NCBI RefSeq assembly: GCF_018350175.1
Contig: NC_058368.1
Coordinates: 54,438,001 to 54,502,000, forward strand
Direction of reading: 5' to 3'
From: Felis catus
Taxonomy: Eukaryota
DNA length: 64,000 bases
Positions within the stretch are counted from its first letter, which is position 1, and each line of letters opens with the position of its first letter. The position numbers and the translations under genes were made by a program. Below, piece after piece: positions 1 to 64,000 of this stretch. Under the pieces are notes generated by a model that did not search any database, was not told the DNA's origin, and was given only the letters and a program-made list of their open reading frames with translations.

Positions 1-429
1 TGATTCTCATTACTCTTTTGAAGTTGAGACTAAAAACAAAAGATAAGAGTCGGAAATTACTTATATCCGAGCCAGCTTCCTATCATCATTAATGAAGTTA
101 TCTTTATCTCCATGGGTTGTTTATTATTCTGATTTAATATAAAAAAGTTGATGTTTCTGAAAGACACTGTGTTCTTTTGAGGTTAGTAAAAAGCAGATAA
201 TAAACTACCCGTAAACCCCAAAAAAGGAATGTATAAATCTACGGTGCAGTTTTTATTATGTTTCAGGCTTTTTTTGCTTCTTATGTATTGATCATGAACT
301 ACATGTTTACATTAAGGTTTTTTTCTAGGCTTTGACATAAATTAATATTTAATTAAAGTAGAAAAGTAGATTCTTTAGAGGAAATTTTTCTTGGAATTAT
401 AGAATTAAACACAGCACACATTTAACTTT

Positions 430-672
430 TTATATTTTGTAATATATATAATTTCACATATATATATGTGAATATATACTTATATACATAAATATATACT
501 TGTAATATAAATATATATAATATTATATATTATATATATATGTATATATATTATGTATGTACATATACATGTACATATATATTTATATAATATGTATATA
601 TAATATAAATATATATACTTACATATTTACATATATAAGTATATATATTCATATATATAAATATATATATAA
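430..672. repeat. Degenerate (TA)n low-complexity tract
   Basis: Near-continuous TATA/TACA run. Confidence 0.9.
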
Positions 673-2141
673 GATTTCACAAATTTTACCCTTGTAAATA
701 TCACCAAGTGAGTTATTATTACATATTGGATTATCAGCTAACATTATGATAAAATAGAAAGCTAAAATAAAAGCAGATTTCTTGTCAGCCACACCTGCTT
801 AACACTCTGTGAGTTACTATGAGAAACATATACAAAGTTGCAATCTGATTGAGAGGCGAAGTTTACATACAGAAAACAAGCAGAGAATGCTATCGCTTGT
901 GTAAGAGATTGAGCTGAAAGAATTGAGCTGAAAGAAGATGCTAAGCACTAACACTAAGGAAAATTGAACAGTTACCTGATGTTTCTCAGTAAGTGAATAT
1001 GGGGGTTAGAGTCAAATTTTATCATTTTTTTTTTCATTTTCAGTCTTGCCACTACGCCTAATTTTTTTAAAGAACGTAATATAAAGGGTAGTACACATAT
1101 TGTGTGAAGTGTTTCTGGGTGACATCGTGGAGATTTCTTTTCCAAATGTCATTTTAACATTACTTAGAGCTGAAAACTTTCCCCATACATGTACGTAGAG
1201 CCTTGAGAGGGAACAGGAGAAAGAAAAGCTTGTAGGAAAATTTTGAAGTTGGAAATAATTTTTGAGGAAGTAGGAAAGAAAACTGCCTAAGGAAAATCAA
1301 AGATTATTAAGAAGCACTAAATCCCCAGATGAGTGGACAACCACACATTTATGATCAGACAAATCTGTGCATTTGGGAGAATTTCCTGAGAAATGCTCAG
1401 GAGCTGAGGCATGATAATATTAAAATTCTAAGATTAGTAAATCATATTATGTTCATTTCAATCTCCCAGCCTCTTTAAAATTTTTGGTGCTCAGTGATTT
1501 GTTGTTAATATAAAGTGGAAATCCAATTTGTTTTGGATTTGACTTGCCTCTTCTCCAACCACTTAAAATCCCTCCATCCACTTGGAGATTCTCAAGGAGC
1601 ATCATTTTTAACATGGGTCTCTTTCAGTGATTGTTCTGAAGACATCCATCATCACTGTGTATGATGCCCAGTACAAAGAGAACTCTTGAAGAACTCTCAC
1701 ATCCTGATCTCTTCTCTATTCTTGCTTTGGTCTTCTGTTGAGAATGTGCTAAAGAGAAAGTACCTATCAATGTGTTACCAGCGTAAAATAAGATAAGCAA
1801 AGGGGCCTTTTGCTCAGTGAAACCTCTACCAATTGGCATTGTAATAAATAAAAATCTATCCATTTTTAATCCTTTCTACAATTCAAACTCAAAAGGAAAG
1901 GACTAAAAGTAAATGGGACAACTGTTTGTTTTCAGATCTTTCCCCAAGAGCATATTTTACAATGAAACAAAGGATGAGACCCCAGAGTACAGAATGAATC
2001 TACGTGTGTACTGGGAACTGGGAGATGAGGGCAAACGTGAGTGCAAAGAGAGAAAGAAGATGGAGGCCCCATGATTCTGCTTCCGTGGCAACAGCCAAAG
2101 CCATATTCTGCCACTTCTACCGTATCTCCTCTATTCTCTAG

Positions 2142-2198
2142 ATGGCGGCTGCTCAGCCAAAGGAAAGAATTCGATCTGAGGTTGGAGGAAGAGGAATG
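2142..2198 (+). other. Candidate 57-nt internal exon of an unknown transcript
   Basis: Polypyrimidine tract ending ...ctcctctattctctAG (2141); donor ATG|GTAAGT (2199-2204); two frames open (MAAAQPKERIRSEVGGRGM; WRLLSQRKEFDLRLEEEE); no homology recognised. Confidence 0.3.
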
Positions 2199-2470
2199 GT
2201 AAGTTTTCTTTGGAGCCTGAATTTGAAGAAAAGTTGAAGCATGCGAGAATAAATGAAGGTTGGGGGCGGTATTGGTGTAAAAGGGCAGCAGTCCCGTCGG
2301 AACAACGTTAGGCATTGGGGGTTACAGATCGGCAGTTTAGGTAGGTGATAAAATTTGGAGACAAATCTGGAAATCATTCACATCAAAATAATCTCTCGTG
2401 TTCAGGTGATGGATTCGTCGTGGAGTTCCTCATAGAATGAGAGGAATACTGAAAATAAAAATGTAATTTA

Positions 2471-2712
2471 ACATAGTGATTGAGAACTCAGGTCTTGGTC
2501 TCTGAGACTTTGCTGTCAATTAGTGCTCTTGGAATTTCTGTCACTTTGGACAAGATACTCAACATATTTTAGCCTCGGTGACAGCTTTGGTAGCTGGAGA
2601 TCACACATACTTTGGAGAGTTTCGGCTGAGGATTAAATGGATAATGCATGTAAAGGGCTGGACGGATGCCTGGTATTTACTATGTCCTCAACTGTGCCTT
2701 AGTATTATTATT
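2471..2712 (+). mobile_element. MIR SINE fossil
   Basis: MIR core-like ...gtcactttggacaagatactcaac... and 3' gaggattaaatggataatgcatgtaaag...tgcctgg. Confidence 0.75.
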
Positions 2713-3811
2713 AATGTTATCATTATTCCAGGATATATAAAAATTGGCAGGCTTGCCTTTCACCAATTGTTGGTTTCTTAAACAACTATCAATCACAGTC
2801 TTCTCCACTGTATACATAGGATACTTGATAAAAATGCAAGAGGGATTTTTAATGGCTTTAAAAAAAAGTCACCGGAGTCAGGAAAAAGCACCTGGTGAAT
2901 GTTAGCATATTCAAAGTCTACAGGCAATTCAATTCAACGAATAAAGGAAATCCAACATCAGTCTGAGTAACTGTCAGTCTCCAAAATTGATTTTTGTTGA
3001 GTGTGGAGTGATAATCTTTTACCCAAGTTTCTTAGGGCGAGGGTTTTACAAGGGGGTTGTCTGATAGTTGAGTCTGTTTTAAAAGATATTTCTGTAAACA
3101 TGCTAAAGTGCTTCCTGTCTCAGCCTGGTTCTTGCTGAATGACATGGCATTGAACAGTGTTTGTGCCTGGAGCCTAAAATGCAGGAAGCTATAGATCATT
3201 CTGAATGAATAAATCATGTGTGTTCCTGCTGTCAATTCTGCTAACGCTTTTGTAGAAGCAGTGGCAAACTATCAATAATTAGGACCAACTAGGTCAGCTA
3301 TTTAGTACCTTGACAGAGCAGTAACAGCTGCTTCTGTATATATTTCTTTCTTTCTTTTAACGCACTGAAGCACAACTTAGAAAAAAATTCGTTCCTAGGA
3401 TGTGTCTGTCTGGGTTTTTTTTTCTCCACCAGTGTTTTCTCATGTGAGGCAATAAAGCATCCATAAAAGCAAACTATTTTTGAATAATGCAGATAATCTT
3501 GATGAGGCATTGAATTATGAGAAGGAGAGATGAGCCGAGAACAACAAAAAAGTAAAAGGGAAAAAAATTTAGGTGCTCTTCTCTTCCAAAAACATCTAAA
3601 TTGATCGCTCCATTTTGGAGGGAAAATAGATAATTATTAGGAATGTATAAATCAAACAAATGTTTAGCAGCTCACATTTGTTTTATATAAATTTACATGA
3701 ATTCTATACAAGCAGTAATTAATAATCTCCATTTAAAGTCAGGGACATAAAATAGCAACTAAACATAAAATAGATATCTTCTCATCTTAAAATAATTTTG
3801 AATGTCTACTC

Positions 3812-4034
3812 TTTTATTTTTTAAATTATTTTTAATGTTTATTTATTTTTGAGTGAGAGAGAGTGTGCACAAGTCGGGGAGGGGCAGGGAGAGAGGGAGA
3901 CACGGAATCCAAAGCAGCCTCCAGGCTCTAAGCTGTCTGCACAAAACCTGACATGGGGCTCGAACCCACAAACCATGAGATTATGACCTGAGCTGAAGTC
4001 AGACACCTAACCCACTGAGCCACCCAGGTGCCCC
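3812..4034 (-). mobile_element. Carnivore SINE (SINEC)
   Basis: T-rich tail, (GA)n tract, ends ctgagccacccaggtgcccc (reverse of tRNA-like head). Confidence 0.95.
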
Positions 4035-7000
4035 TTATTCTCCTCAAGTTTTATGTTTATTCAGTGTTTGTTGAGTTCTTAACAAACCTGCACCAAACCT
4101 GCTTCATTTAGCAAGTATCTATAAATTTTTTGAGATTTTGGCTTTAATACAGATTTTTTTTCCCAAAGAGAAACATCCAGGTAACAAACGTATCTGTGAA
4201 GCAAGCACTACACTTTTTATGAGCATATTTGGCCAAATAACTATGTAATCTTTATCCTAAGGAAACTTATTAAACTAGATAACACAGTTAAGTGAATAAT
4301 TTTTACAACATAGGGATGACAGTAACTATGATAAAGGCATTTTCAGGGTACTAGGTGAACATAAAATAGAGGCATCTAAATCATATGGACTGGCTATGAA
4401 AGTATAATTCAAACACGAGTTCAGGTAGGAGATGAACAGGATATTAGAGTGTTAGGGTTCTCATCACGAATGGCCTTGTGGGTTAAATTAAAGCACTTGA
4501 CTTTTAACTAGAAAGTTAAAGGAGGCAGTAAAGGTTACTGAATACCTCAGAGGAGAGATGGGGTTAAGAAAAATCACGGAGGCCTAAACAATCAAAAGGT
4601 TATAAAAGATCCCCAACAAAGAGGACACAGTGTTAAGGTGCCCTGAACCTGAGCGGGTTTGGAAAATAAGGTTTACAGTATGTTCCTTTACACTTTTCTG
4701 TGTTTGAACTGTTTAGTGATAAAATAGACCATATTAAAGAGAAACTGCTATTGTCTTTACCAACTGCTTATGGGTTGATTTTTTTAAATTTTATTTTACT
4801 AATAATGTAATTCATAACAGTTTGTAGCTAAATTAAATAGCTTTGCCTGGCAATTAAACCTATTCTTATCCAATCTATTATTTTACTGCTATATAAAATA
4901 GGTCCCACTGTGAGTTGTCTAACTATAAAATTAGAGCCCTCGAGGACAAAGAACTAAATCTGATTATATTACATTTAAGTCACGCTTTGTATGCATAACC
5001 TCTTGCCAGTGGCCTATCTCCATTTGCACTGAGTTTAGCACCCTCCTCAGTCAATAGTTTTAAACCTTTCTTTAGCCCATAAACTTGTTTTTTTCCTGCT
5101 GCATAAGACAAGGGAAACTGTTTACACATAGATGAATTTTTAACAACTATTTTAATATCTCTTTTAAAAGTCTCTCCGTGGATGGATGGATGTCTTTATC
5201 TGAGCCAAGCTTCTGTCAACTTAATAACTACAGTTCTGAGATGGAAGGGCACTGTTATGTTGTCAAAGCACTTTCATCTGAATGTTACTCTCACGTAAAA
5301 ATGACTTTTGGAAAGTTCTTGTTCCAGAAGCCAAAAGATAATGGGTCCATGTGGAATATGCATGTTTACTCACTTGTGCAATGGGTTATTAAGGCAAATC
5401 GGTTGAGGAATGTAACATCGATTTTTAACACAACGTGAGGTTGCTATGCTTGTGTCATTTGTCATACCCAGACTTCCTTAAAAGTCTGGACACCTCAGTT
5501 TTGATATTCTGTTTATTTCCTTACTCTGGACTTTTCACCTCCAAGCTGGGCACAATAATATTTATCTGGTTTTGGAAAGCTTAGTACTATCTTGATATCT
5601 CTGATTCTGACTCTCAGGTAATAGTCTTCCTTTTTAGGAGAAATAAAACAGAAATGTGAAAGTATTATTTAGGCATTCATTGAAGAATTTGGATCTCTGA
5701 ACATTTCATTTAATGGTAACATATACTTCCTAAAATTAGTCTCTTATTTGGGTAAATTTTAACGGCTTTTCAAACATTAGGCAAGATCCTCTCTTCACTG
5801 GAGAAAGAAGATTTTACAATTTAATGGCAACAGGTTTTATAGTAGAAAAAGCGTATCTAGTGTATATTTTTTAAACCTTTGAAAGCTGATGTGCTATTTC
5901 ATTCACAAAGATTCATTCCTAGAAAAAAATAATTTCAATCATCTGGGTATATGTTTCAGGGGAGTGCAAATATCTCAATATAAAACATATTAACATAACA
6001 TTCTATCATTGTGGAGAAAAGCAACTCTAATCCACAAATTCATGAACACACACAAAAAAATCAAGTGGTCTCCCCTTATAGAAACAACTATTTGAGGTAG
6101 AGTTTTCAGGATTGCAAAAACTCAAAACTTGAGCCAGATGTTTTAATAACCTACATTGATTTTCGGTCTTTGTAGTGAAACAAAAATCAGGTAAATATTT
6201 CATGACTTAAAGGTTTCATTAGGAACTTTGCTGCATCCAATTACTGACAGCTGTTACTTAATCACACATCATGTTATAAATTCATACCTTCTGTTCCACA
6301 ATCAAAATCAGTACCACAGGGGAGGAAATGAAAGCGAATCCATTTTACACCTAGGTCCTTTTCAACCAGGGGCTCGTGGCATTATATGCATATTAATTTC
6401 CCATCAAGTAAAAGTGATATTCAGTAAGTTAGCAGTCATGAGAGAAGCCGTAATTTGGACATTACTTATTATTGTAAAGTCTTGAAAATGATGAAGGATG
6501 CTTTTGCCAGTGCCGCAAAGAAATGAATTTTATTTTTGTTTTTAAATTGCAAATAATGTGAAAAACAATGACATATGGATGATATCTATGCACACATATA
6601 TATATCTGTACACACTCTAAGGAGAAAGTAATAATCCACCCACCTGAGACAGACAATTCTGAGAGAGAGAAAAACAGTCAAATATGGTAGTTAGAGAAAC
6701 CGAGGCAGGTGGTAAACTTTTCCTACTTGTTACTTTGTTCAAGAATCATGGTTTTTTTTTTTTTTTTTTAGAGTTCTAAGGAATCTATGGGTATTCTTAA
6801 AATACCATAATGAGGAGTAGGCTACCTATTTACATGTTTAGACCCTTGTAATATTTCATTTGGCTTTTGTTACTGAACACGTTTATAGTTTTGGAGAACT
6901 TACTGTGGGAATTTAATTGCTTCTGCAGCATCAAAAAACCATCTTGAGGTGCTAATGTATAGACTACACACAATGACCCATGCTGAGAGTAGAAGCAGTA

Positions 7001-8262
7001 ATCATGGTAAACAACGTACATTTCAATCAAATTATATTTCAAAGTGATTTATCTGGCAATTTTACACTTTTCTTGGCTTATCTTGGTGTCAAAGCATAGT
7101 CTACAGGCCTTCTTGACATCTGAACAAACCCTCTGCTATAATCCTAGGTAATACAACAAAGGAGTAGCATCTATCAAGAAGTCTAAGAGCCATTCCACAG
7201 ATTCTAAGCTATCGGATAAATATTACCCCAGGGAGTCTTCAACACACTAAGAGAACGCTGCCCCCTGATGAAATGTGTCCTTGCCAGAGCCAGATAGAAT
7301 CTGCCATCTGCAACCCTCAGTTTTAAGGGAAAAAGTTAATGTCATAAAGAGGGCCACACTCTTTGCAAGTAACTGAAGACAGCTTTTCTTTGCTTCAGTC
7401 CAGGGCTGTTGTCAACAAAATAAGCTTCTCTCAGGACCAGCGATGACACTGGCTCATGAGCAGGAGTTCTACACTGCTGTCTGTGTTACTAGTGACAGTC
7501 TACATGTGGATATCATCTGTCTCCTTGGCTGCCCACCCAGTTAAAACTCTTAACAGTGTCCTTTGGCAGGGACTGAAACCATTGAGGCAACCACATGTCT
7601 GATCTCTGATATTGTGACCAAACCATTGACCATGTCAGACTGATATCTCAGCCCTTCCAAAATTCTGAAGTTCTAAGCAGAAAGCTAAATATAAGCATGA
7701 GTTGCTTCTTTATGTACTGTATCAAGGTTTACCAGTACATCACTTTGGGTAAATCAAACTTAAAAACATTTTTGTTTTTGCTGCTTCAAATAATGTTTAT
7801 TTAAAAAAAAATCAGATCAGTGTAATAGATCACTTGAGTAACTTTGTCTAGCTTAGAACAAAATAATTTTCTTGGGATGCAGTTAAGCCACTTCCGTGTC
7901 TATTTTTTGATAAGTAATTCTTCCTAATTCATCTGAAAAAACATTAGCTATATTATCTATGTCTTTTCTTGAGAAAACACTCCCCAGTAAATCCATAGCC
8001 ATACATGCAGAAATAGGATATTCTTAAGAAATCAGATTTTAGGTGTAATCCACAATTACCCGAGCATAATTGTGTGAAATAACCAAATGCCATCAAAGGG
8101 CAAATTGACTATGTCTGGAATAAGGGATCATTTTAATGTAGGCATGAGAAGCAATGATATATGAAAGGGCTTATTTGTAAAAAGTAATTGACTTTTGGAG
8201 CTGTTTTTTTGATACTTGGCTCCTACTAGTTAGTAAAATTACATGAAAAAAAATTTAAAGTT

Positions 8263-8386
8263 CAGTGATTATGGGCCCTATCCCAGACTTACAGAATTAG
8301 AAATCTCTGAGTTGAGATGCAGGAATATGTGTTTTAAAATCCTACTCCAGTGATCTTGATGTACAGCCAAATTTGGTAACCCAGTG
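8263..8386. mobile_element. MER5A-like hAT-Charlie DNA transposon fragment
   Basis: gggccctatcccagacttacagaattagaaatctctg...caggaatatgtgttttaa...ccagtgatcttgatgtacagccaaatttggtaacccagtg resembles the MER5A consensus half. Confidence 0.75.
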
Positions 8387-9936
8387 ACCAAACACCAAAT
8401 GTGGAAGATAATCTTATTTCCATCAAAACTAGGTGAGTTAAAAAATAATTCTCATCAGTCCTAGAAAGTATTTCCTAAAGGAATTCCAGACATCCCTGTG
8501 CCAAACACATTTTGTACTAGAGCCATTGTACCTCCTGGGTTTCTAGCATATACATAGACTTCTGGTAGAATAATTAGGAGAATACTGCATTTTGTATTTA
8601 AAATATGAATTTTTGTCAACTACAGAAAGATAAAAAAATGTATCCTCAATAAATACAGCAGTTCAAATAACAATAATAATATTAATGCAGGATTTTGACA
8701 TATCATTTATAGTTTCTGTATATATTTTTATAGTTTCTGTATATTTACTTTAGTTCTAAGTATGGTTTACTCATGCTTGATTAGCTTAACATACTTATAA
8801 ATTACCAAGAATCCCAACACATAATTATTAAAGAGAGTTATCTAAGTATAGTGGACTTCTCTGGCATTTCAATCATATACAGATATCCAGATACAGAAAA
8901 TCAGATAAACATGTTTCTCATAAAATGTTTTTGGAAAAGTGTACATTATTCATCCAATGTGCTGCATTTTATATAAAGATACCTTAGTGTTCCCCAAGGA
9001 GCAGTTGGATTTCCACCTGTTCCCTTCCATCCCTCAGAAACTTCAAGCCTCTTGCAATGGTTCTTATTTCCTCTCATGCATAGTTCCGATAGGATTACTA
9101 ATAATCACAGCCCATATATCTAATGTTTAGAAAGTACAGGTAGATGCATTATCATCATGTCATTATTTCCATAATATTGCAAATAAATAAGGAATGACAA
9201 AGAGGATGATAACAATGTTGAGAATAATAATGATGGTGATTGCCAAAAGGTCAAGGAGAGAAGGAGGAAGAAAAAAAGGTGATGAGGGAGAAAAGAGAAT
9301 CACAACTTTAGTAATTTTTTATTTTGATTAGTCATCATGAGCTAGATTCAAAGTCAAGCAATTTATAATCTATCACGTAAGCACTGCAGAGTCCCATTGC
9401 TATATACAGAATTGTTTATATAGTTTGCTCTAATCATTAAACAACAACAAAAAGGATGCCAGATATCTGGCATCAGATAACCCTGATCTGCCCAACTCTT
9501 TGGGATAAGTTATGAGAATTACATACTCTTGGAAAAACTAATGTATAGAAGCAGAAAGCCTATTTTGAAAAAAATCATATAGCAATAAATTCAGGTCTCT
9601 GTACAACAGAATTCTAGATATTTGCAAACAAGTACTTTTTCCACGACATTTAATGACAAAGTAAATGGACAGCAATACTCTATAAATACTTATGAAACTA
9701 CACTTTCAGAAGAGTGGGTGTACATCTACTTTATTGAAATTTTTATCCTATGAATAAAAAGATACTGTACCCTGTTTTTTCATCATGTAATGTTATGAGC
9801 AAAAATATTACATTTTATGTGTTTTCATTATGTAATGTTAAAAGTGTTAACACTAAAAACAAGGCTATGAGATCAAGATCTCATCATGTTGTATAAAAAG
9901 GCATTACAATTTAAAGTTAAGAATGTGAATATTACC

Positions 9937-10173
9937 GGGGCGCCTGGGTGGTGCAGTCGGTTAAGCGTCCGACTTCAGCCAGGTCATGATCTCGCGGTCC
10001 GTGAGTTCGAGCCCCGCGTCAGGCTCTGGGCTGATGGCTCGGAGCCTGGAGCCTGTTTCCGATTCTGTGTCTCCCTCTCTCTCTGCCCCTCCCCTGTTCA
10101 TGCTCTGTCTCTCTCTGTCCCAAAAATAAAATAAAACGTTGAAAAAAAAATTTTTATAAAAAAAAATAAAAAA
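9937..10173 (+). mobile_element. Young SINEC_Fc with perfect 18-bp TSD
   Basis: CpG-intact body; TSD aagaatgtgaatattacc at 9919-9936 and 10174-10191; TT|AAGA nick site. Confidence 0.98.
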
Positions 10174-10220
10174 AAGAATGTGAATATTACCAATATTACA
10201 GCTTCTGAGTGATGATATTA

Positions 10221-10414
10221 ATTTTTTTTTTATTTTAGAGAGAAAGCATGCACACAGGGGAGAGGGGCAAAGGGAGAGGGAGAGAGAGGATCTCAAGCAG
10301 GCTCCATGCTCAGTGTGGAGCCAGAAGTGAGGCTCCATCCCATGAGGCTGGGATCAAGACCTGAGACAAAATCAAGAGTTGGATGCTCAACTGACTGAGT
10401 TACCCAGGCACTCC
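10221..10414 (-). mobile_element. Older carnivore SINE
   Basis: Ends ctgagttacccaggcactcc; decayed TSD gatgatattaaatttt / gatgatcctaaatttt. Confidence 0.93.
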
Positions 10415-10593
10415 AGATGATCCTAAATTTTTTTTAAAGAAGTTCTGGTATTTAAATTTTAAAAATACCATAGAACAGGTCATTATAAAGTTTTATGTTT
10501 ATTTATACCTGAAAAGTTAGATATACTTATTGGGTATGCATTTAGCATATATTAAAAAAAGATATCCAAGATCCTTTTAAGAAAGCTATTTTT

Positions 10594-10767
10594 GGGGCAC
10601 CTGGATGGCTCAGTCAGTTAAGCCTCTGACTTCGGTTCAGGCCATGATCTCATGGTTCGTGGGTTCAAGCCCCCCATCAGGCTCTGTGCTGATCACTCAG
10701 AGCCTGGAGCCTGTTTCAGATTCTGTGTCTCCCTCTCTCTCTCTGCCCGCACCCCCCCTCACGCTGT

Positions 10768-10798
<31 letters not shown>

Positions 10799-10814
10799 CT
10801 AAATAAAAAATTTT
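10594..10814 (+). mobile_element. Carnivore SINE
   Basis: ggggcacctggatggctcag head, (CT)n, A tail; flanks share agctattttt. Confidence 0.95.
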
Positions 10815-12329
10815 AAAACAGCTATTTTTCCAAAGAATACCTCTTTAAGACAAAGAAGCCCCCCCGCCCCCGCCTAAAATAGTTCTAGTATGGTATCATT
10901 AAAAAACAAATGGATTTTATGTTTAAACTTTTTCATTTATTGACTTTCATTTAAAAAATCCTAATTGTATTGCCCTTCCCTTAGAGTCCACAGATACACA
11001 TTTTGGATGTGCTGCCTGGAGATGATGCAAGTGCTGTCAAGTTTCCCAACCTGGATTTTATTTCCTTCATGATGAGAAATAGAAGTACATAATTTGGCAG
11101 AGAGAAAAGTGATTATCCTGTTGGTTAAGAGGAAAATGTTTTAGTGATATGAAAAATAAAAAATCACTACAAATTCCAAGTGATATGTGATGCTGCTGTA
11201 AGTGTGGGAGGTAAGAATGTCTGGGGAAAAGGAATTGTTTGTGGAGGATGGGTGGGTTTGAATGAGTGGGACTTTGTTCCAGAAAACTAAGATGGGCAGA
11301 TGGAGTTTGGTTTTGGAGCATGACTTAGACTGGAATGTGCATCCAGAAAAATCCACTGTCTCTCTATTTTTCATTTTCTTGATGCATCCTCTAACTTTGT
11401 TTTCTGTGTCTTTTTTCCCCTGCGTTTCACTCCTGACCTTTTCTTTTAACCATTTTTTTCAAACAATTATGCCTTTACATGTCTTGATTACATGTCTTCT
11501 TGTTCAAAACACACGCACAAATGACGTGCCTCCAACTTATACATATAGAAGTGCTATTAAACTATAAAAGGCCCAGGTGGAAGAACACTGCAGCCTGGAC
11601 CATCTGAAGAGCTATATCTTGCTCTAGGTTTTCCCAAAGTTGGCAGATTTTAGGGTCAACTCGATAAATGAGTCTGTTCTGAACAGTATATCGAAAGTGG
11701 TGTATGTAACTTCTCAAATCCAAAGAGACATACCTAGCATGTAGTTTTCAAATGCACCATTTTTTTTTACACCTGAAGGTAACTAACTTACATGTTCAAA
11801 CTATTAGACACTAGAAACTTTACAGAGGTATCAGGCTCCAGGATTTATCTCCCTATTCATAAATATAACTTAAAAGACCTCCATGATAACTGGTAATTCT
11901 GAGTTACCAAGTCCTATTAGAATGCTATTACTGCTGTAGTGTTTGAAAGATCCATAAATGCATAATAGGTCCTGGGATCTGTGTTGATATGCAATTGGAG
12001 TAAATAACTGATTAAGCTTAAAATAACTGCCTGGTATATACTAAGAATAATCATCTCCTGTACTAGCTGATTTAAAGGAGAATGTAATAGAGATCCTAAG
12101 TCTTGCATCTTTAAAGTTTTGATGATGGTGTTAGTCATTGATTTCCCCAGGAGTATAACACTGTTTTTAGCATCAATTTTGAAAGGTAGGGTAAATTCCA
12201 GGAACTTTCAGTGTTCAAACTTTCTCTCACTCCATGAATTGGAAAAGCAACATGGGCATTATGCTAGTTATTAAAGTATCAGTTATATGTAATTAATATA
12301 ATTGGATTTATCTTCCTATCTAAGAGAAA

Positions 12330-14240
12330 CGAAAAAACTGAACTAAATAAATAACACAATGCTTTTCAAGATATTGGGCATGAGGCAACAGAAAATGGAG
12401 ACTTTTGAGATACAGAAAATGAGGTAAACCCTAAAATTGCCTAAGGTTACTTATTTGAGGGAACTTCCAGGTTACAGAGTGAGAAGGAGAAACCCAGGTA
12501 GAGCTAGGCAGACTTCCTATGTTGAAGACACAGATCTCATAGTCCAGGGAAAACAAGGTAGCTAGATTGTCAGTAGATGATAGAGTACTGGGATAACAAA
12601 GCTGCACAGAGAGAGTTCCAGAGATCTGTAGAGGGATCCCTCAAGTGTTCATCAGACTACTGATCAGTGAAAGAATGTGAAAAACTACCTGAGGCTTGGA
12701 AATGAACCACCTAAAAGGATTAGAATACAGTAACTTGAGCTCACCCAGGGCTGGGAATAAACTCTATTTCCATCACCCAGATTGGAAACCCTCATAATTC
12801 ATTGAACATTTGGTATTCAGAAGACTCTTGCCTCTGTGCTAGGGAATAATTAGCTAGACTGAGCACTGCTCCAGACCTTAACAAATCTTAAATATAAGGC
12901 TCAAAAGCCTCAAACCATTTTTTAGTATCATGAATGAGTCCAAGAACAAAGATTGAGAATATAGGATTACAAAATTATCCAGCATCCAACAAGGTAAAAT
13001 TAACAATGCCTGATGTCCAATAAAAAATTATCAGCCATTCAGACAGGCAGGAGAATGCAATCCATAATGAGGAGAAAATGAAATCAATTGAAACTGACCC
13101 AGATGTTAGAATTGGCAGACAAGAACATTAAAGCAGTTATTACAACTGTATTCCATATGTTCAAAAAGCTACAGGAAAAATTGAATATGTAAGTAGTGAC
13201 AGAAAAGACATAAAAATATAGCCAAACGTCTAGAGGTGAAAACGACAATGTCTGAGATGAAAAATGCATTGGATGTTATTAACTGCAGACTATACATTGC
13301 AGAACAAATGATTAGTGAATTCGTAGACAAAGCAATAGAAATTATGCAAAATTGGAACACACAGGGAAAAATATATAATTTAAAAATGAACAGGGGCACC
13401 AAAATAGCTCAGTCAGTTTAGCGTCTGACTCTTGGTTTCAGCTCAGGTCATGATCTCACCATTTCATGGGTTCCAGCCGTACATTGGACTCTGCACTGGC
13501 AGCACAGCACTTGCTTGGTATTCTCACTCTCTTCCTCTCTCTCTGCCCCTCCCCCACCCGTGTTGTCTCTATCTCTCTCAAAATAAATAAATTAATTTAA
13601 AACATAATAATAAAAAACAAAATGAACAGAACACTAGTGAGCTTTGGGACAATTTTTAAAAAAATTTATAATTGCAATTGGAAGCATGATATTTGGCTGA
13701 GATGGGGAAAGGGAAGTGGCAGAAAAGAATATTTGAAGAAATAATGACATAAAAATTTCCAGATTGATTAAACTATTCAAAAATTTTAACAGTTCCAAAT
13801 ATCTCAACTAACTCCAAGCACAATGCAGAAAAACAGTCCAGCTAAGTGAAACGTGAAGCATTAGTTACTAAATCATCTTTGCACCATGAGTTAATGGTTT
13901 GAACAGTGAGTGCTTCAGATAGTAAACTTAATCCTAATAGTTTCTAAGGAGCCATTAAAAGCATTACAATAAGTACACGGTAATATTAAGATAAGAATGA
14001 ACATTTTGGGGACACAATTATACTGTAAAAATGTCATCAGTTTTAATTACAAGTGGAATATTTGACCTACGATATTTCAGAACGGGTGTTGAGTATCTAA
14101 TGTTTAAAATCTAGGTAACTCATAAATTAAACTGGACCAGTGATAAAGAGAAAGTCTTAAAGGTACACAGAGGGAAATACACATTATATTTAGCAGAACA
14201 AAGATAGTTTGCTGGAAATAATGCAAACGATAAAACAGTT
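12330..14240 (+). mobile_element. Ancient L1 (L1M-type) 5' end and ORF1 remnant, interrupted
   Basis: ORF 13236-13421 MKTTMSEMKNALDVINCRLYIAEQMISEFVDKAIE is ORF1 coiled-coil-like; resumes at 16367. Confidence 0.8.
13393..13618 (+). mobile_element. Carnivore SINE inside old L1 ORF1
   Basis: SINE body and A tail; TSD aaaatgaacag on both sides. Confidence 0.93.
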
Positions 14241-16350
14241 GGGAGGAGAAGATGGCAGCAGAGTAGGATGACCCTAGGCTCGCCTCATCCCACAAATACA
14301 ACTAGATAACTATTAAATCATCCTAAGTACTCCAGAAATTGATCTGAAGACTGGCCAAACAAACTCCACAGCTAAAGGTAGAGACAAGGCCACATGCAAG
14401 AAGGTAAGACGTGCAGAGATGCAGTCTGGGAGAGAAACAGATTGTGGCCCCTACAGTGGTAAGGGAGCACTGTTCACAGAGAAGGGTGAGAGAAAAACTA
14501 GCACACAGAGGAGGTCACGGGGAAAACAAATCCTCATAGCAATTGGCTTGGAAAGTGAGAGAGGGTCCACATTGATGAGTTCTTTCAACCAGAGGGACTT
14601 AAAGCCTAGAGTTTTTAAGGCCAGTATGCTTGGTTCTGGGAGAGCTCAGAGGATATTGGGGCTGCTCTTGGAGAAAAGACTGGGCAAACAGACAGCTGAC
14701 ATACAATGTGGAAACACTATATGAAGAGCTTGCACATACAATGAGGAAATTAGTTGATCATTATAGAGCATGTCCCACAGAAGTAGTGTTCATAGAGAGA
14801 TCCCTCCAGGAACCCATCCCTCAGCATAAGCACAGAGCCACCTGCAGGAATCAGTGCAGCACTGACACTCGCTACCTAACTTACTTACACCAACCCTCTC
14901 CCTACACTCTGCTCCAGAAGAACCACCTTTCCCAATCATACTTGCTTCAGTCCCAGTGCAGCAGGCCCCCTCCCCCAGAAGACTGGTCCTAATCCCTGTC
15001 AACACTGCATCTAGTTTTGTGAGGCCTTGGTTCCAGCGGCAGCAGCAACAGGTCTCATTACGTAAGCAGATCAGAGCACACCTAGTTAAAGCTGACCCAT
15101 TCAGGACAGGGACCAAACAGTCCCACAGCAAGCAAAGAGAGCATTGCAGATGACTGGCCTGAAGGACAACTGACCAGGACAAAACAGCAGAGCACATGCA
15201 GCACACACTGGAGACAGTCATGGAAGCACCAGGCCCTGGGGAACAGGGAATATTATATGACAGGGCACTACCAGACCTCTTCATAATAAAGCCATTACCT
15301 TCAAGAACAGGAGACATAGCTACTTTCCTAACACACAGAAACAGGAGCAGAGACTTAAGACAAAATGAGTAGACAGAGGCATTTGTCCCAAATGAAAGAA
15401 CAGAACAAGGCCACAGCCAGAGATATAAGCAAAACAGATATAAGTAACATGCCTGATGGACATCTGTGAGACCATTAACATAGAAATAAGGAATAATATG
15501 GCAGAGATAAAGGGATCAATATGCAACGTGAGAAATATGCTTGATCTAATGAATTAATGACCTTAAAGAAAGAGTAATGGAAAGTAAGTAAGCTGAACAA
15601 AAGAGAGAAAAAATAGTTATGCAAAATGAGAATAGACTTAGGGAATTCAGTGACTCCATAAGATGTAATAACATTCATATTATAGGAGGCTCACAAAAGA
15701 AAAGAGAGAGAAAGGGGGAAGAGAATTTATTTGAAGAGATAATAGCTGAAAACTTGACTAATCTGGGGAAAGAAGCAAATATGCAGATCCAGGAGGCACA
15801 GAAAACCCTCCAAAAATCAACAAAAGTAGATGAACATCAAGATATATTATAATTAAAATGGCAAAATACAGTGATAAAGAAAAAAATATTAAAGGTAGCA
15901 AGACAAAAGAAGAGAGTACATGCAAAGGAATCCCATAAGGTTATCAGCAGATTTTTCAGCAGAAACTTTCCAAGCCAGAAAGGAGAATAGAAGAAGAAAT
16001 AGTTTCCCAGACAAATAAAAGCTAAAGGAGTTCATGACCATTAAACCAACCCTGAAAGAAATATTCAAAAAGACTCATTGAATAGAAAGGAAAGACCAAA
16101 AATGACAGTATGAAGATAGGAAACACAAAAGCAATAAAGATGAATATTTCTATAAAAAGTGCATCAAGGAACTCACAAAAGAAAAGAATGTAAAATATGC
16201 ACCATATACCTAAAATGTGGGGAGGAGAGGGGTTAAGAATGGGCTCAAACTTAAATGACCATCAACGTAGTATAGATTGCTACATGCAGAAGATTTTACA
16301 TACAAATGGTATACAAATGGTATTGATTTTATATACTAATGGTAACCACA
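14241..16350 (+). mobile_element. Carnivore L1: 5'UTR plus ORF1 only, 3'-truncated, TSD-flanked
   Basis: Starts gggaggagaagatggc (YY1-type L1 start); ORF1 ATG about 15365 (track 15619: MQNENRLREFSDSIRCNNIHIIG); ends in the inter-ORF spacer; TSD 14225-14240 / 16351-16366. Confidence 0.88.
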
Positions 16351-16366
16351 AAGCAATAAAATAGTT

Positions 16367-18610
16367 AAACAACATCTTTAAAGAAATGAAAAAATAAAAA
16401 AAACATAAAACCTCTCAGCCTAGAAACTATATACCTAGCAAAATATCTTTAATAATAAACCCAAAATAAGGACAAAAAAGGCAAAAGGATGTTTAAAAAC
16501 TTTGTCACCAGCAGGCTTAAATTACAAGAACTGCTAAGAAATGTTAAAGAAGTTTTTTTTCTTTTTTAGGGAGATAAGAAATTTTCTTCTTCTTTAAGTT
16601 CACTTTCAAGATATTGAATGATTAAAGAAAACAGTAATACTGTATTGTAAAGGTTATGAAAGTGTAGAAATAAATGTATGACAATGATAGTGTAGGGGCC
16701 AGGAGGAAAAAAAATGCAATTAAACTGTTGAGTTTCTTACAACATATATGAAGAATTGTATTAAGTCAGATGGTAAAGTTAAAGATACATAAAACATAGG
16801 AAAATAATCACTAAAGTAACACAATAGTTACAGTATATTGAAGATATAAAATATTATTAACCATGAAAAATATTAAACGAAAAGAAGGCAGTACCAAAAA
16901 GGTGGGGGTAAAAAAGGCTAAAAGGGAAGAAAAAAGGAACATGGAACACATAAGACAAACGGAGATGAACAAGAAATTGTTATATTTAAAACAAACTATG
17001 TAACCATTACATTAAATGTAAATGGGATAAAAATAACATATATTGCTAGATTGGATAAAATAGCAAGACATATGTGCCTATGAGAGATCAGTGTTAAATA
17101 ATAAGATACAAACATGCCAATATTAAAAGGATAAAAAATTACATGTCATGATAACATTAATCAAAGGAAAGCTGTTTTGGCTATATTGATAAAAACACAG
17201 TACACTGCAGAGCAAAGAATATTACCAGGATTAAAGAAATTCATTTCATTGTGATAAAGGGATAACCTACAAACCTAAATGTTTATGTAACTAGTGATAG
17301 AGCTTCAAAATACATGATACTAAAATTGAAGACAGTCAAGGAGAAATGGAAAAATCTACAACTATAGTCAAAGATTTTAATATCCTCATCTCAATAATAG
17401 AAAATAGCTGGAAAATCAATAATCATACATGGGATTTGAGCAACACTATTAAACATATTAACTTAATTGTCTCAATACTCTATCCAAAGGCAGGAAAACA
17501 TACATTCTATTTTTGTTCTCATAGAAAATTTACAAGATAATCGATATTGTGGGCTATAAAACAAGTCTCAATAAATTTAAAGAGATTCAGGCTAGATATT
17601 CTCTGAACAAAATGAAATTAGAAATCATTAACAAAACTTTCTGGGAAGTTTCCTATATTTGGAAACTATATAACATGCTTATAAATAACTCACGTCTCAA
17701 ATCTATTTTAAAATAAATAGAGTTTCTAAAAAACATCAAAATTTGTGGGATATTGCATATTCAACACTTAAAGAAATTTGTGGAACTAAATGCATGTATT
17801 ATTTGAAAAAAAAAATGGTCTCAAATTCATGACCACAACTTCCACCTTAAGAGTGTAAAAAATAAAATGCAAATGACACCTAATGTAAGCAGAAGAAAGA
17901 AAATAGTAAAGACCAGAGTGAAAATCAATAAAATAGGAAACAATTTTAAAACAGAGAAAATATGAAACCAGAAGATAGTTCTTTGTAAAAGTTTTAAAAA
18001 TAAAAGAAATAAATTTCTAGCCAGAATAGTTAGAAGAAAAGGTAAAAGAAACAAAGTACTTCTATCAGAAATGAGATAAATGACATTACTAGAGATTCAA
18101 TTAATATCAAAAGCATAATTGGAGATATTATAAACAACTTTATGCAAAGAAATTTGACAAAAACAGTAAAGTGAATAAAATCTTAGAAACAGGAAGAAAT
18201 ATATTGCTTGTATGTCTATTAAAGAAATTGGATTTGTAGTTAAGACATTCCAAAAAGAAAACTCCTGAATTGAATGCCTTTACTGGTGAATTAAAACAAA
18301 AATTAAGGAAGATAAAATTCTAATTCTACACAAAGTTCCAGGAAATTGTAGAGAAAGAATTACTTTCCAACTCATTCTATGAGGCCAGCATTACACTGCT
18401 ATCAAAACCAAAGACAGAGCAAGAACACTGAGAATGAGAATGCTGAGTAATATCCCTTACAAACACGATACAAAAATTCCTAACAAAATTTTACAGAACA
18501 AATCCATAAATATATAAGGTTCAGTTTATCCCTGGAATGCATACATAATTTACCATTCAATAATAAATTCATACTATTTACTATATTAATTAACTAAAAA
18601 AAATGAGACT
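16367..18610 (+). mobile_element. Ancient L1 continuation: ORF1 end and decayed ORF2 (endonuclease to early RT)
   Basis: Track 17346 (TTIVKDFNILISII) is EN-like; caactcattctatgaggccagcattac is an RT-region motif. Confidence 0.88.
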
Positions 18611-19339
18611 TGATATATAAACCATTTCCTCTAGGAGTTGTGCAACCTGGAGGAAAAGGTTGGAGTCAGATTCTAGTTATAGGTCTGAAAGTAATAAGGG
18701 GTGGCAAAAATGGGACACAAGCAGAATTCCCTTGTCCTTGTAAGGTAAATGCTTTAGGCATTCATTACAGAGATCTCAAACAAGTCAAGGAGAAATTAGT
18801 TGCTTCCTCAGGCAAAAAATAAGCTCTGTAGGATTTAGTGGTTCAGAGTGAACTGTTTTATATAACTTAATCTTATGACTTTATTCTAAATCTCAGTTTA
18901 CTACTCCTCCCAACTGTTTCCTAAGGTCAACTGGTCTGTTTGTAAGTATTATTAACATTTTATTTTGCTAACTCATTTTCTTGCTCAAGCTTCTGCTACA
19001 AGTGATAAAGACTTATCGAATGGGGAGCGCTTTGATAGCTTTGTTCTCCTTCTTTACGGCCACACGTCAGTTACAAAAAGGGAAGCTGACATGACAGTCC
19101 TAGAATTTTTCATAATCAACATTTTATTTAATCACAGCTGCTGTTTAATCAAGATCTAAACTCCTTGACATAGGAGAACACAGACAATAACAATGCGCTG
19201 TTTTGCCATTGTGTGTCAGAGACTGTTAGAGACCTATTCTCTAATTGTAGTTTTCTCATGGCGTTCAGATCCATGCATATTAAATAACCCATCCTAGATT
19301 CCTATCATTGAATGTCTACTACCTTCAACCACTTCCAGT

Positions 19340-19500
19340 GTCAACAGTCTTTCAGTCATTTTTGTAGTCATAATAAATTAAAATATGCTGTCCAGTTTAA
19401 GAAAAAAAGAATTCATTAAAGAATATTAGAATTTAACAGAATCAGTAGGATAATTGGAGGAAACAAAATTTGAGGTTAAACTTGTAGGTGACGATCTAAA
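19340..19500. mobile_element. Possible MLT1-type LTR fragment
   Basis: ccagtttaagaaaaaaagaattcattaaagaatattagaatttaacagaatc resembles old MaLR LTRs. Confidence 0.4.
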
Positions 19501-20099
19501 ACTATGCTGCAAAATTTACCTCAGAGGAAAACCTGTTTGGGCTGCCTCTCAAAACGAAATGGCAAAAAAATAGTCAACTTTACTACAATGCTTCTATTAG
19601 TACTACCAATGTTGATGGCAATTCTGCATGAGAAATATAATCTTGCTACTACTACCATTCCTCAAGTATGGAACTCAAAATTTCAGTTCTACTGAGTGGA
19701 ACATGATTCCTGATATGATGATTTTTTAAAACACAAGCAAGTTATTAAACAATGGTTGGTGCCCAAGAATATGCCATATTTTCCTTACAGTTAGCATGCT
19801 TTGCTTATTTCTCCATTTATAAGTAGGGTTTATTTATCATATTCAATTTCCTAATTTAGTACATACCCTGTAGGATATAGGATCATGACAAAACCATTGT
19901 TTATCACCTACAGATCCTGTATTTTGAGCTAGAGATACCATGTGATGGGACTTTGTGCTGTTTTACTTTTGACAGTGTAAGAAAATATTCTCAGCTGTCT
20001 GAAACTTGAAAGTATTATATTACATGGGAGCCTTTACAATAAAATGATTATAGAAGCAAGAGGCATGTAACTATTGAATAATCAGAAGGATAGGATCTA

Positions 20100-20360
20100 T
20101 TCTGGGTATCTGTCATTTTTTGGCCAGCTAGTTCTGAACTACCTTCATATTTAGGGAAAACTCTTTATTATGTGAGTTTTGGTGAATGGGGCACAGATAA
20201 TCTCTCACTACCTGCAGCTAAGCTTTCAGACACATAATTTAGGGTAAATCAATCATATATGCCCAATGGGACTTTGAAATTTGAGAGTAGTACAAAGAGA
20301 AGGATACTTAGAATTTATTCACAGTGGCAGAGATGGAACTGAGATTTTGTTGATCACAGC
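20100..20360. mobile_element. Possible LTR16-like ERVL LTR fragment
   Basis: tgtgagttttggtgaa...ctgcagcta...caatcatatatgccc...ggactttgaa order resembles the LTR16 family. Confidence 0.45.
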
Positions 20361-21017
20361 AGGGAATGTCATCATTGGGTTTTTATGAAGATTTAGTAAG
20401 TTGAGGTGCATAAACTGGTTTCAATAATTCACAGAGTACATCCTAGGTAAGTGTTTATTATTAAGTCAGAGGCCATTTCAGGCATTACCAAAATTGGACT
20501 TAAGAGCATGTTACTAGTCCAGGAATTCAGAATTAAAATCACTCCTTGCTACAGTAATTTTCACACTTTTGTAGTTTAGTTTGTATTTCCTTAGATGTGA
20601 AAGAAATATTTTATTAAATTGGATGTCTACATAAATCAAATGGAGTCAATGTAACCTCCAATCAGTGTAACTCATTTACTCTTGCAAGAGTTACCGTGTG
20701 ATCACTTTTTGTGTTTTGGGAGTAGACTTGCAAAAGTGGATCCAGAACTAGTGCAATAGATAGACAACTTCACTCCATTAATCTTCTTAATGGGAAGAAA
20801 AGAAGAACTAGTGTTTGCTATTGCCTAAGCATAAAGTCAGATGCAGTAAGTGGAAGGCTGGCTATCCGATGTAGCCGGTCTGTTCATTTCACCATATCAA
20901 GCATTCACACTAGTTGGAAGCAATCCTGGAGTACTGTGTAATGTTTCAGAAAGTCCAGTTTGGGAAGTGTCATTTGCATAGTATATACCACCTATGGCTT
21001 TGCACTTTATTCTCAGA

Positions 21018-21052
21018 TTTTTTTATAAAAATTTGTTTAATGTTTATTTATT

Positions 21053-21087
<35 letters not shown>

Positions 21088-21250
21088 GAGGGGACAGGAA
21101 CAGAGAGAGAGAGAGAGAGAGAGAGGGAGACACTGAATCTGAAACAGGCTCCAGGCTCTGAGCTGTCAGCACAGAGCCTGACATGGGTCTCAAACTCACG
21201 AACCACAAGATCATGACTTGAGCTGACGTTGGATGCTTAACCGACTGAGC
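21018..21250 (-). mobile_element. Carnivore SINE lacking about 14 nt of its 5' head, with expanded (GA)n
   Basis: Ends at ttaaccgactgagc without cacccaggcgcccc. Confidence 0.95.
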
Positions 21251-21459
21251 TTCTTCGTTCTTAGGATTTTTGGAATTAGTGTTCTTGAGTACTGCCAAAC
21301 TGTGCCTCAGTGAAAATAAATATATTTTATTCTCTATCTGGAAGTATGGGAATTATAAATGTTGTTTGCTTGTTTGCTTTTACTTTTTCTTATATTTATG
21401 ATAAAAAATAGTATTATAATATAATTGATAAATTCTGAATTTCATCTTGATTTTTATAC

Positions 21460-21590
21460 TCCTAGGGTCTTCATTTTATATGTAAGAAAGTTGAAACCTA
21501 GCAATTGTAATGACTTGTTCAAGGTCAGATATATAATAAATGGCAGAAATGGATGAAATCTGGGTTACAATAGTCACTCATTAAGCTGCC
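21460..21590 (-). mobile_element. MIR fragment
   Basis: cattttatatgtaagaaagttgaaacctag...tgacttgttcaaggtca...aaatggcaga. Confidence 0.65.
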
Positions 21591-21605
21591 TCCTAACAGA
21601 AGACA

Positions 21606-21617
21606 TTTTATTTATTT

Positions 21618-21666
<49 letters not shown>

Positions 21667-21880
21667 AAGTTTGTTTATTTTAAGAGAGAGAGTGTGTGTG
21701 CACTTGCAGGAGCTCATGTGAGTGGGGGAGGGGCAGAGAGAGAAGGAGAGAGAATTCCCAGCACGCCCTGCACTGTCACCACAGGCCCCATGCAGGGCTC
21801 AGACCCACAAATTATGAGATAATGAACTGATCTGAAACCAAGATCTAGAAGCTTAACCAACCGAGCCACCCAGGAGCCCC
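21606..21880 (-). mobile_element. Carnivore SINE with (ATTT)n tail microsatellite
   Basis: TSD taacagaaga(c/t)a at 21594 and 21881. Confidence 0.95.
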
Positions 21881-23039
21881 TAACAGAAGATACTTTATAG
21901 CTGACAAATGCTCATCACAAAAGAAGAGAATTTCAACAAGTCATCTGATTTTCAATCCTACCTTTTGATTCCATTAGGAAGAACTGATACCACCCTACAG
22001 GAAAAATAAAAACAACAGCACAATTGGCAAAGTTCATCAAGCCCCTTTACCTCCTCTTTGTCAATGTTAACATGGACACATTATGAAAATGATCACCCTA
22101 ATTATTAGTATCTTCTCATTGTTGTCAAAGCCATGTGGTGAAAAGCCTATATACACTTTGACACTAGGATGAGTCCAACTATAATGAGCACACTTAATTC
22201 ATCTTAATACAAATTATATCAATAAATCAGGAGCTATTGCTTTCCAATAAAGCACAAACTAGAGCCAGTATTTCTATTTTCAAATATCATATGTTTCAAA
22301 AATTGTATAATGTGCTGTTTTGGTAAATTATAACTCTTAATTTATTTTTTCAATATAGATCTAAAAAGCACTTGCCATATACAAGCCAAGATTTGTAAGA
22401 AAAATACTAAATATTATTATAAAATTTTATTTTATAATTCTTCACAGCTTAAAGATATAGTGAGTAATAATTTTATTCCCAATTTTTTTTTAGCATTTTG
22501 GGATTATCTACTCATAAATACATAATTCAGCAATTATGTCCTACTATACATATTCCATCAGTTTCCTTTGACTCAACTTTTTGAAATTTCTAAACTTGAG
22601 ATCTTGAAGAGATTCATAATTTTCAACTTTATCAAGATAACATCTGCTTGTTTGTAAGTTTATCCAAATTCTAGAATATAAGAAACTTGGAGATTTGAGG
22701 GTTCTTGATTTTTTTCCATTTTTTATTATTGTCTAAAGGCACAATACTATAGTAATTTCTTGTTTTGCCCCAATTAAAAACAGAGACCAATTTTAAATAA
22801 TTTTTAATAAATATTTTATTAATTAATTAATTTTTAATAATTAAAAAATACTCTGTCAATAATTTGTGCTTGGTTTAAGTTGGATAATTCCTTCATTCTC
22901 TCAATTCTCTTCTGCTCTACACCAATTAAGAAATCGAAGAAAAATGAATATTATTGTATTCTTCTCTGAATATTTCATCTACCTATTTGCCTTAAATGAA
23001 AGTGAATCTTTCCTGGTATCACTCTTTTTCTACAGTGGA

Positions 23040-23460
23040 GACCACTTACTGTGTCATATTTCAATACATCAGAGTTGGGAACTGTAGTCAGTGTCCTTCA
23101 TGATCTCCAAACCTCCTCCAGTGTATTACTCTCCTTCTCTCCGGTCAAATCCCATTCTAATTTGAACATGTTTAATCCAGTTATATTTCAAATATCCATT
23201 CATTTTTTTCTTTCACTTTATATGTTTACTGCAACTGCCTTCAGGTTGTCCCATTTCTCTCTTCTATTGCACCCAGTTTACATCAACAACAAAACACAGA
23301 TCTGCAAAATCTCTCCCTGTCTGCCTTCTCTGAATCTACACAATGGTTCTTGAGTACTGGTAGGAACACTAATCACATACACATACAATCATAAGTCTAC
23401 AATTTATGGTTCTGTCCATAAAAAATTGCTTTCTGTCATCAGTTTCCTTCCCCATTCTCC
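23040..23460 (+). mobile_element. Highly decayed L2 fragment
   Basis: Pyrimidine-rich L2-like order ...actgcaactgccttcaggt...aaaacacagatctg. Confidence 0.45.
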
Positions 23461-24329
23461 AGAGTGATATTTCATATCTTCTATATTCTCAAACTTCTGC
23501 TCTACAACCTACATCCCTCCCTTTTCTTCACAGGTAACACAATTTTTGCTGAGGTTACAAAGACTTTGGAATTCATTATTTCAGGCCTCCCTCAATTTCC
23601 TCCCACTTTTAAGTTATTTGTACCTATACCCATCAATTCCTGTAGGCTCATGCTACTAGGGGAAAGAAAAAAAAAACATAGCCAATTGCACCAAACCCTT
23701 GCTATATAGTTGTCAGAGTTCTAAGATTTTTTTTTTCTCACTAGCCCTTCACATAAAATCTATGATTTATACTTATTTCCACTTTGCTTGTGAGGTACAG
23801 AAAAAAATGAGCAACTAGTTCATATCACTCAGCTAAAGAGTTTTTTTAACCAGGATCACACTCAAGTTACCTTAAACACAGTTAATATTACACTTTACGC
23901 TAAAACTAATTATTCAATCTCTACTACTCTGTATAGAATATTTTCCTGCTTGTTCATGGGCTTTATCTTTTTTAAAGTATGTTAATTTTTTGATGTTTCA
24001 TGATATCTTAGGATTCAGTTCCTTTAATAAATATCAATGTTATTCATGCTGTGATGTAGATGATCTTAGACAATTAAAAGTCAAATAAAAATTTATTTTA
24101 CCTATATAAGATATATAATTTAATTGAAATAATAAATATGGGTTTTTTTTTGTAATTATGAAAAGATAATAGTACCCGTAATATGTGCTACAGAGACACA
24201 TTATAAGACTGAGATCTAGATCTCATGATTTTAAGGCAATTATTCACAATGCAAATGCTATTTTAAAAATAATATAAATATACATATATAAATTTAAAAT
24301 GGCACAACATTATTGTTTCAAAAATATTT

Positions 24330-24600
24330 TGCCCAACCTTCACTTATTTCCTAATGGCAACCAAGTTTATATTCTTTATTTATGGGTCTGTTTCTGCTTT
24401 TTTGTTTGTTTGTTTGTTTTGTTTTTTAGATTTCACATATAAGTGAAATCATTTGGGATTTGCCTTTCTCTCTCTGACTTATTTCAATTACTGTAATACC
24501 CTTGAGGTCCATCCATTTGGTTACAAATGGCAATATCTCATTCTTTTTTATGACTAACATCCAATTGTATACATATATCACCTATTTTTTATCAGTTCAT
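24330..24600 (-). mobile_element. L1 3' end fragment
   Basis: ttttagatttcacatataagtgaaatcat...ctgacttatttc...gtccatccat. Confidence 0.88.
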
Positions 24601-25095
24601 AAAACATTATAATGGAGGTTAAAAATCCTTTATACTAGCATTCTTAATCCCAACTTCCTCTCTGCCTTTCCTTTGGGTAGCCATCTCTTAAAAGGTGTTT
24701 GTCATTCCATATGATTTTCTAAGTATTTCTGTACATATACCTGTTCAAAAATGAGTGTTGGGATAGTTAGGTCCTAAACTCTACATATTCCTATTTGCTG
24801 TTTTTATAAAATGGTGTCATAATTTCAATGGGTATAATTAACTATTAGCTTCAACAAAGAATTACATAATATAGATTTTATTTGGCCATGTTCACTCTAA
24901 AAGTAATTTTAAATAATCTACTTTTTCAATATTATGAATAATATTTCATAAATGCTGTCCTGATACATAATTTGATTACTTTTGAGATTAATTACAGAAG
25001 GGAGGTAATTGTTTTGTAAATGTCATCTGCAGAGTTTATTACAAAAAATACTGAACAGATTTTCAAATTCATGTGACTTTAAGAGTGATTCTATT

Positions 25096-25303
25096 CTTTT
25101 TTTAAAGTTTATTTATTTTGAGAGATAGACACAGTGATGGTGGGGGAGGGGAAGAAATCAGGGGAGAGAAAGAGAAATACAAGCAGGCTCTGTGATGTCA
25201 GCATGAAGCCCCACAGGAGGCTTGATCCCATGAACAGTGAGATCGTGACCTGAGCCAAAACCAACAGTAGGACGCTTAACTGACTGAGCCACCCAGGAGC
25301 CCC
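25096..25303 (-). mobile_element. Carnivore SINE
   Basis: TSD aagagtgattctatt / aaggatgattctatt. Confidence 0.94.
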
Positions 25304-25335
25304 AAGGATGATTCTATTTTAAATCAGAGTTAACA

Positions 25336-25528
25336 GGGGTACCTGGGTGGCTCAGCTGCTTGAGCGTCCAACTTCAGCTCAGGTCATGATCTTGTGGTTC
25401 TTGAGTTTGAGCCCCACACTGGGCTCACTGCTGTCAGCTTGTCAGCAAAGATACTGCTTAGGATCCCCTGTCCCCCTCTCTCTGCCCCTCCCCCACTGCG
25501 GTTTCCCAAAAATAAATAAATATTTAAA
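25336..25528 (+). mobile_element. Carnivore SINE, head-to-head with the previous one
   Basis: TSD aaatcagagttaaca / aaatcagagctaaca. Confidence 0.94.
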
Positions 25529-25980
25529 AAATCAGAGCTAACAAAACACTAATATATTTTCTGTTTTATAATTCTGTATCTATTTTTTATTAAATAAACT
25601 TTAGAAAAATAATAGTCCCATCTTATTAAAAGAATCCAATAAGTGAATGTGAATAGGAGAGTCCTAAAACTCTCACATAACACATTTTATAAGTTGTTTT
25701 TGTAAGAGTAAATTAAAAGGTAAATCAAAATATATATTTTCAGACAAAAAATTTAGACACAACACATCAAAACAATACAGCAAAATAAGTTATTTTCCTT
25801 TTAATTTAAATTATAGTTAATATACAGTGCGATATTGGTTTCTGTAGTAGAATTCAGTAATTCATCACTTACCTACAATACCCAGCGCTCATCACAAGTG
25901 CCCTCCTTAGTACTCATCGTCCATCTAGCCCATCTCCCACCCACCTCCCTCAGTTTGTTGTCTATGATTAAGAATCTTTT

Positions 25981-26239
25981 GGGGCACCTGGGTGGCTCGG
26001 TCGGTAAGCGTCCGACTTCGGCTCAGGTTATGATCTCAGGGTCGGTGAGTTCGAGCCCCGCGTGGGTCTCTGTGCTGACAGCTCAGAGCCTGGAGCCTGT
26101 TTCAGATTCTGTGTCTCCCTCTCTCTCTGCCCCTCCCCTGTTCATGCTCTGTCTCTCTCTGTCCCAAAAATAAATAAACGTTGAAAAAAAAATTAAAATA
26201 AATAAATAAATAAATAAACGTTAAAAAAATAAAAAAAAA
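25981..26239 (+). mobile_element. SINEC in the L1 3'UTR, with a doubled tail
   Basis: TSD aagaatctttt at 25970-25980 and 26240-26250. Confidence 0.97.
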
Positions 26240-28943
26240 AAGAATCTTTTGTGGTCTGTTTCTTTCTCTTCTCTCCCTGCCCCCACTCCACCGCTTCCAA
26301 TTTATTCATCTATTTTGTTTCTTAAGTACCACATGAGTGAAATCGTAAGGTATTTTTCTTTCTCTGATTGACTTAATTCGCTTAGCATAATAAATTTTAG
26401 CTCCATCCATGTCATTGCAAATGGTCGAGTAATATTCCATTGCGTATATATACCACTTCTTTATCCATTCATTAGTCGACAGACATTTGGGCTTTCCATA
26501 GTTTGGCTTTTGTTGATAATGCTGCTATAAACATTGGGGTGCATGTATCCCTTTGATTCTGTATTGCTGTATCCTTTAGGTAAATACTTAATAGTGCAAT
26601 TGCTGGATAATAGAGTAGTTCTATTTTTACTCTAACATTTTACTCTATTTTGAGGAACCTCTATACTGTTTTCCAGTATAAAACTTTGCACCAGTTTGCA
26701 TTCCCACCAGCAGTTCAAAAGTGTTACCTTTCTCTGCATCCTTGCCAACATCTGTTTCTTGTGTTGTTAATTTTGGTCATTCTGACAGATGTGAGGTTGT
26801 ATCTCATGATGGTTTTGATTTGCAGTTCTCTGATGACGAGTGATATTGAGCATCTTTTCATGTGTCTGTTAGCCATTTGTATGTCTTCTTTGGAGAAGTG
26901 TTTATTCATGTCTTCTGCCCATTTCTTCACTGGCTTATTTGTTTTTCTGTGTATTGAGTTTGATAAGTTCTTTATACATTTTAGATACTAATCCTTTATC
27001 AGATATGTTGTTTGCAAATATCTTCCTCCATTCATTGGCCTGCCTTTTGGTTTTGTTATTTCCTTCCCTGTGCAGAAGATTTATCTTTATAAAGTCCCAG
27101 TAGTTCATGTTTGCTTTTGTTTCCTTTGACTTCTGCAATGTTCCCAGTAAGAATTTGCTCTGGCCAAGGTCAAAGAGGTTTCTGCCCATGTTCTCCTCAA
27201 GGATTTTGATACTTTCCTGTCTCACATTTAGGTGTTTCATCCATTTTGAATTCATTTTTGTGTATGGTATTAAAAAGCGGTCCAGTTTCATTCTTCTGCA
27301 TGTCACCATCCAGTTTTCCCAACACCATTTGTTGAAGAGACTGTTTTCAATGGGACATTCTTTCCTGCTTTGTTGAAGATTAGTTGACTGTAGAGTTGTG
27401 GGTCCATTTCTGGCTTTTTCATTCTGTTCCATGGATCTATGTGTCTGTTTTTGTTCCAGTACCATACTGTCTTCATGACTACAGGTTTGTAATATAGCTT
27501 GAAACCTGGAATTGTCATGCCTCCAGTTTTGTTTTTCGTTTTCAGAATTGATTTGGCTATTTGGGGTCTTTTGTAGTTCCATATAAATTTTAGGATTGTT
27601 TGTTCTAGCTCCACAAATATGCTGGTAATATTTTGATAGGGATTGCATTAAATATGTCGATTGCTTTGGGAAGTATAGACATTTTAACAATGTTTATTAT
27701 TCCAATCCACGAGCATGGAATGCTTTTCCATTTCATTGTGTCGTCTTCAATTTCTTTCCTAACTGTTCTATAGTTTTCAGAGTACAATTCTTTTACCTCT
27801 TTAGTTAGTCTTATTCCTAGGTATCTTATGGTCTGGGGTGCATTTGTAAATGGGATCGATTTCTTGATTTCTTTTTCTGCTGCTTTACTATTGTATATGC
27901 AGCTATACATTCTCCTGTATATGTAGCAGATTTCTGCATGTTGATTTTGTATCCTACAACTTTGCTGAACTCATGTATTAGTTCTAGCAATTTTTTGGTG
28001 GAAACTTTCAAGTTTTCTATATAGAGTGTCATGTTGTCTGCAGGGAGTGAAAGTTTGACTTCTTCTTTACTGATATCTTTTACTTCTTTTTGTTGTCTGA
28101 TTGCTCAGGCTAAGGCTTCCAGTACTATCTTAAACATAATGGTGAGAGTGGGCATCCTTGTCTTGTTCTTGACTGTAGGGGAAAGGCTCTCACTTCTGCC
28201 CCATTGAGGATGATATTAGCTGTGTGTCTTCTGTATATGGCCTTAACCATGTTGAGGTATGTTCATTTATGCCTACTTTCTTGAGGGTTTTTATCAAGAA
28301 TGGATGCTGTATTTTGTCAAATGTTTTTTTCTGCATCTATTGACAGGATCATAAAGTTTTTATCCTTTCTTTTATTAATAGGTGTATCACATGGATTGAT
28401 TTGCAAATAGAGAAACTTCCCTGCAGCCCAGGAATAAATCCCACTTGATCATGGTGAATAATTCTTTTAAAGTACTATTGAATTTGATTTGCTAGTATGC
28501 TGTTGAGAACTTTTGCATCCATGTTCATCAGGGATACTGGCCTGCAATTCTCGTTTTTAATAGGGTCTTTGTCTGGTTTTGGAATCAAGGTAATGCTAGC
28601 TTCATAGAATGAGTTTAGAAATTTTCCTTCCATTTCTATTGAAATACTTTGAGCAGAATAGGTATTAACTCTGCTTTAAATGTCTGGTAGAATTCCCCTG
28701 GGAAGCCATCTGGCCCAGCACTCTTGTTTGCTGGGGAATTTTTGATTGCTGAGTCCATTTTTTTGCTGGTTATGGGTATGTTCAAATTTTCTATTTCTTA
28801 CTGTTCCAGTTTTGTTAGTTTGTAAGTTTCTAGGAATTTGTGCATTTCTTCCAGATTGCCCAGTTTGTTGGCATATAATTTTTCATAGCATTCTCTTATA
28901 ATTGTCTGTATTTCACTGGTGTTGTTGTGATCTCTCCTCTTTC

Positions 28944-29143
28944 TTTCTTTCTTTTTTAAATGTTTATTTCCTTTCGAGGGGGCGAGGAGGGGCAGAGAGA
29001 GAGGGGAGACACGGAATCCGAAGCAAGCTCCAGGCTCCAAGGTGTCAGCACAGAGCCTGACCTGGGGCTCAAACCCACAAACCATGAGATCATGACTTGA
29101 GCCAAAGTCAGACGCTTAACCAACTGAGCCACCCAGGCACCCC
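28944..29143 (-). mobile_element. SINEC inside L1 ORF2
   Basis: TSD tgatc(t/c)ctcctctttc. Confidence 0.95.
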
Positions 29144-30131
29144 ATGATCCCTCCTCTTTCATTCATAATTTTATCTATTTGGGTCCTTTCTCTTTTGTTT
29201 TTGGTGAGGCTAGCTAGGGGTTTATCAATTTTGTTAATTCTTTCAAAGAACCAACCCTTAGTTTCATTGATCTGTTCTACTGCTTTTTTGTTTGTTCATT
29301 TTGTTTTGTTTTCCTTGGTTTGTTTCTATATTGTTTATTTCTGCTCTAATCTTTATTATTTCCCTTCTTATGCTGGCTTTCAGCTTTATTTGCTGTTCCT
29401 TTTCTAGCTCTTTTAGGTGTAAGATTAGGTTGTGTATTTGGGACCTTTCTTGCTCCTTGAGATAGTTCTGAATTGCAATATACTTCCCTTTAGGACCACC
29501 TTTGCTGCATCCCATAGATTTTGGAATGTTGTGTTTTAATTTTCATTTGCTTCGATGTATTTTTTAAATTTCTTCTTTAATTTCCTGGTTAACCCATTCA
29601 TTCTTTAGTAGCATGTTCTTTATCTTTCATGTATTTGAGGGATTTCCAAATTTTTTCTTGTGGTTGACTTCAAGCTTCATAGTGTTGTGGTCTAAACATA
29701 TGCATGCTATGATCTTGATATTTTTGTACTAGTTGAGGGTTGATTTGTGACTCAGTATGTGATCTGTTCTGGAGAATATTCCACGTGCACTTGAAAAGAA
29801 TGTGTATTCTGCTGCCTTAGGATGAAATGTTCTGGATATATCTGTTAAGTTCATCCGGTATAGTGTGTCATTCAAAGCCATTGTTTCCTTGTTATTTTTT
29901 GCTTAGATGATCTGTTCATCATTGTAAGTGGCCTGTTAAAGCCCCTTATAGTTATTGTATTATTATAGTAAGTTTATGTTTTTTATGAACTGATTTATAT
30001 ATTTGGGCATCTCCAAATTGGGGACATAAATATTTACAATTGTTAGATATTCTTGATGGATAGATCCCTTAATTATGATATAATGTCCTTTATCTTTTGT
30101 TACAACCTTTGTTTTAGAATCTAGTTTGTAT

Positions 30132-30366
30132 GGGGATACCTGGGTGGCTCAGTTGGCTAAGCATCTGACTCTTGATTTTGGCTCAGGTGATGATCTCACA
30201 GTTCATGAGATGGACCCTCATGTGGGGTTCTGCATTTACAGTGAAGGACCTGCTTGGGATTCCCATTCTCTATTCCTCTATTTCTGCCCCTCCCTCTCTC
30301 TCTCTTTCTCAAAACTAAATGAAAATAAATAAACATTTAAAAATTAAATAAATAAAAAATTAAATA
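30132..30366 (+). mobile_element. SINEC inside the L1 ORF2 endonuclease region
   Basis: TSD aatctagt(t/g)tgt. Confidence 0.93.
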
Positions 30367-30683
30367 AAATCTAGTGTGTCTGATATGTATGGCTACTCTG
30401 GCTTTCTTTTGATGTCCATTAGCATGATAGATGGTTCTCCATGCTCTCACTTTCAACTCACCTAAAATGAGTCTCTAGTAGAGATGGATCTTGTTTATTT
30501 TTTTAAAAATCATTTCTGATACCCTATGTCTTTTGATTGGAGCATTTAGTCCACTTACATTCCAAGTGATTGAAAGGTATTAATTTAGTGTGTGTTACCT
30601 GTAGAGTTGGTATTTCTGGTGATGTTCTCTGGTCCTTTATAGTCTTTGTTGCTTTGGTCTTTTTTTTGTTTGTTTTTTTCCAC

Positions 30684-31588
30684 TTAAAGAATCACCCTTA
30701 AAATTTCTTGCAGGGTTGGTTTAGTGTTCACAAACTCCATTTCTTTTCTTTCTTTATTGTTTTTCTTTTGCCTGCAAAACTCTTTATCTCTCCTATTCTG
30801 AATGACAGCCTTGCTGGATAAAGAATTCTTGGCTACAGATTTTTCCCATTCAGCATATTTAATATTTCCTGCCACTCCTTTCTAGCCTGACATATTTCTG
30901 TGAACAGAGCTGTTGTGAACCTGATCTGTCTTCTATGGTAGGTTAGGACTTTTTTCCCTTGCTGCTGTCAGGATTCTTTCCTTGCCTGTGTATTTTGTGC
31001 ATTTGACTTTGATATGCCTTGGTAATGATCAGCTTTTGTTGAATATAATGGGAGTTCTCTGTGCTTCTTCAATTTTGATGTCTGTATCCTTCCCCAGGTT
31101 AGGGTAGTTTTCAGCTATAATTTGTTTGAATTAACCTTCTGCCTGTTTTTCTCTCTTTGTCTTCTGGGACTCCTACGATACTAATATTATTATGTTTTAA
31201 TCAGTTACTGAATTCAATACATCTGCCTTCGTGGTCCATGGCCTCTCTTTCCCTCTTCTTTTCAGCTTCATTAGTTTCCATATTTTTATCTTCTCTATCA
31301 CTGATTTGTTCTTCTGCTTTGTCCATCCTTGTTTTTATGGCCTCCATTTCAGATTGCATCTCAGGTATAGTATTTTTAATTTCAGCCTGACTAGATTTTT
31401 GTTCTTTTATCTCTGCAGTAAGGGATACTCTAATGTCACCTATGCTTTTATCAAGCCCAGCTAATATCCTTATAATTGTTATTTTAAATTCTAGCTCAGA
31501 CCATCTTACCTATATCTGCATTGATTAAGTATCTGGCCATCATTTCTTCCTGTTCTTTCTTTTGGGGTGAATTCCTCTGTCTTGTCAT
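30684..31588 (-). pseudogene. Disrupted L1 ORF1
   Basis: Begins MTRQRNSPQKKEQEE at 31588; ends EFVNTKPTLQEILRVIL. Confidence 0.92.
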
Positions 31589-33159
31589 TTTGGAGAGAAA
31601 GAAAAAATCAGAATAAAATAAAAATGTAAGAATCAAAGAAAAAAATTTTAAATAAAATAAAATACATAATGGAAGCTAGATCCTAGGTGTGTTTTGGTCT
31701 GCTTGCTACAAGAAGCTTGGTAGAAAAAAGGTAGAAAGAAAGAAAAGAAAGGAAGGAAAAAAATCTAAAATTAAAAGTATATATAAAATTAAAAAATAAA
31801 AAAAATAATAAATCGCTGTTTCTGTATAAAACAAACAAAACATAAACAAATAAAACAAAACAAAACAAAAACAAAAAGAAACCAACAAACAAACAAACCC
31901 CAAAGGAGCTGAAGCTTTGCAGCACTCTATGATCTATGGACTTGGTATGGGCAAGAGGCTTGTGCTGGTCTTCTGGAGGAGGAGCCTGCTGCTCTGATTC
32001 TCAGGTGTAGTTGTCCTAGTGGGGATGTGCCTGCAAGGCTCAAGGTGGTGGGGTTTGGTGTAGCGGCTCTGCTCTCCACTTGGTGGCACTGCTTAGCTCA
32101 CAGAGGGGGATCAAGCTGCCGGGTGCGGGGAGAAAATGGCTTTGCCGGGTTCTCTCATCTTGGGAGTGGGAGATACATGCTACCCCTCTTCAGTGAGCCC
32201 TAACAGACATACAAAAAGCGACCCTGCCTGTATCCCTGGTTTCAGTAAGATTCCCGCCTTCACATTGTCTGTGTCTGAGCTGTCAGCCTGCCAAATGGCA
32301 GAGCACTCCTGTGTTTTAACTCAGGTTGGGCTGTTTCAAAACTCCACACTTCAGAGACCCCTGTGGCACAGACTGGCACTGGTCATCTGAGGGAGGGTCA
32401 CCCTGTGTTGTGGCCACTGCCGGCTTGTCATAGGTTACAGCCAAGAGACTATGTAGTGGATCAGTTTATGGTAAATTACAACACACAGCTGGTGTCAGGG
32501 ATTGCCGCACTCATCCATCATCTTTGTTCTTACAATGGTGAGCAGGACAGCTGGATGGTGCCCTTGTCCAAGGAGAGGTTGTATCACCTCTCCCAAATGC
32601 ATTCCATGCAGGGGAACCACTTCTCCTCGTGTAACCTTGGGGATTCTCAGGCTGCCAGTTGCTGGGGACCAGCTCTGCTGTCCCACCAAAGCACGGCTTA
32701 CCTACCCAGCATGAACTTGGCAATGTCTCAGACCTCCAAAACTTCAGAATCCAAGCTCTGCTGTTTATAGAAAACTGGCGGTATTATAACCCTCTCTTTT
32801 TTCCCTGTGAAAGATTTTGGGGAGTGGTTTTCTTGTGCAGTGCTCTGCATGTGTTTTTGCTTCCTCCCCTGCCTCCCCCGCCCCCCCTGCACTTCTCTCT
32901 CTCCTTCTCTCTTGCTATTCCCACTGTGGTCAGGGCTCCCTCCCCTGGGAAGTGCTGGAGGTTCTTTTCTCTTAGAAACTACACAGTTCCTACCTTCCAC
33001 AGGTCCTTTTTCTCATTTGTAGAGGTGCAGCTTTGTTCTCTAAGACTTCCAATTGATTTCTTGGGTGTTCAGAATGATTTGATATTTATTTAGCTGTGTT
33101 CCAGGGAAGAGGCTAGCTTAGGGTCGCCCTACCTCTCTGCCATCATACCTCCAACCAGC

Positions 33160-34355
33160 CAGCAAAAGAAGTTCTAAGAGAAGCCTGTAGCTATAAACAC
33201 GTATACAAGACAAAAACATCTCAATAAACTACCCAACATTACATCTCAAAATATAGAAAAAGAAGAACAAATAAAACCCAGAATTAACAGAAGGAAGGAG
33301 ATAACAAACACTAAGAAATAAGTGGAATACAGAATAGGAAAGATTAATGAAACTAAGAGTTGGTTCTTTGAAAATATAAACAAAGTTGGCAAACTTTTAG
33401 CCAGACTAATCAAGAAAAAAAGAGAGAGGCTGAATCATGAAGAAATGGAAAATCTGAACAGATTAATGACAAGTAAGGAGATTAAATCAATAATCAAAAT
33501 TCTCTCACCAAAGAAAAGTCCATGAACAGATGGTTTCTTAGATAAATTCTACCAAATATTTAAAGAGTAAATACTAATTCTCAAACTCTTACCAAAATGC
33601 GAAGAGGGAAAAGCCCTCATAAACTCATTCTATGAGGCCACCATTATCCTATACCAAAGCCAGACAGGGACACTCCAAGAAAAGAATACTATAGGTCAAT
33701 ATCCCCAATGATTATAGATGAAAAAGTTCTCAGTAAAATATTAGCTAACAGCACATTAAAAGGATCATACATTATGATCAAGTGGAATTCATCCCTGGGA
33801 TACAAGGATGGTTCAACACATGAAAATCAACAAATACATCATATTAATAGAATGAAAATAAAATCTATATACTTGTCTTGATAGGTGCAAAAAAAGCATT
33901 TGACAAAATACAACATATTTTCATGATAAAAACTCATAACAAATTGGGTATAGAAACAATATAACTCAACATAATAAAAGTCTTATATGACAAACCCAAA
34001 GCTAATGTCATACCTAACCCTGAAAGGTTAAAATATTTTCCTATAAGATCAGGAACAAGACAAGGGCACTAACTCTTATCAATTTTATTCAATACAGTAA
34101 AGGAATTCCTAGCCAGAAGAATGAGGCCAAAAAAAAAAAAAAAAAAGAAAGAAAGAAATAAAAGGCATCCATATTGAAAAGGAAAAAGTAAAACTGTCTT
34201 TTTTCAGATGACATGATTTTATAAAGTCCTAGACTCCACCAAAAAGTTAGAACTAATCAGTAATACTCAGTAAAGTTGCAGGATATAAAATCAATATTCA
34301 GAAATTAGTTGCATTTCTATACTTAAAAATCAAATGTCTAAAAAAGAAATTAAGG
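33160..34355 (+). mobile_element. Older L1 ORF2 fragment (host of the full-length L1)
   Basis: Track 33322 KINETKSWFFENINKVGKLLARLIKKKRE; ttttcagatgacatgatt (FADD-like); a short 5' piece remains at about 25750-25791. Confidence 0.92.
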
Positions 34356-34440
34356 GATTTGCAATAGTCTTCTTTCTGCTTGCATGCTGCAGCTTTCTCT
34401 GCTTTTTCACCATGCATAGCTCTATCTTCAGGTAACTTTC

Positions 34441-34657
34441 TTTCTTTAATTTGTCAATGTTTATTTATTTGTGAGAGACAAAGAGACAGAGCACAAGCAG
34501 GGAGGGGCAGAGAGAGAGGGAGACACAGGATCCAAAGCAGGCTCCAGGCTCTGAGCTGTCAGCACAGAGCCCGACATGGGGCTCAAACTCACAAACCATG
34601 AGATCATGATCTGAGCTGAAGTCAGATGCTTAACTGACTGAGCCAGCCAGGCACTCC
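34441..34657 (-). mobile_element. Carnivore SINE
   Basis: Perfect TSD ttcaggtaactttc at 34427-34440 and 34658-34671. Confidence 0.96.
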
Positions 34658-34671
34658 TTCAGGTAACTTTC

Positions 34672-34895
34672 AGTGACACCTTTTCACTAGCTTTCCAGAC
34701 TAATTAAATCTCGTTGCTATTTAAAGGGTTCTTATACTGCCCCTTTCTGATATTGATAACACTTGTATTTGTTGTTCAATGTGTATCTTCATATTAGACT
34801 GTAATGTTTAAAAATTCAGAAACTGTTCTATTATGCTCAGTACTGTGTGCCCGGATCTGTCAGAGAGTAGAGATCGATGATAATTGTTGCTGATA
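34672..34895 (+). mobile_element. L2 3' end fragment
   Basis: attagactgtaa...cagaaactgttc...agagagtag...aattgttgctga. Confidence 0.6.
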
Positions 34896-34909
34896 ATATC
34901 TTCACTATT

Positions 34910-36520
34910 TCAAAGTTGGGTGACTTAAAATATGAAATAATTATTGACAGAAATAAGGATCAAAAAGGAAAAGCCATTTTTTTCCAGGAAATAAGATAGA
35001 TGTATGTTTTCATGCTCCATTTTAATTTAGATAGGATTTCCAGGTGTAGATATTTAGAGCCAATTAGAAGCATAAAGTTTTAAAAAAAGTAGAAAAGGAA
35101 ACATTAAAACAAATACAAAACTTAAAATACAAGTAGTCATATTGATGAGAAAAAAAAAACATATTGCAGAAATACAAAATTGCCTAAGCATAAGCATCAA
35201 CTATGAGAATCTGGTCATTAAGGTTATGGTAATTAATATGATTGCTCAGGAAAAATACAGGGATAAAGCCAAGGACTGAACCTTGTAGAGTGGCTAAATT
35301 TTGGCAATTGAATGAACAATAATAGCATGTAAAAGATATAGAGAAAGAAGAGAACAATGTTTGCATGAAGTACAGAAACTAGATAAGGGAGTGCATGAGT
35401 GAGAACAAGAGGTACAAGAGAGTCTGAGGCTGGAGACTGAGAAATAACTGTTCAATATGAATGCGTTCAACGGTACTTTTCAAGGAAGAGTTTAGTAGGG
35501 TAGGGGAGCTGTATTAAAGAGCTTCAAGAACTATTTTGGAAGATAAAAATGGGAAGTAGAGCACAATTTTTTCCAAGATTCTGGTCACAAGTTGGAAAAA
35601 TAGGGTTTTAGCTTGAAAAGAGGGAAAGCTTTTTATTTTTCTTTTAAAGGAAAAGGAAGATTTGACCATGTATAACAGAAAGAAATAGCCAACGAATTGG
35701 GTTGAGTTAGAGAATTAAGAAACAAAAGAGATGATTGAGGAAGAAACTTACTAGGAAATGCATAGAGATTATAATTTACTTTTATCATCATCATTATTAT
35801 CATTACCATCTTTATTAGGATAGATAGGCTCAAGGATGCACGTTAAGAGCCTTAGCGTCTCAAATAATAATAATAGTTGTAATTTGTTAAATGTTTACTA
35901 TCTGTTAAAAAATCTGTTAATTGCCCTTTATTACCCTTCAAGTTAGAAAATTGCACATCCACTTTGGAGATGATGACATTGAGGCTGTGAAGTTGAAAAA
36001 CTTGTTAAGGTCATACCATGTCAACAAAGAGTATTAACTCTGACTCCAGACCCAAAGCACTCCACCAGTGCATGCTGCTGTTACCCTGCAAAGGAAACAA
36101 TTTCCTCAAGACAAAGCAAAAACAAAGAGGCAGAGATGCACAGATTTTCTGAGTAGAAGGAGGAGGCATTTGGGTAAGCTTAGGCTGGGATGGTTTCAAT
36201 TTTCTCAGTAGGAGGTTAGGTTATGTGCTAGGAAGGGAGGGAGGAGCACTGGGATTAGGGACTTGAGCGTAGCGGAAACATTTGGAACAGCTGCAACTAG
36301 GAATGCAATAGGGAGTCAACAAGTGATAAATAAAAGATTTGCTGAGATACATTGAGAGCCCAGCTGAGGTCACTTGACTTGGTCACTATTGTTGAGCGAC
36401 TTGCTTCAGTTTATAAACGTGGGAAGAGAAATTGGGCAGTAGGCGTTATTGAAATGTGAGGATTGGCAAGGGGGAAATAGCTGAAGAACAAAGGGGCGGG
36501 AGATGTAGGCGGGTTGTAAG
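34910..36520 (-). mobile_element. Decayed L2 body with an inserted MIR
   Basis: Purine-rich L2-like motifs: aaggactgaaccttg, ggtacttttcaaggaagagtttagt, cacaattttttccaagattctgg. Confidence 0.6.
35865..36080 (-). mobile_element. MIR
   Basis: atttgttaaatgtttactat...ccactttggagatgatgacattgaggct...cttgttaaggtcatac...tctgactccaga. Confidence 0.75.
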
Positions 36521-36699
36521 TGTATTATTGACCTAACTGTGTGGGTTTTGGCAGAGTAGAGAGGAAGGGCGTGGCTCACAGCCAAGAAGTGGGCATGGCT
36601 AAGCTACTAGACAGCATGATGAAGATGAAGACAGAAGAAGGGAGACATGAGAGAGGTAGAAGGATAGCATTCCATGGCAGTTTAATAATGATAAAATAA

Positions 36700-36860
36700 T
36701 TTTAAAAAGACTTGCTAACATTTAATGGTTGCTTATCTTGGGCTAGAACCAATACCTGTATTACTGTGTTGAATTCTCATAATGACACCATCAGCTTGAT
36801 ATTATTATCTCCACTTTATACATGAAGAAACTGAAGGCTGGTTAAGTTTAGTAACTTAAA
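36700..36860 (-). mobile_element. MIR fragment
   Basis: tattattatctccactttatacatgaagaaactgaagg. Confidence 0.75.
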
Positions 36861-37209
36861 GAGGATTTTAATCCTTCTGGTGATGGAAGAGAAGTTTTCA
36901 AGGACAGGTTGTTGGGAAGCAGACTCTGTGACCTTATCCAAAAGGCAGTCTTTGATGAAGACTGAGGCTCCCTTTTGTTACCTGTATTTACATGGTTGAG
37001 TAACTCCAATTCTTTGAGATCCATTAGTAGAAACAGACATATATTTGCTTATATGTAATTCTTTTATAATCCAAGTGTACTACTTTATACATTTCATGTC
37101 ATATGAAAACTTTCTGGAGAAGGTACACACCTGTTAATTGTTACTAACACCCTCAGACACATTTTATTGGTCAGGCTGTAGTGCTCTTGCAAAGTTTTAG
37201 TTCTTGCAG

Positions 37210-37275
37210 CTGGACGAAGCTGCACATTTTGAATGCCTGAAATTTGACCTAAATGGTGTTGACATTACAGTGACT
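37210..37275 (+). other. Candidate 66-nt phase-0 exon
   Basis: ttttagttcttgcAG| ... ACT|GTGAGT; only frame 0 is open: LDEAAHFECLKFDLNGVDITVT. Confidence 0.2.
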
Positions 37276-37649
37276 GTGAGTGATGGAAAAGGAAACAAAA
37301 AATCCTGGATTTTTTTCCTCTACAGAGACCTCTTCTTCTCAAATTAATAACAACAACAGACTCAGAAAATATCTCTTAAACTATAGACTGCAGCCAGCAG
37401 TACAGCTGCATTGTCCCAAGAGGCCCACAGAGACTTCTGCATTTTAGCCTACAACCTTCCACTCAGAAATCCCGTTATTTTGTTAAAGTGTCCTCTATCC
37501 TTGTGATTTTACTTATTCATTTTTGTTTTATTCTATTATATTTAAGTTTACGTGTCAGTGGAAAATATCTCCAATGCCTGACATAAATAACTTTAGGGGT
37601 CTATACCTACTGTGCTGTGATTTCACAGAAACAGAAAGAGGGAAAGACA

Positions 37650-38120
37650 ATTAAATTCAGTAAGTATATACTGGCAAGTACACTAATGAGTAAAGTTCTA
37701 GACCTCCTAGGGGGGTTCCAACATGATTGAAGCATTCTCTCTGTCCTCACAAGTGATATGGTTTAGAGAGACAGGTAGGCATACTGATCACAATTACAGG
37801 TAGGCAATGATTACAATACGAATCACAAAAACTTTTGATAAGTCTTTGAAAATGTGTTTTGGTAATATAGAGGAAAAGATATGTGTGGTTTGTGGATCTG
37901 AAAAGTGACTGGGGCATTAACAGCAAGGAAGATTTTGATAGGTGTGTATAAAATTAAAACTCAATGCAGATAGAGTATCACAGGCAGCAAGGCGAGATGG
38001 TGAAGATAATTTTCGTGAAACAATATGGACTTCTCTGTATAGGAGCCCAACCTGTACGCATAGAAACATGAATTGAGGCCAATTTTGAGATTTTTTTAAA
38101 TGTGTGGTTGAGGAGTACAA
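37650..38120 (-). mobile_element. L2 3' region fragment
   Basis: attcagtaagtatatactg...tctctgtcctcacaag...gagagacag. Confidence 0.5.
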
Positions 38121-38929
38121 ACAGCATTCTGTATGCTATAATCTGATATATTCTTTAGGCATCCCATTCACTCAAAATATGAAAGAAACAATTACCTGGA
38201 ACATTACACTTAATTACCTTTTCACTATTTACTTATACATTGTGCTAAAAGTAATGTGCAAACTTTAATTACATTCATGTGATAAGAGAGTTAAGAAATT
38301 GACCCTATTTAATGATAGAATGTTTAAATGAAGGAGCAGTAAGAGTTATGATCTATATGCCTTTCTTGCAGTAAAATAGACCTCATACTCTGTCCCACTT
38401 GAAGCTGCTGGACTGTGTGTGGCAGGAAGACTAAACATGTTGATATCTGCATTGCTGAGGTGGCAAGATATGAAGAATCCCACAGAGAATCAAAATGAGA
38501 ACATTGGAAAGTAATCAGCCACAAAGCCTACTTTTACCTTATGGAAAAAACCTGGATACCTTGAATTTTCTGCTCTGAGAGTTATATGGGAATTAGCCTA
38601 AGGAGATAGTCTAGCCCAGAATAGGAGCCCAAAAAGGGACTCCTCCTATAAAGCTGGGGGGGGGGGGGGAGGTGTGGAAAAAAAAAAAAGAAAAAAGGAT
38701 TTCACTGACATTGGAAGGATAAAAGGGAAATGAAACTGCCAAACAGAAAGTGACAGAAAAACAAAAGAAAAATCAACAAAGCAACCAAAACCTACCTTCA
38801 GCTTGGCATCTGGAAGAGAGGAAAAATAGCCAACCCTCATTTCAGATTGTGCTCATACATACTATCCGTATGGTCAGAAAAAAGTAACTAACATGAATTT
38901 AGGTTGATAGTATATCCATGGAATTAACA

Positions 38930-39938
38930 GTCCCAACTTCAAGGAAATAGTATCAACATATATAAAAATGATATTTTTAAAAATGGTTTTACTCCCAAAT
39001 TAATTTTTTGAGACTGTCGTAACTTTGACACTAAAACAGACTAGAATAGTATAAAAAAGGAAACATATAGGCCAATTTCTCTTATGAAAGAAAAAGTTTT
39101 AAACAGCAACAAACCAAATCAATACTGTTTAAAAAAAAAAGATGATTCAGCATGAACAAACTTCATTTATCCCAGAAATGCAACCCTTGGATTAATGTTA
39201 AAACATTGATTCCTATAAGTCACCACAAATGTCAAGACTACTTAGTGTCCCAATATTTGTTTTTTCTTCTTCCACATAGATACAAATTTTGCCAAGAATT
39301 TGCATTTCTAGAAATACAGTATTTTTTTAAATTTATTTAAAATTTTTTAAATGTGAGTATGTACTTTCCCAAAACAGCACACTAATTTCCCAGGCTTCTT
39401 TGCAAATATGTCCTGCCTTGGGTCTAAATTCTGGCCAAAAGAATGTCAGATGGTGTGATGCATTTAACTTCTGTCAGTTCTCCTTAAATAAAAAGGATTT
39501 CACCTTTTTTCCCTTTTTTGCTTGCAAAAAGGTTGCTATCAATACAACACCCTTATAAGCACAACGAGGAATGGAGGCACAAGCAGAAAGAATCTGGAAC
39601 AGATTCTATACCATACTTGCATTCTTCATGTCTGGTTTATTAAATAAGAAAGAAAGAAACTTTTATCTTCTTTAAGCCATTCTTACTTGAGATTCATTTA
39701 CAGTTATTGAATCTACCTACTGTGTAATACACCACATTAATAGCATAAAGAAGAAAACCCATATGAATGTCTCAGATGAGGGAAAAGCATTTAAAAATGT
39801 TCAACATTGATTCATTAAATATCAAATTAGGGATAGAAGAAAATTTCATTCATCTAGTAAAAGGCATAAAATCATCTGCAACATCTACAGTAAATATTAT
39901 TAATTAAGATGAAATGATGCCAGCATTCTTATTAAGAA
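38930..39938 (+). mobile_element. Ancient L1 (L1ME-like) ORF2 fragment split by an LTR
   Basis: tataggccaatttctcttatgaa; atttatcccagaaatgcaa; gaaaagcatttaaaaatgttcaaca. Confidence 0.75.
39230..39731 (+). mobile_element. MLT1-type (ERVL-MaLR) solo LTR
   Basis: atttcccaggcttctttgca...ctaaattctggccaa...aaacttttatcttctttaagcca...taataca. Confidence 0.75.
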
Positions 39939-40400
39939 TGTGGTGGATTAAAGAGGGCCATGAATTGTTTGATATCCTTCCTATCAAGAATCGGGTTCTA
40001 TGTCTCCTGTCCTTGAATCTTGGTAGGCTCTTTGAAGAATATGGCAAAGTGAAACTGCACCACTTTCTGCGCTGAAGCTTTAAGAAACCAGCAGCTTCTT
40101 TTTCCAATACTGTGCAACTCTCTGTCTGGGTGCCCCGGTCACGACGTACGAAGTTGAACTACATTGCGAACAGCTTGCTGAAGAGGGCATGTACCCACAC
40201 TCAGATTGGTAGTCCCACATAAGCTCAGCTGCTCATTCATTCCTGCCAAGACTCCATGTGAGCGAAGCCATTTTGGAAATTCCAGACCTGCCCATCTGCT
40301 AGCAGAACATTAATGAGCAGTCACAGCTAAAATACATGGAACAAAGAATTGCTCAAATTCTTAATACACTTTTAAGAATAACAGAAAAAGTGGTTTTATT
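39939..40400 (+). mobile_element. MLT1G/H-like LTR, 3' end missing
   Basis: Starts tgtggtggattaaagagggcca...ccttgaatct; catgtgagcgaagccattttgga. Confidence 0.85.
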
Positions 40401-40414
40401 CTCTAATTATGAAA

Positions 40415-41610
40415 AAAAATAGACTTTAGTTTCTAGCACGGTTTTAGATTCACCAAAAATTTGGGCAGATAGTATGGAGAGTTCCCATATACCCCTTCCT
40501 CATAGAGTTTCCCCTGTTAGTAACATGCTTTAGTGTGGTGTTTGTTACAATTAATTAATGAGCCCATCAGTAAGCCCATAACGTTCATAGTTTATATTAA
40601 GGCTATTTGTGTTGTATAGTTGTATAGGTCTTGACAAGTACATAATGCCATGTACCCACTATGGAGATACCATGGTTTCACAGCCCTAAAAATCCCCTGT
40701 ATTTTTTCATGTTTACCCTGTTACCCTCCAACTCTTGGAAACCATGAATCTTTTCCTGCCTCTAGAGTTTTGCCTTTTCCAGAATGTCCTATCATTGGAG
40801 TAATACAATACATGGCATTTTCAGACTTACTTCTTTTATTTTGCAATATGCATTTAAGGGTTTCTCCATGTCTTTTCATGGATTGATAGCTCATTTCTTT
40901 TAATCACTGAATGTTTCATTGTATGGGTATACCACAATTTTCCATTCACCAATTGAAGGGCATTTTCTTTGATTCTAGATTTCGGAGATTATAAATAGAT
41001 CTACTGTAAACATTGTGTGAAGGTTTTGGGTCGACATAAGTTTTCAGTTCAGTTGGGTAAATACCTAAGATGTAATAGTTGGTACATATGGTAGGATTAT
41101 GTTTAGTTTTGAAAGAAACTGCCAAGCTATCAGTTGCAAAGACTGAATTCCATCGTGAATTCTCACCATTAGTGAATGATAATTCCTGTTGCTCTCATCT
41201 TCACAAGAATTTGGAGGTGTCAGTTTTTGTATTTTAGTTATTGTCAGTGTTTTGCCTTTTAGCCATTCTAATAGGTGTGTAGTGATAGTTTTTTTTTAAT
41301 TCGAAATTCCCTAATGATATATGATGTTGAAGATCTTTTCATAGGCCTATTTACCATCTATATTATACATCTTCTTTGATGAGGTGTTTCTTCTGTCCAT
41401 ATTTAAATGGGGTTGCTTGTTTTCTTATATTTAAATTGTAAGAATTATTTATATATTTTTGTCAAAGGTATAGAGTCTGTGTCTAAATTGTTTTTTTTTC
41501 TATTCTTTTTTTCCATGTAGATGTAACATTGTTCTAGCACAATTTGTTAAAAAGACAATCCTTTCTCCATTGAATTGTCTTTGCTTATTTATAAAAATCA
41601 GGCTACTCTG
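40415..41610 (-). mobile_element. L1MC-like 3' end
   Basis: aatagacttt...ggttttagattcac...gagagttcccatatacccc followed by the antisense ORF2 C-terminus. Confidence 0.85.
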
Positions 41611-43156
41611 GCCTTGCATCTAGAAACTAGAGACTCACAGGTGGAACGTATGGGCTGTGTGAAGCTAAATGCAGGAGGGTATAATTTTATCAACCAACAC
41701 ATGACACAGAACATCTGTGTGTAAAATCCTGTGGAAATGAAGCATTTTTTGGTCTCAAAGAACATTCAGGATAGGATCATTTTGGCTACTGTGCTGAGAA
41801 TATACTGACAGAGGGAAGGGGGGAAGAGGGAGAAGGAGGAAGTATGAACAAATTATGAAGTTATTGCAAAATTTGTCCATATCATCTAAAATGCCTAATT
41901 TTGGCTCAAGACAAGCCTGATGTAGGAAGACTCTTAATTCACTCCTCCATGGAACATGCCAAATTATGCCTATTTATAGAACAACTCCGCCTGAAAAACT
42001 GAGGGCTGACTGAACAGCCACCAAACAACCAAAGATAGAGCGAGTGGCAAGAGCACAACAAGAGAGATGGAGACATGCCATGGCTTAAAATGGTAACAGG
42101 CATATGCAATCACACCTCCAGCCAGCCAGCAAAAGTCACCAAGCATGCACAGTCTGCACAGGGGACACTATCCATGAGACCACTCCTTCAGCTTTAGGAG
42201 AGGTGGCCATTTCACCCAATCCATAGAAACAAACACAGAAAAGCCAAACAAAATGGACATACAGAGGAATATGCTCCAAAAGAAAGAACAACAACAACCA
42301 CACCTCAGAAAAAAAACTAAATGAAAGAGAAATAAACTGATAAAGAGTTTAAAGCAATGACCATAGAGATATTCATTAGGCTGGAGAAAAGAATGGAAGA
42401 ACTCAGTGAGACCTTCAATTAAGAGATAGAAAATATTAAAAAGATCCAACTATGGCCAAAGAATACAATAACTGAAATTAAAAAAAAACACAGTAGAGGG
42501 AATCAACATTAGGTTAGCAAGTGCAGAAGGATGTGTAAATGATTTGGAAGACAGGGTAATGGAAAGAAAACAAACTGAAGAGTAAAAAGAAAAAAACTTT
42601 TAAAAATGAGAATGAGAATGGATTAACAGATCTCTTGGACAACAGCAGGTGAACACATGTTCATATTATAGGAGTCCCAGAAGAAGAAGAGAGAGAAAAG
42701 TAGAGTAAGCTTATCTGAAGAAATAATAACTGAAAATTTCCCTAGCCAGGGAGGGAAATAGATATCCAAGTCCAAGAAGAATAGAAAGTTAAAAACAAGG
42801 TGAACCCAAGGAGGACCACACCATGGCCCATAATTAAAATGTTAAAGGTTAAAGAGAAAAAGAAAATCTTAAAAGCAGCAAGAGAAATAAAAAGTTACCT
42901 CCAGGAGAAAACATATAAGGCTCTTAGCTGATTTTTCGGCAGAAACGCTGCAAGTCTGAAGGGAGTGTCATAATATATTCAAAGAGCTGAAAGGGGGGGG
43001 GGAGGAAACCCAAAAACCTAAGACCAAGAATACTCTACCTAGCAAGGTTACCATTCAGATGTGAAGGACAAATAAGGAGTTTCCCAGACAAACAAAAGAT
43101 AAAGGAGTTTATCACCACTAAACCAGGCTTACAATAAATGGTAAAGGGACTTCTTT

Positions 43157-43375
43157 TTAAAAAAAAATTTTGAAAGTTTTATTTATTTGAGAGAGTGAGA
43201 AAGCACACACACAAGCAGGGGAGGGGCAGATAGAAGGAGAAACAGAATCCCAAGCAGGCTCTGTACCATCAGCACAGAGCCTGATGTAGGGCTCGAACTG
43301 ACAAATTGTGAGATCATTGACCTGAGCTGAGATTAAGAGTTGGACGCTTCACCAACTGCACCATGCAGACACCCC
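43157..43375 (-). mobile_element. Older SINEC at the end of L1 ORF1
   Basis: TSD aa(a/g)gggacttcttt. Confidence 0.94.
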
Positions 43376-43389
43376 AAGGGGACTTCTTT

Positions 43390-43618
43390 TTTTTTTTTTA
43401 ATTTTTTTTCAATGTTTTTATTTTTTTATTTTTGGGACAGAGAGAGACAGAGCATGAACGGGGGAGGGGCAGAGAGAGAGGGAGACACAGAATCGGAAAC
43501 AGGCTCCAGGCTCCGAGCCATCAGCCCAGAGCCCGACGCGGGGCTGGAACTCCCAGACCGCGAGATCATGACCTGGCTGAAGTCGGGCGCTTAACCGACT
43601 GCGCCACCCAGGCGCCCC
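43390..43618 (-). mobile_element. Young SINEC_Fc inserted into the TSD of the previous SINE
   Basis: CpG-intact; TSD caaggggacttcttt at 43375-43389 and 43619-43633. Confidence 0.98.
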
Positions 43619-44070
43619 CAAGGGGACTTCTTTAAGTGGAAAAGAAATGGCCATAATTAGACATAAAATAATATGAATAAAAAGATGTAAAATATAACAA
43701 CATATACATAAAATGTGGAGAAGGGACTGAAAAAGGAAGAGAAGGGGAAAAAATAAGAAGAAAGATTTTTTCCTTTTTCATTTGTTTTGTTTTTAAGAAT
43801 ATGTTTGCACTTAAATGACTATCACACTATTTATTTGTACTGCTATTTATTTGTGATGTTATATATGGACCTCATGATAACCACACACCCAAAATCTATG
43901 ATAGATACACAAAAAATAAAGAGAAAGAAAGCCAAACAAAACACTATAAATACTCATTGATCACAAAGAAAGAGAGTGAGAGAAAAAGAAAGGAACTAAG
44001 AACTATGAAATGACCAGAAAACAAATTTTTAAATTGGCAATGAGTACATACCTGTTGATAATTATTTACC

Positions 44071-44290
44071 TTTTTTAAATTCTTTTTTAAATGTTTATTT
44101 TTTTTGGGAGAGGGAGAGATAGAGTGTGAGCAGGGGAGGGGCAGAGAGAGAGGGAGACACAGGTCTGAAGCAGGCTCCAGGCTCTGAGCTATTAGCACAG
44201 AGCCTGATGCAGGGCTCAAACTCATGAACCATGAGATCATGACCTGAGCTGAAGTCAGATGCTTAACCAAGTGAGCCACACAGGCACCTC
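44071..44290 (-). mobile_element. SINEC at the start of L1 ORF2
   Basis: Flanks share gataatta(t/c)tt. Confidence 0.95.
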
Positions 44291-44554
44291 TATGGATAAT
44301 TACTTTATATGTAAATGGCCTTAATGTTCCAATCAAAAGATGGAGAGTGGCAGAATGGCTTTAAAAACAAACAAAAACCCAAGACCCATCTGTATGCTGT
44401 CTAGAAGAGACTCACCTCAAACCTAAACACATATACAACTGAAAGTGAAGGGATGAAAAAACATTCACTATGCAAATGGAGGCAAAAAAAAAAAAAAAAA
44501 AAGCCAAGGTAGTAATACTGGTATCAGACAAAATAGACTTTAAAACAAGAGACA

Positions 44555-44768
44555 GGGGCGCCTGGGTGGCTCAGTCGGTTAAGCGTCCAAGTTCAGCTCA
44601 GGTCATGATCTCGCGGTCCGTGAGTTCGAGCCCCGCGTAGGGCTCTGTGCTGACCGCTCAGAGCCTGGAGCCTGTCTCGGATTCTGTGTCTCCCTCTCTA
44701 TCTGACCCTCCCCCATTCATGCTCTGTCTCTCTCTGCCTCAAAAATAAATAAACGTTAAAAAAAATTT
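44555..44768 (+). mobile_element. Young CpG-rich SINEC
   Basis: Perfect TSD aaaacaagagaca at 44542-44554 and 44769-44781. Confidence 0.97.
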
Positions 44769-45194
44769 AAAACAAGAGACAAAGACATTGCACAATGATA
44801 AATGGATCAATCCAACAAAAAGATATAATAATTATAAACATGATAGCACCCAAATTCTTAAAGCAGTTAATAACAAACATAAAGGAAGTAAGCCATAGTA
44901 ATATAATAACAGTAAGGGACTTTAACACTTCATTTACATTAATGGGTAGATCACCCAGACAGAAAATCAATAAGGAAAAAGTATCTTTGAATGACACATT
45001 GGATCAGGTGGACATAACAGATATATACAGAATATTTCATCCCAAACAATGGGATAAACATTCTTTTCAACCACACATGGAACATTTTTCAGAATAGATC
45101 ACATATTAGTCATAAAATAAGCCTCAATAAATTCAAGACAATTGAAATTATACTGTACATCTTTTCTGATGGTAGTATGAAATTAGAAATAAAT

Positions 45195-45197
45195 CAC

Positions 45198-45228
<31 letters not shown>
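45195..45228. repeat. (CA)n microsatellite inside L1 ORF2
   Basis: cacacacgcacacaca... Confidence 0.95.
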
Positions 45229-46212
45229 ACACCAACATGTGCAGACTAAATATTATAGTAAACAATCAATGTATAGTAAATACATGGAGACAAATGAAAA
45301 AGAACACTACAGTCCAAAATCTCTGGAACCCAGCAAAGGCAGTTTGAAGAGGGAAGTATAGCAATACAGGATTACCTCAAGAAACAAGATAAACAATCTA
45401 ACCTTCCACCTAAAGGAACTATACAAAGCCCAAGGTAGGTAGAAGAAAGGAAATAATAAAGATCAGAGAAGGAATACATGACATAGAGACTAAAAAACAA
45501 TAGAAAAAAATCAATGAAGCCAAGAGTTGGTTCTTTGAAAAGGTAAACAAAATAGACAAACCTTAGCCAGATGCATCAAGAAAAAAAGGAAAATGACCCA
45601 AATACATAAAATCAGAAATGAGAGAGGAGAAGTAATAAATGACACCACAGAAATACAAAAGATTGTAAGATATTACTATGACAAATATATGCCAACAGAC
45701 TAGACAAACTAGAAGAAGTGGATAAATTCCTAGAAACATACAATCTTCCAAAACCGAACACCAATTACAAGTAACAAAATTAAATTGATAATCAAAAAAA
45801 CTACCAAAAATTAAAAGCCCAGGATTGGACAGATTCACAAATGATTTCTACCAGACATTTAAAAAGAGTTAACACCCATTCTCCTCAAACTATTCTAAAA
45901 AAAAACTAGAAGAGGAAGAAAAGCTTCCAAATATATTCTATGAAACCAGCATTACCCTGATGCCAAAACCAAAGTTTCCACAAAAAAAAAAAAGAAAGAC
46001 AAAAGAAAAAAAATTACAGGCCAATATCCCTGATGAACATAGATGCAAAATTCCTCAACACAATATTAGTAAACCACATACAACAATACATTGAAAAGAT
46101 CATTCACCATGATCAGATGGGATTTATTTCTGGGATGCAAGGATGGTTCAATATTTACAAATCAGTGTCACATACCACATCAACAAAACAAAGGATAGAA
46201 ATCATATGATCA

Positions 46213-46397
46213 GGGTTCCTGCATGGCTCAGCTGGTTAAGTATCTGACTCTTGATTATGGCTCAGGTCATGACCTCACAGTCATGAGATCAAGCCTCCAC
46301 ACTGGTCCCCATGCTGGGTATGGAGCCTGCTTAAGTTTCTCTCTCTCCCTCTCCCTATGCCCCTCTCGTGCTTGTATGCATGCTCTATCTCTCAAAA
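46213..46397 (+). mobile_element. SINEC with a very short tail
   Basis: Perfect TSD aaatcatatgatca at 46199-46212 and 46398-46411. Confidence 0.95.
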
Positions 46398-48902
46398 AAA
46401 TCATATGATCATCTCAATAGATGTAGAAATAGCATTTGACATGATTCGGTATCCATTCATGATAAAAACTCTCAACAAAATGAGAGAATGTACCTCGACA
46501 CAATAAAGACCATATATAAAAAACCCACAGCTTACATCACTGTCAATAGTGAAAAACTGAAAAAGAACAGAAAAATAAATAAATACCATTCATATTGGTA
46601 AAGAAGTTACACTGTCACTATATATAGATGACCTGATATTATATACAGAAAATCCTAAAGACTCCATTAAAAAAAACTACTAAAAGTAATAAAAAAATTC
46701 AGTAAAGTGACAGGATACAAAATTAATACCCAGAAATTGGTAGCGTTTTTATACACTAATAGCAATGATGCAGAAATAAAATTAAAAAAAAAACTACAAT
46801 TTACAACTGCACCAAATATTATAAAATACCTAGGAATAAACTTAACCAAAGAGGTAAAAGATTTGTACTCTGAAAACTATAAAACACTGGTGAAAGTAAT
46901 TGTCTTCAATTACACACAAATGACACAAACAAATGGAAAGATACTTCATGCTCATAGACTGGAATAATTAATATTGTCAAAATGTACATAGTACCCAAAG
47001 AAATCTACATATTCACTGAAATCCTTATCAAAATACTAAAAGCATTTTCCACAAAATTGGAACAATTAATACTAAAATTTGTATGGAACCACAAAGATCA
47101 TATACAATCAAAGCAATCTGAAGAAAGAAGAATAGCTAAAGGTATCACAATTGCAGATTTCAAGACATACCACCAAGCTACAGTAATCAAAACAGTATGG
47201 TACTGGCACAAAAAATAGACACATAGATCAATGCAACATAATAGAGACCCCAGAAATAAACTCACATTTCTATGATCAATTAATCTATGACAAAGGAGGC
47301 CAGAATATACAATGGGGAGAAGGTAGGCTTTTCAGTAAATGGTGCTGGGAAAACTGGACAGCTACATGCAAAAGAATAAAAAAGGACTACTTTCTAACAC
47401 CATTCACAAAAATAAACTCAAAATAGATTAAAGACCTAAATGTGTGACCTGAAACCATCAAAATTCTAGAAGATAACACAGGAAGTAATTTCTCTAACAT
47501 CAGTCATAGCAACATTTTTCTAGACATGTCACCTAAGGCAAGGGAAACAGAAACAAAAATAAACTATTGAGTCTACATAAAAAGCTTCTGCACAGCAAAG
47601 GGAACAATCAAGAAAACAAAAAGACAATTTACTGAATGCAAGAAGATATTTGCAAATGGTATATGCAACGAAGGGTTAATATCCAAATTATTTAAAGATC
47701 TTACACAACTCAACACCAAACAAACCCAAATAATCTAATTAAAATAGGCAGGGACCTGAACAGACATTTCTCCAAAGAATACATACAGATTGTGTACAGA
47801 CACGTGGAAGTATCATATTCAACATCACTAATCATCAGGGAAATGCAAATCAAAACCACAATGAGCTATCACCTCACTGTGGTCAAAATGGCTAGTATCA
47901 AAACCACAAGAAAGAAGTGTTGGCAAGGATGTGGAGAAAAACCCTCCTGCATTGTTGGTTGGAGGGCAAATGGTTGCAGCCACTGTGGAAAACAGTATGG
48001 AGGTTCCTCAAAAAATTAAAAATAGAAACACCATATGATCCAATAATTCAACTATTGGGTACTTACCCAGGGAAAATGAAAACACTAACTCAAAAAGATA
48101 TATGTACTCTTATTTTTATTGCAACATTATTTACATAGCCAAGACATGAAAGCAACCTAGATGTTCATCAAGACAAATGGATAAGGAAACTGTGGCATAT
48201 ATACACAAAAAATATTACACAGCCATGAAAAAGGAGGAGATTGTGCCATTTCAGACAACATGGAGGATCTAGAGGGTATTATGGTAAGTAAAATAAATCA
48301 GACTGAGAAAGACAGATACCGTATGATTGTAATCATAAATAGAATCTAAAAAAATTAATCAACAAAAAGCAGAATCAGAACTATAAATACAGAGACTCAT
48401 CTGATGGTTGCCAGAGAGGAGGAGGAGTGGGGGGTTGGGAAAAATGGATGAAGGAGAGAAGGACAGTCAATGATACTGTAATAGTGATGTAATGGGGCAC
48501 ATGGTAGTTATACTCACAGTGAACCTAGCATAATGTATAAACTTGTCAAATCACTAAAATATATATCTGAAACTGATGTAACATTGTGTCTCAATTATAC
48601 CCAAGTAAAAAACACTTAAAAAGAAAAATCGGGCTACTTTGAGTAACACCAGAGAGCATGATTGCTGGATTGTATGGTAAAAGTGTTTTCAGTTTTGTAA
48701 GAAACTATCAAATGTCTTACAAAGTGGCTGTACCATTTTGCATTCTCACCAGCAATGAATGAGACTTCTTGTTGTACATCCTTTCCAGTGTTTGGTACTG
48801 TTAACCTTTTATGTTTATAACTTTTATATGATTCTATTTTCTTTCATCTCTTAGTCTATCAATTATATTTTTAAAACTTTTAGGCAGTTACTCCAGATTT
48901 CT

Positions 48903-48904
<2 letters not shown>

Positions 48905-48947
<43 letters not shown>
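48905..48947. repeat. Perfect (AT)n microsatellite
   Basis: About 21 units. Confidence 0.97.
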
Positions 48948-48949
<2 letters not shown>

Positions 48950-49231
48950 CTAACCCTACCTATTGCAATGTAGCTACCTTACAATAGAGTATTTCCAATT
49001 CCTCTCTTCCCTCACTTAACACATTGCTGTTATTTATTTTATTTATACATATGCTACAATCACCTAACACAGAGTTGCTATTTCTCTAAGCAGCTGTCTT
49101 GAAGATCATTAAGAATAAGAAACATAAACATTTTAATTTTATTTATTCCATCTCTGATGCTCTTTTCTTTACATCAATCCAAGTTTCTGACCTATGTAAT
49201 TTTCCTTCTCCCTAAAGAACTTCTTTTATCT

Positions 49232-49435
49232 GGGGCACCAGATAAAAGACTGGGTGGCTCAGTCTGTTGAGAGTCCGACTTTGGCTCACATCATGATCTC
49301 TTGTTCACAAGTTGAGCCCCCATGTCGGGTCTCTGCTGTCAGTGAAGGGTCTGCTTCGGATCCTCTGTCCCCCTCTCTCTGCCTGTCTCCTCCTTGTGCT
49401 CTCTCCTCCTCAAAAATAAGTACACGTTAAAAAAG
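49232..49435 (+). mobile_element. SINEC with an inverted insertion in its head
   Basis: ggggcacc[agataaaagac]tgggtggctc; decayed TSD aaagaa(c/t)ttctt(t/c)ta. Confidence 0.93.
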
Positions 49436-50819
49436 AAAGAATTTCTTCTACCATTTCTTGCAAGGCAGTTCTGCTGGCAGAAACTTTTCTTAGTTGTTGT
49501 TTGAGAAAGCCTTTATTTCTCCTTCACTTTTGAAGAATAATTTCACTAGATGCAGAATTCTGGATTCACTTTTTTCTTTCTTTCAACATTATATTTTACT
49601 CCACCCTCTTCTTGCTGGCATCATTTCTGATCTTTTCCTTGTTCCTCTAAGTAAAGTATCCCTCCTGGCCCAGTATCCCTCCTGACTCCTTTTAGGATTT
49701 ATTTGCACTTTGAATGTATGTGTCTAGGTGCAGATTTTTTGATATTTATTATGCTTGGTGTTCTTAGAGTGCCAGGTCTGTGGTTAGGTGACTGTCATTA
49801 ATTTTGAAAAATTCTCATCCATTATTACTTCAAATATTTTTTGTGCTTCTTTCTTTTCCTTGTTCTGCCTCTATGCACATATATTACACTTTTGTCACAT
49901 AGTTCTTGGATATTATATTCCTTTTTCTCATTTTTTATATAAATTTTAGTTTGGAAAGTTTCTATTGATATATAGTTCAGCAAATTGATTCTTTATTCAT
50001 CTCTGCCCAGTCTACTAAAGAGATTACCAAAGGCATTTTTTTTTGTTACTGTTACACAATTTTTTATGTCTAGCTTTTCTTTTCTTTCTTAGTGTTTCCA
50101 TCCTTCTGCTTTCATTAAATCTGTTCTTACATGCAGGATAATTTTTCTTGGGGGTTCTTAATATGTTAATCATAGTTATTTTAAAATTCCTATCTGAGGA
50201 TTCAAAAAAAATAGCTTTAACGGATTCAAAGATGTTTGCTTTGTCTTCACAGACTGTTTTTACTTGCCTTTTTAACATGTTATGTAAATTTTTGTTGAAA
50301 GCTAGACACGAAGTATCGAATAATAGGAACTGTGGTAATAGGGCTTTTGGTCAGGCTTCATGTGACTCTGGCTGGGAACTAAGCTGTTTCATGCACAATA
50401 TTGCTGTAGATGCCAGAGGCCTTGGTTTCTTATAGTTTCCATGTTTTTGTTTGTTTGTTTTCTTTTGTTTGTTTATTTGTTTGCTTTTGTCCCCTACTGT
50501 CCTTGGGTTTCCTGAAGAACTCCTTCTAAAATAGAGTCTGTATTTTATACCCTCTAAAAGTTGCAATCCACTGTTGTACTAAAGCCCCATTATTGTCTCC
50601 AATATCTTGGGGTTTGGGTAAGCTGATCTTAGCTCTGACTATACATATTTACCTCTCTCTCCAGATCTTGAGGTGGTAGTTTGCCTTGTGACCTCAATTC
50701 TCTTGAGGGACCTATGAAAAATCATTGATTTTGACTTTGTTCATTTCTTTATTTCACTTGTAACAGTGGGAGTTATGACTTCTAAGCTCTTTACATGTTG
50801 GAGCTGATAAGAGAAATCT

Positions 50820-51700
50820 ACCCAGGAGATTTTTTTGAAGTCAGCATAATTTTGACATCAAAATAGACTAGCGCAGCATGCAGAAGGAAACCTATAAGCC
50901 AAAGTGGCCCACAAAAATTGTGAAATATAATAAAATAGTTACTTTAAGGTACTATTTTTTTTTATTTATTTTTGAGACAGAGACAGAGCATGAGCAGGAG
51001 AGAGGCAGAGAGAGAGGGAGACACAGAATCTGAAACAGGCTCCAGGCTCTGAGCTGTCAGCACAGAGCCTGACGCGGGGCTCGAACTCACAGAGTGTGAG
51101 ATCATGACCTGAGATGAAGTCAGACACTTAACTGACTGAGCCACCAAGGCACCCCTAAGCCATTATGTTTTATAGTAGTTTGTTATAAAGCAATAAACAA
51201 CCAAAATACCAATACACAAAAGTATGTTACTGGAATTATAAAGAGAGTTTGGTAAAATTGCTGGATACAAATCAATATGGAAAATCAATTGATCAATCAT
51301 ACATCAGTTGTCATCAATACATCAACTGTAATAAGAAAATGTGACTAGAAAATATTTAAGATAGCAAGAAAACATAAAGAACGTTCAGATAAATCTAATG
51401 AAAGATAGTTAAGCCTTTTACAAAAAAAACATTAAAACTTTACTTAAAGTTAATAATGAAGACCTAACGATGGAGAAATATATCATTAAACATGAAAACT
51501 CAGTATTCTAAAGATATCAATCTCTTCAAATTGGCCCATAGAATTAATAAAGCCCCCTGAAGTTGCCTAGTAAATTCTATAATAAGAGTGAAAGAACAAT
51601 AAGAAAAAGACCTTATTCCTGTGAAAGAAGGAATAGTTTTGGAGGTCTTCTCGCTTGACTTGGAAGAGGTGGTGACTTTTTATATTTATTATTTGATAAT
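50820..51700 (+). mobile_element. Ancient L1ME-like ORF2 fragments
   Basis: gagagtttggtaaaattgctggatacaaatcaatat; gaagacctaa; aaactcagtattctaaagatatcaa. Confidence 0.72.
50955..51155 (-). mobile_element. Carnivore SINE
   Basis: Typical body ending ctgagccaccaaggcacccc. Confidence 0.96.
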
Positions 51701-52249
51701 AAATATCAAAGGAATTGCAGAACTGAGGAAAGAAGATCTAGGACAGGGTTGGCAGAGTACATTTAAAATAGGTTTGTCACAGGTGTTCAGTTCAGCCACT
51801 AAATCTCTCCTGCCCCTGACTCACACTCTACTCTCATTTTAGAAACTCGAATTTCTAGTAGTTTTTTAAGACAAGAATGTCTTGGCTACCAATTTACTGC
51901 AGTAAATACTCAAGGGCATCAAGAGGTAAACGTAACTATTATAAACAAGGTGGAAGAAACTCATTGTTTTTTGTTGTTGTTGTTTTGTTTTGTTGGGTTT
52001 TTCTTTCTTTCTTTCTTTTTTTTTTTTTGTTTTTGTTTTTGTTTACTTTGAACATGTGAGGTCACATTAGAAAGCACTTCCAAGCTTGAGGTAGAGATCT
52101 TCGCTCCTGCCCCTAGGTTACAATGTTCTAACCTAACCTATATGTAAATGTTACTATCAAGAAAACTGGGAGAGAGGAATCACCCCCTTCCTGTTCTCAA
52201 TTTATTATTTACTCCTTCGTTTTGAAATACTCAGAAGCACAGGTATATT

Positions 52250-52479
52250 TCTTTTTTAAAAAAAAAATTTTTAATGTTAATACTTATTTTTGAGACAGAG
52301 AGAGACAGAGCATGAATGGGGGAGGGGCAGATAGAGAGGGAGACACAGAATCTGAAGCAGGCTCCAGGCTCTGAGCTGTTAGCATAGAGCCTGACATAGG
52401 GCTCCAACTTATCAACCGCGAATTCATGACCTGAGAGCTCAAGTCGGACATTCAACCAACTGAGCCACCCAGGTGCCCC
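52250..52479 (-). mobile_element. Carnivore SINE
   Basis: TSD agca(c/t)aggtatatt at 52236-52249 and 52480-52493. Confidence 0.96.
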
Positions 52480-52659
52480 AGCATAGGTATATTGCATATG
52501 ACAATGAATTAAGAGAGGAGGAGGTGGTAGAAGGTGGGAAACAAGTCTGGTTTTTCTTATAGTATTATAGTATTAAGGCTTTCTTTTCCCCAATAAGTCA
52601 TATCGATTCATTTTTAAAGAAGTAACCACTGAAGTCAACTGATATGTTAGAATTCAAGA

Positions 52660-52730
52660 CTATATATATATATATTATATATATATAATATAAATATATA
52701 ATATATATAGTTATATAAAATATATAAATG
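52660..52730. repeat. TA-rich low-complexity tract
   Basis: Degenerate (TA)n. Confidence 0.85.
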
Positions 52731-55183
52731 TAAAAAAATTATTTTTAAGTGTTTAAAATAGTATAAATACTATGTGCATTCAAAGTTTCAATGTTTGGTC
52801 ACAATATGAAGAATCAGAATGGTCACATCCAAAAATCAAACATTTTGAAATAATTTTGAAGACATTTGATTACTTACAAAAAAAGTCCAATAAAATTTCA
52901 ACCCCTCCTTTTTCTCTGTTAGAAAATAGAGGAATTAGTTGATGTGCTGAAAGGAAACTAGATGTAGTACAACTTACATAGATGTCCTTGTAGATTACAT
53001 TGTTCTTATTTTCTTATTGGTTTAAAATGAACTCCGACTATTGGTAGGCATTGTCTATAATTCCCCTCCCCCTAATTGTTGACAGGTCATCATACTGACA
53101 CTTGTAGAAACCTGCTGTGTTCATTGTTTTTGGCAATGTAGCACAAATCACAAAACACAAAGGGTTTTTACAATCCTGAGATAGTGTTGTACTTAAATTC
53201 AGTACATTTCACTTACAAATTTTTTAAGTATATTTTTTTCATAATTTGTACTTGCATAATTTTGAAACTTACCAATACTTGGCAATTGCACTTGCATTTG
53301 TTAAAACTGCCCCACCCCCATGCATACCTAACCAAGACTGAACAAATATTCCAAGTGTCTTCATAGCTGGTCATTGGGGACATTCCAATTGGAAAACAAA
53401 ACTTCAGATGCTATTTCCTTTACCTAAGCTAATTGCATACAAATGTTCCTTTTGTCAGAAAGGAAAGAAAAACAAAACAAAACAAAACATTAAGCCCAGT
53501 GGAAAAGCTCTTTCTGTGTTTGGTGCTAGTTTCTGGCAGCCAAGGTAGTCCAAAGATCTCACTTTTCCTCTCGGTTGTTCTCAGTCAGGACTGCCTATGC
53601 GTAATTATTTTACTACTAATTCAACCTCAATTATTGAATTTATCTTGAGGATATCAAGTAACTAGAATTTATTTTGGGTGCTAGGAATCATAATGCTGTT
53701 CATCATTGCAATTCCCATGGCTGCTGGCTACGAGAAAATAAGCACGGCAGCCCCAGGGACTCAAATCGCTAGCCTGACAGGCTTCCAGAAGAACAATAAG
53801 ATGCAAAAAGTCAGAGGGAGAAAAATGCTCAGTTTACTAATAGAACTGCCCACACAGAAAAGAAGCCTCTCTGAAAAAGTTGATTTGAGCCCTTAAGCCG
53901 CACAAGGGAAAAGACTCAGAGCCCACTAAAGAAAGGAAGCCCAATAAATACAAAGAACAAGCTGCTTTATTCTTTATTTCATACTTGCATTACCAAGTGC
54001 CTATTCTGAGCTTGTTTTCTGTTTGAAAGGCCTTGAGGGTTAGGGAACTATTCACCACTGTATTAATTGGTAAAGTTAAATCACTTGCCCGCTGCATTTG
54101 CTATAACACCCACATTCTCAGCAAAGCCATTGGCCACCTGTACTCAGCATGTTCTCACACATGGTCATTAACTCTGAAAACTAATGCAAGCCAAACAAAG
54201 CCTGAGGAATAAATGGGTTGCCATAAGAAAACAATTAAAAAGTCACCTGTTGTGAAAAGACATATTTAATCAAACCTGGGCAAAGAGACCACCCAAGATT
54301 AAACAGAAGTTTTTCTACAAGTCTGGTATTTACAATACAGGTGCATTTTTGTCAATGAGTGATTGTGATGAACTGTATTCAGTTGATATATGTGAGCACT
54401 AAGAATAAAAGTTCCTGATATAATAAATATCCAATTAGTTTGTACTTCATTTATCAATATTAAGGATCTATTTTTTTTCTTAAAGGATCAAAAGTAAATT
54501 ATGTTTTACACAAATTTTATCATTAATGATACTGTAAAATGTCTGCAATTGTTGATTAGACTAGTCCTTGTATTCATCAAGATTTGTGTTACAAATTATA
54601 TTAAAATGTAAATCTGAGTTCTTTCTCCATTTAGAAACAAGTGATCAGGGTGAAAATACCTTTACACTATTTCAAACATTTCTTTCCTTAGGATAAATTC
54701 TTTCAAACATAGTCTTTTAGATTTCCAATAATAAACATTTGTTAAACATTTAAAAACAATTAAAGTTATTCCGTCATAGTTAAATTTTCTGTCACAAAAT
54801 TTTACATTTCTAAAATTAATGGAGGAAAGCACTTACAACATTGTTTTATAACAAAGAGTAAGTCCATACTAGAAGATATGATTTGTATTGAAGGTCTTGG
54901 GAAGAAAATAATCAGACACTTTCATTCAGACATGAACACATGTATTAAAAATCAGGATGTAAAAAAAAACCCCAAAAAACAACAAAAAAACCCAGAATGT
55001 GTATGTGTTGCTAAACAGTTAATTTAATGATATTAAGGAAAATATTAAGTTATGATATTAAGTCAAATATTGCCCTCACTGTTAGCTAATTTCCTTCTTA
55101 AAAATGGCAAGAGCAAAATTATATGGTGGAAACAGTAAATCATTATTGGCCCTATTCTAATAATTTTATTACAAATCATTCTT

Positions 55184-55408
55184 TTTTTTTTTTTAATTTT
55201 TTTTTCAACGTTTATTTATTTTTGGGACAGAGAGAGACAGAGCATGAACGGGCGAGGGGCAGAGAGAGAGGGAGACACAGAATCGGAAACAGGCTCCAGG
55301 CTCTGAGCCATCAGCCCAGAGCCCGACGCGGGGCTCGAACTCCCGGACCGCGAGATCGTGACCTGGCTGAAGTCGGACGCTTAACCGACTGCGCCACCCA
55401 GGCGCCCC
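55184..55408 (-). mobile_element. Young SINEC_Fc
   Basis: CpG-intact; perfect TSD tattacaaatcattctt at 55167-55183 and 55410-55426. Confidence 0.98.
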
Positions 55409-55559
55409 ATATTACAAATCATTCTTAATACCATTTACTTTGCACAGATTTTATGCAGAACTTGAGTGCTTTGTCTAAAATTACAGAAAAGCAACAGAAA
55501 AAATTTGGACTTGAGTTCCGTATCTTTAAAATGCGAACAAATTTTTGCTTTGTGTAAAC

Positions 55560-55790
55560 ACTGTAGTATGCGAAGTGGTTACAAACATAGAAGGTCTGGT
55601 CAAAATTTGCCATTTACAAGCTGTGAGACCCAAGCAACTTTCTTAAACTCTCTGTGCTACACTTTGCTCATCTGTAAAATGGTAATAATATTAACACCTA
55701 CCTGATAAAAATGTGAGATTAAATTATCTAACATATGTCAAGTGCTCTAGTATCTGCCAAGTGCTACTTGTTAGTAATTGATGATGTTGC
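55560..55790 (+). mobile_element. MIR
   Basis: ctgtgagacccaagcaactttcttaaactctctgtgc...ctcatctgtaaaatgg...gtgagattaaat. Confidence 0.85.
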
Positions 55791-56129
55791 TGGTGTTTCA
55801 GATTTCATGAGTTTCTGAGGATTCAGAAGATAAAACATAAAAAACCTCATACTTTCTAAAGCATTTCTTTCTCTAATTCATGATATTATCAGTACTAAAA
55901 ATATGTTTTCATGCTTTGGAATTTGAATCAGCCTTTCAAAGGCAAAGATTAGTCATAAACATACTTAATGAATTAGAGCAATTAATTCACTACAAATGAG
56001 ATTGCAAGAGGTGGCAAATGTTTGTTTTAGAGTATCTGAGAAACACAAGTATATATCCACAGAGTGATGTTCACTACTTCTACATCTTTATAGAGTTTTC
56101 ATAGGGCACTCAATGTCTTTCTGTTTTTC

Positions 56130-56960
56130 TCCTCTACTTTAACTACACGACATACAGTGATATACCATAGATATTCCACAGAGCTTAAGCTCAGTATGTC
56201 TAAAACTGCCCTTAATAAACTTACGTTTTTAAAGTTTATTTCCTCTCTGGCTTATACTACATTTAACTTCTCAAAATTATCTTCAACAATTACTATTGAC
56301 TATGTTTTATCTGCCAGGGTTTCATTCTTCACATTTACTTCATCACATGTTCCTATGTATTCTCCCTCCTAAACTGCTCTTGGATACTTTTTATTATTTC
56401 CTTCCTGATGCCTTGGTTCAGGCCCTTATCATTCTTTGTACTGAACTCTTATTATAGCTTTCTACTTGTTCTCTTAAACCTTGGTCTAGTTCTCTTAAGT
56501 CTGTCCTCCACACTGTCAGTATCATCTCTCTAACATGCAAACTTGCCATAAATCACCAAAGTATAAGGGGCTTTGTGTGACCTCATCTTGGCTTACTCCC
56601 CTTCCAGATCCCCCTACTTCCCTTCCCTTCTTCCCTCCATAAAAAACTCTAGTCATTCTTGGGAAGTGCCCATATCCTTCTGTGGCTTCAAGCTTTTGCA
56701 TTGTTCCCTCTGCCTGGCATATTCTTCCTTTCATTAAACAATGGATTCTACTCATCTTTCCTGAACCATATTAATATCATCTCCTTTACAAATTCTCCCT
56801 TGACACCCCAGAATAGACTGTTCCTTCTTCCTCTGTCCCAACATAGTATCATATCCTCACTTCTATTCTAGGATGTATCACAATCTACCGAAACTGTTTG
56901 TTTTATTTTTCCACCATTAAACTGTAAGATGCATTAAGTTGGGTTTTTGTCTATTTTTTA
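56130..56960 (+). mobile_element. L2 fragment (terminal piece resumes at about 57310-57375)
   Basis: ccttggttcaggcccttatcat; ttgcattgttccctctgcctgg; ctactcatctttc; aataaatatccactgaatgaataaat at about 57350. Confidence 0.85.
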
Positions 56961-58435
56961 ATATTATTTTTCCTTTAAGGTTATACAATTTTAATTTCTC
57001 TGGAAAGGACATTTTAAAAAATTCTACCATTTATTATAACTATTATGTTATGAAATGAAGACTGTTTTGACACCAAAAGTTGGAAAAACATACCCTTAGT
57101 AAAATATATATATCTTACATTTGTAATAATATGTACAAATATTTGATTGTTGTTTGTTTGATTGTTTTTGTGAACATGAGAAACACTTATCATGGACAAG
57201 TACACATTCAGGAACTTGCTACTGGGAAACATTGATTAAATACACTAGTTTTAACTCAGGTTCAAGAATAATTGAAAGGGAATTCAAGAACTTACCTGTG
57301 TGTGGGATATTGTGTGCTTAGCATAGAGCCAGGGGATTGAATACCCTTAATAAATATCCACTGAATGAATAAATATGTTAAGAATGAAGAGTTAGTTAAT
57401 TCTAGTAGTTCGTGGGAGGATACGTCTCTACATCAAGATCAAGTTACAGGTGATTATTTTCAACCCTATCTTTTGCTTCCTCTCTTGTCTTCCCCTTTGA
57501 TTTGCTTTCCTTACTCTACTTCATGTTTTTCCTCCTTTTTTCCTTATATTTAATGAAGTTTTAAATTGAAAAATTATTTTTAACCTAAAATATTTACTGT
57601 CTAATATTGCAGAATTTTTGCCTTCTGTTCACTGTGTACCACATTAGCAGAGACATTGTTTCATATCTGTTCATGAATGATGTTATTGTTTTTGTCTCTT
57701 GTCATAAAAGATTTTTACTCTTGTGATACCTTTATACATGTATATGGTATACATGTATATGGCTACATATTTATTATTTAATGGTTCTAAGAAAAGAACA
57801 GGTAGCAATTTCTGACTTCCAAGAGAGGAAGGGAAAAACACTTGAACCTTAGAGATCAGCTATCATTCTTATCCTGCTTTGGAATGCCTAGATTCCAGTC
57901 TGAGTTATAACAAAGAGCAAAGAGAGTTGTTTGATCTCTTCTTGTTCAAGATTATTCATCCCTAAATAGGGGAAAATAGAGTTCCTTTTAATCTTTCTCA
58001 AGGATAAGTTATTGAGCAAATGCATATTTTGGACTTCTCAGAAGAATCAACAATAAGGGTGATAATAAGAATACTGATGATAATAGTATTATCATAAAAT
58101 ATTGAGGTATTTCATCAATATACTGTTTAACTAAAACCCACGCATAGTTCAAAGAATCATTTTACACTGTTATACTATTATCTGGTTATTATCAGTTGTG
58201 AATAGTTCCAAACAACAGCCTCACTGAATAAGGAATTTAATCCGGATCAGTTGTGGGCTTCCTCAAAAATGCCTTTTCAATGAAGGGATCTATTTTAAGT
58301 TCTTAGTGTCTTCTTTGGAGGGTTTTCTACCACGACTTTGTCTTGAATTATGTTTTTAAGGCACTCAGAGTCTACCAAATAATTCAAAGAAAAGTTGAAA
58401 AAGAATGCGGTTGTCCTGTTTCTCGTTCGGCTCAG

Positions 58436-58615
58436 AGAAAACGCAGAGGCATCGGGAGCAGCACTAGAGACCACCAGCGAAGAAAAGCTGTCTCGTGAAA
58501 CAGCAGGAAAGAGAGCTCTAGGAAGGACAAGAGGGACCCCAAATAGAGGTCTGGAACATGAAAGGGTGTGTGTCTGGAGGGCGAAAGGCAGGATGACTAG
58601 GAACTCCTGGAACTG
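58436..58615 (+). other. Candidate 180-nt exon
   Basis: ttgtcctgtttctcgttcggctcAG| ... CTG|GTAAGT; open in phase 2; locally CpG-rich. Confidence 0.25.
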
Positions 58616-59669
58616 GTAAGTAAACTGTCATGGTGACATAAAATGAGAAAGCACTCCAGATCCAAAGTGAACCGAACACAGAAATGTCCAAAGGAAATGC
58701 AACTCACATTTAGAATATTCCTCAACTGCCCTCAACTAAACATCTATAAAATGTTTTTTCGGTGAATGTTAAAAGTCATTAGACACCAATATTCCCTTTA
58801 AGTAACATTTTCATGAACATTCAGGGGTAGCAAAACAAAATAAATGCATTAATTTCATATTTCCATTGGTGACTTGTGGCTCACATGCGCCATTAGGCAA
58901 AACCCCTGCCTCTTCTTCTTTCTATTGCCTTTCACCATGACACTCATTTTGTGATGGGCGACCCCATCACTTATTTTATGAAGCTCCGTCCAGCTGCTTC
59001 TGGTTCTATTTATATACCCAATAGATTCCTGTCCCACATATTTTCATGTATGTCCGGGACTTGTTTTATCATCCTCACTGAATTTCAAGATGTTATTAGA
59101 TGAAGTGGCTTCATATGACCATTTCCTTGAAAATATACTGCATCTTTTCCTTTGTGTAGTGTGTGGTCATTTAAGTGTTCCTGATACTTCCGGGCTTTTT
59201 AAAATGTAGTGCCATATTCTGAGGAGCTTGCTTTCAGATATGGTAGGAACAACTTTTCTGTAGGTAAGTCTTCTCATTGCTTTGTCCTTAAAATACTCTT
59301 CTCGAAACACACATGTATTTATATCCATGTTTTACCACTTTCTCGTGTATTTGAAAGCAAACATTTATGAATTCTTTCAATAATAATCCACACCTTGTCC
59401 TTCCCATATAGCCTCCTTGGCCATCGCATCTAACAATAATATCTGTCTCCCTTCACTGTACTACTCTGGGAAATGTCCTGTATTATTCAGTAATAAGATC
59501 CCTTAATTGTATATAAAGGGAGAAGCTTCAGCGCAGAGAAGCAAGTTTCTAGGCTCGGAGCCATTAAATGAGATGATGTGTACAAAGTTATTAGTGTAAA
59601 GTTAGTACTCTGAAAGTTAGGTATGATTATAGGTATGGTGGTAAATACTTAATGGATCCATTTATGATA

Positions 59670-59790
59670 TTTTTATCTCCCTAAGTAGACTCTATGTCCC
59701 TTTAAAGCACTTATTGAATTTTTACCTCTTGTGTAGCATTTGCAGCTTAGCAAAGTGGACAAAGTATTTGTTAATTGTTTGATTAATGGC
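59670..59790 (+). mobile_element. L2 3' terminal fragment
   Basis: tctccctaagtagactct...aaagtatttgttaattgtttgattaatg. Confidence 0.5.
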
Positions 59791-62700
59791 AGGAAGGCAG
59801 AAGACAGGGGAAAGAATTAGAGGAACTAAAAAGAACCAAACAAATCCTATCAAGGCATAAAGTCTATAAGATTCAGATGGTTGCAAATTGAATTGAGTGG
59901 GAGATGGAGGCTATTGGGAAAAGTTTCCCAGAGATAATATTCTAAAAGCTGTAAGATCTGTTATTTTGACAGTTTCTGGCCCAAATCACAGTTTTTGCAA
60001 AATTAAAAATGTAAACATTACTTAGTCCCAAGACTGTGAAGCTCTGATCTTTTATATCCTTTATATTCTTCTATTAGTCCATTACATGCAAAAGGATGCA
60101 CAATTATAATACAAAAGATAAAGTAAAGGCACAGAATTCATTAAGAGAAAACAATGTAAGTGGAAACTGCAATGCACAGTTATAGCCAAAAAAAAAAAGT
60201 CTACAAAATAGATTCCAGGAACATTACAATAAAATGTTAGACAAAGTGGGAACCAGGAAGGGAAATGAGTTTTAACAGAAAGAAAAGAAGTTTACAACCT
60301 CCTGTGGCTCAAGGGAGAAAAAGCTCACCCACATTGCTCCCTTTAAGAGTTTTTCCAGGTTTAACTAGCTGTGTGGAGGTTCCCATATGGCTATTAAAGA
60401 ATTATATTATCAAATAGAAAAATAATAAGTATATTAAAAACAGTATATAATCATGCTATTAGAAGGGAAGGGCCATGTCATGAGCGCATTATGTTTAAGA
60501 GTTTAGAAGAGTAGGTACTCAATAAACGCTCCTCTCAGCTAGGCTTTGAGAGCTTAGTTTCTAAATCCAATATATAACTAAATAAATAATGCAGCCTTGA
60601 TAACCCTCAAAATAGAAAGTAATGGTCCATTAAGAGAACACATTAAGGAGTCTTACTGACTCTTGCATGGACCCTCAAGTGCCCATTATTAGCCAAATGC
60701 TCCCATCAATTGTATTACCCACATGAAAAAGTGTTCTTAAATACACCTTCAAGCCATAAATTCCCATTCTTAGTCAGCTAGCTAGTGACCAATGTTTCTA
60801 ATTTGAAATTTTATAATTTAATGTTATAATTTTTGCTTTAAAGTTGCATTTTTAAGTGGTATGGCTCATTTTTAGAAAGCAGTAACAGTCAAAAATTTTT
60901 TTAAAAGTAGACATAGTATCCAACAGAAAGGTTCTTAGCTGTGCCTCTGCTCTCATTCATGCTGTCACTATGAAAGGGATAAATCAGTAAGCTTCTTTTT
61001 CAATGACACTGTAATCATATACAGATCAGCATGCCAAGAGAAATCATTCAAGTCATTTTCTACCAAATGGCAACAGTACAAAATGAACTAGAAGGTTCAC
61101 TTGTACATTGTATCAGGATGTTATTTCTGCTTTCTGAATGGAGAATTCATTTTATACAGACCTGGAAGACATGCTAATTAATCCAAATGCATTGCATTGG
61201 TTTTCAATTAGATTGGTCCCCAGGCTCCCTATGTTACATTGTTTTCAACTTCTGGCCATTTAAGCTGGGAAGGTCCGGTTTCAGGCACATCTCCGAAGTT
61301 AGTTCAAACTGTTCACTTAATTGTCATCCTACCTTGAAACTCAAAGCTCCTCTTACTGCTCTGGTTCATGAATTCAGACTCTGATAATTTCCTCAACCTC
61401 CAGCCTAGAACCCTTTGCAAAATTGTTCCTCCTCAGCTCTTTCTGATTAAATTTTAGCTGTATCTTTTATCTTCTTTCTCTGAGTTTATTGCATGTCAGA
61501 TATCTTTTTTTCACTTTTCTTTTTGGTATCACTTTCTTCCTACTCCCCTCAAAACTAGCTTTTTTTTAATCATCTGGATTCTTTCCTTTAGTCATAGATT
61601 CTCTTTATCCCCACCCACCACCACTTTTGGGGCCTTCTCTGATGTGGACTAACGGTTTCTATTCTTACAGCTCCAGTCAGACAGCTTCTGGCAGGCTTCT
61701 ACATTAGCATTCCCCAACCTCATTTTCTACCAGTAGATAAATGATGGCTTTTTTGTCTGTGGAAAGGAGGTAAATGTAATACACATTTAATTTGAGAAGG
61801 GTTTAGTCATCACATAAGTCATTATTCAGATAGAGCTGCTCAGCAATTTATACATCTGGAAATGAATTAAGTATGTGTCATGTGGAATCTATTTGACACA
61901 AATTTTAATCTCTAAAACATTTGTGAGGAGGAAGTTGACGATATCCTTTCTTTTAGTGGAAAGGGCAAGGTTAAGTGAAGGCTGTATTAAAGGGATGGAG
62001 AAAAGTATCTGAAAGAAATATCCAGGGAAGGAGGAAGAAGGAAAAATGAAAAAGGAGAGAAAGTAAAGGAGAATGGAAGGAAATAAAGGAGAGGAGAGGG
62101 AAATGGAAATAGCATTAACTTCACTGGTAGCATTGTTAGAGTAAAATATTTGTGGTTTAGTTTGCATGCCAAATGAACTGAAATCCTTATTCGATAGCTG
62201 CAGAACTGGAGAAGAGCTTGGATGGAAGGCCCAGAAGATGCATCTTGCTCCCCCTCCTTTCTGGAATCCATATTTTGACAGTGGCTTCCCAGGTACAGCT
62301 TTCCTCCCTTTATTTATGTTCCCCAGGACTACTGCCAATATTAACTCATTCTCTTAACTCAGAACTCTTTCTTTTCAACCACAGAGGAAGAGGGCATATC
62401 TACATTTATACTAAAAACAAAAAACAGAGAAAAATATTTAGCCACTAATATATAATAAAAAGATATTTTATTGTCATTGAAAAAAATATTGAATTTAACT
62501 AGTTTAAGCTAGTTTATTAATTAAAGCATTAATAAAAGGTTATGGTTTTATTTCAGTCTTGTTCTCAGAAGGCAAACAGTAAAATATGACTCTCAAAAGG
62601 AAAATACTTAGGTAAAAATAGCCCACTTGCATTATGAACTATTATGCAGACACAAAAAGAATAATTGATCTGATTTATGACTATTTCCATGATTTAATAA

Positions 62701-62985
62701 TAAGTGAGGAAAGAAAATAAAGAAAAGGTTCACAGTTAGTATCATTTTTATAAATCAGTGACAAAACCTCCCTCATATGTATATGTGTATATATATTTTC
62801 TTATATATTCTTATGTAATGTTACGTATGTATAGATAAAAATAGATAATGATATCTACCAAGTTGTTAATACAGATTTCATGGATAGGGGTGGGTGAGAG
62901 ATGTGAATGGAAAAGGATAGGAGAAAAAGACTAAGAACCAAGTTGGCAATTGAGTGGAGGTGGTAACTGGACAAAAAAAAAAGTG

Positions 62986-62990
62986 TGTAT

Positions 62991-63055
<65 letters not shown>

Positions 63056-63130
63056 AATATACATATACATATACTGTATATATAATAAGTGCTTAATTAC
63101 ACTAATATATATATATAATTGTATATACAT
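62986..63130. repeat. (TACATA)n hexamer repeat and TA-rich tract
   Basis: atatacatatacatatac...; produces the MYMYMY pseudo-ORF. Confidence 0.95.
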
Positions 63131-63739
63131 GAATTCATATGTGTCTATGCACATGTTTTTCAAAAACAACTGGAAAGAAGAGGACTTAGCCTTTTCTCCA
63201 TCCCATCTAACATTCACTAAAACCACATGCATGCATTAAGAGTTGTACAAACGGATGTGCAGAGATGCCTTCCTATAATTCATCTCATCTCCTCTCTCTA
63301 CAACTTACACAGTGGGATGTAAACTTACACTTTAGTTGCAAACCTCCAAGGGCCAGAAATGTCAGAACTCTACAATGGCAATTCAAACTTGTGAGAAATG
63401 CTACAGTAATCACACCACAGGCTTGGTGAAAATAGTAACCCCTGAATGCAAAAATGAGATTAGCAACAGAAAAAGGAAACCAAAGAAAGAAATGTATACC
63501 AGGTTAAGAGTCAAAACTATTTTTGCTGTTTTCAAAAGCCTATGGTAACCATTAACATGGTGATAATTTTGTAAATGAGTGTTTGCTATTTGTTCTTTCA
63601 GCTTTTAATTTTCTTTAGGTTCTCTTCTCTTGTTTTGATGAAAATATGTATATTTCTCTCTTGTATATTATTTTGAAACTGAAATTTTGTTTTTATCTGA
63701 TTGATATGTGCCCAGTTCTAATATATAAAAAATTCAGTA

Positions 63740-64000
63740 ACCCTTAGCATGAACAATAGCGGTCCCTTGCCTTGCCTCTCCATATCATGATTCCAGCCCC
63801 CCTGAAGCCCATTATGTTATTTTAGCTATTTCTTTTAGGATTTACCTCTATACATCTAAATGATATATTAAAATGTCTACATTCTGGATGTTTGGTTGAC
63901 ACATAATCCACTGCATTCCTCTTATGGAAGTTTTATGTTTAGCTCACTTTTGCCTTATATCCCGCCCCCCCCCCCCGAATGTATAACCCAATACCAATTC
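63740..64000 (-). mobile_element. Probable ancient L1ME-type fragment
   Basis: ttttagctatttcttttaggatttacctctatacatctaaat...ttcctcttatggaag...tttagctc. Confidence 0.5.

Follow-up and report, generated by a model that had tools for sequence, protein, structure and literature searches.

Non-L1 DNA enclosed with an old LINE-1 by one target-site duplication in the cat genome: a candidate 5' transduction

The locus described here lies in a 64-kb stretch of the cat genome (the window, meaning the whole of the DNA analysed) and holds a full-length, decayed L1 whose target-site duplication (TSD) encloses a further segment of DNA in front of the element (Table 1). The ORF2 is colinear with the minus-strand L1 of the window at 65-72% identity, and one of its seven open stretches passed the cutoff with an RVT_1 match at 45961-46206 (E 1.7e-10). 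Each of the five SINEs inside the L1 is flanked by a short direct repeat of its own, and these nested insertions set a minimum age for the L1 insertion. The element is old and dead and has no present coding function.

Table 1. Features of the L1 insertion and its surroundings (positions in the window)
Feature	Position	Strand	Remarks
Left host	40413..41610	-	3' part of older antisense L1; 4 of 5 tiles above all 50 shuffles
TSD, left copy	41593..41610	+	18 bp, at end of left host
Non-L1 segment inside duplication	41611..41902	+	292 bp, 39% GC
Candidate left TSD of donor L1 (inferred)	41888..41902	+	15 bp, from CT/AAAA site to L1 start
L1 5'UTR	41903..42252	+	350 bp
ORF1	42253..43140	+	broken, many stops and frameshifts; end approximate
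Nested SINEs (five)	43151-43375, 43384-43620, 44058-44292, 44554-44775, 46213-46400
ORF2	44298..48226	+	broken; limits approximate
L1 3' end and decayed A-rich tail	48227..48623	+	tail 48607-48623
TSD, right copy	48624..48641	+	18 bp
Right host	48637..50818	-	about 180 bp repeating part of left host (65% identity), then antisense L1 ORF1-region

The initial annotation placed the beginning of the L1 5'UTR only at about 41903, and comparison with two other L1s of the window, both from other subfamilies, puts it at 41900-41903. A GTAGG word at 41922 recurs 22 and 20 nt past the 5' ends of these two control L1s, and homology with the L1 at 14241 begins at the same position 41922 (99 of 167 positions identical, with none of 200 shuffles as good). 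The TSDs of the controls, picked by eye, match at 10/11 and 13/14, and their distances to the L1 5' ends are 0 and 7 bp. Since the TSD ends at 41610 and the L1 begins at 41900-41903, 292 bp of non-L1 DNA are left within the duplication, as had been claimed for 41611-41902. The segment has a lower GC content than the UTRs of the three L1s (47-48%) and no credible L1 match in the window scans; a weak competing match joins 41805-41902 to an old L1 ORF1 piece near 13700 (63/100, the top of 418 tiles by one point). The part at about 41775-41880 may resemble antisense L2; L2-like stretches of the window were absent from the top tiles, and scans with the segment gave low-complexity or weak matches only. 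A second copy of 41611-41902 was not found within the 64-kb window, the 41 kb upstream included, and templated capture from a local source in the window was therefore rejected. The segment had no Rfam match at E up to 5 and no match among phage records.

The two TSD copies are identical at 16 of 18 positions, and the matching ends abruptly at both edges. Both mismatches are transitions: A/G at 41600/48631, a case of CpG decay, and C/T at 41608/48639. Of the roughly 128,000 18-mers that the two strands of the window contain, only the left copy matched the right one at 16/18; none was found at 15 or 17 and two reached 14/18. A loose null (match +1, mismatch -2, any start within 30 bp of the tail, 1008-bp tiles) reached the observed repeat score in 5 of 104 tiles. 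A composition-aware log-odds null, built after that result on half-overlapping tiles of 320, 500 and 1000 bp, did not reach the observed 24.5 bits in any of 772, 488 and 238 tiles, respectively; the top tile scored 20.6 bits, and a Gumbel fit gives P = 0.00055-0.00094. The 18-bp duplication thus exceeds chance expectation, and the near-perfect repeat with two transitions, as first described, stands at P of about 0.0005-0.001 under the composition-aware null.

The positions of the two copies are also those of a target-primed insertion. The left one directly follows a nick-like site, TTTAT/AAAAA, which differs by one base from the endonuclease consensus TTTT/AA given in PMC13756887, and the right one directly follows the decayed A-rich tail, so that the placement given in the initial annotation was correct at both ends. 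Right-host homology begins at 48637-48639 and so leaves out about 13 bases at the beginning of the right copy, which nevertheless match the end of the left host. A TSD directly adjoining the L1 start was rejected as an alternative, as the best candidate scored 9.2 bits, under the null median of 12.2 bits.

The insertion is nested in older L1 sequence. The left host could be aligned over 40693-41616, its likeness trailing 6 bp past the end of the TSD; its final 280 bp, down to 40413, we take to be L1 as well. In the right host, the match to L1 surpassed all 50 shuffles in four of nine tiles; one more match of that strength was a SINE, and the 5' end presumably lies near 50818. The right flank scores poorly as a continuation of the left host (157 of 200 shuffles do equally well); the flanks do not rejoin as one host, which implies an extra rearrangement junction at the end of the TSD. 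Farther out, a sense L1 is colinear across the whole block, with 39720-39917 corresponding to 28394-28190 and 51227-51556 to 27990-27639 of the minus-strand L1, and with about 200 bp missing at the join. Between these halves, 40366-40409 and 50821-50902 map end to end on 38956-39075 with a 9-bp overlap, although the left half is weakly matched, leading 846 tiles by just 2 points. The LTR-like halves 39920-40365 and 50900-51210, which have no reference in the window, may join as well but are left out of the evidence for nesting. With the region nested in older L1 sequence, the segment is probably not a piece of ancestral DNA that was already there, although the flanks fail to rejoin. The proposal that segment and L1 came in by a single target-primed event is supported by the nick motif and the tail as well as by the TSD statistics and the nesting.

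Foreign 5' DNA copied together with an L1 is an uncommon, well-described by-product of LINE-1 activity, and we somewhat favour a 5' transduction by read-through transcription as the origin of the segment. A donor L1 elsewhere in the genome would have been transcribed from a site some 290 nt or more in front of its 5' end. The resulting RNA, running from the donor flank through the donor's left TSD and the L1 to poly(A), would have been bound by ORF2p, and complete target-primed reverse transcription at the T/AAAA site inside the old antisense L1 would have left the 18-bp TSD around the whole read-through copy, which would then have decayed and gained its five SINEs. Such a single event supposes that segment and L1 would have been contiguous and in the same orientation in the donor. 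A second T/AAAA site, 15 bp before the L1 start, would fit the left TSD of the donor itself; a site of this type is found 7-20 bp upstream of 6.8% of window positions. The earlier suggestion that the segment is the upstream flank of a donor is therefore plausible and is favoured by this site, but a chimera would give the same picture. The suggestion that the upstream promoter was active in germline or early embryo fared less well: the timing is true of any inherited insertion and is uninformative on the promoter.

A single insertion could also have used two templates, the 292 bp coming from a separate RNA or exposed DNA, with template switching, trans-splicing or twin priming linking them to the full-length L1; we consider this conceivable but unlikely. 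Its source would be a sequence without an adjoining L1, or the segment would be inverted, and it explains the TSD and the nesting equally well, with precedents described in human (10.1101/2025.02.02.635956). Between the TSD (41597-41609) and the L1 start (41909-41921) there is an imperfect inverted repeat of 11/13, a match reached by 36 of 3098 null tiles (about 1%), which could point to twin priming and to that extent speaks against 5' transduction; it was, however, spotted post hoc among nine listed pairs. Two templates would also leave the T/AAAA site 15 bp before the L1 start unpredicted, and the segment had neither a source copy within the window, its 41 kb upstream included, nor an Rfam match. 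If the TSD were instead a chance repeat, the L1 would have landed at about 41888-41902 beside 292 bp that were present already, either as an old stretch separating two L1 fragments or as filler left by a rearrangement of the host; decay, or a deletion at the target site, would have removed the true TSD of the L1. The T/AAAA at 41888 is where an in-place TSD would be expected to start, and TSD calls for old L1s from a single genome are less reliable (10.1101/2025.02.02.635956); the failure of the flanks to rejoin and the result of the loose null count for this explanation and against 5' transduction. Nevertheless we judge it improbable, for a match of P about 0.001, whose two mismatches are both transitions, would have to be accidental, the fit of 41885-41902 to the sequence after the tail is poor (global score 12 vs 30), and the nesting puts the segment within older L1 sequence.

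It is scarcely credible that the segment is a regular 5' extension, a newly recruited leader, of a small L1 subfamily and not a one-off tag. The 5'UTR is unusually short, so a replacement leader would be useful; but the segment is AT-richer than the three UTRs, and the two control L1s, which belong to other subfamilies, begin at the homologous position with their TSDs adjacent. Just as remote is a history of two events, in which an ordinary L1 with its TSD later received a 292-bp patch precisely where the TSD adjoins the L1 start: the TSD and the nesting are formally compatible with it, but the patch would have had to land no more than a few bases from that boundary, and a search for a direct repeat flanking the patch found none.

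The known systems closest to 5' transduction are the partnered 5' transductions, such as those of the human 8q21.11 source element (PMC12350158; PMC6035798), in which non-L1 DNA likewise precedes the L1 in one insertion and is explained by transcription from an upstream promoter. Those in PMC12350158 are recent, have a traced source and show splicing between a lncRNA exon and the L1, whereas the cat insertion is ancient, untraced and, if the candidate donor TSD is what it seems, unspliced at the L1 junction. The initial annotation called 5' transductions much rarer than 3' ones; the direction is right but the disparity is milder, as 82.2% of partnered L1 transductions are 3' and so about 18% are 5' in PMC12350158. 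The human mRNA/lncRNA-LINE-1 5' chimeras of Law and Burns (10.1101/2025.02.02.635956) resemble the cat copy in being old, near full-length L1s with 25-1000 bp of extra 5' sequence, one TSD, an EN motif and poly(A); the completeness of the cat L1 at its 5' end is shared with most of them. Their 17 cases map to gene exons. Of these, 15 have no L1 at the source gene, a point contrary to 5' transduction, and trans-splicing was suggested for these chimeras because most lack an L1 at the source.

A narrow literature search over titles and the beginnings of abstracts, covering few subscription journals, did not find felid L1 5' transductions. The pattern for the start of the L1 5'UTR had no match in viral or metagenome contigs, and the SINE motif pattern none in viral contigs. 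The UTR-end pattern, absent from viral contigs, had one metagenome and one bacterial-genome match, both rejected as L1 relatives since the likeness was confined to the pattern and is due to chance. If the segment were traced, it would identify a long-dead source L1 and would indicate that read-through from outside promoters mobilised L1s in the carnivore germline, a process so far documented mostly in human; a single dead copy alone changes little.

The 5'UTR itself is short, 350 bp as compared to 1124 bp in the L1 at 14241 and about 1560 bp in the other control, both of other subfamilies. It keeps a first and a last block that resemble the corresponding ends of the 1124-bp UTR, which gives it the look of an internally shortened UTR. 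With a UTR this short, the donor may have lost much of its internal promoter and relied on an upstream one. A far bolder proposal, to which we give little credence, is that the donor was a carnivore L1 lacking about 800 bp of internal promoter, whose mobility depended on a start site in the flank upstream of it, with the 292-bp leader and short UTR recurring in several independent insertions. If true, this would be a counterpart of RAP1GDS1-L1PA2, ancient and outside primates, and would show L1 lineages in the act of recruiting new promoters; a short 5'UTR and leader common to sister insertions would bear on L1 promoter swapping. RAP1GDS1-L1PA2, a human SpIRE rescued by a host promoter (10.1101/2025.02.02.635956; PMC5860796), carries upstream sequence at its 5' end like the cat L1 and has an internally shortened 5'UTR, as the cat L1 seems to have; its deletion is a mapped splice, its source and RNA are known and there are two independent insertions. 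In contrast, the apparent shortening of the cat L1 is seen against other subfamilies only and in a single copy. As to GT...AG splice sites, an AAG/GTA word stands near the homologous place in both control UTRs and is absent from the 350-bp copy, which seems to retain bases beyond that position.

We find fairly well supported the notion that the composite L1 insertion at 41593-48641 is real and works like a 5' transduction: it shows three of the defining features of such an event and is one more member of an already known kind of L1 event. An old plus-strand LINE-1 (the studied L1) and the DNA at its 5' side (the segment) are bracketed by an 18-bp direct repeat, the target site duplication (TSD). 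The window is mammalian and repeat-rich, and its SINEs resemble, we assume, carnivore tRNA-derived SINEs. The tests drew on the window itself and on the literature.

Parts of the composite insertion and the two other L1s used as controls (positions within the window)
Feature	Position	Strand	Description
Left TSD copy	41593-41610		18 bp
Segment	41611-41902		292 bp, 39% GC
Studied L1	41903-48623	+	6721 bp including five nested SINEs
Decayed tail	48607-48623		
Right TSD copy	48624-48641		18 bp
Control L1	14241-16355	+	intact 5' start, 10/11 TSD, ~2.1 kb
Minus-strand L1 (control)	25778-33173	-	full-length, decayed, 13/14 TSD, UTR ~1560 bp

The near-perfect repeat described in the initial annotation was confirmed by direct comparison: the copies agree at 16 of 18 positions, the two mismatches are transitions, with a CpG affected in one of them, and the identity stops sharply at both edges. 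Among ~128,000 18-mers on both strands of the window the left copy alone scores 16, the runners-up being two at 14. The T|AAAA nick-like site proposed for the left copy was found as TTTAT|AAAAA, one base from the consensus nick site in PMC13756887, and the A tail said to precede the right copy is present, decayed, directly before it. Under a loose null, with the right-copy start free within 30 bp of the A-rich tail, the observed score was equalled in 5 of 104 tiles; this score rewards A runs, so a log-odds score allowing for base composition was built next. With it none of 772, 488 and 238 overlapping tiles attained the observed score (Gumbel P = 0.00055-0.00094), and P ~0.001 is taken as the fair figure because this null was devised once the loose one had been run. 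The duplication is very probably real, since a prior of ~1% stands against a chance match of ~0.1% that needs loss of the true TSD too.

Both ORFs of the studied L1 are broken; an RVT_1 match above its cutoff was obtained in one of seven open stretches scanned, and ORF2 aligns in order along the minus-strand L1 with 65-72% identity. The 5'UTR start, expected near 41903, was placed at 41900-41903 by comparison with the controls, whose preserved 5' ends lie at 14241 (+) and 33152 (-): the word GTAGG lies 22 and 20 nt inside these and at 41922 in the studied L1, where the alignment to the L1 at 14241 also opens. The control TSDs, picked by eye, lie 0 bp (10/11 TSD) and 7 bp (13/14 TSD) away from the L1 start. 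Nothing comparable adjoins the start of the studied L1, where the best match has 9.2 bits and the null median is 12.2. The control at 14241 stops in the region past ORF1, is nested in an older L1 and possibly derives from a prematurely polyadenylated L1 RNA. A further piece, at 24355-24555, has likeness to an L1 3' end, and at 43140-43635 two SINEs entered the same site in succession, so that a short target repeat is present there in triplicate.

The host DNA was used in place of an outgroup. The left host, an antisense L1 of greater age (alignment in 4 of 5 tiles, never equalled in 50 shuffles), spans the left TSD copy and fades out at 41616. The right flank does not carry on from it, 157 of 200 shuffles scoring no lower: the right host resumes ~550 bp back in host coordinates, with 65% identity to 41053 onward, and further on is antisense ORF1-region L1 (4 of 9 tiles). 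The empty site thus has a rearrangement junction at the TSD end, an unexplained coincidence that counts against the tidy reading. Right-host homology does not set in before 48637-48639. The ~13 bases that open the right copy are thus left-host sequence found again past the tail, which is what a TSD predicts. An outer, old sense L1 is colinear over the whole block, 39720-39917 and 51227-51556 following one another on the minus-strand L1, the join lacking ~200 bp. Likewise, 40366-40409 (weak, leading 846 tiles by only 2 points) and 50821-50902 (strong, 57/82) adjoin each other on 38956-39075, overlapping by 9 bp. If the joins hold, 40410-50820 would be a single inserted block, and the 292 bp could not be ancestral flank. 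The pieces at 40366-40409 and 50821-50902 seem to be the two parts of a ~120-bp L1 ORF2 stretch duplicated locally from 38956-39075, with more likeness to it than to other L1s of the window. Also, 48637-48815 against 41053-41240 is an old ~180-bp internal duplication of the host L1 (65% identity), whose junction skips most of the host ORF2.

Non-L1 DNA lies inside the TSD, as the initial annotation held. The segment has a lower GC than the three UTRs (47-48%), and ~41775-41880 of it may be L2, as the initial annotation proposed; there is also a weak alternative match to an old L1 ORF1 piece in the window. No second copy was found in the window by BLAST or two tiling scans (418 and 356 tiles), whose top matches were purine-rich low-complexity sequence, and Rfam gave no match.

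The weights given to the readings are our own inference. Read-through 5' transduction is somewhat better than an even bet. Among partnered L1 transductions from 1,019 human genomes, 82.2% (350) are 3' (PMC12350158); by our arithmetic the 5' ones would number ~76, or ~1.4% of 5,311 insertions, with a single source behind 22. None appeared in an older short-read study (PMC4862182), and 5' RACE located >100 L1 start sites >100 nt upstream (PMC2768975). A two-template chimera or capture is rather unlikely; foldback inversions and co-inserted nearby pre-mRNA are reported in bioRxiv 10.1101/2022.05.18.492429. An imperfect inverted repeat (11/13) pairs TSD bases 41597-41609 with the first L1 bases, 41909-41921; equalled in 36 of 3098 null tiles (~1%), it may have arisen by chance, or it may mark twin priming; under twin priming the segment would lie inverted with respect to the DNA it came from. 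The segment's final 15 bp begin at CT|AAAA (41888), where the left TSD of the donor, the presumed source L1, would sit; a site of this kind 7-20 bp upstream exists for just 6.8% of window positions. It speaks for DNA that adjoined an L1 rather than for a junction between two RNAs, and would also be expected with an L1 inserted in place. A chance repeat is improbable and requires in addition that the studied L1 lost its true TSD; the 292 bp could be filler that arose when the host itself was rearranged, and then the 18-mer must be chance. That the segment is a subfamily leader, or a patch inserted later, we consider highly improbable in both cases.

The UTR of the studied L1 is short, with 350 bp from its start to the ORF1 ATG; those of the controls have 1124 and ~1560 bp. 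The opening block of the 350-bp UTR aligns to the beginning of the 1124-bp one, and the closing block to its end. Because the controls belong to different subfamilies, with ~60% identity here, the shortness could stem from splicing, a genomic deletion or a family trait. A splice-donor-like word near the UTR junction occurs in both controls and is absent from the studied L1, which seems to keep bases past its position. In human L1, intra-UTR splicing reduces promoter activity (PMC5860796), and such a spliced element, rescued by the RAP1GDS1 promoter, gave 5'-transduced copies (Law and Burns preprint); by analogy it could model a promoter-rescued donor of this short-UTR L1, with low probability. 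The 5' junction of the minus-strand L1 (33138-33168) matches the UTR of the studied L1 (42105-42135) at 28 of 31 positions (E 3e-6), possibly by chance. In a phage-like metagenome contig (L001) a pattern-matching word occurs twice (136-170 and 388-420), each time just before an ATG; it is like a repeated promoter or ribosome-binding motif and is unrelated to the studied L1.
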